Source: Nymphon striatum (Eukaryota). From it: 64,000 nt of DNA. Below, one piece after another: positions 1-64,000 of this stretch (within the stretch, counting starts at the first letter, position 1; each line of letters starts with the position of its first letter). Location of the stretch: positions 502,555-566,554 of the forward strand of contig JABFOP010000159.1 of the NCBI GenBank assembly GCA_016618385.1, read 5' to 3'. The notes beneath the pieces are model-generated. The model saw nothing but the letters and a program-made list of their open reading frames with translations, searched no databases and was not told the origin of the DNA. The position numbers and the translations under genes were made by a program.

Positions 1-427
1 ATTAGGTTCCTTGTGCCTTAAAACATATGTTTAGACACTTTATTTGTAATTTTAGCTTATCTGGTTGCAAAGTTATGACAAAATTGGAACTTGCGGCTAT
101 TTTGGACGCTATCTTGATTTTTGGAGAGAGCTCCAGGGGGATTTATGGGGACTTTTAGTATGTTACTCTACACATATTCCTGGACCTATCCTGAAAAATT
201 CAGCTTGTTATGAGCGATGTCCAGGTTTAGCCTTATTTCGTCTAATGCTCTTGGCCTATTTTGTGACTGCTGCCATTGATTTTATGGTCTGTTTTAGCTT
301 AAAATGAAATTCCTCAGGCCAAAGCTTTTCATATTTCTGTAGTTTTTCTTCACCTTGTTCTACTGCATTTTGGACATTTACTAATGGGTGGTCCATAACC
401 CTTCTTGAGTAAATATCAATAAGCCCT

Positions 428-805
428 TTAACTGGATACTACATCAAATATATCAACAGATGTTGAAATTACATCACGAATCTTGAGCCTGTCAGCCGCA
501 TCTGCCTTCATACGTGTAAGTTGCTCTTCCTTGTGATAGATGACAGCATTCTGCACATCCTCATCTTCCATTGCTTCAAGATCAGCCTTCATTTGTCCAA
601 TAACACTTTGGGAATAGGTCCATACTGCCAGAGTAGATTCATCAAGCGTTGAACCAATAATACTAGAAGGTCCATGACTATGTCGCATATATGTCGTTTC
701 AATAAAGAGATCAGACCAAATAGCATTCCACAAGCTATTTCTATGTCGCATAACGTGATTCCCGCTCATAAATTGCTTTAGAACTGTGGGATCGAGTTGC
801 TGCAT
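428..805 (-). CDS. coding fragment of the same minus-strand gene or TE ORF (part 2; HxxRH and downstream Tyr motifs)
   Basis: This is a 125-aa open frame: ..FMSGNHVMRHRNSLWNAIWSDLFIETTYMRHSHGPSSIIGSTLDE... HVMRH matches the HxxRH box II of tyrosine recombinases. TTYMRH resembles the catalytic-Tyr context T..Y.H. The exon-like ORF is 240 bp from the previous one on the same strand. Confidence 0.35.
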   Translation of the reverse strand: MQQLDPTVLKQFMSGNHVMRHRNSLWNAIWSDLFIETTYMRHSHGPSSIIGSTLDESTLAVWTYSQSVIGQMKADLEAMEDEDVQNAVIYHKEEQLTRMKADAADRLKIRDVISTSVDIFDVVSS

Positions 806-1044
806 TGTCTAAAGATAATAAAGACCGTAACATGCATAATTAAAATGGTTAGCGCAAAGAAATATGGCAGCACCTTTCTCACAGATAATACGTGAAGTGG
901 CCAGTCAGCTTCTCTTTCAGCACGAATGAATTGCGTTATAATAAACATGGGTTTTATTGAACAGTCAATCCATAATTTTGTCGTTTGGCTTTTCTTACTC
1001 TTGGCCTCTAACAGTGCTTATAAAGCCGACATGCTTTGAATCTT

Positions 1045-1338
1045 CTAGTTTTCTTCACTAATACTCAGCAATGGATGTAGCAATTCCTCGGTAATAATAC
1101 GTAGTGCTCTAACATTCTGGTGAAACTTTTTGCCAGGAAGAAGTTTAGGAACACCAGCAAATGTAGATTTAAGAATGTCTTCGAGACCAGTGCCTGCCAT
1201 AAAATTTCCAACAGCTCCAACAAAACTCATAAGCATATGCATGCCTCCTAATCTAGCTAGGAATACATTTTTTAAACACATAATCTTTGTAGACCTTACT
1301 AGTGTACGTTTACTTTGACCACAAATCAAGCATTCCAT
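1045..1338 (-). CDS. coding fragment of unidentified minus-strand gene or TE ORF (part 1; possible tyrosine-recombinase box I)
   Basis: This is a 97-aa open frame: ..SFVGAVGNFMAGTGLEDILKSTFAGVPKLLPGKKFHQNVRALRIITEELLHPLL. The segment ALRIITEELL resembles the TGlRisEl box I of tyrosine recombinases. I did not recognise an orthologue. Confidence 0.35.
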   Translation of the reverse strand: MECLICGQSKRTLVRSTKIMCLKNVFLARLGGMHMLMSFVGAVGNFMAGTGLEDILKSTFAGVPKLLPGKKFHQNVRALRIITEELLHPLLSISEEN

Positions 1339-2273
1339 TATTTATCTGCAAGACAGTCAAAAAAAATTACCACAAACAAAATTAAACAGGATTTTCTTAA
1401 AAACGAACTCAACTAATTCCTCAATTTTGGACGCCATTTTGAATGTTTGCGTTTCTGCAAAAATGCTCAAGGTTTAGAGACTGGCATCCATCAGATTTGG
1501 AATCAGCGCCGAAAAATTGTATAGAAACAAGAAAAAAAGTTTATAAGGTTGTCAAAATTTATCATATACTCCCACTCGGACTATACTTGTAAAAGTAAAA
1601 CAGTTTCATTTGACAACATATATGAACAGTTGTCTTAAAAAATCTGGATAACTTTAAAAATTAAAATAATTTAAACCAGATTTGAAATAAAATAATGACA
1701 TTTGTCAAGGTATATTAGATTACATAACTGTGATGAAATCTTGCATGAGGGACCACTGACCTATCATGGCTATGTGAGGGACATCAATTTATTTTAGAAC
1801 ATACGCCCGAAGAAAAGTCAAAGTTTTGTGAAAATGTATAATTTGACATGATTGAATATATATAAATATATCATTGTTTTGAAGGGCTGTATTTATCGCT
1901 ATCAACAGGTAAATTGACCTAAATTTATGTTCTTATTCATAAGGTCGAATTTAGTTTAAAAATTGATTTAGCATGATTAGTTAGTTTACTTCAAAAAATG
2001 GTTTTGTTGTTGTTCGACAGAGCATAATTTTGGAAGATTTGTGCAGTTTTGTGTGAACTTAAAATTAAGCTCGGAGTGCTGTTTCACAGCTGATCATTCA
2101 TCCACTTTATTTTCAAGAGACGTGAACAATCAATTTATTTAACATTTACTGGAGACTACAGGTTGTTATGTAAAATAGTTTGAATACATATTGAATTATG
2201 ACTTTTATAAAGTTTTGTTTTGTTTGTTGTAGCGACTGTTACATATCAGCTCAAATTGAGCTTAATACCGCAC

Positions 2274-2345
2274 TCCTCCGTAGTATAGTGGTTAACACGC
2301 TTAGCTCATGAGTTGGGAGACGGGGGTTAGATTCCCGCTGGAGGA
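2274..2345 (+). tRNA. tRNA-like sequence, copy 1 (anticodon-loop CU-CAU-GA, Met-like; probable pseudogene or SINE head)
   Basis: This is a 72-nt unit. The acceptor stem is TCCTCCG/TGGAGGA. It has a box-A-like TAGTATAGTGGTTAA and a T-loop-like GGTTAGATTCC. The D and anticodon stems are imperfect. Confidence 0.35.
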
Positions 2346-2410
2346 AAAGGGGAGTCGTCACTCATGTAGCAACTGCTACATATCAGCTCGAATTGAGCTT
2401 AATACCGCAC

Positions 2411-2482
2411 TCCTCCGTGGTATAGTGGTTAACATGCTTGGCTCATGAGTTGGGAGACACGGGTTCGATTCCTGCCGGAAGA
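2411..2482 (+). tRNA. tRNA-like sequence, copy 2 (tandem repeat of copy 1, 137-bp period)
   Basis: This copy has a canonical B-box GGTTCGATTCC. The acceptor stem is TCCTCCG/CGGAAGA with one mismatch. The same 45-bp spacer (CTACATATCAGCTCGAATTGAGCTTAATA) precedes both copies. Confidence 0.35.
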
Positions 2483-3639
2483 AAATCTTGAGGTACCTTT
2501 AATAAAGACTCTTAATAACGGTTTCTCTCTTTACTTACTATAACTTACTTACTCACAAAGGCGATTAGTATTCAGCACTATTATTATCTACATATATATA
2601 TTATTTACTATTATTAACATTAGGTTCAAATCCTTAGCCATTAGAGATTGCATACTAGTACTATTCGATAACACTGCTACTAGCACTTTCGCTAATGCAC
2701 ACTTATCTAGGTAAGGCCTAAAAATCCTAATATACAATAGAAGTTCATATCCGGTACTATGGAGAGTGAACCTTCTATATGTTTATTGATTTGTAGCTAT
2801 GGCATGTAGCTTGTAAGTTGTAGTGTATAGTAGGTGTGGATTACCTGGTTGTAGATATTGTCTGCCGTTGTAGCAACGACTACGTGAAGTAAAAAGGGGC
2901 AACAAGTGAGATACATTTGAGGGTTTAAAATGTTCTGATTTATTTTACAAATACATACTGCTTATGAAGAGCTTATGCTTTTTAGAAGAGACATGTGATA
3001 TTTAAACAATATGTTACGTGCAATCTCACATTTTGCGCCATTTCACAGATCTCTCAAGATACTTTGAAATCAGCAAGTGCACAATTTGAAATCACTGCAA
3101 TTTTATTTTATTGTTAATTTGTTTATCTGTGTTACTATTTTTGAGAATTTTGGTGCAAAATGTCACGTGCTAACGTTGGTTGTCTTACTATGTTTATCTC
3201 TCTCATTTCAATTTCACTGTTCAGAAATCTAAAATCTGTCAGCAGTGTCTGCCAGAGAGATTTGTAGGCCTGCATGCCAATGTGACCCCGGTGACAATTG
3301 TAATATCATTACGTCTTTTCACAAAAAGGCCTGCATTTCGCAAATGTAAAATTAAAAGTAACTGCTTCTAATAAAAATTAAAGCCAAAGATATGGTTTTT
3401 AAAGCCATTTATATTTAAAATAAAAAAACATGACAAACGTTTCAGCCATCTAGGCCATCATCAGTGATTAACAAAAATAGAAGTAACTGCTTCTTTTTCA
3501 CACTGCCATCTACTGGAAGCATTTGAATATATTGTTTTGACAAGTAAACCCTATTTACAATCTAATACACTGCCATCTTTTGTGAGTTTTTGAAAATAAT
3601 TACTTGACATGCACTAAAACGACAAGCGACAAAATATAG

Positions 3640-3959
3640 GTTTCGATCAGCCTAGATCGGAATAGGTTAAGTAAGGTTTGTTCGATTACAATAAATAGTT
3701 ATTATAATAACCTAATAATAATAATTGGAGGGTTAGGTTCCAAAGGAACCTGACTTAATCTAACCCTACACTCCTAACCTAATCCTTCAATTATTAAGGT
3801 AAATTAGTTAGTTAAATCCTATATTTCAATTAGAGAATTACAGTAAATAATAATAATTGAAGGGTTAGGTTAGAAGTGTTAGGTTAGGTTTTTATAATAC
3901 ATATTTATTGTAATCGAACAAACATTACTTAACCTATTCCAAACTATGCTGATCGAAAC
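3640..3959. mobile_element. MITE (about 320 bp) with about 55-bp terminal inverted repeats
   Basis: GTTTCGATCAGCCTAGATCGGAATAGGTTAAGTAAGGTTTGTTCGATTACAATAAATA at 3640 is the reverse complement of TATTTATTGTAATCGAACAAACATTACTTAACCTATTCCAAACTATGCTGATCGAAAC ending at 3959. The element has internal GGGTTAGGTT repeats. Confidence 0.6.
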
Positions 3960-4360
3960 TATTAAAAAAAAAAAAAAACATACGATCTAGAAATGAAGAA
4001 CAAGCGCCATTATGATTATCGTAAGGTACAACAACAACATGCCTGTCGTCTGTTCGTTGTAAGTTTCATAACAATCGGTCAGAACGACTCATTTTTTGAC
4101 TAACATAACCGTAAATAGCATCAATTTTGTAGTAGCAGCCTTTCTTTTATTTCTCTGATTAGTCCGAGCATACTGAACCGTACGTCACTTCCCGAGTTCC
4201 AAAATGTTTGCTGAAGTTGGCATATTGAAGCCCCATACAGACTTGAAAATTATTAGAGCAAAACTCCAAAGATCCACACAATGCACGTAGTGTGGAGTAC
4301 CTGCTCGTAATATCAATAACAAAAAAGGATTTATAATACAGAAATGTTAAACTTCTGAAA

Positions 4361-5390
4361 AGTATGTTTATTTATGCACTCAATACTTAATTATACTAAA
4401 TCTTTTTGCATGAATTACTGCATCAATGCGGCTTGGCATGGAGGCGATCAGCCTGTGGCACTGCTGAGGTGTTATGGAAGCCCAGGTTCATTTGATAGCG
4501 GCCTTAAGCTCGTTTTTATTGTCGGGTCTGGTGCCTTTCATCTTCCTCTTGACAATACCCAGGACAGGCGAGTTGGCTGGCCAATCAAACACAGTAATAC
4601 CATAGTCAGCAAACCAGTTACTAGTAGTTTTAGCACTGTGGGCAGATGCCAAGTTCTGCTGGAAAAGGAAATATGTATCTCCTATAAAGTTTGTCAGCAG
4701 ATGGAAGCATGAAGTGCTCTAAAATCTACTGGTAGATGGCTGTGTTGAGTTTGGACTTGATAAAATACAGTGGACCAACATCAGTAGCACACTGGAGCAA
4801 CTTGGATTTTTTGTGCTTCTCCACTATTCCTCTGAACTCTGGGACCCTGATTTCCAAATGAAATGCAACATTTACTTTCATCTAAAAAGAGGACTTTAGG
4901 ACCACTGGATAACAGTCCAGTTCTTTTTTTTCCTTAGCCCAGGTAAGACGTTTCTGACATTGTCTCTGCTTCAGGAGTGGCATGACACTAAGAATGCGAC
5001 TCGTGTGTATTATTTCCTGGACACGTCTGTGCATGGTGGCTCTTGAATGATGCACTCAGTCCACTCTTTGTGAAACTCACCTAAGTTCTTGAATCAGCTT
5101 TTCTTGACAATATTCTCAAAGCTGCAGTCATCCCTGTTGTTTGTGGACATTTTCCTACCACACTTTTCCCTTCCAGTCAACCTCCCATAAATGTGCTTTG
5201 ATACAGGACTCTCTACGACAGCCAGCCATTTCAGCAATGATCTTCTGCAGTTTACACTCCTTGTGGAGGGTGTCTTTGAGTGTCTTCTGGACAACTGTCA
5301 AGTCAGCAGTCTTCCCGATGATTGTGGTTGTGCGTACAGAACCACATTGAGGGATTCATAGTATTAATACTGCATAAATAGTGATTTACT
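4361..5390 (-). mobile_element. Tc1/mariner-like DNA transposon remnant (internally deleted, frameshifted transposase)
   Basis: Minus-strand reading frames encode Tc1-type transposase segments. The plus-strand ORFs 4374-4712 and 5141-5350 are their antisense. The terminal inverted repeats are AGTATGTTTATTTATGCACTCAATACT at 4361 and AGTATTAATACTGCATAAATAGTGATT at about 5390. Confidence 0.5.
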
Positions 5391-5991
5391 CAAGCTTGAA
5401 ATTAAACATTCTAATATTTTGAAATGTGTTTTTTTTTAATCTACAGGCCGTAATTATCAAAATAAAAATAAAAAACTATTAGAAACATTTTAGTTTACAT
5501 GTAACAAGTCTGGAATATATACAATTTTCACTTTGTAAAATAACAGAAACAAAATATGGAACATTTTCACAATATTCTAATTTTTTGAGATGAACCTGTA
5601 TGAACCTGTATGAACCTGAGATTGTTACTAAAGCACCATTTTTTTTTTACTAACTTCACAATAAATTTTGGGCTTAATATTTAGCTTATTAAGTTAAAAT
5701 GTTATAAACACCAATAGACTAAGACACACATTTCATGATATGTTATTAGCCTTGAAACTTAAAGCATAAATTAGTTCTTGTAGAAGATAAAGTAGGCCGG
5801 CTTCTCTATTAAGATTTTTTTGCTGAAATGGTAGTAATGGTAGGTGTATTAATATACCATAATTTATTTGTCACACTTTCTTTATTATAATTATATTGAG
5901 ACTTGTATTTTATAAATATATTTGAATTTATAATGTCTTTGTAATTTCAGATTGCTTCTCTTGATTTGTTGCGGACTCAATTAACAGCAAA

Positions 5992-6141
5992 ATGAAGCTT
6001 TTGCCTAATTCAGTGAAAAATTCAGTTTTCAGCAAACAAACCTTCTTCTTAGACCTAACAAATGATGACAAATGCAACTTGAATGCTATCAAAGAAAAGA
6101 TTTTAAACAATGGTGGCTTTGTTACCACTAATCCATCAATA
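5992..6141 (+). CDS. PARP4: PARP4-like exon 1 (start codon; BRCT domain N-terminal half)
   Basis: The ORF from ATG 5992 encodes MKLLPNSVKNSVFSKQTFFLDLTNDDKCNLNAIKEKILNNGGFVTTNPSI. This resembles the human PARP4 BRCT N-terminus (..KKLQTDIKENGGKFSFSLNPQCTHII). The donor GTAATA lies at 6142 and the exon ends in phase 0. Confidence 0.6.
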
Positions 6142-6789
6142 GTAATAATTTGTGTTTTCTTTAAAATTGATTTATCTATTATATTAATTTATTAATGTAT
6201 TTAGACTTCATGAAGAAATGATTATTCTATTTATTAAGACCCCACGCCGCAAAAAAGTGTGCCAAATTTCAGCTGAGCTGGAAAAGTTGCAATAGTTTTT
6301 AATGTGTTTTGCTTTTTGCGACAAATTTACTACTTGAATATTACAGATGTGAAGTCGGAATTGAAATTGCTTCAGTAGATACAAAGTTATGGCTATTTTA
6401 GGTGTGGACCTTCAACTGCCTTTAAGTTGAAAATCTCTAGGAGAGCGCATTTCAACATCAAACAGCGATTCAGCATGATGTAGTTCCGAGGTTTTCAGGT
6501 TTCATTGTACCTACTAGGTACCATCTAATCAATCTTGTTCTTGTATCGTATTTTCTTAATTTCACTAAGTCTACTATTAATATATCAATTGGTGAATGTG
6601 TTGATCCTAAAATGATTAATTATTGAATTATAAGTTTGATTAATTTGACAAAGTTAAAGTTAACCTAAACAAAAGTTTTAATTTATTTCCAATTTGCTCT
6701 CTCTGCTATTACAAGGAAATTGTCAAATTTATTGTGTTGATTATGTTATATTCTGCAAAAAATGTCTATCCATTTCTTTTTTTCCTCAG

Positions 6790-6967
6790 TGCACTGCAAT
6801 CCTAAAGAGTAAGTCTAAAGGTGCAAAAAGATCTTCTTCTCATCCTGTTCTTTATCTTGACTATCTTGATGCTTGTTTACTGGAAAAGCGATGTGTGGAC
6901 TCTAATTTATTTGCATTTCCGGAAACTGAAGAAGAAGAACAATTCAGCAATGGTGTGATATCTACAG
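6790..6967 (+). CDS. PARP4: PARP4-like exon 2 (BRCT C-terminal half)
   Basis: A polypyrimidine tract and CAG acceptor lie at 6787-6789. The exon encodes CTAILKSKSKGAKRSSSHPVLYLDYLDACLLEKRCVDSNLFAFPETEEEEQFSNGVIST, which aligns to the human CTHIILDNADV..KSIREKRLLD region. The donor GTATGA is at 6968 and the exon ends in phase 1. Confidence 0.6.
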
Positions 6968-7147
6968 GTATGAATATTCAAATTGGTCATTCTATTACGT
7001 AACCATTACATTTTGTATGAGGCTTTTCATTTGTCTTTAGTTTTGAATAACATGTTAACAAAGCAATTTGAGTCAAATGGAGCAAAATGATGATGAGGAG
7101 CAGCACATGTTGTTGCCTAACATAAACAATGACAAAAAACAAACTAG

Positions 7148-7303
7148 TTATATCTTCTGTTTTCGAGATGCTGCAGCTGCTCAACAAATCCCAATTTCAA
7201 ATATCACAGGATTTCTGGAAGCCAGATAAATTGTTTGGTGCCCTTGTAGTGGATGATACAGCCAAATTCATTGGATCATTCAATGGAAAATCCCTAATCT
7301 CTG
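7148..7303 (+). CDS. PARP4: PARP4-like exon 3 (candidate; phase-1 symmetric, possibly cassette)
   Basis: The exon encodes VISSVFEMLQLLNKSQFQISQDFWKPDKLFGALVVDDTAKFIGSFNGKSLIS. This aligns to the human EFGMQNVEIPHLPQDFEVAKYNTLEKVGMEGGQEAVVVEL. The acceptor is AG at 7146-7147 and the donor GT at 7304. The exon is in phase 1 on both sides, so the gene still reads through if it is skipped. Confidence 0.4.
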
Positions 7304-8276
7304 GTAGAGAAGAATGTAAATTGAGAAGGGAATCTTTTTGCTGAATTGTGGGCTTTGTGGAGGCAATAAAAACGAATTCCATGGCATTCAACTGTACACA
7401 GGGTTCTCATTAGGAACCGGCCGCCAGCTTAAAAGGCTGCTTCAAAACGAACTCAGGCCGGTTCAAATCGACAAAAAAAAAAAAAATTATATCAAAGAAA
7501 TTTGTAAACATCCGGCCGGAAACCTAAATTTTACCCCTATCATGGTGAAAATAGCACAGAATGCACGATTTCACACCTAGAAATCAAAAATTTTCTGGGG
7601 AGCATGGCACTGGACCCCCCTAGCATGCTTTACATCTACGGTGCTCGCATGTTTGGGTCGAGCTTCAAATTATTTGAAAGCCTCTTACAAAATTTCTTAT
7701 TGAGAACCCTATGTATATGCTTACTACTCCACTCTATCAGAGTAGATATAGTGCTCAGTAGTATGAGGGTGGCTGCTAATCTGTGCTTCTGATAATACTG
7801 CTTGAATGGCATGAAGTTAGTACCTGCAAGTACCATTAGTTCATATTCGGAAAAGCAATCAGTAAATGAAAGGCTCTTTTGCCACAGTGAAAATTCTACA
7901 TAATCTTAAGTAGAAACCGTTCATAATTCAGAAATTAATCAAATTCCTCATTAAAAATTGCTATACACTCCTCTAGCACATACTAAAAGTATTGGCTTGT
8001 AGTTCTAACAGAGAAGCACTGCATTCAGTCGAATGAAAACGGCCTCCAGCTTGCCATAAACCCATGTGAGTTTAGTGCAATAAGGTTTAAAAAAAAAAAA
8101 TGGTAGTACTTGTTTCTGTTTGCTCCATCTAAAATTACTATCCACATGAATGGCTCATTATGAAATTGGAGTTGGTTTGTTAGAACCATTTAATGTTTAA
8201 AGAATAAGTCAGGAATTTTGAAATTTTTTATATTTGTCAACTTTTTTTTTTCTTCTTGATAATGTTTCGAATTTAG

Positions 8277-8395
8277 AATTTGTTAAACCAAGCGAAGAAA
8301 ATGAAGATGAAACAAATCTGGACTCTATTCATACTCAACCCTATATGGAAGCGTGTATTAAAAACTACGAATTATTAAAATCATTTGTTTTTAAG
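8277..8395 (+). CDS. PARP4: PARP4-like exon 4
   Basis: The acceptor is TTTAG at 8272-8276 (phase 1) and the donor GTAGGT at 8396 (phase 0). The exon encodes EFVKPSEENEDETNLDSIHTQPYMEACIKNYELLKSFVFK. It is acidic, has a clean ORF, and its splice phases are consistent with its neighbours. Confidence 0.5.
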
Positions 8396-10640
8396 GTAGG
8401 TAAAGTATATTATGCTTTACGTTTTTTTTTTTCAATATTGTTTCATTTATTTTGATCTATATTTTTCATCCTATTGATTATACAGTCAGAAAATATATAA
8501 TGTGATAAGCCCTTAGCATTAGAAGTAGTTCAAATTCTTAAATTTTATGAATTATGTATAGTCAGGGTTTGCAAAATACCAAAATACCAAGATACTTTGC
8601 CCTTTAGGTAATACAGTCAAAAAATCTACCTGCTTGATAGCCATTTATACTTGCCAAAATCCAAATTATCAAATTAAAATAACAGTTTCAAGGCCTGAGA
8701 ATTTCAGTTACATCAGGCTTGAGAATTTTAATTTTCACTTTCTCAAACTTTATTCAAGTGTTCCGGGCAATCAAATGGGTGATTTTAAAATCCCTGATTG
8801 TTTGTAAATTCAAACTTGCTAATTTTTCAGTCTAAAAAAAAATATTCTAGAAATGGAATACTGGAATTTCTGTTGACATAATTAAATTTTACAAATGATA
8901 TGAAATAATCTGCTGTGGTTCCATATGAATAAATTTATATTAATGTATCTAATTTTTAGGGTTTCTTATAATAAAACCTTTCCACAATCTCATCTTCAAC
9001 CCACTCTTTATGCTGTTTAGGTGGTGAGTACGGAAATCTTTCCAGTATGAGATTTGACCTCATTGCCATTACTGAAAACCAACAAAACCTTACAACTAAC
9101 ATTCTAATTAATTTGAGCTGACTATTTCTCTATGCATGGCTGAGAGACTGTATGCTGACAGCCCAGAAGCTATTATCTCCTCCACTTGCCTGTAGATATT
9201 TTTCATAATTCTCGTGTGACAAAAAATGTCAGAAGATAGATGATCAAAATGGATATGTAATTGAAAATTGGAAGTCCATATCATTATTCAAAATTTGTAA
9301 GATTTATGTATGTTTTGATTCATTATTCTAGTAAATATAGTAGTTATAATACTATAGACATTTGATGTCTACTCCCATAAGGGCTTTCTACCCTTGAATA
9401 GACCCATCAATTGTTTGATCAGTGTGAATCACCTTACCTAAGTTTCTAGGGAAAGTAGTGAAAAGTATATGATAATCCACCTAGTTGTGTACTTGAAGTT
9501 TTGATAATAGGATTTTTTCCAATTTTTTTTATAAACAAACTAGGCTGATCTACGTTTGCTTCATGCACAGTCAGGTTATTGTATAAGTCATTGCAGAAAG
9601 TTATTTACTAGGCAATAATTCTGTTACTAAGTAGATTAATAGCCGCCAATTATATTAGACAACATAGGGGAAAAGGTAGAAAAGCAATTTTAAAGTAATG
9701 TATTACAAGGTTATAATAAATTGATTAAATAAATTAATAGAAAAATATATTTACAGTTAATTGAAGTTAACAAATCTTCTTTAGTATTTCCTTTCAGGTA
9801 GTAATAAAAAAAGATGTTCCTCCTGCGAGGTAAACTTTTCTTAATTTCAAAATAGAGTAATCCAAAAGGGAGTGACTGGTATGGAATGAACATAGCTGGG
9901 GATTTTTTTATAGCAGTGTTGAATGAATTAAGCCGACAGGGCAAATTTCCCCCTCCCTCTCCTCTCTCTAGTGTGGGGTGAAAAACTACGCACGAACAGA
10001 CAGACAATATTATTTTAGTATATAAGATGCTCATCTGTTCCTAGCCTTCAATTAGTAAGCTTACTTGAAGTTTACAGGTAGCAACTCTATAACCTGTGTA
10101 ACCACTAAAAGATTAATGCTAGTTTTCCAATTAACCTGAGATAAATAGACAATGCCAGCCCCATCATTAGCATTGACAGGCTTTCAGTAGTATGTCATCA
10201 CATTGCCAATAGATCTATAGTGATGCCTCCTAGAAAATTCTAGAGTATTGAGGCAAAACCTGTTTCTACCCCCAAGTGACACCACAGTGTTTCATAGTGC
10301 CACCTAACTAACTGTATTTAAACCCTAGTCATCAATCTGTTCATTATCTTGTTGAACAAGATTCATACTTATAAATTAACATTTAGTCTGTTATTTCAAC
10401 TCTATTGTGACGCAGAACCTTCTGAACAACCAAACTTCCATTAGCTAACAGTACTAAAAGTAATACTTTATACTTTTTGACTGAAGCTACAGATCTGCCC
10501 ATGTATTATGATTGTCACTTTTTTCCTCGAAATTGTGCAGTGTAAGAACCATACCATGATATTTTATAATCTTTTATTTTTTATCGAACTTAATAATTTC
10601 ATGACAGTTAAATTTTAATATTATTTTTAAAATTGATCAG

Positions 10641-10742
10641 GATGCTGACCGGATTTGCGTTGTTGAGTTGCATGCTGAAATTTTTGAAAAGTTTTCTGCT
10701 AAACGATTTGCTATAATCCAGCACATGGATTATCTTTCAGAG
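10641..10742 (+). CDS. PARP4: PARP4-like exon 5
   Basis: The acceptor is GATCAG and the donor GTTTGT, with phase 0 on both sides. The exon encodes DADRICVVELHAEIFEKFSAKRFAIIQHMDYLSE. This resembles the human EAVVVELQCSRDS..RRQFAIKK. Confidence 0.55.
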
Positions 10743-11670
10743 GTTTGTTTTAGATTACTTTAATATCGTATTTTTGTCTTTATTAGTCCTTTCTTTTGTA
10801 CTGATATCCAGAGATGCCAACTGCTACGTAATTTTCGTTGTGACTACGGATTTATGCCTCAAAATATGGAACTGTGATTTTACCTTGAAAACTACGGATT
10901 TCCGCACATTTATCCTATTTTGTATGAAGCAAATTGCATTTTCCACCAATTTCCTAAATCTTATCTATCTGTATTTCCAAGTTATGGCTACCTCCATTTG
11001 TAAAATAACCTCAGGTTTGTCGAGTATTCGATTTTGCACTCTGATTGGTTAATATTATTATGGAACGGTGCAGAACTATTGACAAATAGAAAAAACCTTG
11101 ACTTTTCTTGTGTAGTGCAAGTGTCATTTCATATATAGTAAGCAACAAGACTCAAATGTAGAATGGTGTCTTCAAAGTAAAAAGAAGAAAGTTGTTTCAA
11201 ACCAAAAGTTTCTAGCTGAATATGCAGTTGAATTTCCTTGACACATTTTAACTGCAGTGAGTAAAGAGAGTACTTTTAAAGTTAGAAAATGGCGTTAGCG
11301 CAGGATTTTGATTTTTATAAAATGCTGTTTGCGCTCTATTTTGGGCAGCGAAATTAGTCGTTCACGTGATCATGGTTTGAGATCATGGTGAGTAGACAAG
11401 TATGTATTTTATTGAAGTATTGAATGTGACAATTAGAATAATAATATAAGTGTTAATATGATTCCTAAAACATACACTTTGTCATGAATAACATTTAATA
11501 TTAGGTGAAATTTAGTATGTGAAACACTACGCTTTACTAGTAGAAAACTATGCCTAGCGGGTAGCGCTGTCAGCATGTTGGCATCTCTGGATATCTGTTG
11601 GCATCAAAATCTAGTCATTATTTCAAATTTTATTATTTAATTTCCTAATTCTCTTCCTTGTATTTAGCAG

Positions 11671-11964
11671 TCTGGTTCAATTAGAAATAGAATGCTGGTT
11701 GTAGAAGATGGAGTAACTGCCGAAAGATTATATGAGATGCTTTATGATCAGTTATTACTTGTTGAGAAAATGGAAAGACATTATCATTGTCCACCTATTT
11801 GTATTGGAACTGAAAGTTTTCAGCAATATCAACAAGAGTGGAATGCGAATGCTGCAGTTTTGTCACCAAAAATTCTTGATTTGCTCAATTATCTTTGGCA
11901 AGAAGCTCATGGGGAGTTACAATCCCAGTTAGCCACACCACTCCAACAAATTACAATAAATAAA
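11671..11964 (+). CDS. PARP4: PARP4-like exon 6 (helical regulatory-like region)
   Basis: The exon encodes SGSIRNRMLVVEDGVTAERLYEMLYDQLLLVEKMERHYHC...LWQEAHGELQSQLATPLQQITINK. EDGVTAERLYEMLYDQLLLVEKMERHY aligns to the human EDASEYFENYIEELKKQGFLLREHF. LWQEAHGELQSQL aligns to IWAEALGHLEHML. The acceptor is CAG at 11668-11670 and the donor GTAATT at 11965. Confidence 0.7.
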
Positions 11965-12193
11965 GTAATTTCAATTAAATGCTTTTTTTTTATGACTAGT
12001 CTTTATATTGTTCCATTTTTACATTTTTTCTTACCCCATGTTTGCAAATATGTTATTCATAACTCATTCCTCTTTGATTTCTTTCAAAGAACACACTTTA
12101 GCTCTTGTAAATTTCACATAATTTCACATAATTTTATTAATAATCAAATATTTATAAGCTTAATTTAATAATCTATTTTTTTACATTATACAG

Positions 12194-12531
12194 ATAAATG
12201 AAGCTGAAGGAATTCTTCTAAGTATTAGAGAACGTCAAGTAGCGTGTGATTCCCATAAAAATTTGTGTGACCTCAGTCATCAGTTTTACAATTTGATTCC
12301 ACACCATGATAAGGCTTGCATTGAAACTCTCAGAGATGTTGTCAAGAAGCAGGAGTTATGTCAGTTAATTCGAGATGTCATTACTGTAAGTGAAACCACA
12401 GGATGGGATCTAAAATTTCAGACTCAATCAGCTTTATATAGAGCATTAAAATGTCAAATTGAATATATCAGTGAAGATGATCAGCGTTTTTATGACATTT
12501 CTGATCTGATATACCGTTCCCAGCATCATGG
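12194..12531 (+). CDS. PARP4: PARP4-like exon 7 (helical regulatory-like region)
   Basis: The exon encodes INEAEGILLSIRERQ...QELCQLIRDVITVSETT..ALYRALKCQIEYISEDDQRFYDISDLIYRSQHHG. This is strongly similar to the human VSKAEGILLLVKAAL...ADLCQLIRDMVNVCETN..AKYRALRCKIEHVEQNTEEF. The donor is GTATGT at 12532 and the exon ends in phase 2. Confidence 0.75.
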
Positions 12532-13776
12532 GTATGTCTTAATCTGAGATTGATTTATTATTCAAAGCTTTATTATTCATATCACAATATGGTGTGTTAT
12601 AACACTTCATACAGATGATATAGTAATTTTATTTTTTAATGATGGTGACAAGACGGCTAAAACACGGTATTGGTGCTGATCAGGTTTATCTTGTGTTATA
12701 TCAATGGCACAGAAAAAATATACAAGATAGGAACTAATTTTAAAGATTGACTAGCCTTGCAGTTACCTATCTCACTTCTCTGAAAATTTCAAGAGGCTAG
12801 TATTACCCATTCTTAAGATATGCATTGAAACATGCTCCAAAAATGGCCATTTTTTAGAGTTATGCAGTCTCACTTGAAAAAAAATGATATTATAAGTACA
12901 AAATACTCTAAATTTCAATAAGAAATGATACATAAATTGGTACGGTTTTATACAGACTTCTGTCCTGTAAGTTTTGCTGCATGAATTTATGAAATCGGTC
13001 ATAAATTATGGATTTATATGGTAAATACTATCAGCAGTGGTTTTGTTTAAACACTAAAAATCAAACATATGCTTGTTGTTATATTCCAATAATTGGTACA
13101 AAATAGCAGTTAATTGAACTTACATTGACATTAACCATTCAGTTATTTATTATGGTAAGCACAAAAAACATTCATGTTTCAGGGCTAGCCCTGGTTTAGG
13201 CATGAACAATTGTTCTTTGGTAAATATTGAAATTCAAAATTCGGTAGTGTCTGTAACCATTAAAAGTTTATGTTGCAATAGTTTCATTGTTTCTCATTTC
13301 AAAAGTATAAATCCTACACTGGCTAATGTGTATTCATGTAATGTCCAAGTTTGCCAAAATTTGTAGTGCTGTGAATTAACATCATTGAAAATTACTACTT
13401 TGAAAAGGTTACAGACACTACACAAAAAGTTACAGCAAAAGTGTCTATAACTTTTGTTATACCATAGGATGGAAATGGTGGATAAAAAAATGATGCATGC
13501 ATGTTCACGAAAAACTAAACTTGATTTGTGTAGGAGATACCCTTAACTTTGCAATTAACTCCAAAGAAATATGGTATCTAAAAATTCAATTTTTTGAGTA
13601 AGTGAGACTACTTTCAGCACCAATACCGTGTTTCAGCCGAGAGTCAATTTATTGTTCTTTCATTGCTATTAGATAGATGGAAAATTTAATGTTATGTGCA
13701 ATAATCTTATGAGACGATTCAGTTAATTAATTTCCATTATTTGGATAGAATATTTAATTTAATTTTATTTGTTTAG

Positions 13777-14013
13777 GAATTCATGTATTACCATTGATAA
13801 TATATATTCTGTTAATCGAATGATTGAAGCAAAACAATTCAACTCAAAAATCAGGAACATTAAACGACTTTTTCATGCTTCTGGGGTTGCAAATATTGTT
13901 GGAATTTTATCTAGAGGACTTTTGATGCCCAAAAAGTATGTTGAAGATATGGGAGGCAAACGAACAGATGCTGGCATGCTTGGCAGTGGTATATATTTCT
14001 CTGACTCTGCAAG
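13777..14013 (+). CDS. PARP4: PARP4-like exon 8 (PARP catalytic domain part 1; NAD+ site His and Tyr)
   Basis: The exon encodes ..RLFHASGVANIVGILSRGLLMPKKYVEDMGGKRTDAGMLGSGIYFSDSA. This matches the human RPLLHGSPVQNIVGILCRGLLLPKVVEDRGVQRTDVGNLGSGIYFSDS. It reads correctly only with the phase-2 acceptor at 13775-13776. The donor is GTTTGT at 14014. Confidence 0.85.
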
Positions 14014-14111
14014 GTTTGTTCTACATTTCAGTCTTTGTTGTTGTTAATTTTTACTTTTTTCTCAAATGCTTTGAAATTAATTCCTTTTTTTCTTTATTAT
14101 TTCTCTTCCAG

Positions 14112-14295
14112 TACAAGTTTAAAATATGCTAATTGTAGTAAAATAAAAGGTACACGGTTCTTACTTGTTCACGATGTAGCTCTTGGAAAAATATTTCAAA
14201 CATCAAAGTTTGATACCTGTCTGGATTGTGCTCCAGAAGGCTATGACAGCACCCATGGAGTAATGGATCAGTTTAATCAGAAATCAGATTTCAAG
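14112..14295 (+). CDS. PARP4: PARP4-like exon 9 (PARP catalytic domain part 2)
   Basis: The exon encodes STSLKYANCSKIKGTRFLLVHDVALGKIFQTSKFDTCLDCAPEGYDSTHGVMDQFNQKSDFK. This aligns to the human STSIKYSHPGETDGTRLLLICDVALGKCMDL..APPGYDSVHGV. The acceptor is CCAG at 14108-14111 and the donor GTAGTA at 14296. Confidence 0.8.
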
Positions 14296-14399
14296 GTAGT
14301 ATATTCTAATATGTGGAATTGTAACTGTTTCATTGACAAATGGACGTAGGCTGGACATTTGCCCTATAAAACATAACAAATGGACCACTTAAACCACAT

Positions 14400-14548
14400 T
14401 TTAGCTACTAGAAAAGGGGAAACCGTAGAGAAGGTGGATAGACGATATAGCTAAGTTTGACTGTGATTGTATGGAGAAAGCTGTTGATAGAGAGGACTGG
14501 AGATCTAAGAGGGAGGCTTTTGCCCAGTAGTGGGCCTAATTGATGATG
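14400..14548 (+). mobile_element. LINE (RTE-like) 3' end with (GATGAT)n tail
   Basis: ..GGAGGCTTTTGCCCAGTAGTGGGCCTAATTGATGATGATGATG matches the 3' end of the minus-strand RTE-like copy at 33698 and the copies at 58460 and 29095. Confidence 0.5.
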
Positions 14549-14643
14549 ATGATGTATCTGCATTACTTCACACCGTGAAACGTAGTGAAAGCATTTCAAA
14601 ATACACTTCCTAACTCAAATTTACCTTTTTTTAACCATATTAC

Positions 14644-15055
14644 ACGAAACTCATGGATTTATGGCAGGCTGAAGGTCATATCCATCCAAATAGATACAGT
14701 GCTTCTCTGTCAGAAGTACAACCCATGATGGGTAAGTCTTATTTCTCACGCTGAAGCCTAAAATTGGCAGATCTTGCTGGTGCTGCACTTCACCAGGACC
14801 TTCCACCCCACTATTCTTTGAAAAGCGATGTGTGTTCTTTAACATGCAGAGGGTGTGACCCTCATCTACACCGTACCTCCATTAACATCCCATCCAAGGG
14901 ATGGAGTATCTTCTCTCCTAAACCAGCCTTCATCTAGTATGAGAGAGGAAAGCAAGTGAATACAATGTAAAGGGTGCAAAAGTGGAGAGTCAAATATGAT
15001 TCGAACCTGGGTCAATGACGTCCTGAATGGAGATATTGTACCAGTTGGCCACCCG
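14644..15055 (-). mobile_element. tRNA-derived SINE, divergent copy
   Basis: The body is alignable to the copies at 45303, 53461 and 17581. The tRNA-like head lies at the right end (..GATTCGAACCTGGGTCAATGACG..). Confidence 0.55.
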
Positions 15056-15702
15056 TTCTTTTGTACTCACTTATGGGACAAGTGGAGCAATTAGAGGGAG
15101 ACAGTAAAGCAAATAGAGGGAGTAGTGTCAAACTAAGCAATTTTAAATGGGAATCAATGAAGTGAAATGTTCCTCATTTATAACAAATATAATTTGACTG
15201 TCAGCTCTACATAACAGGGCTCATCCTAGGGTCAAATTTTATGGAGAAATGAAGCAATTTAACGGAGAAGTGGGTGTTTGCAATGCGGATTTCTTCAACA
15301 TTATCTTGTCTAATGTGCACTCATTACAGTATGTAAAAACAACTTGGAGATATACCAGTACTTTAATATCTACTCTTAGCACTCAGTGTATTAATTGTGG
15401 TTCTAATGAAATGAAAATGTTGTATTTTCTAAACATTTTTTTTTAATTTTTTTTTTTTTTAAAAGCAAAGTCGATTTCGCCCCGATTAATTAAATATCGA
15501 AGTCAATCAACTCAAGGCGAAGTTATCGCCCGAATCGCCCTCTCGGATGAGCCCTGAATAAATCTGTTATTAGACTCTGTCAAGTTGTATTATATTTTAG
15601 GATTAATTTACACTTTCTTCGTTATAAGATTCATATGAGTTTTAAATATTTGTATGAGTAGTATAACTAGTACAAATTACTTTTCCTTAATGATTTATTA
15701 AA

Positions 15703-16046
15703 AATAAATAAGCTAAAATAACACAACATTTTGACGACGCCATTATCAAGTAAAAAAAAAAAAAAACCCTAAAACTATTATTCAAAAAACATTATAAAAT
15801 ATAAAATTCAAAAAGAACTGCTGAAAAGAAAAACAGTCATGTATAAATAGCAAAGAAGGGGGGGGGGGAATATTTTGTATTTTCCTCATACATGACTGTT
15901 TTCTTTTTCGGCAGTTCTTTGTGAATTTTATCTTTTATAATGTTTTTTGAATAATAGTTTTAGGGTTTTTTTTTTTTATTTTTTTTATTTGATAATGACG
16001 ATATGGCGTCGTCGAAACGTTGTGTAACTTTAGCTTATTTATTTTT
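15703..16046. repeat. foldback element: near-perfect 150-bp inverted arms around a poly-G loop
   Basis: 15703-15844 is the reverse complement of 15889-16046 (..TTGACGACGCCATTATCAAG.. / ..TTGATAATGACGATATGGCGTCGTCGAAACG..). The central loop carries G11. Confidence 0.65.
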
Positions 16047-16322
16047 AATAAAATGTTTGAAAAAAAGTACTTTTATCAGACTTAATGATTTACTCAAATA
16101 TAATTTCTAATTCTCTTCTTTTGTAACACAGATGTTAGATAAGCATTAAAATATAAATTCTTCCTTACAAATCCTGGAAAATTTCAGGAATACACTCTCG
16201 CAAGTGTAAAGAATTTAAAATTTTTACTATTTCTCTGTTTTGATTGATGAGCTACTTTCGTTCTTCCACTATTCTGGAGCATGACTTAATTTGTTACGTA
16301 ATTTTCCAATTTTAATTTCTAG

Positions 16323-16491
16323 GATGATGAATTTGTTATATATGATACCAATCAGCAAATAATGAGTTATCTTGTTGAATTCCACATTGAAGATGATACA
16401 CTGATACCAAGAAATCCTCTAATTTTAAACAGCAATGAGCCTGAACAAATGGAAATTAATGCTTTCGATGACAGCAATAGCAATAACATTT
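16323..16491 (+). CDS. PARP4: PARP4-like exon 10 (PARP catalytic domain part 3; catalytic Glu)
   Basis: The exon encodes DDEFVIYDTNQQIMSYLVEFHIEDDTLIPRNPLILNSNEPEQMEINAFDDSNSNNI. DDEFVIYDTNQ aligns to the human DDEFVVYKTNQVKMKYIIKF, which contains the catalytic glutamate. The acceptor is TCTAG at 16318-16322 and the donor GTAAGC at 16492. The exon ends in phase 1. Confidence 0.75.
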
Positions 16492-17039
16492 GTAAGCATT
16501 CTTAATTAATGCAAGTTCCTTTGAAAATTTGACCAACGTCTCTCTTACAAACATGTCTATAGAGTACTCATCTCTTTTGTTTGATGGTCAGTCCGACAAT
16601 AATAACATCTAAGAAATAGAGGATATGTAATGAGTTCCAATTTGATATTAGATTTGTGATGCAAGCCTTGGCGAGCAAAAATAAAACAATGGTAGCGAGT
16701 TTCACAAATCTCATATCAAATTGGAACGAATTACGTATCCTTTATATCACATAATATCTTTAAAACATTTAAAATAATTAAAAAACAACTTATGGATTCA
16801 ATTTCCATTTAAACATTTTTATATGTGACCAAACGACTCAATTTGTAGCATTGGTGTATAGTATAGATTACAATAATCCGCGTAAAAATAGTCCCGTTAA
16901 TTAAGAGATATTTAACAGTTCTACAAGAAAATATGTTAATATGACATATATTTTGAAATTGGTAATATCAATAACAATTATGCCTGAAACATATAATATT
17001 TAACAAACAATTTATAAAATTTCTACATTCATAGTAAAA

Positions 17040-17270
17040 AGCTTGACCATTCATTGGACCAATCAACTTGGAATTCAAAAAACTACATCTACAATTTATT
17101 ACATATTTGATAAAAATAATTAAAATTATTAAAAATGTGCACTTAAATTTAAAAACAAATAATAAACGTCATGTTTACGCATAGCAGGGAAACTGACTGG
17201 TACCTTCATAAATGTTACCATTTTCACCCACACTCCACATCCGTGAAGCGGGTCCCTGCACTAGTGTTAT
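17040..17270. repeat. repeat unit, inverted partner at 20500-20720
   Basis: The 17040-17270 sequence is reverse-complementary (over about 90%) to 20500-20720 (..CACTAGTGCAGAGACCCGCTTTGCGGATGTGGAATGTGGGTGAAAATGGTAACATTTATGAAGGTACCAGTC..). The two copies sit in introns flanking exons 11 to 13. Confidence 0.6.
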
Positions 17271-17580
17271 GATAAAGGACATGAGTGAGGGAGGATTAAA
17301 ATTGGAATTTAGAATCGTCTGGCATGCTAGTATTAGGTTCCACGATCCTGTACCGTATCTTTACTCCTTCTTTGATTTCAGTCTTGTAAGAACACATGTT
17401 TTGTAACATAAACAACAATAAATCAAATTTGAATTTACAAGTGGCATCAGTTATTGTGGTGCAACAGATGTCCAACAGTGTGTCAAATTCAGTTCAGAAC
17501 TTGCCAGTTTTAAAAATTGTTTGTTTTCTAGAAATTAGATAAAGAGCTGGGTACTTTTTTTATTTTTTTATCTTATTGCA

Positions 17581-17936
17581 GTCAACTTATATGGGTTTAT
17601 GGCAAGCTGGAGGCTTTGTCCATCCGACTGAATGCAGTGCCTCTCTGTTAGAACTACAAGCCATGGTGAGCGAGTCTTATTTCTCACACCGCAGTCAAGA
17701 ATAGGCATTCCTCACAGGTGCTACCCTTCACCGGGATCACCCTACTCTTTATTCAAATAGTGAAGTGTGTTCTTTAACGTGCAGAGGGTGTGACTCTCCT
17801 TTACACAGGACCTCCGTTTAACATCATATCTGAGGGACAGAGTATTTTCTCTCTAAAACCAGCCTGCATCCGGTATCAGAGAGGAGAGCACGAGAATACA
17901 CAACGTAAAGGGTGAAAAAGTGGTAGGGTTCGAATG
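17581..17936 (-). mobile_element. tRNA-derived SINE (head truncated), in intron between exons 10 and 11
   Basis: GTCAACTTATATGGGTTTATGGCAAGCTGGAGGCTTTGTCCATCCGACTGAATGCAGTG...GGGTTCGAATG is about 90% identical to the copies at 45303 and 53461. Confidence 0.7.
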
Positions 17937-18035
17937 TTATCTTTTGTATTATTGAATGTATTATCTTTTTGAAATATTTTATAATGATCTGAAATATTTT
18001 CGTTATTTAATATTTGAATCATTTTATTTTCTCAG

Positions 18036-18166
18036 CTGTGGATGATGCTTACAATGTTACGAATCCAAATGACAAAGTTGTATCTGGATTACAAAATAAA
18101 AAAGATGAAAAGATACCCCTCAACTACGTTTCCTTACAAATCAATGTTATTGATTCTATTGGAAAA
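18036..18166 (+). CDS. PARP4: PARP4-like exon 11 (linker before VIT)
   Basis: The acceptor is CTCAG at 18031-18035 (phase 1) and the donor GTAAGT at 18167 (phase 0). The exon encodes SVDDAYNVTNPNDKVVSGLQNKKDEKIPLNYVSLQINVIDSIGK. This resembles the human ..SGNLVPLEDVHIKGRIIDTVAQ. Confidence 0.6.
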
Positions 18167-18257
18167 GTAAGTCTAGGAGAATAATAACTTGAAAAAAGTT
18201 CAAATCAATAGTTATTTTGATAGATTAATGTTTAATCAAAGTATGTATATTTTCCAG

Positions 18258-18476
18258 GTTACAATATATCAAGAGTATAAGAATTATAGTAATGAAGCGA
18301 TAGAGGCAAAATATGTGTTTCCTCTGGACGAGTCTGCCGCTGTTTGTGGCTTTGAAGCATTTATCAATGAAAAACATGTCATTGGAGAAGTTAAAGAGAA
18401 AGAAACTGCTCATAAAGAATACAAGAAAGCTATTAGTGAAGGGCATGGTGCATATTTAATGGATGAAGAAAAACCA
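18258..18476 (+). CDS. PARP4: PARP4-like exon 12 (VIT domain)
   Basis: The exon encodes VTIYQEYKNYSNEAIEAKYVFPLDESAAVCGFEAFINEKHVIGEVKEKETAHKEYKKAISEGHGAYLMDEEKP. This is near-colinear with the human VIVFQTYTNKSHVPIEAKYIFPLDDKAAVCGFEAFINGKHIVGEIKEKEEAQQEYLEAVTQGHGAYLMSQDAP. The acceptor is TCCAG at 18253-18257 and the donor GTAAGT at 18477. Confidence 0.85.
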
Positions 18477-18603
18477 GTAAGTAACTATTTTACTGTAGAT
18501 TTTTTAACGCAAGTGGACTTCAAGTATATAACAAGATCAAAGCTTGAGTGGCTTACTGGTATAAGACCTTCTGTCTGGGCTGGAATGTCCCAGGTTTGAA
18601 TTT

Positions 18604-18912
18604 CATTCGAGCCCTCCACTCTTTACGTTGTGTATTTCAGTGCTCACCTATATGAAATCAGATGCGGGCTGGCTTAACAGAGAAAATACTCTGTCCCTTG
18701 AATAAATGGAGGTCGCATGTTGAAGAGAGTCGCACCCACGGCACGTTAAAGAACACACTTCACTACTCGAACAAGAATAGGGTGGAAGGTCCCGGTGAAA
18801 TGGAGCACTTGAAAGGCAGGCCATATCTTGGTTGCAGTGTAAGAAATAGAATTTTCCCACCAGTGCTTGAAGTTCTGACAGAGAAGCACAGCTTTCAGTA
18901 TAGTTGACACAG
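18604..18912 (+). mobile_element. tRNA-derived SINE (plus orientation, truncated), in intron between exons 12 and 13
   Basis: This is the reverse complement of the SINE body: CATTCGAGCCCTCCACTCTTTACGTTGTGTATT...GGGTGGAAGGTCCCGGTGAAATGGAGCAC.... It is inverted relative to the 17581 copy. Confidence 0.65.
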
Positions 18913-19009
18913 CCCCTAGCCTAATGACCTGCATGAGGGTTAGAAGGTGAAACCATATTTTTTTTTAGATTCGAGTTAAAACCTAGAATGGTCAGGTTTT
19001 TTGAGTAAC

Positions 19010-19485
19010 TTTTAATGATAAAATTTATTGCAATGAAACTTTCAAACTTAAAATCCATTATCCAAACAACTATTAAAAGAAAAATTAAACTCTTGACATT
19101 TCTACGCTAGCTTGCGTCATTATCAAGCTAAAGTAAAAGTATCTGTTCTAAAAGTTAGTATATACAGCAAAACCTGTAATGTACGGACCCTGAAATGGAC
19201 AGACACCTGCCATCTACGGACATAAATACCATGTACAGAGTGCAGTTCAATGTTAACCACCTGTCAAAAGCCACGCAGACAGCATTTTCCCAGCAATTTT
19301 CCTTGATTTTGCCACTTTTGCCAAATTCTATATATATTAACTTTTAGAACAGATACTTTTACTTCAGTTTGATAATGATACCAGCTAGCGTCGAAACGTC
19401 GAGTTTATTTTTTATTTTAATAGTTACTTGTTTTACCTTAATTTTACAATTTTTTTTGGCAATAAATTTTATCATTAAAGTGAAA
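19010..19485. repeat. foldback element, same family as 15703 and 35047 (arms 19010-19170 and 19325-19485)
   Basis: The arms are mutually reverse-complementary. They share the core TTGATAATGAYRCCAGCTAGCGTCGAAACGTCGAG with the other family members. Confidence 0.6.
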
Positions 19486-20277
19486 AAATAAAGAAATAGT
19501 GAAGTTGAGCTCAAAACTAAACTTGTCAAAAATTTGCATTTCACTGACAGTTGTGGACAAATAATCCCTTAGTGAGCTAAAAAAAACATACGCTTACAAG
19601 TTGCATGGCTCCTTTCATTTATTGAAAACTAACTTAATGTAAATGAATACTGTAGTTATTCGTGAGGAAAGTATATACTTCTTTGAAAACATTTATTGAA
19701 TAACTGACTTAGGATACATGATTAAAGAAAATAATTTGAATAGAAGGAGGAGCTAAGAAGTAGCAGTTAAGTAGAGTGAAATAAGATTAAAGATGAGTGA
19801 GGAAGGAATAAATTCTAGATCACTACATTACTAACATGAAAGTAATATTTGTTTCCTTATATTTAATATGGTGTTTGGTTGTGAATTAACTTTAAACAAT
19901 TAGTATTATCAATTTTGAAGGGACATTGTTGCTCACGACTCTGCATTATTTTGGTCTGACTATAAGTTGAAATGTTGATTATTATAATAATTCATTTCAC
20001 TATTCGAATAAGAGTAGGGTGGAAGGTCCCGGTGAAGTGAAGCACCTACGCGTCGTAATATGCCAATTCTTGGCTCCTGACAATATGTCTGGTCAGCATG
20101 TCAGTGGTACTGCCAAAATTCCTCAATGAAATTGAAGAGGGATATGTCCAGCAGTAAACTGCACCAATGTCCTAATACTGTATGAATGAATGATGATTCT
20201 TATATCTTAATTCAAGTTGCATATATGCTTTCTGTATGCTTATGAATTTTTATTTTATTATGATTTTCAACATTTAG

Positions 20278-20442
20278 AACATATTCATGGTACATGTAGG
20301 AAATTTGCCTGCAGGAGCAACAGTCATTATCAAGATTACATATGTGATTGAACTGCATGTTGAGGGAGATTATTATTTATTAAAGATTCCTAATTATGTG
20401 GCACCATGGGATTCATCTGCTTGTTTGGATAAAGAAAATCAG
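20278..20442 (+). CDS. PARP4: PARP4-like exon 13 (VIT domain continuation)
   Basis: The exon encodes NIFMVHVGNLPAGATVIIKITYVIELHVEGDYYLLKIPNYVAPWDSSACLDKENQ. This aligns to the human VFTVSVGNLPPKAKVLIKITYITELS..MPATVAPWQQDKALNENLQ. The acceptor is TTTAG at 20273-20277 and the donor GTAATT at 20443. Confidence 0.8.
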
Positions 20443-20499
20443 GTAATTTTCTAATATGTTTTATTTTCGAATCATGAAATATGTTGTTTGTTGTTTACA

Positions 20500-20720
20500 C
20501 TAGTGCAGAGACCCGCTTTGCGGATGTGGAATGTGGGTGAAAATGGTAACATTTATGAAGGTACCAGTCATTTTCCCTGCTATGCATAAACATGACGTTT
20601 ATTGTTTGTTTTTAAATTTAAGTGCACATGTTTAATAATTTTAAATATTTTTATCAAATATGTAATAAATTGTAGATGTAGTTTTTTGAATTCCAAGTTG
20701 ACTGTAAATAAGATAAAGAC
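20500..20720. repeat. inverted partner of the 17040-17270 repeat (partial tandem redundancy to 20960)
   Basis: See the entry at 17040. In addition, 20860-20960 partly repeats the 20640-20720 segment. Confidence 0.6.
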
Positions 20721-22905
20721 TACTCATATCCTGCTATATTTAAACGGTGTTTATTATTTGTTTTTAAATTTTATTCATGTTAACCCACATTTTTCACAAT
20801 TTTTTATAAAATATTCATTCAAGTCCATTTATACAAACAATTCTTAATAATTTTAATTATTTGCATCAATTATATAATAAATTGAAGACGTAGTTATTTG
20901 AATTCCAAGTTGATTCACGTGAACTGAAGATTAAGAAAAACACATTAAAATGATAATTACGTCGTATTTGTAAATGGACGCAGGAAAGCAATGTGACCAA
21001 AACATTTTCAGGACGGCAAGTTATTATGTACCAAAAAAAATCTCGTTGGTGAGTGGCGTAGTTTAAGAAATCTTAAACCTTGCAGATGTTTTCTTACACA
21101 TTTATATATGTATTAGATGTTGCAACAGCTCAGCTGCATAGCTGTTTTGGCTACTGATTTTTGGTTTCATTTTATTCATTTGTTAACTAGTAGTTACATT
21201 TACTAGTAACATTTTACTTGTAACATTTGCTGCCCATTCACTATTCATTATTTCTTTTCGTATTATCATGCTTTCCTCTCTGAATCAGATGTAGGCTAGT
21301 TCGGATGAGAAAATACTCCGGCTCTTAGGAAACCGCCGTGCCACTGCAGGTAGAGAGCTCGTTTGTGAAGTATTGGTTTAGCGGCCGCTACTCTGAACTA
21401 TAGTTTGATCCCCATAAGTGTCAGTGGTGGATGTTAGGAAGGGCGTCTAGTCATAAATGGTTTCCTCGCCACGAGAAAAAGTTTTAATAAGGACATGGCC
21501 GATCCCTCAAGGGACTAAGGTGAAGAAGAGTCTTGTATGAAAAATTAATAGTATTTTTTGTATATTTTTCTTTTAAGATTTGAATATCATCATTAAAGAA
21601 GGCCGGGTAGCCGAGTAGATAAAACATCTTTCCATTTATGTGTCTGATTGATTCAGGTTCAAATCTCACTCCAACCTCTCATTTGCTATTCTTTCTTTAC
21701 TGCTGTGTATTATCGTGCCTTCCTCTCTGAATCAGATGCAGGCTGGTTTAGATGATGAGAAATACTCTGTCCCTAGAAAAGTACGTTAATAGAGGTCCTG
21801 TGTAAAGGAGAGCCATAACCTATACACGTTAAAAAACCCACTTCACTATTTGAAGAAGAGTAAGTTAGAATGTCCCTGTGATGTGGAGCACCTGCATAAC
21901 TCATTAGAAGTCGTATGAGTCTCGGCAGAACTCGACAGAACTCGGCAGAACTCAGGACTTATTTGAACTCCATTAACATTTGATAATGGGTTATGAGCTA
22001 TCGGTCATCAAACACAAATTTGATGCAACTTGTAATGAGCTATACCTGCTGTGCCACGGCTTCAATATCTTCAATATGAACCAAGTACCATAAAGAATTC
22101 AATTGAGGAAACTATCTTGTGCTGATAAGAAAGACAAATGAGTGAAAAAGGTTTTGAAATCAATGGTAGTGTGAATTAAGTCCTTGACTTAATTCACACT
22201 ACCTAGAGACTAGGTGGAAAGCTCGAAGGCTTGCTGCAGGGTGAGCAGCAAGCTAGAGATCAGTCCATGTTTGTAGTGGAGGTTCTGAAAAAATGTGTAT
22301 TTCCATAAGTTGCTGGTCGATTTGGATTACGTCTGTGCACAACTTGATAGTAATATAAATTGTTCTGAAAAAATGGTCCAGGATAGTTAAACTGGATTAA
22401 ATTTGTGAATACTGGATTGGAGACAGTCGTGAATAGGTAAATTTGTCCCAATCTCTGGATTCTGGATTCTGGACTTGATTACTGGTAACAAATTAACTGG
22501 AGACAAATCTTAGCCCGTAGGATTTTTGTTCCATTAAGTTAAAAGAAGTTATATTGTTGAATAAAAACTCAGGAGCTCCAAGCACATGAAGATCTTGAAG
22601 CGAAACTTGTGGAGCTCCGAGTATATAAAAGTCTTGAAGTGAACTTATCTTTTTGATGAGAAAACCGTACTTTTATTCGTTTGAAGTACAGCTGCGAGGT
22701 TCATAGACCCCTCCTCATATGCTAATCACTTGACACGGCACCTCTCGCACCGCACTGGGAGAGAGTGTGAACATTTGTTTACGACAAAATAAAACATTAT
22801 AATTAGGAACAAAGTCCATCGCTAGGAGGTTATAGTCATTTTACTACCAATTGTCTGATAAACAATCCTGTGTTGATTTGTTTTTATACTGATTTTGTAT
22901 GGCTA

Positions 22906-25089
22906 TAGTCCGGGAGCCAACTGCCATTTTTCCCCTTAACCTTGCATTGTTGTATTAAGTTTTTTTTACTGTTGATTTTGGTAGCCTAGGGTCTCTATTT
23001 TCAGAAACTGCTTGATGACATGTTGTCACCTTTGAGCAATTTGAGAAATTCAAGATGGCGTCCAAGATGATATAAATGACCATAACTCCCTACCTGTTCA
23101 TCATAGGAAGGTGATTTTTGTCTCTATACCTAGGTTTTAGGGGTCAAGCTATCCATTAGAACTAAGTATTATGTTAATATCGTATTACATAATGGTAATT
23201 TCCAAGATGAGTCTGTGAAAGACTATATAGCGAACTTCAACTATGCCATAGGAAAAAGGTTACGGGTCGAGTACGTGTATCTGATATTTGACAGATATTA
23301 TGATTACAGCACGAAAAGTGTTACCAGAGGATCTAGGGCAACTGGTGTCAGTAGGGCTCATCATTTGCAAGTCAACAGTAAACTTCCAGCGCAGAAGATT
23401 CTACTAACCTCTTCCAAAAACAAGAAGCAACTGATGCAACTGATAGTTGATGATTTTGTCCAGGATAAGAAGTTTCACGAGGACAACACACAACATTACA
23501 AGTTAGTGGTAACAGGAGCAGATCCGGTGCCAATCGAAATCAGTGAAGGTGGAGTTGTCATCTCACGGGCAGATCTGTCAACTTCACACGAAGAAGCAGA
23601 TAACGTCATTGTCCAACAGGTGTTGAGTTGTGCCGCGGAAAATGCAGAAAGCAAAATCACTGTTGTTGCCGATGACACTGACGTCTTTGTACTGTTGTTG
23701 TATTATCATCACATGGCAAATCTCAAGAATGTTGTATTGATGGAGTCCCCATCAAAGGAAGGGCGGTGCTTGATATAGGCAAAACTGTGCAGAAGCATTG
23801 TCAGATAGTCGAAGGAATACTCCCGGCACATACACTTTCTGACTGTGACACCGTCGCCTCCTATTTTAAAATTGGAAAGGCTACTGTACTCAAAACACTT
23901 CGATCGGGGCACTCACTTAACTTGTTGGGTGCACCAGGGCATTCTATGGAATCTGTTATTCAACAGGCTACCTCCTTCATTTCCGCGTGCTATGGACAAA
24001 CAGACTGTAGTACAATGTCAGAGACAAGGTTAAAGGTATGGCTGTCACAAACAGGCAAAGGGTCATCAACACTGAAGTTGTGTACCTTGCCACCAACAAC
24101 TGAGGTATTCAAAGAGAAGAGCTCACTATCAGGCTTTGGTATGGCGGTCACTGAAAGCGCAGAATCCACCCGAGTTGGACTCAACGGAATATGGTTGGGT
24201 AAAGGATGACCAAAACAAGTCCCTTCAACCAGTCACCCTACCTGATGAAGTCGAACTAGCCCCACAGATGGTACTACGTCTAATAAAATGTGGATGCCAC
24301 AGTACTACTCCATGCAGTTCACGTGCTTGTAGTTGCAACTCTGCAAACATGAAATACACAATATTTTGCGCCTGCTATAATCAGGGTTGCTGTAACCTGA
24401 CATCATAGCTGATTGCATGTCTTTGTGATGCACATGAGCAACACAACGTACAACAGTGTAGATTATTTGGTAAAGTGGTAGCCATCCTTAATTATGACTT
24501 GTATAATATGCTTTTGGTAGTCTGTGAGAATTCAGATTTACAATTAAAGAACATTTGTTATAATATAACACCTGTGGTCGTTTACCTTTTCATATTTTCC
24601 ACCAAGATTGAATAGTATAGAAGATATACCAGTGCTTGTAAACTGGCAGCCATCTTGGATTTGTAGATGACATCATCAGTATATGAACTTTGATCTGATA
24701 CAGATAGATGTGTCTCCAAAATACTCAGGGATAGACACCTTCACGACTAATTTGGAGTAAATAGTATATATGCCAGTTTTAGTGTTACGGCGGCCATCTT
24801 GGAAATTACTATTATATAATACGATATAAACATAGTACTTAGTTCTAATGGATAGCTTGACCCCTAAAACCTAGGTATAGAGACAAAAATCACCTTCCTA
24901 TGATGAACAGGTAGGGAGTTATGGTCATTTATATCATCTTGGACGCCATCTTGAATTTCTCAAATTGCTCAAAGGTGACAACATGTCATCAAGCAGTTTC
25001 TGAAAATAGAGACTCTTGGCTACCAAAATTAACAGTAAAAAAAAAATTAATACAACAATGCAGGGTCAACCATCTCTGCCCCCGGACTA
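22906..25089 (+). mobile_element. TIR DNA element (about 2.2 kb, about 230-bp terminal inverted repeats) carrying a PIN-like and CXC ORF
   Basis: 22906-23170 is the reverse complement of 24836-25089 at about 95% identity. The flanks are GGCTA|TAGTCCGGG...CCCGGACTA|CTAAG, suggesting a target-site duplication of CTA or TA. Internal ORFs at 23215-24408 are in three frames. Confidence 0.65.
23215..24408 (+). CDS. TE-borne ORF: PIN/FEN-like nuclease-type acidic motifs plus C-terminal Cys-rich CXC-like module (frameshifted or spliced)
   Basis: The ORF spans three frame segments (23215-23778, 23766-24209, 24136-24408). Motifs include SHEEADNVIVQQV, VVADDTDVFVLLLYY, SDCDTVASYFKIGKATVLK and CGCHSTTPCSSRACSCNSANMKYTIFCACYNQGCC. 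The PIN-like reading comes from the motifs only, and I could not assign a family. Confidence 0.45.
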
Positions 25090-25296
25090 CTAAGTAAACC
25101 GCTTTATTTGTTTTGATAAAAAGTTTCATACATCAATCCGTGTGATGAGTACTATAGCTATGTAATTTAGTTTTAAAAATTGTTTCACAGCTAGTTAAGT
25201 TATCATAATTTAAGAGATTAAATTTGGATAAATTTTATGCAACAATCCTTCGCCTGTAATTATTTTTTCTTTATCTTATGTTCTTTAAAATTGCAG

Positions 25297-25413
25297 ACAA
25301 CTGTGAAATCAAAAAGTAATCAAGATGGTAAACCCCAATGGGATGTCGAAGGAAGTATAATGATGAACTGTGAAATTTTTGACATTGGTTCTAATTTTTT
25401 TTTGAAAAAGAAA
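25297..25413 (+). CDS. PARP4: PARP4-like exon 14 (VIT-vWA linker; boundaries tentative)
   Basis: The acceptor is TTGCAG at 25291-25296 and the donor GTTAGT at 25414, both phase 0. The exon encodes TTVKSKSNQDGKPQWDVEGSIMMNCEIFDIGSNFFLKKK. The similarity to the human ..SLTMSIEMPYVIEFIFSDTHELKQKR is weak but colinear. One upstream exon (human DTVEKICIKEIGT..) was not found. Confidence 0.45.
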
Positions 25414-25959
25414 GTTAGTTTTGAATTAAATTTTTCATTTATTTATATTTATATTATTTAATCCATCTATTTTTTTCCTCTGCACATTCATCTTCAATCC
25501 ACTTTTATCCTGTATAATAAGGGGTATTTGGGCAGAATTCTTACAAACGCATCTATTGACCGCTTCAGAATGAGTTGTAGGTTGTTTGTATTGATGGAAT
25601 ATATTTTGATTAAATATTTTAAATGACATGACTGGATGAGGAGGGTATTATTCAAAAGTCTTGAATGTGAAGGAACGGAAAGTCGAACTTGTTTTCTGAA
25701 ATAATAGGAAGACTGAGTGATCAAAAATGAACTTCAATTGCTGTGCAAGTGGAAGACATCAAGTGTGAATGTTTGGAGGACTTTGAGCAAATCCTTTTTT
25801 TCATATTTTTGTAATAAGGAATTTATTAATGTGAAGGGACGGAACGATAAAATTGCCTAATTAAAAAGAAAGATGATCGATCGTCCCTGTTTAAAGGAGA
25901 ATTTCAAGTACATTTATATCATCTTCTCAAATAGTCTAATTACTTTTATTTTTTTTCAG

Positions 25960-26103
25960 TTATGTGGCCGTTCAGTCATGTTTGCCAAGAATTCTGACGA
26001 TCAACAAAAGATTAGTAAAGAGGGATTTCATTTATATATATTTATTGATGAAATATATGTTCCTCGCTTGTGGGTAGAAACGCATCCAGAAACCAAAACA
26101 AAG
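25960..26103 (+). CDS. PARP4: PARP4-like exon 15
   Basis: The exon encodes LCGRSVMFAKNSDDQQKISKEGFHLYIFIDEIYVPRLWVETHPETKTK. This aligns to the human TDCKAVISTMEGSSLDSSGFSLHIGLSAAYLPRMWVEKHPEKESE. The acceptor is poly-T followed by CAG at 25957-25959 and the donor GTATTT at 26104. Confidence 0.7.
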
Positions 26104-26380
26104 GTATTTACTAATTTATCTGAAAATTAAATATTTCTGAATATATGTTTGTATTTTGAGTGATTTTAATGTATGAGGCATATCCAGAAAGTAAGCTCCA
26201 TTTGCAAATATTGTTATTTCATTGCTGTTGCTATGATTATCCTAATGTGTGACAACTTTTTTAATCCTATTGTCCAACTACAATGCCATTTTAAAAAATT
26301 AGATCATGCTTTGACATTATTCTGCGTGTTCATCATGTTTTAAAAATTTAAATTGCCCTTCTGAGAAATACAGTCTGTTT

Positions 26381-27058
26381 ATAGACATATTGGTCAGAGG
26401 TACCATCTATGGAAGCATAGTGGTGTGTGTGTGGAAGAAGAAGTGAGTCAAGTTAAGTTAATTAACATGATCTTGTGTGACCTTGTGTGATCTTATTTTA
26501 TTTGACAAATGGATCGTGCTTATATAGAGAAGAGAAGAGATAGACAATGTTCCTAAATGATACGTAAATAAAGTAGGGGGAAAAGCAAGGTCAGGTAGAA
26601 GGTCATCACAGCACTCCTTCGGCAAAAAATAAATGAATAAAATATACATTAGTCAGGAACATGATTAAAAAAGCTTGAAGTTGAATCGGCAAGGGCTGCT
26701 CGTTGCTGGGCTAACCGAAGAGACTGCATTGGCTGTTCAGGGAGACGGTTGCTGGCTGCTGGACTGACCGAGGAGACTGGGTTGCTTACTGCTGGGCTGA
26801 TCAAGGGGACAGTTGTGCTTGCGTCTTCATTCATCGTCAGAGTCGCCATTTATATAGACATGTTGGTCAGAAGTACCATCTATGGAAGCATAGTGGTCTG
26901 TGTGTAGAAGAAGAAACGAGTCGAGTTAAGTTAACATGACCTTGTGTGATCTTATTTTATTTGACAAATGGATCGTGATATAGAGAAGAGATAGACAACG
27001 AACCTGAATGATATGCAGATGAAGCAAGGGGAAAAGCAAGGTCAGGTAGAAGGTCACT
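26381..27058. repeat. two direct copies of a 200 to 245-bp repeat (26381-26625 and 26853-27058) separated by a CTG-rich spacer with internal 35-bp repeats
   Basis: ATAGACATATTGGTCAGAGGTACCATCTATGGAAGCATAGTGGT...GGAAAAGCAAGGTCAGGTAGAAGGTCA occurs twice. The spacer 26660-26830 contains GCTGGGCTRAYCRAGGRGAC repeats. The minus-strand ORF at 26649-26849 is low-complexity. Confidence 0.6.
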
Positions 27059-27564
27059 ACATGTTATTTGTTTCATAGTTTCATGAATATGAAACCAGCA
27101 GGCGTTCATTCAGTAAGGTGTTTAGAGAAAATGCCACTAGTGAATCAATGGTAATGGTTATAATAATAATCATTATGGTTCGAATATTTGATTTTCATGG
27201 TCCTTCGCTGCTGGTAAACTCAATGATTTGTGATCGTTCATATACCTGATCTTGATTGACTCTCTTCAAAATCAAAGTTTGTGATCTAATACCTGAAGCA
27301 GGTTTCTTGCAATATTGTGGCGATAGTGAAACAACTATTTTGGAATGATTGGACTATATTTAACTGCTCTAAACCATTACTATCAATCGTTTTCGTAAAA
27401 AAAAAAACTACAAGTGTACTCAAACTTTTGAGCGGTAGTGTAGTTATGAGATAATTCAGAATATGAATATATAGTTAGTTAGAATTACGTGCTCGGCAAC
27501 AAATCCCTTGTATGAAGTCTGAATAATCTTTCCTTAATTATTGTACAGGCAGATTCATCCTGAT

Positions 27565-28300
27565 TTCTAGCCAAAAGCTCTTCTATTGACTTTGCATTGG
27601 AATTACGGGGGGTAAGTGATAGCAGGGCATTTGAAAATTATATGTTCTATATCTTCGTTTGGATGTTCGCATAGCTGACATTTAGGTGATGTAGAAAAAT
27701 AAAATCTGTGCAGGTAGCTGTAGGATGGAAAGTGGTTGAATCGGAATTTTGTTATGATGACTTGGTGTTGCCTGCTAAGATTATGGTATTTGTTTAGGTT
27801 CGGTTTGATTTGAATTGAAATGTAACTTTGTCCCGTAGTTTCATACCCCCATCGAAGATTCCATGTCTCAGAGTTAGAAGTTGATATCTTGCATAAATAA
27901 GAGAACGGAAAAGTAATTTGTACTGGTATCGAACCAAGACAGGTTGCAGTTTTAGCCAAATAATCTGCTTATTCATTACCAGCAATGCCCACGTGGCTTG
28001 GAATCCATTGGATGGCTACATTTGCTGGTATGTTTGAAATAGTAGCCATAATTGACCAGCAGCAAAGATGGTGATATTCGGATAGTCAATATAAATTTAC
28101 GGATTGGAGGGATGATTTAGAGTCTGATAGCATGACGAATTTGTGTTGAACTGGTGAGGCAAGATCCTTAATTTCCTGAATAGCTCTGTTAATGGCAATC
28201 AGTTCAGCTTCCAAGATGAAGCACCGAGGTAACGGTACGGTTACTTCAATATTCTCATTTTAGATAAAGATTCCTGCACCAGGTGAATTGGTTCAAAGAC
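27565..28300 (-). mobile_element. non-LTR retrotransposon 3' fragment (ORF2 C-terminal CCHC-like tail plus upstream RNase-H-like segment)
   Basis: The minus-strand ORF 27603-27959 ends ..SPKCQLCEHPNEDIEHIIFKCPAI. This is the C..C..H....C tail typical of CR1/L2-type ORF2. It lies in the intron before vWA exon 16. Confidence 0.5.
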
Positions 28301-28394
28301 CTAGCCACTTTGTTTTATATTTAAAGTGTGTTCAGTCTGTGCATTTTCCTATGTCATAATTGTTCTCGATTTTAATTCTCGGTATGCATTTTAG

Positions 28395-28581
28395 GCTTGC
28401 ATGATGACATTTTATCCAGACTTCAAATGTCAACAGATAAAACCTCATGAAGTTCTGATTGTTATTGATGCATCAAATTCAATGAAGTTGGATGCATTTG
28501 AAAATGCTGTGAAGCTAAGTCTCCTTTGTTTGAGACTGCTTAGTTATTCAACATCATTTAATGTTGTTGCGTTTGGATCTG
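28395..28581 (+). CDS. PARP4: PARP4-like exon 16 (vWA domain; MIDAS-type DxSxS motif)
   Basis: The exon encodes ACMMTFYPDFKCQQIKPHEVLIVIDASNSMKLDAFENAVKLSLLCLRLLSYSTSFNVVAFGS. This aligns to the human ACMLVFQPDLDV..EVIICLDCSSSMEGVTFLQAKQIALHALSLVGEKQKVNIIQFGT. The acceptor is TTTTAG at 28389-28394. The exon ends in phase 1. Confidence 0.85.
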
Positions 28582-28672
28582 GTAATTATTTCAATTATAT
28601 CTATTCTAAGTAAATTTTTCTATTGAATTTGAAAATATATGATATGAACTTGGTATAAAACTTTCTTTTCAG

Positions 28673-28937
28673 TTTTTCATGAGCTATTTCCAAGACCACA
28701 GCTTTTAACGGACAAGAATCGTCTTTTAGCTGAAACATTTATTGGTTGCCTTGCACCAAATCTTGGAAATACTGATTTGTATCAAATTTTGAGGCCTAAC
28801 TACTTGCTTTTATCTACTTCTAGTCATATTAAAAACATATTCTTAATATCTGATGGCCATATCAATTGTCAAAAAGATATCTTGAACGATCTCAGAAAAG
28901 GAGACCTCAGATGTCGTTTCTTCACATTTGCTGTTGG
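28673..28937 (+). CDS. PARP4: PARP4-like exon 17 (vWA domain continuation)
   Basis: The exon encodes VFHELFPRPQLLTDKNRLLAETFIGCLAPNLGNTDLYQILRPNYLLLSTSSHIKNIFLISDGHINCQKDILNDLRKGDLRCRFFTFAVG. This aligns to the human YKELFSYPKHITSNTMAAEFIMSATPTMGNTDFWKTLRYL..RNILLVSDGHLQDE..TRLFACGIG. The exon ends in phase 2. Confidence 0.8.
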
Positions 28938-30635
28938 GTAAATTTGAAATTTATGATATATTATATACATGCCTGCTCAAATTCAAAATTTGCATGAACG
29001 GGAAAATGGTTATGCAAATATTTTTTGCAAAACTGATTATAGTTTGCATAACCATTTTTTTTTATGTGATGAAAACAACTATATTTCAATTTTTTTTTTT
29101 CTAGATCTCCAGATCTGGAGATATAGACGGGAGGCCTTTGCTCAGCAGTGGGCCTAGTATGGCCTCCAAATAGCCTCAATATCCTGATAATTTACTAATT
29201 GATCAATTTTATTTTTTTTTTTATTTTTAACACTCGTCCTAAGACGAGTTATATTTATTCAGAATAAAAAACATTTTACACAGAAACGTAAATATACTAT
29301 AACAGAAGGAAACAGAAAATACATATTTCATAAACTAAAATGTTAATGGATGGAGTTTATTGCATTTATTTCAAGTTATCAATGTAGATTAGCATTCTTT
29401 TTCTTTGTTGCTTCAGGAATATTAAAAAAAGTTTTAATTTTGTTGACTGTTCATTATATGGGCTCAGAATATGGTGGATATGTCCAGTTAAAACGGACAC
29501 CGATGGATGCAGTTGAGTATAAAAAGGTATATGTAGCTTTGGGCATTCGAATATTTCGTGGAAGGAATATTTAGTTGATCATTTCATTTACATATTCATA
29601 ATTTTTGTTAGAAGATAAAACAAAATAAAAACTACCAAATCTCAATTGACTTACAGAAGAAACAACACTTATTTTATTTTTTAAATTCAATTATTTTTTT
29701 CTTTTTCATTTTTTCTTTTTTATTAGTTGGTTTTTATATAAATTGGTTATGCTAAAATATTTTACTTAAAATATTTACGAAGCGCTCGTTCGTGCAATTT
29801 GACAAGCAGTGCTCAAATATAATGTGTTCTCAAAAGTGTGTGACTTTTTTCCTAGCAAGTTCATTATTATTAAGCCATTATTCAACTTGCTAAGATATTT
29901 ATTGTAATAAGGAATGTGTGTGTCAATGTGTTCCTTATCAATACTGATACCATAATTTTCAGAATTTGAAGCTTTTCATAGAATTTTTTTTCAAAATCCA
30001 CTTGACCTCAACAAGTGAGGTAAAACAACCTTAACCCTGTGGAGTCGCAAGTGACATATATGTCCCCTAGCCCTTTAGGTCGCAAGGGACATATATGGGC
30101 CAGAATCGGAGATCAACATTTTCATCAATTTTTTTCACTAAATCTGAACCGATCGGAATGAAACTTCACATAAATGAAGTTCAATAGTTTTTCGCACCCT
30201 GTGCAAAAAAACAGCCAAATCAAACTATGTTTTCACATTCTCGGACAGATCAAAAAACCATCTTACCATTCCGACAATTTCGCTTTTTATCCCAAAAACG
30301 CTGAACCGACTGTCCTCTAATAGAGTGCATGTGTTTTGAAATGAATAAAATAGCTTTGATTCCCTGAACCATAACCATAAATGAACGAATAAACACGACT
30401 TGCGTTTCTTTTGCTGTCGAGTATATATGTGAGACTGGTTGAGTCTTTAACATCGTGACTCTGGTGGCTGAAGGACCCAGGTTTGAATCTAGTTTGAGCC
30501 TTCCATTTATTCAGTCTTCACACATTGCACATTATGTTGTTTCCTTTCTTAATCAAATGCAGGAATAAATCAATAATTATTAGAATAAAATAGTTTCCTT
30601 CCTTATCATTAACCTTTCTATTTAAATGCCATCAG

Positions 30636-30735
30636 ATGTGCTGCAGATAAACATTGCATGCGTTTATTGTCTCAACACAGTGGAGGAGCATTTCAAAATT
30701 TTAATGTTGATTCCAAGTCAAAATGGAAGAAAAAG
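30636..30735 (+). CDS. PARP4: PARP4-like exon 18
   Basis: The phase-2 acceptor is CATCAG at 30630-30635. The exon encodes GCAADKHCMRLLSQHSGGAFQNFNVDSKSKWKKK. This aligns to the human GSTANRHVLRILSQCGAGVFEYFNAKSKHSWRKQ. The donor is GTACAT at 30736. Confidence 0.7.
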
Positions 30736-31818
30736 GTACATTAAAAGTTTTATACTAATCCAGTTATTGCTTCACCCTACATTTATTATTATATTTGCTG
30801 GGCTCAAAATTTGGTTTTCTGGCTCAAGGCTAGTATTTTAAAAGTTGAACGAGTAGATTTACTAAATCAGTGGTCTGAATGCCCAGTAAAAGATATGGAG
30901 ATGCAAATTTAAAAATTTTACATTTATTTTTTGGTGTCCGCCCTTTTTCAGGCAGAAACGCACTTCTGAGCACTATTAACAATGTCCTTTTTTTAGATCC
31001 GAACACCTTTTTCAATTTAGAAAAGTGCTTCTTGATTACACTTTGTTATACATCTAAGTTAATTTTACAAGCAGTAAAAGTCAAATATCCTAAAAAACAT
31101 TGCAACTAACAAAGCGTTTTAAGAATATAAAGCACTATTCGGAATACAAAAAACCACAAAAATCAGAGTTTTTAAGCAATCCATAAAAGGAAATTTTGTA
31201 ATTGCAAAACTTGCAAGAACAGCACTTTATTATGCGCATGTACAGATAATAAAATTCAAAATTGTGCCTGCAACCGCCGGTTCTGGCGGTCCCAACTTTA
31301 TCCACCCCTGGCTTTCATTCTCTGTTTATATTCTTGGGGAAAATACTTGAAATGTTTGATACTATTTTACAAAAAGTACTTGCCATTGAATACATGTCAT
31401 GTGATTCTTGATTATTAATGAATTAAGAATTAATGCAATCTAATGATTATATGTGAGAGTTTACTAGCCACAGTCTGTAGTGACTGACCATCCTCATTAT
31501 AAGGATGGTGCTTGAGGTTTGTCCTCATAAAGAATCAACCAGGTCAACAACGAGACTCTAAAATTAAGGATTCTTTGTTCATCTTGCTATTTTCCTCTCT
31601 GTTGTCATCAGAATGACAAGTAAAGGAGAAATAAAGATTGTCCATCACTTCTTCAAATTGAAAAAATGTTTTCTTCATTTTGATCATCATTGAAGAAGAA
31701 ATGAATGAATTTAATTTTTTCTAAATCTTTTTATCTTCCTGTATAACCTGCTTCTGTAAATAATAGATTAATGGACAACTGTTTGTTTTGTAACATTTTT
31801 ATCTATATTTTTTTACAG

Positions 31819-31995
31819 GTAATGCATCAACTGAAGTGTTCTGAAAATTATAGTCTTAATGATGTTCACGTAACTTGGCCAGGTTTAACTGACAGCTCAA
31901 AAATTAAGCAAGCACCGAGTAAATTACCTGCTTTATTCAGTGGTTCTCAGCATGTGATATATGCATTGGCTTCAGAAGATGTTGAATTTTATACG
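31819..31995 (+). CDS. PARP4: PARP4-like exon 19
   Basis: The exon encodes VMHQLKCSENYSLNDVHVTWPGLTDSSKIKQAPSKLPALFSGSQHVIYALASEDVEFYT. This aligns to the human IEDQMTRLCSPSCHSVSVKWQQLNPDVPEALQAPAQVPSLFLNDRLLVYGFIPHCTQ. The acceptor is TTACAG at 31813-31818 and the donor GTATGT at 31996. Confidence 0.65.
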
Positions 31996-32992
31996 GTATG
32001 TTTAATTAAATCATTAATTTCTTTTAAGAGCAATTTTTATGTATACAATACATTTAACAGTGTCAGTGTCAGTGGCCAAGGTGGTCATAAATGCACTTCA
32101 ATGTGAAACCGAAAAACTTGCGTTGATGCGCAAATATCTCGAAATCTATCCCGAAATAACCAGAAATAATGATGCGAAAACATGATGCAGCATGAAATTT
32201 TCAAAATGTGTATATCTTTTTTTGTTTAAGTGTTACGACAGTATTTGTATTGCTACTCTGGAACTGTGGGTAATAGATTGTCTTTCTTTAAGGCAACCTT
32301 TTAGGCACTAATTTTGGATTTAACCTTTTCTATTGCTGGATAATTACATTCAGGCAATGTACTATCAACCGAGTGAGGATGTTTCTGTTGAAAAATACCC
32401 CAGGCTTCAGCTGGTTTAATCAGTCTGTTGCTTTGCACGAAGATTCTCACTACAGTTGATAAATGCGGCATCACAAACACAATACCCCTAGAAGAGGACA
32501 AAGTTATGTTTTGTCTGCTTTTCTACTTTGCCACTGAATTCCTTATAATTTGGTTCATAACATCTACTCCTCTTTTGTCTTTGAATTGGAGCACATTTAC
32601 AGGAGCATTTAGAACATTCTGAACATCTTCAAAACTTAGCACGATGGCATGAGCAGCGCATGACACACAGAGTGGATGTGTAGAAAACAAAGACTTTTTT
32701 AAGGGTTTTAAACCAACCAACGAATGCTGTTTTATCTTTTGAGCAAATTAGAATAATTTGGGCAAATTTAGGTGTTACATATTTTCACATTTTTCGGCCC
32801 CCTTGGCCGCTAATAATGATGTTAAATTGAAATTACAATTTCTCCATGTCTATCAAGTTTGCATATTCCAGAAGGCGGTGTTTTTACTTTTCGAAAAATC
32901 AATCCTTAAATTGCAAAACAGATCTAAAATATCTAGGTTTTCTATTAGTTGATTTTTCTTTTATTAATTGTATTTGTGTCTGCTGATTTTAG

Positions 32993-33073
32993 GCTTCTCT
33001 TTCTGCAAATGCTAATGGTGCTCTACTTCAAACTGTTTTAGAAAATTCAAAGAAGAACAAAATAACTGGATCA
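32993..33073 (+). CDS. PARP4: PARP4-like exon 20
   Basis: The acceptor is TTTTAG at 32987-32992 and the donor GTAAGC at 33074, both phase 0. The exon encodes ASLSANANGALLQTVLENSKKNKITGS. This resembles the human ATLCALIQEKEFRTMVSTTELQKTTGT. Confidence 0.55.
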
Positions 33074-33144
33074 GTAAGCTCTTCATTTGATAAAATTTTT
33101 TAAAGATATTTTTCATTTTTATATATTTTTTCTTTTTTGCCTAG

Positions 33145-33331
33145 TTAATTCATGCTTTAGCTGCACGTGCCATATTAAGAGATTGGGAAGATGGTTTACT
33201 CTATGATGATGTGTCAGAAGAAATTCAAACTAAGAAGTTCATGCAAAAAGCCATTATAGATATGAGTATAGAACATTCCGTCTTATGTTCCCTGACCAGT
33301 TTCATTGCCATTGAGAGACGAGACAAGGCTT
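33145..33331 (+). CDS. PARP4: PARP4-like exon 21 (3' boundary uncertain)
   Basis: The exon encodes LIHALAARAILRDWEDGLLYDDVSEEIQTKKFMQKAIIDMSIEHSVLCSLTSFIAIERRDK. This aligns to the human MIHKLAARALIRDYEDGILHENETSHEMKKQTLKSLIIKLSKENSLITQFTSFVAVEKRDEN. The only GT after RRDK is at 33332, which gives phase 1. Confidence 0.65.
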
Positions 33332-33697
33332 GTATCTTAAACCAATTTTTACGAGATAAACTGACATCTTGTAAAATGTAAAATAAAGAAGCCAATCAAA
33401 TAAAATGTTTCGCCCGAATAGAATTGTATGGGTTTAAGGTCACATATGTAGATCATTTCATATACACCAGACAATCAAACTTGGTCTTACATTTTTTCAG
33501 CACTTTGAATAGGTGATCAATGGGGTCTGTCCACAATGTGTTCTGATGATAAGTGCCTTCCCAATCACAGAGTTGTTGTGTTCACTGATATGTTGGTGGA
33601 GGTTTCGGGTGGTGTACCGAACATAAAATTATGCACAATGCAGTGGTCATTGATAATGGGGAAGCTGGGCACAATGAATCAAAACCTAATGAGGGCA

Positions 33698-34330
33698 ACA
33701 AGCCAGAGATTGTGAGCATCATCATCATCATCATCAGCCCATATTGGCCCACTGCTGAGCAAAGGCCTCCTGTCTAGATCTCCAGTCCTCTCTATCGGCA
33801 GCTCTTTCAACTCAATCCCTGTCAAACTTGTGTATTGAGATAAGCTGTCCTAAATAAATATATCTATCAACTTGGTCCAAGGCCACATTTCCTGTCATAA
33901 TGGGTTGGATTTCCACGTTTCTGTTAAACATGACCTTAGTCTTACTCAAATTAATCTCTAAACCTACTTTATTACTGGCAGTTCTCAGTTCCTCAACCAT
34001 AAGTTGAAGCTCCTGAGGGGACTTTGAGAACAGGACTACATCGTCGGCGAACCTGAGGTTGATCAGTCTATCGCCATTTATGGGGATTCCTTTCGAAGTC
34101 CAGTTTAGGCATCTAATTACATTCTCCAAGCAAGCTGTAAATAGTTTTGGAGATATGGAATCTCCTTGTCTCATTCCTTTCTCTAATCTAATCTTATTTA
34201 TATTGGTATGAAGCTTTATATTAGAAGTTCCAAGTCCAAAAATTTGGTCCAGCATTCTTATGTATAACTCCAGTGTTAGATGCTAATCAACCAAGAGAGC
34301 AGGCAGGATTTAGAAGCGGGTTTTCAACCA
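33698..34330 (-). mobile_element. RTE-like LINE fragment (reverse-transcriptase motifs, 3' UTR and (CATCAT)n tail)
   Basis: The minus-strand ORF 33812-34255 encodes ..GMRQGDSISPKLFTACLE...INLRFADDVVLFSKS..ELQLMVEEL (RT motifs including FADD). (CATCAT)n and GCCCACTGCTGAGCAAAGGCCTCC lie at 33712-33780. The element sits in the intron between exons 21 and 22. Confidence 0.65.
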
Positions 34331-35046
34331 TGGGTTTTCAACCATCTCCTAGTGATTATTTTGGTAAATAGTTTATATATACAAGAAAGGAGGCTAATAG
34401 GGCGATAGTTGGCCAAATTTAATTTATCTCCCTTCTTGAAGAGCAGTAAAATAATGTGAGCATACCACTGCCATTTAAAATCCAACGATCATCTGATCAA
34501 CTCTAAAAAGAACTTTCGACTCTCATTAGGAAAATGGTGTGAACCTGCAGCCTGTCTTCACAGACAAGAAGTTGAACCAAGTTCTAGTTTAAACGAGCGA
34601 AAGCCTCCCCCCCATCACCAATAGCCACTGCATTGTGTGTAATTTTAAATATGACTTGTGTGATGCAAGTTATGTTGAGTACACCACCTGACACCTCCAT
34701 CAATGCACAAGTGAACACAAGAACTCATTGATTGAGAAGCACTTGTCGTCACTTATCAAAATACAGTGTGGCAGATCATCACCCATTGATCGATCGCCTG
34801 TTCAAAGTGCTGAAAAAATGCAAGACCAAGCTTGACTGTATGATATATGAAATGATCTACATCTGTGACCTTAAACCCAAGTTGAACATCAAAAGTGATT
34901 CTATGCGGGTGAAACTTTTTATTTGATTGGCCTTTCTTTCACATTTTATAATATGTAATATCTTGTCAGTTTATCTCAATTTTTTCTCTCTTAATTTTTT
35001 TTCTTTTAGCTTTTTATTCAGCTTATTTGAATGTTTGTAAAAGTTT

Positions 35047-35215
35047 TTCTATATATACCAACTTTTAGAACAGATATCACTTTAGCTTGATAGTGACACC
35101 AGCTAGCGCTGAAACGTCATGAGTTTATTATTTGTTTATTTAATCTACTTGTTCTACCTCAATGGATTTTAAGTTTTACAGTTTTTTTTTGTAATAAATT
35201 TTATCATTAAAAGTT
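35047..35215. repeat. solo arm of the foldback family (15703/19010)
   Basis: TTTTAGAACAGATATCACTTTAGCTTGATAGTGACACCAGCTAGCGCTGAAACGTCATGAG... is about 85% identical to 19336-19480. Confidence 0.5.
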
Positions 35216-37258
35216 TCTATTTATGTTGTCGTAAATCCATGATGCTCCTGTCTTTATGCCTTCATACATTCTTTTCCTTGAGTGTGAAGTCCAATCTCGA
35301 TATGCAGCTAATTTACAAAGTTGTGTATTGTGCTATTTCACACATTAATTGATAATGCTTGATTCCTAAGCTTTATGCGTGAAGAAAATAGTTTTTAAGT
35401 TGTGCTAGATATTTCATATCTATTGCCACTTCCAGTTATGAGTGGGACAAATGTGTCCGGAGAAAATTCTAACATGATACAGGGGTTCCATTAGTTTTGA
35501 AAGTAGGAGGTAGTGGTATAGTGACGAGCGCAAGCGAGGCTAGAAAAAATGTTCTCCGTTGATACCAAAAAGAACTTTTTGAGTACTTAAATTATTAAAG
35601 TAATAACTGCTTTTATTGGATGCAGATTTGATTGCATGAGATTTTGAAGTGATTTATTTAACAATATCCTTCGTTACTTAATCAGTTAGTGGAGGGCGAC
35701 GGAGCAGGAAGCCATCAATTTGCTGGCTCATATAAGTTCCCATGTAAGATGGGGTAAAGGGGAGTGCAATAGCAAATATCAGATGTCAGAATTACTAAAA
35801 TTTAGTAGTGGTAGGGAGTTCAGTCACCAAGACCAATGTTTAAGAAATTGTGTTTAAAAGGAAAACAGCAGTTTAAGCATTCTTTTAAAAAAATAATGAA
35901 GTAAATCGCTCCACTGGATACAATTTTATAGCTAAATGAAGATTTCAATAATTGCTCTTTTTGAAGAAAATTCCCTCAAAAGACACAAGGGAAATGTATA
36001 GCCTAATTCAAAGACAATGGCACCAATTAGTGCCAGAAGGATCTGGCACTAACCATGTTGTATTTTCCCGCACAGGACAGATACGAAAACCAGGCAACTT
36101 CTACGACATTCTGCTGGGAATTTTGAAGAATTCTATATATAACACGATAGGTTTTGTGGTTCAAATTACAGGAGGATTAACACACGAAATAGGGTATCCC
36201 CGTAAAATGTTGCCTAATCATGGTGCCGTGTAGCGATCACGCGCGAAACATTTGCTCAGTTCAGATACAAAATTAAGCAACCCAAACACATCGTAGCTTA
36301 ACTAAACATATTTTATTTAAGATATACACATCTTCTTTATATCTAATCATAATATAAATGCTAAAAACTTTTTTTTTATGGGATAACTTGGCGCCTAAAA
36401 AATAGGTGTATATGAGAGATTCACCACCAATGTGATGCCATTAGGCTGGCTGACTGAACTCCCTAGTAGTGGTTATCACCGAATGTAAATAAACTGGCAA
36501 AACGCAAATGATGTCGCCAAATGGCATAAATCTCATAATATGTCATATCAGATGGTTAAATCGAAATTAGAATGAATTATCGTTTGTCAAGTTTAAAATG
36601 ATATGTGAAATCGATGGGGAAAAAGAATTTCGGACTTTTTTTTACAGTAAATATGGAATGTGAAATAGGTCCGATATCGGCTATCGAAAAACCCCTTTAC
36701 CCCTCCCCTTCATATAAAGATTTATAAGTATTTGTCCACATGATCTTTGAAGTCATTCATAGTTTTTGCCTCGATGGCCTTTCGTAATACTAGTATTACT
36801 CATTACGAAAAAGTATTTTTTTCTTTTACTTTTTTTTTAATGTGGAAGTAGACGGCTCTATTATTAAATATGGCGGCTATTTTAGCCGCTAGCCGCTTTT
36901 AAACGACATGTCTGTGATATATTCATTAGAACCAGTGAATAAGTGATGCATAATTTTATTGACTGAAATTTAAGAGTAAATCATTCTTCATAAACAACCA
37001 CATTATTTTAAATGTAGAAAAAAAGGAAAGTGTCAATATTTTTTGCTGTTTTATTTTTTCTGAATCTGTTAGTAAGTTAAATATTAAAAAAGTGACAGAA
37101 TTTGAATTTTTTATAAGAGATATTTTATTTGACTTCTCAAAATATTGACAGTGTTTGAATTGATGTTTAGATTATTATAAATGTAAAAATAAAAGATAAG
37201 TGGTTTTTGTGCTAATTCTATTAGATTTATGCAATTTTAAATTTACAGACTGATCAAG

Positions 37259-37416
37259 CTAAAAGTAGTAAACTCTTAATCGAAAGTCTGAAAGAAAACA
37301 TTGATATTTTACCATCAGTAGAATATGATGATGAGGAAATTTTAAGTCCCACACCAACAAGTATGGACCTTGGTGCTGGTGAGAGAAAAGATGAATCGGA
37401 CAGTGATGTTGATAAG
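37259..37416 (+). CDS. PARP4: PARP4-like exon 22 (5' boundary uncertain: acceptor 37248 or 37258)
   Basis: The exon encodes (TDQA)KSSKLLIESLKENIDILPSVEYDDEEILSPTPTSMDLGAGERKDESDSDVDK. This is an acidic segment colinear with the human ESPFPDIPKVSELIAKEDVDFLPYMS. The donor is GTATTT at 37417, phase 0. Confidence 0.5.
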
Positions 37417-38402
37417 GTATTTTCAGAGTTTTTTAATGTTAACCTATTAACTCTGTATTTTCTCCATTGGGTACATTTCAAGTTGAATAGCACTCTTCAT
37501 AAATGTTTCACATTATAATAATAACTTTTATTGCACAAAAATTGCACATGAGATTATCGCAAGTATTAAACAGAGACAAAAATAAGTATATGCAACAAAA
37601 GTTGATAATAAAGAAAGGTAGTAACAGAAAATAACGTAAAATACACGATTACAGAGTTAATAGAGAAAGTAACTGGGGAGGAGATAGATTATAGAGAGTC
37701 GGACAAGAAAAATTGTAATAATGAGAGGCAGGGGATAAACAATAAGAACAGATCCACGTATCAGTTGGGCAATTGTGGTAAGTTTTAGTGGGGAAGAGGT
37801 CAAAGGAGTCGTAGCATATGTCTGGATAAATCGTTCGTGGGCAATAAATGTACTGGGTGAGAGTACCAAAACCAAGAAGAAATATTGGGGATCAGGTCAG
37901 AAGGCCAGATAGGGAAGAAGGGACTTTGACCATGAGAAGACATTTGGATTGAAGTTGCTTGAGAAGGTGGGATAGAGGAATAGTGTTGGTCATAACATGA
38001 GTGATGCTATTCTGGCTGAATAGGAGATGCCAAAGTAATACTTGAGGAATTTGTTGAATTAGGAGTTTAGTTATTTCTCCGAAGAAGAGCAGATATGGGG
38101 AAGCCATAAGTGAAGTCCATAAGTCAGGATGGGAAGAATATAAGTATCGAAAAGACAGATAACTGTCGAAAGTGGAAGGTTTCTTATAGGAATTTTAATG
38201 CGTAGATAGCCGATTCTGGGGGATGCCTTGGCCACTATGTGATCAATATAGGGAGTAGAAGAAAGTCTAATGGTGATGAACATGCCAAGTTAGTTGAATA
38301 AGTTTGTGTTAGAGATAGGGGAGTCTTTGTAATAAAAAGTTAGAGCAGTGACCCATTGTGAAAAATGACACACTTTGTTTTGTCTGTATTGGCAGTGAAC
38401 AT

Positions 38403-39513
38403 TGTAGTGACCTCACTGTCACGTGGCTCCTCCCCTTCATGCAAATGTACTACCTCAGTTTCAATAAATTGCTCTCTTGCTTCCTGACCTTCTAACAGTC
38501 AACATGCTTTCTTTTATTTCTCCGACTTAAACTCTATAGCATTTCTTCCTAAATCTTATAACCATAAATCCTTCAATGGTGACCCAGACAAAACTCAGCA
38601 GCTACAACAGAACTCAGAAACAACAACTAATCAGCACTCGGAAACGACAATAGCAAGAACACTCAGCATCGTGGTAAGTCTGCCTTCCAACGACTAACAT
38701 AATTCCGAACTTACTACATACTTCATCAACCAATCTTCCATGATTTGTAGCGAGCCATAGCCTCATTTTCACATTCTCGTTATTCCTTTGCCACGCTACA
38801 CATCTCTGAAGAATCTGTGGCCGTTGCCGACTCCTGTAAGAAGTTTGCCTTAATATATTAACTCTACATTTCGGACTTACAAGTTTAGTCTCCCGTGATA
38901 TGAAGTGAGCCATCATAATATGCCACACTCCATATCTCGGAAGAATCGACGGCCACAGCCGACGACCCGTTATTTAAATAAAAAAATGAACTTTGACGTT
39001 ACATGATGCATCTACATCGATCCATTTCTAACCTCTATTTATGTTCTGACAAGAGTTACCTCCTGAAACGCCTGCACAGACCGGCCATTCACACGTTTCT
39101 CCCGTCGTAAACATCATAAGTCTGCTCCTGAAGTCATATTGCATTCTATCGTCTGCATCATTAACCATAACCACGTCCAGCAAGCCTTAATTATCAATTT
39201 TTTTTTATACATTCAAATATTAAATGGTTTCTCAAATTCTGTTATAAAACTTCATACTGTATTTGCATATATTTTTCTTCTCAAATTTGTAAATTCCATT
39301 TCATTGCCTGTACAGCTCCGCTTCTTGGCGGGGGAGTAATGTAGTGACCTCACCATCATGTGGCTCCTCCCCTTCATTCAAATGTACTACCTCAGTTTCA
39401 ATAAATCGCTCTTTTGCTTCCTGACCTTCTAACAGTCGACATGCTTTCTTTTATTCCTCCGACTTAAACCACGATAGCATTTTTTCTTAAATCTTATAAC
39501 CATAAATGCTTCA
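38403..39513 (+). mobile_element. small non-autonomous LTR retroelement (TRIM/LARD-like): two 172-bp LTRs, PBS-like and PPT, target-site duplication
   Basis: LTRs at 38403-38575 and 39340-39513 are about 92% identical. They begin with TG and end with CA. A TGGTGACCCAGAC PBS-like sequence lies right after the 5' LTR. A GGCGGGGGAG polypurine tract lies right before the 3' LTR. The flanking duplication is AACAT/ACAT at 38398-38402 and 39513-39517. The 760-bp interior has no gag or pol. Confidence 0.65.
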
Positions 39514-39849
39514 ACATATTGATATTACAGTAATTCGCAAGTGAATTAATGCCTAATTGAAGGTCATTAGAGGAAGAGGCGAGAATAACTAGGTCATCAG
39601 CATATTACAGATAGGAGATAGGGAACTGATTATGGAGTAGAATACCAGGGTGAGAAAGAATAGAAGGTGGGTGTCAGTGCAGCAAAACGAAAGATGGGGA
39701 CAAAAACAAAGAAAACCAACTTTCGTTTAACTCAATTTCCCAGTATACAAACAAAGTTCTCACTTTTTGAAATGTCAGGGGAACTTTTCCCACTTTGACT
39801 ACAACCTGAAATGAACACTGCTTAAGTATAAATATTACTTTTTATCTAG

Positions 39850-40044
39850 TCCTCAAGCTCTTCAGAAGTAAGATCAAGATCTAGATCTAGATCTAGATCA
39901 AGTCAAAGACACACATCATCTTCAAGATCTAGATCACGATCGAGAACTAGTTGCAAATTTAAAAAAATGTCAACGCCTGTAGGTGTTCGGAAGAAGAAAG
40001 TAATAAAAAAGTCAAAAACTTCAAGATTTAGTCAAAATTATCAG
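39850..40044 (+). CDS. PARP4: PARP4-like exon 23 (RS-dipeptide / basic stretch)
   Basis: The acceptor is TCTAG at 39845-39849 and the donor GTATGT at 40045, both phase 0. The exon encodes SSSSSEVRSRSRSRSRSSQRHTSSSRSRSRSRTSCKFKKMSTPVGVRKKKVIKKSKTSRFSQNYQ. It is built on a (GATCTA)n microsatellite. It lies at the position of the human basic KRKHRKIPFSKRK segment. Confidence 0.5.
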
Positions 40045-40116
40045 GTATGTTGTTCATGCTCTGTTGTTCATTCAGCATTTAAATGTTTCCACCATAATTG
40101 TTCATATTTTTATCAG

Positions 40117-40168
40117 GATGACCAATCAATGCAGGTCTCAATTCAAGAACAAGGTGATTATAAAAGTA
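40117..40168 (+). CDS. PARP4: PARP4-like exon 24 (micro-exon)
   Basis: The acceptor is TATCAG at 40111-40116. The exon encodes DDQSMQVSIQEQGDYKS. A phase-1 donor GTAATT at 40169 is needed to match the following phase-1 exons. Confidence 0.4.
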
Positions 40169-41654
40169 GTAATTTTTTTTCTTTTTTTATCGTTTAAATT
40201 TTGATAAACTTAACATTAATTTAAATATAGTTTATTGATTGCCATTATGAGACATTTTCTTATAATTCAGTTTGAAAAGTGGGAGTTTTTGATCCTTGAT
40301 TTTGACCAAAACACTTGACCCTTATAAATAACAATTAACACGAATAGTCATACGAGAGGCTCAAGCCGCTTAGATTAGCTTTCAAGACGTTTGGAGGATT
40401 ACATTTTGTCGTGCGACACCTCTCAATCCTCTTAAATCTAATCCTAGTTCGAAGTAGGTTTAGATTTTCAATCCGGATACATTTTGTCGTGTGACAGGTC
40501 TTAAGCCAATAAACTCAAGCCGTCCTGTGCAGAATCGAATAGATGTTTGCTAAACGCTGACATCCGGGCATCACAAACAGTGAGTAAACAAACATGTATA
40601 AACCTTGAAACCAACTTCCAACGTTTTAAAACGAAAATCATGCTCATGCGCGAACTCGCTTTGCACCTCCCATTATCACCACTGGATATCAAAATTCAAT
40701 CCGAAATCTGAAGCCTCTTGAGTCTCAAGCGGCTTGAGATTTTGTCGTGTGACTCCAGCTATAGTCATAATAGTCAAATAGTTGTTCGTTTAACTTCAGT
40801 TTAACCTAAAAAAAATAAAATAAAATATTTACAAAATTTGCAAGATTAACAAAATAGTTACTTATAATTTGTGCAAAATTATAAATAAGAAAGAATCATG
40901 AGGGTGCCTGAACAATTGCCCTAAACAAATATGTTAACACCATTAAAAATGAAAAGAAAATAACTAATTCACTGGTTTGTTTGCAATTAATTAGATTAGA
41001 AAGTGTTGTGTTCAAAGATTATAATGTATGTCTTTGCTTTCACTTTGAAGGTTGTCTCTCCCTCACTTCCTTCCCCACCTGCTCATTTGCATATTATCTA
41101 CTGTTTTCTATAAATGTACTTTTGATATAAAATAAAGGGAGTCTCTACTCAACATCTGAAGAGGACTCATCTGATTACTGTCTCCTAGCTAGACCCACAA
41201 ACATAACAGAAAGTCTTCTTGTTTACTCTCCGTATATCATGGCCATAATTTCAACCATTATTTTTGCTTACTCATGGTTGCTGCTGTTGTTTGCAAAAAA
41301 ATTTACTTTACCAACATAATTTTTATCATTTTACTCAAACTAATAAATAACCAGTGCCATGAATTTATGTAATAATATTTATATAAACAATTAGTAATAT
41401 TTATAAAGGTTTACAACATTTATTTTAAGAAAGAACTAGATTTAAACTAAATATAGCTGTGTAAAATGTTGATGGTTCATTTCATTTCATTGTTATGGGG
41501 CTCGGCATATTTAGTGGTATGCTTAGTTTCATATCTACCTGTTGCCCTGCTTGCCTTTATCCAACATACTCTAAAATAATCTAAAACTTCAATACAACTC
41601 CAATTTTGTTCTTTGTTGTTAATCCATTTACACTTGGTATTTGTTGAATGATAG

Positions 41655-41753
41655 ATGTCCAATCAAATACGGGCAACCAAAAAGAGAAAGCTGAATGGAT
41701 GAACGATGTGCACGATGAAAGTAGTGAAGATGACATGGGGTTCAGCATATTTG
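41655..41753 (+). CDS. PARP4: PARP4-like exon 25 (copy 1 of triplicated exon; SSEDDMGFSIFG)
   Basis: The phase-1 acceptor is TGATAG at 41649-41654. The exon encodes VQSNTGNQKEKAEWMNDVHDESSEDDMGFSIF. The donor is GTAGCA at 41754. The exon and its flanking intron are tandemly repeated at 41912 and 42155. Confidence 0.55.
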
Positions 41754-41911
41754 GTAGCATCTTTATTTTTATATCTACCCATTATACTATTTCTAGTCCT
41801 GGTCTTTATCTAACATGCTTTAATAATATCATAAATTCCAATACTTACAACTAATTCTAGCTGTTTTCTTTTTTGTTACTATATTTATTCTTGATGTTTG
41901 TTCTATAATAG

Positions 41912-42016
41912 GTGACCCAATAGACGTGTGTGTTCAAAAAGAGAAAGCTGAATTGAAAGAAAAAAGAGTGCATGATGAAAGTAGTGAAGATGACATGGGG
42001 TTCGGCATATTTAGTG
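41912..42016 (+). CDS. PARP4: PARP4-like exon 26 (copy 2 of triplicated exon)
   Basis: The exon encodes GDPIDVCVQKEKAELKEKRVHDESSEDDMGFGIFS. The acceptor ATAATAG ends at 41911 and the donor GTATGT is at 42017, both phase 1. Confidence 0.5.
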
Positions 42017-42154
42017 GTATGTTTAGTTTCATATCTACCTGTTGCCCTGCTTGCCTTTATCTAACATACTCTAAAATAATCTAAAACTTCAATACAACTC
42101 CAATTTTTTTCTTTGTTGTTAATCCATTTACACTTGGTATTTGTTGTATGATAG

Positions 42155-42280
42155 ATGACCTATCAAATACAAATACTAGTATCCATAAAAAGAAAGCTGA
42201 ATTGAAAAAAAAAGCGATAGCAGCACAAACTATAGACGAAAAAAGTAGTGAAGAAGATATGGGGCTCGGCATATATCTTG
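42155..42280 (+). CDS. PARP4: PARP4-like exon 27 (copy 3 of triplicated exon)
   Basis: The exon encodes DDLSNTNTSIHKKKAELKKKAIAAQTIDEKSSEEDMGLGIYL. The acceptor TGATAG ends at 42154 and the donor GTATGT is at 42281, both phase 1. The upstream 135 bp of intron is about 95% identical to the intron before exon 25. Confidence 0.55.
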
Positions 42281-42599
42281 GTATGTTTAGTTTCATATCT
42301 ACATATTACCTTGCTTTTATCCTGGCGTTCATCTAACATGTTTTAGTAGCCATCTTAAACTCCAATACGTATTCCCTATAATTTATATAAACTTTTTCCA
42401 AGCCTCTTTCAATTTATCAAAAATTTCTGTTCATTGTTTCGATGAAATCAACATAATTCATGATAATTTCAAATCTTCTACAAAATTTCAATTGCATCAT
42501 ATTTCTGTATTTCTAATTTTTATCACTTTTAAAATTTTGGAGAATACAAAAAAAAGATACTCTATTAGAAAATTTGAAATATTAATTTTTTTAATACAG

Positions 42600-42671
42600 A
42601 TGAGGATGGTCACATTTCTAAATCTACTCCGGACATTGATGAATTTGTAGAAAAAGGCTCATCAAAGGCAT
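42600..42671 (+). CDS. PARP4: PARP4-like exon 28 (tentative)
   Basis: The phase-1 acceptor is ATACAG at 42594-42599. The exon encodes DEDGHISKSTPDIDEFVEKGSSK. The 3' end is unclear. A GT at 42672 gives phase 1, but the next exon I recognise needs phase 0, so intervening exons may exist. Confidence 0.35.
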
Positions 42672-43099
42672 GTTATTTATTGAAGATAACTTTTTCTATC
42701 ATGTTTTTAACTCATATTTACACAATATCAAGGAAGCATGCCCAGATGCTATAGGACATTTTTGGGATTTGTGTTCCAAGCTATTAAATTGAAACCCTTC
42801 ATTTGTATATCAGCATATTTCAAATGTACCATTGTATGATGATTTCAATTAATGAAGCTTTCTGAAACAATGGCGCAGCACATTGAATATTTATCTAAAA
42901 AGTAGTTTGATGTAATTTTTAGATAAATATTCAGTGTGTTACTCTATTGTTTCAGGGCTCGAATTTAAGCACTCGCCACTCGCAAAATGCGAGTTGATAT
43001 TTCTTAAGCTGGCATTTTTTTGCGAGTAGATTTCAAGTTAAGTACATAACTGTTTATTTAATTTGATTGGATTAAAAGAATAAACATGTATGTTCAAGG

Positions 43100-43560
43100 T
43101 AAAACAAACTAGGTTTAACTCTTTCTTTTTCTTCTCGCCATATTCTCGCCAAGAGTGAATGGAAAGACTTGAAACTGTATGTGGCAAGGAATCGACATTT
43201 CCAAGGGACCCATCCACTTGCAGTATGGCAGAGGCAGGAGGATGCTGGGAGAGACGATTATGGAAACATTCTTAAGATTGTCCATCTTACAAGCATATAC
43301 CCCCTTAGTAATGCTGCCTGTGAGAGAGGCTTTTCTGTAATGAAAAGAGTGAAAAATGACTGGAGATGTTCACTAAACAATGAAGTTCTTGACCAGTTGT
43401 TGAGAATAAGCTTGACAGGCCCACAACTCGATGCATTCGACCCCACACCAGCAGTCAGAAGATGGTGGGTTAGTGGACAAAGAACCAAAAGACCAACAAC
43501 ATTGCCATATGGACCAAGGCATTAAGTATTATATGATATTAAGATAATCATGAGAAGGTT
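43100..43560 (+). mobile_element. hAT transposase C-terminal (hATC dimerisation) fragment, ZMYM1/Charlie-like
   Basis: ORF 43169-43525 encodes ..LSNAACERGFSVMKRVKNDWRCSLNNEVLDQLLRISLTGPQLDAFDPTPAVRRWW.. This matches the canonical hATC motif. No N-terminal transposase or TIRs were found, so it is a fragment. Confidence 0.6.
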
Positions 43561-45302
43561 ATAACTGTGGTTATAGTGAAGGACTGATAAATGAATCATT
43601 TAAAAGTTTAAGAACTTTGTCTCTCACTTACAGTTTCTGCACTGTCACACTTGTTATTGTTGAATCCATCATTCATATTTCTCTTTTGATACTTAAAGTG
43701 GTCATTAAAATGATTTACTACTAATAATAAAGTCTAATACTATTTGTCAAATGAATACAGATTTTGAAACAAATAATTTCGTTTTTTAGCCATTTCGGAA
43801 ATTATTTTGGCTAGTTTGTTTCACATTTGGCCAGTTAAAATTATAGGCACTGGCCAAATTTGCAAGTGCACAAAAAGGTTAATTTCTAGCCCTGTTGTTT
43901 GAGAAAGCTTCATCAATTGAAATTATCATACAATGGTACATTTGAAATATGCTGATATACCATATATATATATATACTCACGTACAAGCGGACCCCCCCC
44001 CCCCCAATATTGACCAAAACAAATTGGTGTTTTGGCCCTATCTTGCGTATAAGTCGATCCCTTAACACATTCGAGACTGAGCCCGAGCGTAACTCGGGCT
44101 TGGTCTGAGATATACAAGACCAAGAACATTTTTATTGTATAAAATGCAGGAAACCCCGAGTACAACTTGGGTCTAGTCATTTACTGTGAGCCAAAGTAGT
44201 GCTAAATGTGTGGTGGTGCCATCTATTACATAAATTAGATAATATTAGATGGCGCTTCACTATTTCATAACACCACTTCGTTTTAGCCATCTTGGCTAAA
44301 ATGGCCATATGATTAGCTCAAACAAAGTTCAAACAAATTAATTCAATTTAATATTATAATCTTAATCTTATCCTTTTATTTGTTATTTTATTCCTTTTTT
44401 GTAGTAAAAAAATACATTTTATATTGAAAAATGCGATGGTATACTTTTTTTAAATTTTGGATTTCAGCGTAAAAAGACAACATTGGCAACCCCCCATTAC
44501 CATAGTTACCAAGGAGGGGGGGGGATTATAAGCTGTTCCTGAATCTCCAAATGGCATACTAATATAGTGAACAGAAAAAAATAAATTTCAATCAAGAATA
44601 GACTGTTTATTTCAAAGTTTAAAATCACCAATTTTTTGGTAAAACCCTCAGTCACCAGCATTTGGCCCACAAAAAATGGTCAGTCTCGAATGTGTAAATT
44701 TAATGAAAAAAATGGTTAGAAATTTACCTATTTTCTTTGCATATTATACTAATTTTACGAATTTTGTAAGAATAACGGCGATTCTCTATTTTCGTATACC
44801 TTAAAAGTTAAATCGAATACGGCTCAGACATGTAAATGCGATATTAATCGTTTATAAACCCCCAATTTTATGTTCCAAATTTGTCCTTAAAAAGTCTACT
44901 TGTACGCGAGTATATACGGTACACACATCTTCAATGTTCTCCAGATTTTTTCCCTGTATGATGTATTCTTGTTTCCACTCCTTCAGGGTGCTCTGAAAAG
45001 GTAACTGCATTCTGAGATGCAACATATCGTGATATCAGTCTTTAAGATGATTTGAATAATTGTAATAGATGCTTATAAAGATAACTTCAACAACACATTT
45101 AAACACTTAAAACAGGATATTAATACAGTAAAAGTTATGTTGAAGAAGAACATTTAAATTTCTATGTCAGAATTTAATTGACCATTTTTGACCTAAGTTA
45201 TGAAAATTTTCTTTCTCTCTTTCTTATCTTTAGTCTTTTACCCTATACGGGTGTCAACTCTAGGACAGAAATCTTTGCACTATTTTTTTCATTTTTGAAG
45301 TT

Positions 45303-45728
45303 TATTGCACTAAACTCACATGGGTTTATGGCAAGCTGGAAGCCGTTTCCATCCGACTGAGTGCAGTGCTTCTCTATTAGAACTACAAGCCATGGTGGGC
45401 GAGTCCTATTTCTCACACCGCAATCAATAATAGGCGTTCCTCGCAGGTGCTACACTCCACCGTGATCAACCTACTCTTTATTCGAATAGTGAAGTGTGTT
45501 CTTTAACGTGCAGAAGGTATGACTCTCCTTTACACAGGACCTCCATTTAACGTCCTATCTGAGGACGTAGTATTTTCTCTCTAAAACCAGCCTGCATCCA
45601 GTATCAGAGAGGACAGCAAAAGAATACACAACGTGAAGGGTGAAAAAGTGGTGGGGTTCGAATGGGATTCGAACCTGGGTCATTCAAGCCCAGAACAGAG
45701 ATCTTAACCACTCAGCCACCACGCTCTC
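45303..45728 (-). mobile_element. tRNA-derived SINE, near full-length copy
   Basis: The body starts GCACTAAACTCACATGGGTTTATGGCAAGCTGGAAGCCGTTTCCATCCGACTGAGTGCAGTG.... The right end is the reverse complement of a tRNA-like head (GAGCGTGGTGGCTGAGTGGTTAAGATCTCTGTTCTGGGCTTGAATGACCCAGGTTCGAATCCCATTCGAACCCC). Confidence 0.75.
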
Positions 45729-45834
45729 ACTCTGGACCGCTCTGGAATGAGTAGTGAAGTCATCGCTAATTATCAAAGGTTAATGGAGAATGAATCCTCT
45801 GCCTAGACTCTGACGACTTTTAATGAGTTATGCA

Positions 45835-46120
45835 GGTGCTCTACATTATCGGGACCTTCAACCCTACTATTGTTTGAATAGTTAAATGGGTTCTTTAATG
45901 TGCAGAGGGTGTGACTCCTCTACACGGGACACCTCCATTAACGTCCTATTTGAGGGCCGAAGTATTTTCTCTGTGGAACCAGCCTGCATCTGGTTCAAGA
46001 GGAAGGCATGATAATAATTGATATAAAAATGGGAGTTTTGATCAAGATTCGAATCCAGGTCAATTCGGCCCTACAACACACAAGTGGAAAGATGTTTTAT
46101 CCACTTGGCTACCCAGCCTT
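45835..46120 (-). mobile_element. second, divergent SINE copy immediately downstream
   Basis: It shares the SINE core GGGTTCTTTAATGTGCAGAGGGTGTGACTCCTCTACACGGGAC... but has a different tRNA-like head (..GATTCGAATCCAGGTCAATTCGGCCC..). Confidence 0.5.
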
Positions 46121-46951
46121 CTAGTTATGAAACTTACTACACAAATAATGTACATTCATGACGAAAATTTTCAAGTTTTATCATTTGCCTACATGCAGAC
46201 GAAAGAAAATAGATTTTTCCTGATGTTTCAAAACACTCTACCATAATACAATTTAAGATTATTTTTGGAGATGATCATTTTTATCTGTGATATTTGTATG
46301 ACCTTGAAAAAATTTACTAAGATTACTGTTTGCTGGTTCGTCAATTAATCTGTTTACTAATCATTTACCTAATTTCACTTAATCCTCACAAATTTATTTA
46401 TTTGACGAAGAGATCTTGAGAAGTGTCGTGGGAGGCCAAGTGGTTAGAGTGTTTGCATTCCAACTTCTCAAACATGGAGTAGTGGGTTTGAATTAGATGA
46501 CTTAGGTTAGACAGATAACCGAAATACCCCTTCCCACCCAAGGTATAAAACTGAAAATGTCTGATGTGGAAGATTTTAGTATAATGTAGTGGCAACAGAG
46601 AATCTGATATTGAGTGTACATAAAATTCCATTTCAACAATGCAACCCTTTTCCCCAGTAACCCTTCCCGAGCTTGCCTTCCATAATTAATGAGTTTGAAA
46701 ATAAGCTCCTGCATTGGGCTTATGGGGACAACAAAATCGTTATTTTAACTTTCCCTCCTAAATTACTTCTTAAATTTAAATATACAATTCATTTTCTTGC
46801 CTTAATTACTATTAATTCTCATATTTAAGATAGTTAATCATATGCTTGTATTTTTAATGAATTTTAGTAATTTTAATGGTTCACAACTGGGTGTGCAAAA
46901 CATTTTTTATGATTTTTTTCTCAAATCTATATATTTTTCTTCATTTTTCAG

Positions 46952-46992
46952 TCTGTTGAGAAGATTGGTGAATCAGCAAAAGTTAGCAGAAG
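46952..46992 (+). CDS. PARP4: PARP4-like exon 29 (tentative micro-exon)
   Basis: The acceptor is TTTTTCAG at 46944-46951 and the donor GTACAG at 46993. The exon encodes SVEKIGESAKVSR, which resembles the human GGVEKLLDLSWTES. Its phase-2 end matches the phase-2 acceptor of the following large exon. Confidence 0.35.
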
Positions 46993-47061
46993 GTACAGTT
47001 TTACCAATGTTTAATCTCCATTACACTATGTTGTGTAAATTCATATCTGTATTCTCAGCTT

Positions 47062-47868
47062 AACCCTCCTAGGTCACTACGGACATATTTGTCCACTAGC
47101 TCTTTAGGTCGATACAGACATTTATGGCCAACTTTCACCATCTGACATTCAAGAATTGTTTTTTTTTTTTAGAACCAGTGATCGGATCGGAATGAAATTT
47201 GACATACAGGACCTGGGATAGTCAATGAACATTGTTACTAAATATCATCGCCCTGCGATAATTTTCGGGAGAAATATGATGATTTATTTCACGGTGTGTG
47301 CTTAGCGCGGTCAAGCGCGACTCGTGTGTCACAACTTCTTTCAGCTGGCAGAAAGCAAACTGGATTCCAAACGTAGGCGGGGCAGGGAGGGGTGACCTAT
47401 ATTATAATCCAATCACACAGGAGTTTTTCAGTTCCGTCACTATCCCATTGCTGCTTGACCTGAAAAATATAAAAAAAAACAGAACATTCCAATCCTCAGA
47501 ACTTTCGAAGCTTCTTAATTTTGCTCTAATCCCAAATTTTCAGGTTATTTCTTAGCCACAAAGTGAATCCATATCCAAACAATCGTTAGCTGGCGATCAA
47601 TACTAAATTTCAATCAAATATAATAAATAATGGACCCATTTTGACGTTGTTTTGATGCTCCTGAGATTTGTGGCGCTAGTGGGTAGATTGGATAAGATCT
47701 GTTCTGGGTTTGAATGACCCAGGTTCGAATCCCATTCGAACCCCACAATTTTAACCCCAATTGAACCCCAAAAATAAAGTTTTAAAATAAAATAAAAAAA
47801 AAAAATGATCCGACAATTTAATTGCGCCCAGGGCATTGGTTGCATATGGAAAATGGCGACCTAGGAGG
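47062..47868. mobile_element. TIR element (about 800 bp; TIR TTAACCCTCCTAGGTC / GACCTAGGAGGGTTAA), related copy at 30035-30180
   Basis: The termini are 47058-47075 and 47850-47868. The interior contains a SINE head fragment (47680-47755) and a short palindrome ACGGACATATTTGTCC. The left 150 bp is about 80% identical to 30040-30180. Confidence 0.5.
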
Positions 47869-47869
47869 G

Positions 47870-48252
47870 TTAAAGGGACTGTAATGTATTTTTAGACTTG
47901 AAGTTATTTTATGTAAAAAATATCGCTGATTTCAAAAATATTATCAAAAATTATTTCAAATTATTTTTTCCCACCGAGTATGCGATTTTTGTATCAATTA
48001 TTATCAATTATTACGTTTGTCACGTGGTCCGATGACGTCACCTAGTCTGTGTTGACCAATCATATTGCATCATATTGCTCGACGGGAAGTTTGTGACATC
48101 ATAAAGAGACCTCATATAGTCTAAATTGATATAAAAACCGCGTTTTCGGTGGGAAAACATTATTTTAAAAAAATTTAGGTAATATTTCTGAAATCACCGA
48201 TACTTTTTACATAAAATAACTTCAAGTCTTAAAGTACCTTAGGGTCCCTTTA
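47870..48252. mobile_element. MITE-like element with 110-bp TIRs flanking a core that carries CCAAT and TGACGTCA (CRE-like) motifs
   Basis: 47872-47985 is the reverse complement of 48140-48250. The core at 48010-48130 contains GTCACGTGGTCCGATGACGTCACC and GACCAATCA. Confidence 0.55.
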
Positions 48253-51200
48253 AGTAATTTGAATTATAAACATTCAAGTTGCAAGTTTGCTTTCATTCTT
48301 ATCGAGATTAGTTAATAGTCTGAGATGTTTAATTTAAAATCCTTGATTTTATCCTCATTGATAGCTTTCTATTTATCTATTTATTTGAAATGCTCATTTC
48401 AAGATTTCATCCCTGAAGAAATTTCTCAAGTATTGAACATTGTTATCTAGCAGATAGCAGATTTTACATTCAAGTGAAGTGATATTAATTTGACTAGAAA
48501 ACTTTACCAGTGTCCAGACAGATTATTATTTTATTCTCAACTTGAACACAACCCATAAGTCCTTCACATATTTAATAAATGTCATTTAGAGAATGTTCAA
48601 ATAAATTATACACAGCATAGATTAGAACACGTACACGTATCTATTGCACGTGGTTTCTATTGACATATATATTTGTCTCACTCTATACTTTAATCATAGT
48701 TAGTAGAGGGGGACTGGTTTGGAAGGCCGGCGAACTTCAAAGGCGCTGCCCATTGTCAGGCGTTTGAGGTTGAAATGCACCATCATCTGGCTGAACCGTG
48801 CACAAGCAGAGCTTATTTTACACTAGTCAAGGCTGACATGAACGATTTGTTTTTCTTTGGAGACGATTTTGAAGCTATTCTCGACATTTTCGAAGGCGAA
48901 GAAGATATAGAGAATCAAAGGTCTTGCAATCAACTTGAACACGGTGTTTAAATTATTCAATTCCGATGTACATTCAGCAAGTTACAGCCTTTTTAAAGCT
49001 CACCAAAACAAAGTGGAAAAGTAACGGGCAATTCTACTTTTAAGTGTTCCTCAAATATTTAGGCTACACTCGAAATTTGTTCAAGTTCAAAAGTTGTATT
49101 TATAGAAGACATTAGGTCAAATTAATCAGTATAATTATAGGCTGATAACCACCTTGAGTACACATTCAAGAAGTCGAACAATAACCTATCCTTTTGTTGT
49201 CTTCCGGGCTCACAGGCAGTGCTCACAAGCTGGGCTTCGTAAACAGTCCACTGTCTGTCCCCTCTATTATCTCTGCTGAAGACTATTTTTTAGACTATTT
49301 CAAGTATTTGGTAATGTTGAAATGCAAATTGAATCTAAGTTGTTTTTAAATGTTTTTAAAAGCTATTTGTCGATTATGTGATAAAAAGATTATTAGACTC
49401 TTTCCAATTTGATATTAGATTTATTTATAAAACTCTCATATCAAATGAGAACTCGTTACCAGGGCACACACTCGCACTACAGCCAAGAATCGGCGTACTT
49501 TGCAAGTGCTGGTCACCGGGACCTTCCACCCTACTCTTTGTTCGAATAGCTTTTATGAAAAATAACAATTTTCACGAAGTATTTTATCTTCCACAATTTC
49601 TTATTTATGTTTTGTTTTTAAGGGTTTACAGTTAGCATGCTATTTTTCTATTCCAAATAAGATATTTGTGATTCCAATCAAACAATCCAAGTGATATAAA
49701 ATTAGGCCTTTGTCAGTTTCATTCATCTGTTGTCATGCACTGAGCTGTGGTGTCATCACGATAGCTTTGTATACAGTGTGACGTCATCTTTTTTTTTTTT
49801 AGCTTGTCACTGTGATTTTTAGCTACCTGTGATTTTTAAACCTCCCAAAAAGACCCCTCCCGCGCAAATTTTCCAAGTCATTTTTTGATTTTCAATAAAA
49901 ACATGTGTCTAAGTTTCAATTTATGACAATAAAAATATTGATGAAATGCCATTTCATAGGCATTTTAAGCATTATTTAAGACGGATGTAAATGGTTCAAG
50001 CATAGTTCAAGCTTGTAATGCTTGTGTGTAGACAAGTTTGTGCACAGTACTTCAGCTTTTCTGGGAATAAAATCGAACAATAACCTATTCTTTTGTTGTC
50101 AGGCAGGCTTCCCAACCATCTCCCTCTACTAACTATGCTTTAATCAAGCATACATGAGATTTGTCCACGGATCGACAGATTTCCGCTTTTTTAAAAGCTG
50201 TTGGGATAGTTCCTGAGATCTGCGCAGATCCGTGGAGAACAATTTTTTTTTTTGGAGGGGGAAGAATATCTGGGGATAAATGTATGTACCGTAACTTCGT
50301 ACGTCCAGCGCCATTTTAATTTTCAAGTTTTTTGCGTCGGCTGCCTTATAAGGTTAATTTCCAAGTAAAGATATTCAGCATTTCTACAAGTCAAGTCCAA
50401 AGTAGGTACAAATCCGATTGGTTCACATATGGTCACATGATGATGATGACAACACAATACATGGTTTTTCTTGTAAAAACATGTTCACACCTCAAACTGA
50501 AACTGAACTCTAAAATAAGCTTTAATAGAGAATTAGACATTAATAATTTTAATCTCCTTTAGCGTTTGTTTGGCATGGTTTGTACATTGAATAAAAATGA
50601 ACTGACAAAGGCGATAGACGTTGGAGTGAAAAACAGGTTCAACTAGGCATGGCTTGAGCATGCAGTTAGCATTTCTTTTCGACGGAAAGGTTGTAGAGTC
50701 GAATTTGAGAGATTGAATTGAGAAGATGTTTATTGTAATTGAAAGTCTTTTAGCATTATTTTCTTGTCTAAGTTGAGTTAAAATGGTCTCCTGTAAGGCG
50801 AAATGGCAAAAAAGAAATTCGCACCTAGGAGCCTAAGATGGCCCCCAGACCGGAAAATAACTTAGGCGAGCAGAGTGAGCGTGAATTTTTTTCCGCTTTT
50901 TTGATTATTTAGTCTGTCTCAGGTATGATCAAGGTGCATGTTATTTGTAACAAACTTACTATTTTTTGTTGTTTTCGTCACCTTTTTATATCATGGGTAT
51001 ACACAGGTATACTCACAGAGGATCAATTTCGGTGACAAACTGGTAATAATTTAACACACACGTCTTTGTCTCAAGAATTTTATTTGAATACTGAATAGAA
51101 CTTCACACCCTCCACCAAATTGTAGAGTACGTACTCGGTATAACAATGATACACCTTTGAACTTTGTGGCTTTTATTTCTTTAAACACACAATGAGTTCA

Positions 51201-51429
51201 CAAATATTAGATACATAGACTTAGACCTTTTGATCCTCCTCTTACTGACTGCATTTTTAAACTTTAACCGCAAGATCAAATAACAAGAAAAGCAAGGAAA
51301 ATAAAAGAAATCCATCTGGTCATTACGCTCCATCTTTCGACAGAAAACTAAACAAAACAATTAAAAATAATAAAATATAATATAATAACAATGGTTGTTA
51401 TATTATTAAAATAAATTTTGTTTTTGTAG

Positions 51430-52138
51430 TGTTCCAAGATTTCACAGAAACTATACAGCATTTCTTGATGAAAATGAGCAAACTGCAGATGAAGCTGGCC
51501 CTTCTGAATTTGCGCCACCAGTAGCAAATTTAGGCTTTGGAAGAGCATTTTCTGGGCAACAAAATACGTCTTCCCCACTTGCACCAGGATGTATCTCTGG
51601 AAGTAGACATCTTCAGCAAAGGATAGGATTTCGCTTTGGAGGTGAAGGTGACCCTTCTGAAGTTGCGCCACCGGCAACAAATTTGAGTTATGGAAATGCA
51701 TCTTTACCATCTGCATCAGGATTTAGCTTTGGAAGTGTTCCGAGTAATTTTGGTGCACCTGCTACAGGATTCAGCTTTGGAAGCGGACCTCCTCAACAAC
51801 AAGTTAATCTTGCTCAACCTGCATCAGGATTTAGTTTTGGAAGTGGACCTCCTCAACAACAAGTTAGTCTTGCTCAACCTGCATCAGGATTCAGCTTTGG
51901 AAGTGGACCTCCTCAGCAACAATTTAATCTTGCCCAATCTGCATCGGGATTTAGTTGTGGAGGAGAACCTCGCAACAAAGATTTATCCAAACAATCTGCT
52001 GCTGCTGGTCATCTGTTTGGTTCAAATCAAGCTTTCTCTGCAACTTCTAGTTTATTTCGAGGTCCCATGATTGGTTCTAATTCAGTTAGTGCTCCAAGAT
52101 TTCAAAATGAAAGTAGAGCATCTACTTCTTGCCGAAAA
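51430..52138 (+). CDS. PARP4: PARP4-like large repeat exon, part A (FG-like 20-aa repeats; this frame ends at TGA 52139-52141)
   Basis: The phase-2 acceptor is TTGTAG at 51424-51429. The exon encodes SVPRFHRNYTAFLDENEQTADEAGPSEFAPP...PASGFSFGSGPPQQQVNLAQPASGFSFGSGPPQQQVSLAQPASGFSFGSGPPQQQFNLAQ... It has 60-bp internal repeats. It corresponds to the low-complexity human FGSAAPP..QFSQGPVPG region. This frame reaches a stop inside the second copy of a 662-bp tandem duplication. Confidence 0.5.
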
Positions 52139-52141
52139 TGA

Positions 52142-52638
52142 GCAAACTGCAGATGAAGGTGGCCCTTCTGAAGTTGCGCCACCGGCAACAAATTTGGATT
52201 ATGGAAGTGCATTTCCTGGGCAACAAAATAAGTCTTCCCCACCTGCATCAGGATTTAGCTTTGGAAGTGTTCCGAGTAATTTTGGTGCACCTGCTACAGG
52301 ATTCAGCTTTGGAAGCGGACCTCCTCAACAACAACTTAATCTTGCTCAACCTGCATCAGGATTTAGTTTTTTTTTTCAAGATCCAATGATTGGTTCTAAT
52401 TCAGTTACTTTTGAGGATTTTCTTCCACCAGCACCACAATCAACAGAAAATCATCAGTTGCCACCAGGTTCACAAAGATCTTTATTCTTTTCAAAACATC
52501 ATCAGATAGAAGGAAGTGCTTCAATACAGCACAGGAAGGCTTTCTTTTCTGTTACCAGCTTTCTCTCAGATATTTTGAAATATATTAGTCAAAGATATGT
52601 GCAGGATGAATCAGTGAAGAAACTCTTTGTGACACACG
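52142..52638 (+). CDS. PARP4: PARP4-like large repeat exon, part B (second duplication copy, +1 frame relative to part A)
   Basis: The frame-0 reading encodes ENEQTADEGGPSEVAPPATNLDYGSAFPGQQNKSSPPASGFSFGSVPSNFGAPATGFSFGSGPPQQQLNLAQPASGFSFF..MIGSNSVTFEDFLPPAPQSTENHQLPPG...ISQRYVQDESVKKLFVTHG. The donor GTAAAT is at 52639. Joining part B to part A requires a frameshift, or an intron that I did not find. Confidence 0.45.
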
Positions 52639-52716
52639 GTAAATTTTTTCATTATTCATTATTTTTTCATTTACTGAATCTTTCACATATAGAAATATTT
52701 TTTCTTGTTTTATCAG

Positions 52717-52826
52717 GAATAAAGATCCCTGTCATGCAGACTAACATGAAATCTGCTGTTAACAATGATACTATTCATTGGAAAAGTGATAAAATAAAAG
52801 AATTCCTGGAAAATTTGTTGGAGAAT
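52717..52826 (+). CDS. PARP4: PARP4-like exon (C-terminal region)
   Basis: The phase-1 acceptor is TTATCAG at 52710-52716. The exon encodes GIKIPVMQTNMKSAVNNDTIHWKSDKIKEFLENLLEN. The donor is GTAAGT at 52827. Confidence 0.55.
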
Positions 52827-53460
52827 GTAAGTAATTTGATTTTATAGAAGTCATCTTTTCTGATTTTGGCTTTTTAAGTATACATAAGTATAAGTATAGT
52901 TTTTATATATTTTTTTTTTTTATGTATACATTTTGTATCAATTTTATATATATTCATTTTTTATGCATTTCTTGTTATTTTTATGGAACTAATTTAGAAT
53001 ATTTAATTACAATATACTCGTATTAAAAGACTTGAAAGCACAAAAAATCTCTTTCTAATGTTCTGATTCTATTTGGTTTCTTTCTAATTCTACTTTTCCT
53101 TTCATATTTTAATCTGATGATGGTAATAATTCGAGTTGTCGAAATATTATCCATAAACTTTATTTTAAAACATATTTTGTGTGTGATTTATATGATTTGG
53201 TCAGCTATGATCAGTTTTATAAAAGCATTAGATTTTCACAGGAAAAAAAGCAATTTTTCTAAAAGAATTTTGGGTGGGAGGGGGTAACTAATCCCCCCCC
53301 CAAGCCCTATGAAAGAAAAGAAAACCCCAGCTGATTTAATATTCTAGCTAACAATATGTGTGTTTCTCTTGAGTTTTTGTGTTATTTTGTTCCTTCTGCA
53401 TTAACATGGCTATATCTCAACAATTTAAATTTTGTTATTAAGGGTTATACTTTCTGTCAA

Positions 53461-53917
53461 ATTTTTTTTTTTTTTTTTTTTTTTTAAACCTTAGTGCACT
53501 AAACTCACATAGGTTTATAGGCAAGCTGGAGGCCGTTTCCATCCGACTGAATGCAGTGCTTCTCTGTTAGAACTACGAGCCATGGTGGGCGAGTTCTATT
53601 TCTCACACCGCAGTCAAGAATAGGTGTTCCTCGCAGGTGCTACACTTCACCGGGATCACCCTACTCTTTATTCGAATAGTGAAGTGTGTTCTTTAACATG
53701 CAGAGGGTGTGACTCTCCTTTACACGGGACCTCCATTTAATGTCTTATCCGAGGGACGGAGTATTTTCTCTCTAAAACCAGCCTGCATCCAGTATCAGAG
53801 AGGAGAGCACGAGAATACACAACGTAAAGGGTTAAAAAGTGGTGGGGTTCGAATGGGATTTGAACCTGGGTCATTCGAGCCCAGAACAGAGATCTTAACC
53901 ACTCAGCCACCGCGCTC
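53461..53917 (-). mobile_element. tRNA-derived SINE, full-length copy with 25-nt poly-T (a poly-A tail on the minus strand)
   Basis: T25 then AAACCTTAGTGCACTAAACTCACATAGGTTTATAGGCAAGCTGGAGGCCG...GGGTTCGAATGGGATTTGAACCTGGGTCATTCGAGCCCAGAACAGAGATCTTAACCACTCAGCCACCGCGCTC. It is about 93% identical to the copy at 45303. Confidence 0.8.
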
Positions 53918-54635
53918 CGTTAAATGATATATTTGCTGTACTAGCATGAAGAATTTTGAAAATATTTTATTCAAAAGCTTAGATATTGATTTTAAATGCT
54001 TGCCAATGAATTTTGGCAAATTAGCATTATGCTGTTCACGTTTTAGCTGTATTTTAGCAAATATATGCAGCTAGCAGTAGGGATTAGAATTGGCTATATT
54101 GTCAGTACACAGTTACCTTCTCCATCATCTACATTAGACAAAGATATGCTTTTCTATAAAATACTGTTATATAAATTCTTCTTTTGTTTCGGGAAAGTTT
54201 TGATTCATTACAAATCATTATGTACATCCATGGGGCAGGATTTTTGTCTTATGACCATTCTCCACTTGAAGCGGAACTAATTCTAAATTTAATGTAGAAA
54301 AAAATGTTTGTTTTATTTAACATCGAACAGGTGTTTCCATTTCCAATGCGAGTGCCGATTCAGAATGAATAGATTTTATGACGAATGGAAGTCAACAAAA
54401 TTCATGGAATTGTAGTAAAAACACAATTCTTTTTAAACTAGCTTCATTTTATCTACATCGACTACAAGTGGAAAACCACCATTAGAATAGACAATTTAAG
54501 ACTCGGTTTTGTTACGTAAATAATCCAGATTAATATATTTTTATTTAGGAATTCAAAATTATCTATACACTTTGTTGTTTCAGAAATTATTATTACAACT
54601 ATATTTTTTAAGCCTTTTTTTTCATATATTTCTAG

Positions 54636-54717
54636 GGAATTGCAATCATTGACCTTAATGAAGAACCCCTGAATGTTATCAATGAGAAACTGGTCTGTTC
54701 GGGCCTACATTCATTAG
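54636..54717 (+). CDS. PARP4: PARP4-like exon (C-terminal region)
   Basis: The acceptor is TTTCTAG at 54629-54635 and the donor GTAAGG at 54718. The exon encodes GIAIIDLNEEPLNVINEKLVCSGLHSL. Its phase-1 end matches the terminal exon. Confidence 0.5.
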
Positions 54718-55469
54718 GTAAGGAGAATTTCCAAAAATAGTTGACAAAATTAGTCTCATTCATGAATGTATTTCTCATGATATAAGGCATTGTTTCCAAA
54801 TTATGTACATATACTATATTTCCAAATAAGTTATTAAGTCCTTTCAACCTGGAATATGAAATTGCTTTTCAAACATTGTTTGTTTTGCAGTCCTTTCAAT
54901 GTGTTCAAAAGTAGTTTATAGTTTAGAAAATCCTTTGTCAGACCTTCTAAATTTATGAATTTGTTAGATTTATGAATCCTTGAATTTTTATTCATTTATA
55001 ATTCCCGGTGGCGAAAGAGTGAAAACTTCACTGCCTGCGTGATTCGCTCTGATTATTTTTGATACAAAAACATAGTACATGTAGCCGCGCCACTCCAACT
55101 CCTCGCAACCAACAAACCTGATTTTGAGTTTAGATCGACATCGACACACACCCCATCAGCCTGCTTAGTTCCGTATCACGGTTATTTCTAAAAACAAAAC
55201 TATACTACAAAAATATGTTAGCGAGGAAGCTACCAATACAGTTATCAGCAGATACCTTATCAGCAGGAATTACAGGATTCCGAACAACTAGGAATAATAT
55301 CAGAAATATTAGGTGCAGTGAGGTTGGTGACAGGATGAGATGTTCATTTCGGAGGCCGTCGAACAATCAACTGCAGCTGACTTGGTCATGTGGCAGTTGT
55401 GCTATTCTCTACTTTTGTATACCTTAAAGGTTAAATCAAATACAGCAAAATTGTATACTCATAATGACT

Positions 55470-56710
55470 GAGAGATCTGTGTAAGGCTGAGTGTAAAAAC
55501 TCTTGGTTGCTTCATGCTAAAGAGCTGGGTTTAAGCACCAGATTGGTTTGGGCCTCTATTGACTTGTTGGGAATTTCCTCACCCGACTTTTGAACACTCT
55601 GAATTGACGGTGGCAAAGAAAAAGAAACTCTAATTGTAGCAGATTTATCTCAAAATAAAATAGAAGTTTTACTCTCAACATTTTCTTTTCTTTTAATGCT
55701 CTTTCTTTGAATAATCTTTGTCATGTCATTTAATCTTTTAATCATATCAACATTATAGTTAAGATTTTTCTATTTCAAAATGTTTTTAGTACTAGTCCAT
55801 GGCCTTCGGCCAGGCTTATTTTATTTGTTGGTTAACAGATTTTTCCAGTGGAAACAAAGCATTGCCGGTAGAACTATAAATATAAATATAATTTTGGATT
55901 TCATATATTGGTAAAGGTTTTTGGAACAAGCGATCAAAATAAAAATATAAAGGTGATTCTCTACTTGAATTCTAATATCTAATTTTGCCTGATACTATGC
56001 CACGCATCATGCTTGCTTATTAGAGAACCCTTGCTTAGCCTTAAGTTAGAATGAGCCCCAAATTCTGTGCCTAATAATAGAGAGGCGGTAGTGGGCTCAT
56101 ACCGTGGCCCGTAGGCACAGCTGGTATCCCAACCGACGGCTTGAGCGTGGGGGTTTCTCTATCCTAGCGTGTTTGCTGCCATTGCTTAGTGTAAGGATGA
56201 CAACAATAATAATAATAACAATAATAATACTAATACTAATACAAATAACACCAATAATAATTGTCATCATATGGTCTATGGTCCTGGTCCGTCCTTCCCC
56301 TTATGGCTCGGCCATCCTGACCGCCCAGAGCAAACACTTCGTGTCAGCCCTTTTATGACTGATATGGTCTATCAACTTCCCCATCACTGACCGGAATGAA
56401 AGAGTTAGTGTGTCATTCTAATCAATTGTTTATTCATTGGAAATATTCGAACATACATGAATGGTAAGTATACCTTCAGGGGTGTGAAAACCCATTTCAA
56501 AAAACACGGCCTCCAACTTGCCATAAACCTATGTGAGTTTAGTGCAATGAAGGTTTAAAAAATATAAAAATAAAATATATATATATGAATAAAGTCGGGT
56601 GAGGAAATTTCCAACAAATCAATAGAGGCCCAAACCAATCTAGTGCTTAAACCCAGCTCTTTAGCATGAAGCAACCAAGAGTTTTTACACTCAGCCTTAT
56701 ACAGAATTCT
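55470..56710. mobile_element. TIR-bounded element (120-bp inverted repeats 55470-55590 / 56590-56710) enclosing (CAATAATAA)n-like microsatellite
   Basis: GATCTGTGTAAGGCTGAGTGTAAAAACTCTTGGTTGCTTCATGCTAAAGAGCTGGGTTTAAGCACCAG... is reverse-complemented at 56590-56710. The ORFs 55215-55427 (+) and 56555-56809 (-) are mirror artefacts of the repeat. A SINE 3' fragment lies at 56470-56570. Confidence 0.5.
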
Positions 56711-57646
56711 AGTTTGCCACAAGGTTACCCCCAATATATCGTACCTAGTGCCCATTATACACCTGGGTGGAGATAGGCAATCAAGGTTAACTGTCTTGCC
56801 CAAGAACACAAATAAAGATGTTCAAACACACGATTTGAACTAAGTCCAACGTCCAACCCTGCAGCTGCTGCACTACTTGCTTCTCGAAAGATGGAGAAAG
56901 AACACACCTGACTCAGGATATGAACTGGCGATCTTTTGATTGAAAGCTGGACCTGGAAACACTACATTACCCCCAGCTCCTTGGTCACCATATAGTCAAA
57001 ACTACTTGCTCTTTGTGAAAGATGTTACCCTGTTAACCATCTGAGAATGCACCAAACTAAAAGTAACTTTTTATTTGGCATCAAACATCACAGTAAGACT
57101 TCATTCTTCTTAATTACTGTTACTATCTGAATATATGTACTACAGAATAAATAATACTCATTAAAGGTGTTGAAAGTATCTTCTCCAAGGATGGCGTAGG
57201 CCTGCTATTTCCGTATTTCCATCTTCTCTGTCCCCAGTAGGCCTTTAATTCTGTGTATTGAGGCAAATAATAAAAAATTGTTTGTTTAGGGTAACCCGAC
57301 CGACCGTAAAAAATGGCCTGACTCATATTTTTTTTTCCAGCTTTTTTGAGTGAAATAATTTTATTTCCAACTGTTGCAAAAAACCAAATATTGTCTGGAA
57401 ATTATCGGTAATTTTCCCCCGCCATTGTTTGATTGAAGCGATGTAGGCCAATCTCACTCAAGTATCACAAGAGGAGGAAAAAAAAAAAAAAAAAAAAACG
57501 ACCGACCGACCGACCCACATTTTTCAAACTGGTCATGTTACCCTTAAACAAACATTTTTTTAAGGATGGCCCGACTAGTATTGACCCTTACAAGATTTGT
57601 GGTTGCATTTTTTTCAGTGTAGTTCCTCACAGTCTCTATGATTTAT

Positions 57647-57647
<1 letters not shown>

Positions 57648-57679
<32 letters not shown>

Positions 57680-57690
57680 TTCTCCTACTC
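57648..57690. repeat. (AAT)14 microsatellite in the last PARP4 intron
   Basis: TAATAATAATAATAATAATAATAATAATAAT lies directly upstream of the terminal-exon acceptor region. Confidence 0.8.
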
Positions 57691-57702
57691 CTTTGCTTTT
57701 AG

Positions 57703-58010
57703 GAAAAAAAGCTGAAGAAGAAATTACTACTCTAGTTTTGCTGATGTACATGACATTGAGCATCTTTTGTGATTCATTACCAGACCTGAAGAGTATTGTA
57801 ATTGAAAGTAGAAACTTACAAAGTTACATCAAAGTAATAGCAAACAGTTTGGTTTTGGAATATAAACGGAACAGCAGTAATAACACCATATTGAAGTCTT
57901 TACTGAGAATTGAACAGCTGAGAACACGCTATCCTGTTGCTTCACATACTTTGCAACTTGGTCACAATTGGGAAAGCTTCTGCTTTAGTTTGCTTTTTGA
58001 GAATTCATAA
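57703..58010 (+). CDS. PARP4: PARP4-like terminal exon (MVP/vault-interaction region; stop codon)
   Basis: The phase-1 acceptor is TTTTAG at 57697-57702. The exon encodes GKKAEEEITTLVLLMYMTLSIFCDSLPDLKSIVIESRNLQSYIKVIANSLVLEYKRNSSNNTILKSLLRIEQLRTRYPVASHTLQLGHNWESFCFSLLFENS*. This is colinear with the human KGRECLLDLIATMLVLQFIRTRLEKEG..RNIPWAFEAIKQASEWVRRTEGQYP. The stop TAA ends at 58010. Confidence 0.7.
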
Positions 58011-58459
58011 CAAACAATCTGTTGCTTTGAAAATTTGCGCCTAATTATTTGTTGATCTTGAATATTTGAAAATATTTTAAATTATCTTTGGTTTTATGAT
58101 GAATTTAAGATTCCTTGAATTCATTTTATTTATAAAATTGACACATTTTATGGTGCAATATTCATGAGTTAATACCATAAAATTTAATGTGCATATTGTA
58201 GGCTCCTCAATTTTAGTTTTTACATATATCATTTAAGTTAGAATCGTATTAAAAATAAATAAGTCAATTTATAATTATCATGTTCTAACAAATGTCTATT
58301 GAGATTTTGTACAAACTATAGTTATGGTTGAAGCGTATTTGTAATGGTAACAATTTGAAATAGAATATTTTATCCTAATTTTCTGAAATGAGAAGTAACA
58401 TAAAGACACTTAAAAAATTATTATACAAGCACTATTTTGAATATGATTAGAATCTTTAG

Positions 58460-58640
58460 GCTTTGGGCATCATCATCATCATATCAGCCATTCTCGATCC
58501 ACTGCTGGATGAAGGCCTCAGCATGATCTCTCCAGTTTTCTCTGTCCCTTGCATATTCATGCTGGTTTTTGGGCCTACTCTTCCACGCTGGCCCAAGACG
58601 GGTTGGAAGAGGTGTAATCTTTTTTTATGTAATGTAAGTG
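58460..58640 (-). mobile_element. RTE-like LINE 3' end (minus orientation) with (CATCAT)n
   Basis: CATCATCATCATCATATCAGCCATTCTCGATCCACTGCTGGATGAAGGCCTCAGCATGATCTCTCCAG... is the same family as 33698-33790 and 14400-14548. Confidence 0.5.
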
Positions 58641-58643
58641 TAC

Positions 58644-58928
58644 CACTTCACCGGGAATTGTCACCCTACTCTTGTTCGAATAGTGAAGTGGGTTCTTTAA
58701 CGTGTAGAGGGTATGGACTCTCCTTTACACGGGACCTCCATTTAACGTCCTATCCGAGGGACGGAGTATTTTCTCTCTAAAATCAGCCTACATCTAATAT
58801 CAGAGAGGAGAGTACGATAATACACAACGTAAACGGTGAAAAATGTGGCGGGGTTCGAATCAGATTCGAACCTGGGTCCTTCAGGCCCAGAATAACAATC
58901 TTAACCACTCAAGCCACCGCGTTCTCTC
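58644..58928 (-). mobile_element. tRNA-derived SINE, truncated copy abutting the LINE fragment
   Basis: ..CACTTCACCGGGAATTGTCACCCTACTCTTGTTCGAATAGTGAAGTGGGTTCTTTAACGTGTAGAGGG...GGGGTTCGAATCAGATTCGAACCTGGGTCCTTCAGGCCCAGAATAACAATCTTAACCACTCAAGCCACCGCG. Confidence 0.7.
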
Positions 58929-59814
58929 TGCTTTGGGCATGCTCATTAAAAATTTCAATCGTTTTTACATCAAATTTCTAGTTTCCTGACCAACTTTTGT
59001 TTCATGTTTTGCAGAACTATTTATTTCATTTCCAAATGACTGTACAATATTCAAGCATTTTTATTATATATTTTAAGAATATATTTACCCTAAGTGTCAT
59101 GTTAAAAATAGCATAATGTTATTGTTTTACAAATACCTTTGACCTGTAACTTCAGATCATATTTAGGACCGCATTCATTTCTAGTCTGTTTGGTAATGGC
59201 TGATTCTATTTGGTCACCATTTTTCTGTTCTATTAATGTAAATTATATGAAAATCATGTAGAATTTGATATTATATACATAATTATTAGAAATCTGTTTA
59301 ACCTTCATGTTTAATAAGGTTTATCAAAATTCTTAAACCTTTGTAAGGTTGTTCTGATTCAATTATTTGATAAACACGGTACATGTGTTACCAATTTGCT
59401 GTGATATTTTGAGAACAAATAATTCCTGTGTTATCATAACACAACTTTAATTGTTAAACACTTTATTTCTAGTTTTAATTTTATTATTTTGTTTATGTTC
59501 ATGTCTTAATATAGAAAAATGAATTTCTCTTTACACAAACATTGTATGTTTTGAATTTTCCAAATCTTGAATAATCTTTGAATAGATGGGGAGAAATAGG
59601 GTTGATCCAAGAGTCGACAAGAAAAATTGTCGAATTCAAAAAACAAGTTATGCATGCATATGAATGTTATAGAAAAGCAAGATATAAACTTAGCCTTAGA
59701 AAAGTCGAGCTAAGTAAATTCAAAATGACATCAAAAGAATCAGTTTTGTCCAATAAATGTAATGGTGCTTTTAATTTTGTTTTTTGATAAAATTGACAGA
59801 TGCTACGTATCCTA

Positions 59815-60010
59815 TATCGTTACAGCTTAGTCGAGAGGGTTTCACCTCTCCTTGAGAAATCAGTGCACTGATTTGCTGTAAGATAGGTTGGTGGTTCTTC
59901 CCTCATGCTGATTCTTTCCTATCGATAATTTCTTCTTCCTCCAACTCTTCTAAAAGTCTAAATGAAGATGAAGGACGACTCCGAATGGGCCTTAAAGGTA
60001 TCAGTTGGTC
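59815..60010. repeat. 200-bp dispersed repeat, copy 1 (copy 2 at 61671-61870)
   Basis: CTTAGTCGAGAGGGTTTCACCTCTCCTTGAGAAATCAGTGCACTGATTTGCTG..CTTTCCTATCGATAA..AAAGTCTAAATGAAGATGAAGGACGACTCCGAATGGGCCTTAAAGGTATC. Copy 2 is about 85% identical. Both copies start at CTTAG. Confidence 0.55.
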
Positions 60011-60700
60011 GTTAAACCCAACAACACAAACAAACAAATCCTATCCATATTACACGTTTTTCGTACCTCAAATATCACTAAAGTTTCAATGAGAGAGATA
60101 ACCTCAGTTTTTTTTTTTAAACGGAGGTTTTTATGAACGAATTAGCACAATATTGCTGTTTAGGCTGAGGGTTATTGTCGATGCTTGCATGAACCTTTCC
60201 TATCGATAAGCTGCATGATTCACAGTATGATTAATTTTACTTCAAATGAAATTGTAACATTTACGAAACTCACAATATTTATTTTAATTTTTAAAAAATA
60301 AACATAATTATTTGAATGAAATTTATGTTCCTGTAATTTTGAAACATTTTACATCTCAGTAATCGAAAATTCTTCTGAATAACATTGAGAAAATTATGAG
60401 AACTATCTAATATTTTGATAATTATATCTTTCCACACTCTATATATCCATTAATTATTTTACCCGGCTGTTAATTGCTCTACTCATTTCTCGTTCTTTAG
60501 TACGACAATCTATCTCTTGAAATTAAACCTGAAGAAAAACTGTTCTTTATAAAAGGTCACACCAGGCCATTTGGAAGCATAATTTTATTTACCAATAAGT
60601 TTTTGCACTTTCATCGTCTTTACCAGCCCCAACTAGTTCCACTGTTTTCAAAGCCAAAGGGTCTCCCTTCTAGATCTCCAGAGCTTAATTTATAGCTTAG

Positions 60701-61670
60701 GGCTGTTCCAGGAAAAAATGTCTAGGGAGGGGGGGGGAGAACGACGAGCTATTTTTATTTGGGGGGTGGGGGTATTTTTTAATTAAAATTTTCTTGGTAG
60801 CGGCCAAAAGATGTATTTAAATTTTTGCGGTTGTCGTTGTTTTACTCTATAAAAAAATACAAAATACAATATTTAACTATGTTTGCACTCTAGCACCTTC
60901 ATTTCTTCCTTAATCCTTAATCATATTTACAGAGAATGTGTATGACCATAAGATCTCGGATGAGTTCAATTATGGGCTTGATTGGATTAGTTCTTCCAGA
61001 GTTATGGCCCTTGATTTAACAACTAGATGCCCACGCGCAACATGTCAAACCCGCCATATGTCAAAAGGGACTAACTCCTTACCAAGTAGTGATGGGTCAA
61101 AATACACCTATTGTTAATGCAATATTTTAAATGTAATAGTCTTGGAGAATACTTTTATAAAACAGGTAATGGCCAGAATAAGATTTAAAAAAAGTTTATT
61201 CATATATCAAACGTTTCGACTCACAGAGCCATCATCAGTGAAAAATATATATTAAAACTGAAATTGATACAAAACAAAAAAAAACGGATTACATCAAAGT
61301 AGATAACGGAGTGAACAAATAAAAAAACGAAAAAAAAAACAAAAAAACAAAAAATATAAATATAATTAAAGTAAGAGCATATCAGGTGAAGGAAAAGAAT
61401 AATTTACAAGAACTATCGGCGTGGTTAATGGAGGGTTTTTCTTTAAGGATATGAAGGGTTTCAAGGATACGGAGGTCAATAAAGTTATTGGCTGAATCTA
61501 TTATTTGAAAGTTATTGATATTGATGGGGGAAGAAGGTTTGCATTTAGCTAGATTGATCTAAATTTTTTAGGTGGGGGGTGCCCAAAAAATGATTAAAAT
61601 TTGATAAGGTGGTACCCTAAAAATAGCTCGTCGTTCCTCCCCCCCTAGACATTTTTTTCCTGGAACAGCC
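60701..61670. mobile_element. TIR element (970 bp, about 100-bp TIRs with poly-G/C tracts) flanked by a 5-bp CTTAG duplication
   Basis: GGCTGTTCCAGGAAAAAATGTCTAGGGAGGGGGGGGAGAACGACGAGCTATTTTTA at 60701 is the reverse complement of TAAAAATAGCTCGTCGTTCCTCCCCCCCTAGACATTTTTTTCCTGGAACAGCC ending at 61670. CTTAG lies immediately on both sides (60696-60700 and 61671-61675). The right flank is the start of repeat copy 2. Confidence 0.55.
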
Positions 61671-62430
61671 CTTAGACGAAAGGGTTCACCTCTGCTTGAA
61701 AATCGGTGCATTAATTAGCACTGATTTGCTGTTAGGTAAGTTCTTCCCCAGTTGAATCTTTCCTATCGATAATCACTTCTTCCTCCAACCCTTTTAAAAG
61801 TCTAAATAGGAAGATGGAGAACGACTCCGAATGAGCCTTTAAGGTATCGATGGGTCGTTAAACCTAGCCCCAAAACATCATTGCTGGGTTATTGTCGTGT
61901 GGAACTTGGTGGTGAATTAAATTAAATGAATATAATAGATTTCCACTAAATTATTTATGTGATCGGTGAATACGAAATATAGGAGTTACGGTATGGCCCG
62001 CCAAAAGGAGAATAGAATATACATGTGGTAATGTGTTAGTTAATAATGTATTAACCAAAACAGTAAAAATGGTGAGGAAGAAAATATGATTTAAAATGTG
62101 TTCACAGTACGTATTTGTAATTCAAGCATTTTTTAGAAAGAAAAGAGAAAAGAAGAAAAAAAAATTCGGCGCTAGCTAAGTTTTAAAACGCGTTTTAAAT
62201 TTAAATAATAAAAAGCGCGGGGAAAACGATAACCACTTTCTGCAACTTCGGCGACGCCCTCCCGTAACGCCCTTTTTCGTCATATTACAAGAGCAATTAA
62301 ACAACAAGTCTGTTTATTCAACATGGCTGAAGAAGAATTGGAGATTAGTTCGGATTCGAATTCTATCGATATTTCCTCAGAGCTGTCTGACTTTTCTGCC
62401 GAAGATTACCTGACAGAACCTGAAGAGTCG

Positions 62431-62870
62431 GTCTAAATTGGGGCAGTTTGGGGCCATCTGACCATGCATGTCAACCCACCACAAATTTTGGTAAGTTATT
62501 GTATTTTTGTAAAGCTATTATAGTGGTCTACCATCTGAGAAAATTTCGTTCATAGGTTTTATGGGTTGAATTCGGTCAAAATTGGGGCAGTTTGGGGCAC
62601 CACAATTTTGGTAACTTATTTTTGTAAAGCCATTATAGTGGTCTACCATCTGAGAACATTTCATTCATAGGTTTTATGGGGTTGAATTCGGTTAAAATTA
62701 GAGCAGTTTGGGGCCATCTGACCTTGTCAACCCACCACAAATTTTAGTAAGTTAATTATTGTATTTTTGTAAAGCTATTATAGTGGTCTACCATCTGAGA
62801 AATTTTCGTTCATAGGTTTTATGGGGTTGAATACTGCCCAAATTGAGGTAATTTCCAGGGCCCCATTCCA
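62431..62870. repeat. tandem array, about 3.3 copies of a 125 to 145-bp unit
   Basis: AAATTGGGGCAGTTTGGGGCCATCTGACC..CCACCACAAATTTTGGTAAGTTATTGTATTTTTGTAAAGCTATTATAGTGGTCTACCATCTGAGAAAATTTCGTTCATAGGTTTTATGGGTTGAATTCGGTC recurs at 62431, 62572 and 62690, with a partial copy to about 62870. Confidence 0.65.
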
Positions 62871-63149
62871 CCAACGCCGTCGCAGCTGACCAACATTTTT
62901 GAGATCCTTGAGAAATTCTGAGTATGTTTATCTATACAAACAAATGGGATTGAATTATCCGTCACTGGCTCCTGGCCTAATAGTATGATGAATGAAAGTC
63001 TCTGGGATGTTCAGCTCGTGATGTGACGTCACACATGTATGAAGTGCAAATATGGGCGTGACAAGAGATATGGTATCGTTTTCGTGGCTCCTCCCCTTTT
63101 AGTGTTTTTGAGGTCGGATTGTAAGGAAACGGCTCATCAAGTTAATTTT

Positions 63150-63262
63150 TTTTTTTAGATAATATTGTTATATACTACCTACCAAAGACTATAGTCTTTG
63201 GTAGGTAGTATATAACAATATTTTTTTTCTCAATGCTTGTATATATATATACAAGCATTGAG
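63150..63262. repeat. two adjacent perfect palindromes (66 bp and 38 bp)
   Basis: ATAATATTGTTATATACTACCTACCAAAGACTATAGTCTTTGGTAGGTAGTATATAACAATATT (63150-63215) and CTCAATGCTTGTATATATATATACAAGCATTGAG (63225-63262) are each self-complementary. Confidence 0.6.
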
Positions 63263-64000
63263 AAAAAAAAATCACTGGCCATGACCTTTAACGCTTTAAA
63301 ATGACTAGTTTATAATATGATGGCTCTGATTGCGTCCTAGGGCTCAACATGTCCTAGACGATGGTTCTTTTAGTGTAAGTACTAGCTAAGTACCCGGCGT
63401 TGCCCGGAAGAAAGGATAAATATAGTTGCAGGATAAAGCTGGTCGATAAACTGTTGATTGTTTCAATAGGATATTCAACCATTAACGTACCTACTTATCG
63501 ATACAGATCTATTCGCCCGTGTATAGCGAACAACGCCATTTTGGCCGCCATTTTGGATTCAATATGGCGAGGATACTCAAGGCCCCTACGGCTCTCTAAG
63601 TTACATAATAATGCATCATTATGCCAAATTTCAGCGTCCTATATGTAAAGATACGTCCGTGTATAGCGATCAAACAAACGGACACTTCATTTTATTAATA
63701 AGATAACATTTTCATCGTTATTTAATCAGATGTCAAATCCCGTGTCACACAGTTTCCATGCTTTGTTTACTATGATTTTGTGCGTTTTTGCCGTACGCTG
63801 GCTTGCCCGTGTTGACCTCATAGGTTGACCTACATTAATCGCCACGAGTCTGCCCTCCACGTTTCATAACAGGTGTTTAAAAAAAAAAATGGTATTCGTG
63901 CAATGCATGTATTATGTTTTAAAATATTCTGTTGCTTTATTAATAAATAAATTCTTAATATGAATAAAGAAATTGTTAAATTACAATTCAGCTAAAATCT

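Follow-up and report, generated by a model that had tools for sequence, protein, structure and literature searches.

A large FG-repeat exon in the linker region of a PARP4 gene carries an internal tandem duplication, and when both copies are read as a single exon the reading frame ends prematurely in copy 2. The explanation that fits best, with about an even chance of being correct, is that this frame break is only apparent and that copy 2 starts an exon of its own at the duplication junction. The repeat anatomy, the reading frames, the site scores and the open exon chains were read directly from the DNA, and the use of particular splice sites is inferred. All exons and repeat units described here lie on the + strand of the window, by which the whole analyzed stretch of 64 kb is meant.

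The FG exon is located in the linker region of a PARP4 gene

The window consists of AT-rich eukaryotic DNA (34% G+C) and holds a multi-exon PARP4 gene on the + strand. When the concatenated exons were compared with PDB chains by phmmer, human PARP4 was matched over residues 295-1194 with an E-value of 8e-159. The first phmmer domain (query 2-486, human PARP4 295-771, E 5.8e-116) covered the PARP catalytic domain together with the PARP1-like helical regulatory region, and domains 2 and 3 (human PARP4 823-1006 and 1123-1194) confirmed a VIT/VWA (ITIH-like) region downstream of the catalytic domain. Using tblastn with PARP4 fragments from other animals, the catalytic exons were located at 12185-16480, the VIT exons at 18035-20445 and the VWA exons at 25969-28938. 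Database hits that carry Pfam PF00644 were mapped by tblastn to 13772-14307. The last conserved ITIH-like segment, which matches human PARP4 1123-1194, lies at 33145-33340. On the basis of these similarities and of the upstream PARP, VIT and VWA exons on the same strand, the host gene is identified as PARP4 (vault PARP), in agreement with the original prediction. An ORF at ∼5965-6100 appeared BRCT-like by eye.

The FG exon follows the segment that resembles human 1123-1194 and precedes the C-terminal exons, which supports its placement at the position of the low-complexity linker of PARP4. The order of PARP1-homology region, catalytic domain, VIT, VWA and post-VWA segment is shared with human PARP4 (PDB 9bw6, 9bw7; UniProt PARP4_HUMAN), and so is the long disordered linker ahead of the C-terminal region (PMC10450202, PMC12280208). 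In human PARP4, a disordered region of more than 100 residues has been reported, and the C-terminal helical MVP-interacting domain starts at 1562-1570 (PMC10450202, PMC12280208). The linker in the window differs from the human one in its FSFG repeats, RS dipeptides and triplicated acidic exons, none of which were matched there in the searches that were run. An intron-poor PARP4 locus from ENA (L001) was colinear with the window only as far as the post-VWA segment, and within 6.5 kb no FG exon was found at this locus.

Upstream of the FG exon, a phase-consistent chain of exons was traced, which consists of 37247-37416 (phase 1-0), the RS-rich exon 39850-40044 (phase 0-0), 40117-40153 (phase 0-1) and the tandem exons R1 (41655-41753), R2 (41912-42016) and R3 (42155-42280), all of phase 1-1. 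A check of the phase tracking was provided by the gap that separates the RS exon, left in phase 0, from R1, entered in phase 1: the top-scoring candidate there, 40117-40153, had exactly phase 0-1. R1-R3 set the phase that is delivered toward the FG exon. Between R3 and this exon lies a gap of 9 kb, for which the best candidate is the predicted exon R4 (acceptor 7.2, donor 6.9), which would either use the GC donor AAG/GCATGT (42600-42667, phase 1-0) or the GT donor at 42672 (42600-42671, phase 1-1). Outside transposons, the only candidate by which 51430 would be reached in phase 2 is a second predicted exon of 41 nt at 46952-46992 (SVEKIGESAKVSR, phase 0-2; acceptor 9.1, donor -1.1). The phase-2 entry at 51430 that was originally proposed is therefore possible, but it depends on an exon that is itself a prediction. 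Candidate exon X (48827-48943, or 48827-48920 in its phase-1-to-2 form) would have supplied phase 2 or phase 1, but it was rejected because it is the start of a transposon ORF. The ORF at 48700-48943 forms part of this DNA transposon (48689-50143), which has terminal inverted repeats at its ends and relatives on unrelated contigs, is located in the long intron and does not belong to PARP4.

Anatomy of the tandem duplication

Comparison of the exon with the window by blastn aligned 52148-52370 with 51637-51838 (E 3e-76) and 52087-52268 with 51427-51604 (E 1e-49), and no further copies of the duplicated unit were found within the 64-kb window. These alignments bear out the large direct repeat that had been predicted, and the motif ENEQTADE(A/G)GPSE(F/V)APP is indeed present in both copies.

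Copy 1 comprises 660 nt (51427-52086) and contains a coding-like ORF in frame 2. Copy 2 comprises 321 nt (52087-52407), is coding-like only in frame 0 and represents a mosaic of copy 1 that has diverged and is shortened. A T10 run lies at 52366-52375. The register between both copies shifts along copy 2. Its first 35 nt are aligned at an offset of 660 nt with 74% identity, 52126-52268 at 664 nt with 87% identity, 52243-52370 at 532 nt with 127 of 128 positions identical, and 52370-52407 at 319 nt with 89% identity. Segments of 132 and 213 nt of copy 1, both multiples of 3, are absent from copy 2, and part of copy 2 is closer to the second internal sub-repeat of copy 1 (51637-51701, 91%) than to the first. 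The 662-nt unit (51430-52091) of the original prediction is therefore replaced by two copies of unequal length in a shifting register. The unique 3′ part of the exon (52408-52638, TFEDFLPPAPQ...KKLFVTH, frame 0) ends in phase 1. The exon end is placed at 52638 instead of 52640, since 52639-52640 form the GT of the donor ACG/GTAAAT.

Copy 1 starts 3 nt inside the intron (TAG/TG, acceptor AG at 51428-51429), and copy 2 starts with the duplicated TAG/TG, which corresponds to the end of the intron (three bases) and the beginning of the exon at copy 1. The TAG/TG 3′ splice site is thus found twice, at 51427-51431 and 52087-52091. At the duplication junction (TTCAGTTA/GTGCTCC), a 2-nt TA microhomology is present and neither a gap nor an N occurs.

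The original prediction had also considered an assembly expansion or a very recent duplication. Either haplotypes placed in tandem, a mis-expanded or collapsed array, or a very recent duplication would fit a region that is repeat-rich and of low complexity, and in which one segment is nearly identical between the copies. However, the near-identity over the whole length that is expected of a false duplication is absent (74%, 87%, 99% and 89% by segment), and divergence of this extent in the remaining segments, combined with gaps of 132 and 213 nt, is far beyond allelic divergence and unlike a duplicate made by an assembler. The clean junction with its microhomology also argues against such an artefact, and only a very slight chance is left to this explanation. 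The locus shows ordinary repeat evolution with a twist in gene structure.

The frame changes in a short diverged patch at the head of copy 2

Frame 2 is open from 51410 to 52138 and ends at TGA 52139-52141, the stop codon that terminates the frame of copy 1 when both copies are read as one exon. Frame 0 opens at 52071, 15 nt before the duplication junction, and stays open up to 52844. Both positions agree with the original prediction, and over 69 nt (52071-52139) the two frames are open simultaneously. The cause of the frame break turned out to be a different one. It had been ascribed to a unit length of 662 nt, which is not a multiple of 3, but the 660-nt junction itself is in frame, and frame 2 continues past the junction with APRFQNESRASTSCRK before TGA 52139 is reached. 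The frame changes because of a net difference of +4 nt in the head of copy 2. This head (52090-52133) has a length of 44 nt compared to 40 nt in copy 1 (51430-51469) and reads LQDFKMKVEHLLLA in frame 0. Within it, a diverged patch of ∼30 nt (52105-52133) contains indels of +2, -2 and +4 nt, by which copy 2 is moved out of frame 2 into frame 0. Divergence between the copies is highest in this patch, which also holds their only indel that is not a multiple of 3. Codon log-odds could not distinguish the frames of the two heads, which are too short. A hairpin or template-switch origin of the +4 patch was rejected, as the 7-bp stem was not significant (z -1.4).

A small error in the consensus, or the representation of only one haplotype, would also account for the break, since one base fewer or two more within 52071-52139 would join both copies into one ORF. 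The overlap of both frames holds short A runs (TTTCAAAATGAAAG, CGAAAATG), and every other indel between the copies is a multiple of 3. However, the A runs are just 3-4 bases long, and the patch consists of clustered substitutions and three indels rather than a single homopolymer slip, which makes a consensus error quite unlikely.

Splice sites and exon chains at the duplication junction

Splice sites were scored with a gene-specific PWM based on 18 accepted sites of the PARP4 gene only, and 3,553 decoy AGs were used for comparison. The duplication junction (52084-52089) contains two acceptor-like AGs. AG 52084-52085 (aattcag/TTAG) scored +3.4, which is above 10 of the 18 accepted acceptors and at the 98th percentile of the decoys, and AG 52088-52089, the duplicated tag/TG, scored -0.4, above 3 of the 18. 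The acceptor of copy 1 at 51429 had a score of -2.0. Since frame 0 opens before the junction, both AGs and the complete head of copy 2 lie inside this frame, which would be entered in phase 0 via AG 52085 or in phase 1 via AG 52089. The length of each head fits an entry phase, with the 40-nt head of copy 1 corresponding to phase 2 and the 44-nt head of copy 2 to phase 1.

Four chains with an exon start at 52086 or 52090 were tested, and all of them were stop-free up to TAA 58008, whereas read-through halts at 52139. In these chains, R4 is joined to 52086, R4 with the GT donor to 52090, R3 to 52090, or R4 is followed by 46952-46992 and 51430-52007 before 52090. A search by dynamic programming over all phase-consistent exon chains, with transposons masked and a minimum intron length of 60 nt, placed the new exon at 52086 or 52090 in all best-scoring chains from R3 to the terminal exon. 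With this option allowed, copy 1 was also retained, as an exon that extends to 52007 and is separated from the next one by an intron of 82 nt. As exons with a stop codon are rejected by the search, it demonstrates that open chains exist and does not weigh them against read-through, and its output is no test of a frameshift or a consensus error. A first search performed without transposon masking took in transposon ORFs and a 46-nt GC-AG intron and was repeated with masking.

The candidate intron picked by the chain search extends over 82 nt (52008-52089), so that copy 1 would be left in phase 1 and the next exon would start at 52090. Alternative candidate donors are 51863 (CAA/GTTAGT), which would be paired with 52085 (223 nt), and 51744 (CGA/GTAATT), which would be paired with 52089 (346 nt). 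The PWM scores of these candidate donors are weak to moderate (-1.9 for 52008, +1.7 for 51863 and +2.4 for 51744), and the G+C content of the candidate introns is exon-like, 0.38-0.43 compared to 0.18-0.31 in real short introns. The PARP4 gene does contain introns as short as 72-98 nt. The frame would be restored by 463 different GT-AG pairs, and the existence of such a pair is therefore not discriminating. The pairs that scored best by a generic consensus, 51642 or 51648 with 52251, were set aside (PWM acceptor -7.3, donors -5.5 and -0.2). The predicted peptides across the new exon boundary are ...SAAAVLQDFK, ...PPQQQLVLQDFK and ...GSSKLVLQDFK.

A cryptic intron that removes part of the duplication had been among the original explanations. 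The idea belongs to the same family as the models that are best supported here, but its shorter version, in which a mini-intron in the head of copy 2 (52085-52142, 58 nt; 52089-52152, 64 nt; or 52113-52251, 139 nt) allows both copies to be translated almost completely, performed poorly. The lengths of these introns are congruent to 1 modulo 3 and their products are stop-free, and a most diverged patch with the sole indel that is not a multiple of 3 resembles non-coding sequence. Against this, the acceptors 52142, 52152 and 52251 scored -8.7, -18.0 and -7.3, below all 18 accepted sites, and the donors 52085, 52089 and 52113 scored -3.1, -8.7 and -3.5. Furthermore, 58-64 nt is below the shortest intron in the PARP4 gene (72 nt), and the G+C content is exon-like. 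Such a mini-intron is regarded as highly improbable.

The downstream exons keep an open frame

The exon ending at 52638 is followed after an intron of 78 nt by the exon 52717-52826 (phase 1-0). Two further exons were predicted by splice scores and codon log-odds: 54636-54717 (phase 0-1), the top-scoring candidate with the required phases, and the terminal exon 57703-58010 (entry phase 1), which ends with the stop codon TAA 58008-58010. All phases agree from 52638 through these three exons.

These exons matter for another reading of the locus, a genuine frameshift in a single exon. The +4 patch would then be a fairly recent mutation or polymorphism, and the premature TGA at 52139 would lead to a PARP4 without its C-terminal region, or to NMD. 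The assembled sequence reads in this way, and the acceptor at 51429 looks typical of the gene by eye. At the protein level, evolution of the FG region is rapid, with 3 synonymous versus 9 non-synonymous differences in segment I, and the viability of mouse PARP4 knockouts likewise counts in favor of a frameshift. However, across the unique tail and the three downstream exons (∼243 codons) the frames are open, the phases match and the splice sites are good, so that the frameshift would have to be young, whereas most segments of the copies have diverged by 10-26%. The opening of frame 0 just before the junction acceptors would moreover be left as a coincidence. A genuine frameshift is therefore considered unlikely.

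The C-terminal exons had been called conserved, for which no support was obtained. For the unique tail and the downstream exons no relatives were identified among 1.84 billion representative proteins, an exact 22-mer scan of metagenome contigs for the exon returned nothing, in collections from which the species seems to be missing, and no sequence match of the C-terminal exons to the MINT/MVPID domain of human PARP4 (1562-1724) was detected. The match P0122 obtained in the search for relatives was discarded as an unrelated repeat protein. A single-sequence AF2 model of the C-terminal region was all-helical but unreliable (pLDDT 36). A reading of the C-terminal exons as a macro domain was also rejected (phmmer E 0.44, no Pfam support, unreliable AF2 model).

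Possible origin of the second exon and fate of copy 1

With copy 2 as the start of its own exon, the events at the locus could be reconstructed as follows. The 5′ part of a large FG exon in the disordered linker of PARP4 would have been duplicated in tandem, including its 3′ splice site. Subsequently the copies would have diverged by in-frame deletions or expansions, by patchy gene conversion and by a +4-nt change in the head of copy 2, so that two exon-like units would now be present in place of one exon. Copy 2 and the unique tail (52086 or 52090 to 52638) would start at the junction acceptor and remain in frame to the stop codon at 58008. For copy 1 two fates are conceivable. It could be an upstream exon with phase-2 entry at 51430 and an exit by the donor at 52008, 51863 or 51744, or it could be skipped and persist as an intronic relic.

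In favor of a coding copy 1 are its intact ORF of 243 codons with codon log-odds of +42.6 bits in frame 2, the indels relative to copy 2 in multiples of 3, the FG units that differ mainly at synonymous sites, and the phase-2 path via the candidate exon 46952-46992. The coding signal was, however, passed on by the duplication and does not count as separate evidence. The differences between FG units a and b, which predate the last homogenization, the weak to moderate donors inside copy 1, the exon-like G+C content of the candidate introns and the 463 frame-restoring pairs also speak against a coding copy 1. Conversely, if copy 1 were skipped, its intact ORF would require luck or gene conversion.

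A more specific proposal, which is possible but rather doubtful, is that a new short intron (52008-52089 or 51863-52085) arose at the junction from sequence that had been coding, and that by the 4-nt difference each head was fitted to its own entry phase. This would represent a rare observed case of the birth of an intron and an exon by duplication of a 3′ splice site, in a vault PARP whose nucleoporin-type FSFG linker might allow vault-bound PARP4 to engage nuclear transport receptors or the pore.

Such an event would resemble intron gain by intragenic tandem duplication (Rogers model; PMC3265369; potato RdRp, PMC4974935), in that splice-site-like sequence is placed inside former coding sequence and splicing between the copies would bring the reading frame back. 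The classic model takes donor and acceptor from one AGGT that is present in both copies, and exactly one unit is removed (Hellsten et al., 2011, PMC3265369; PMC4974935). Here, in contrast, the acceptor corresponds to the original 3′ splice site in its duplicated form or to the neighboring AG, and an unrelated GT of copy 1 would have to serve as the donor. The AGGT of copy 2 at 52157-52160 corresponds to AAGCTGG in copy 1, which has no GT, and for an alternative AGGT pair (51648/52158) the acceptor had a PWM score of -12.1. Tandem exon duplication, which produces symmetric-phase cassettes in disordered regions, is a second related process. R1-R3 are tandem phase 1-1 exons of this kind in the same gene, and an exon 52090-52638 (549 nt) would likewise be of phase 1-1. 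The unit here differs in that it carries the acceptor without a duplicated donor or intervening intron, and any intron between the copies would therefore have been recruited from former coding sequence.

For annotation, reading both copies as one exon would mislabel this PARP4 as frameshifted or truncated. The locus also illustrates how exons encoding low-complexity linkers grow by unequal duplication, and it may be a documented case of a duplicated acceptor making a new exon boundary.

FG repeats of the duplicated exon

Tandem Repeats Finder identified an array with a 60-nt period inside copy 1 (51757-51951; 3.2 units, 89% matches), which confirmed the predicted 20-aa repeats with FSFG cores. 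The consensus of the unit is PA(T/S)GFSFGSGPPQQQ(V/F)(N/S)LAQ. Units a-c read PATGFSFGSGPPQQQVNLAQ, PASGFSFGSGPPQQQVSLAQ and PASGFSFGSGPPQQQFNLAQ and are followed by a degenerate fourth unit. In every pairwise comparison of units a-c, 4 changes were counted at 14 synonymous sites and 2 at 46 non-synonymous sites. Both variants recur in copy 2, and the differences between units a and b are therefore older than the last homogenization. In total, copy 1 contains 8 FG motifs (4 FSFG) in 218 aa, with a period of 20 aa, and 74% of its residues are G, S, P, Q, A, F or N; copy 2 contains 3 FG motifs.

As in FxFG nucleoporins (Nsp1/Nup153; Pfam Nucleoporin_FG, Nucleoporin_FG2), the FSFG cores are ∼20 residues apart, and FG cores are separated by short, hydrophilic spacers of low charge that are rich in G, S, P, Q, A and N and have a disordered composition. 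In contrast to these nucleoporins, neither copy 1 nor copy 2 matched a Pfam family, no nucleoporins were found among the PDB chain matches of the FG region, FG motifs number only 8 and 3, and the host is a vault enzyme without a pore-anchoring domain. The translation of both copies had one weak database match (E 6e-4, 34% identity over 35% of the query), and this lone match is a protein with Nucleoporin_FG domains. Of the originally proposed nucleoporin-like nature of the repeats, the likeness in motif and composition thus stands, whereas homology was not detected. A resemblance at this level is compatible with convergence of low-complexity sequence, and judged from its sequence the FG region is probably a disordered FG-type linker. 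A link between vaults and the nuclear pore has long been discussed. The FSFG repeats in a vault component may provide a small lead in this direction, at the level of motif resemblance.

Exon duplication and candidate exons in the PARP4 linker

Exon-level duplication within the disordered linker of PARP4 is not confined to the FG-repeat exon, as a second example is found in three tandemly duplicated exons on the + strand, R1-R3 (41655-42280), which are 99, 105, and 126 nt long, respectively, and all of phase 1-1. Their products are acidic modules with DESSEDDMGF(S/G)IFG-like motifs at the end, and the intron sequence upstream of R1 is near-identical to that upstream of R3. The linker also contains an exon encoding arginine-serine dipeptides (SEVRSRSRSRSRSSQRHTSSSRSRSRSR), separated by an intron of 72 nt from a downstream exon of 37 nt (39850-40153, +). 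Such an RS-like tract is unusual for a PARP4 linker.

Two candidate exons on the + strand were identified in the 9 kb between R3 and the FG-repeat exon. The first, R4 (42600-42671), is preceded by a very strong acceptor, and a GC site (AAG|GCATGT) is the best of its donors. If R4 is spliced to 52086, the candidate start of the exon carrying the second FG-repeat copy, the result would probably be a GC-AG intron of ∼9.4 kb. Alternatively, a weaker GT donor located 4 nt downstream of the GC donor would preserve phase 1. The second candidate is a 41-nt ORF piece (SVEKIGESAKVSR, 46952-46992), preceded by an acceptor-like site which, with a score of 9.1, is the strongest in this region. It is the sole non-transposon candidate delivering phase 2 to 51430, the first exon base of the first copy. 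Within the coding part of the second copy, a run of ten T residues (52366-52375, +; GFSFFFQDP) is in frame as assembled and is an obvious site for polymorphism or length errors.

In a phmmer search, the spliced C-terminal exons (52717-58010, +) matched the macroH2A macro domain weakly but collinearly (E 0.44), with the match extending over all three predicted exon junctions. A macro domain in these exons was not supported by Pfam and the AF2 single-sequence model was all-helical and of low confidence; the match is probably spurious.

Mobile elements and intron content

The long intron containing a hAT transposase C-terminal dimerisation domain fragment (43103-43522, +; Pfam PF05699, E 1.5e-4) also harbors a DNA transposon (48689-50143) with 25-nt terminal inverted repeats that are 88% complementary. 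For the start of its ORF, MNDLFFFGDDFEAILDIFEGEEDIE, relatives were found on ENA metagenome contigs (52-76% at the amino acid and 72% at the DNA level). One of these contigs additionally bears an ORF of 318 aa that matches the C-terminus of the P-element transposase below the threshold. In the VIT-VWA intron, a cluster of long overlapping ORFs of 214, 175, and 110 aa (23134-24405, +; e.g., ...VVADDTDVFVLLLYYHH...) gave no Pfam match and is probably a decayed transposon gene. A short interspersed repeat is present in several copies on both strands inside PARP4 introns (about 17778-17912, 45585-46121, 53697-53924, and 58745-58978); its translation reads ...LLYTGPPFN..SEG.SIFSLKPACI.YQRGEHENTQRKG, and no Pfam match was found for it.

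The closest database relative found is a PARP4 gene with very few introns on a 2.4 Mb ENA contig (L001:6538-15044), in which VIT and VWA lie within a single 531-aa ORF, whereas the N. striatum gene spans >50 kb.
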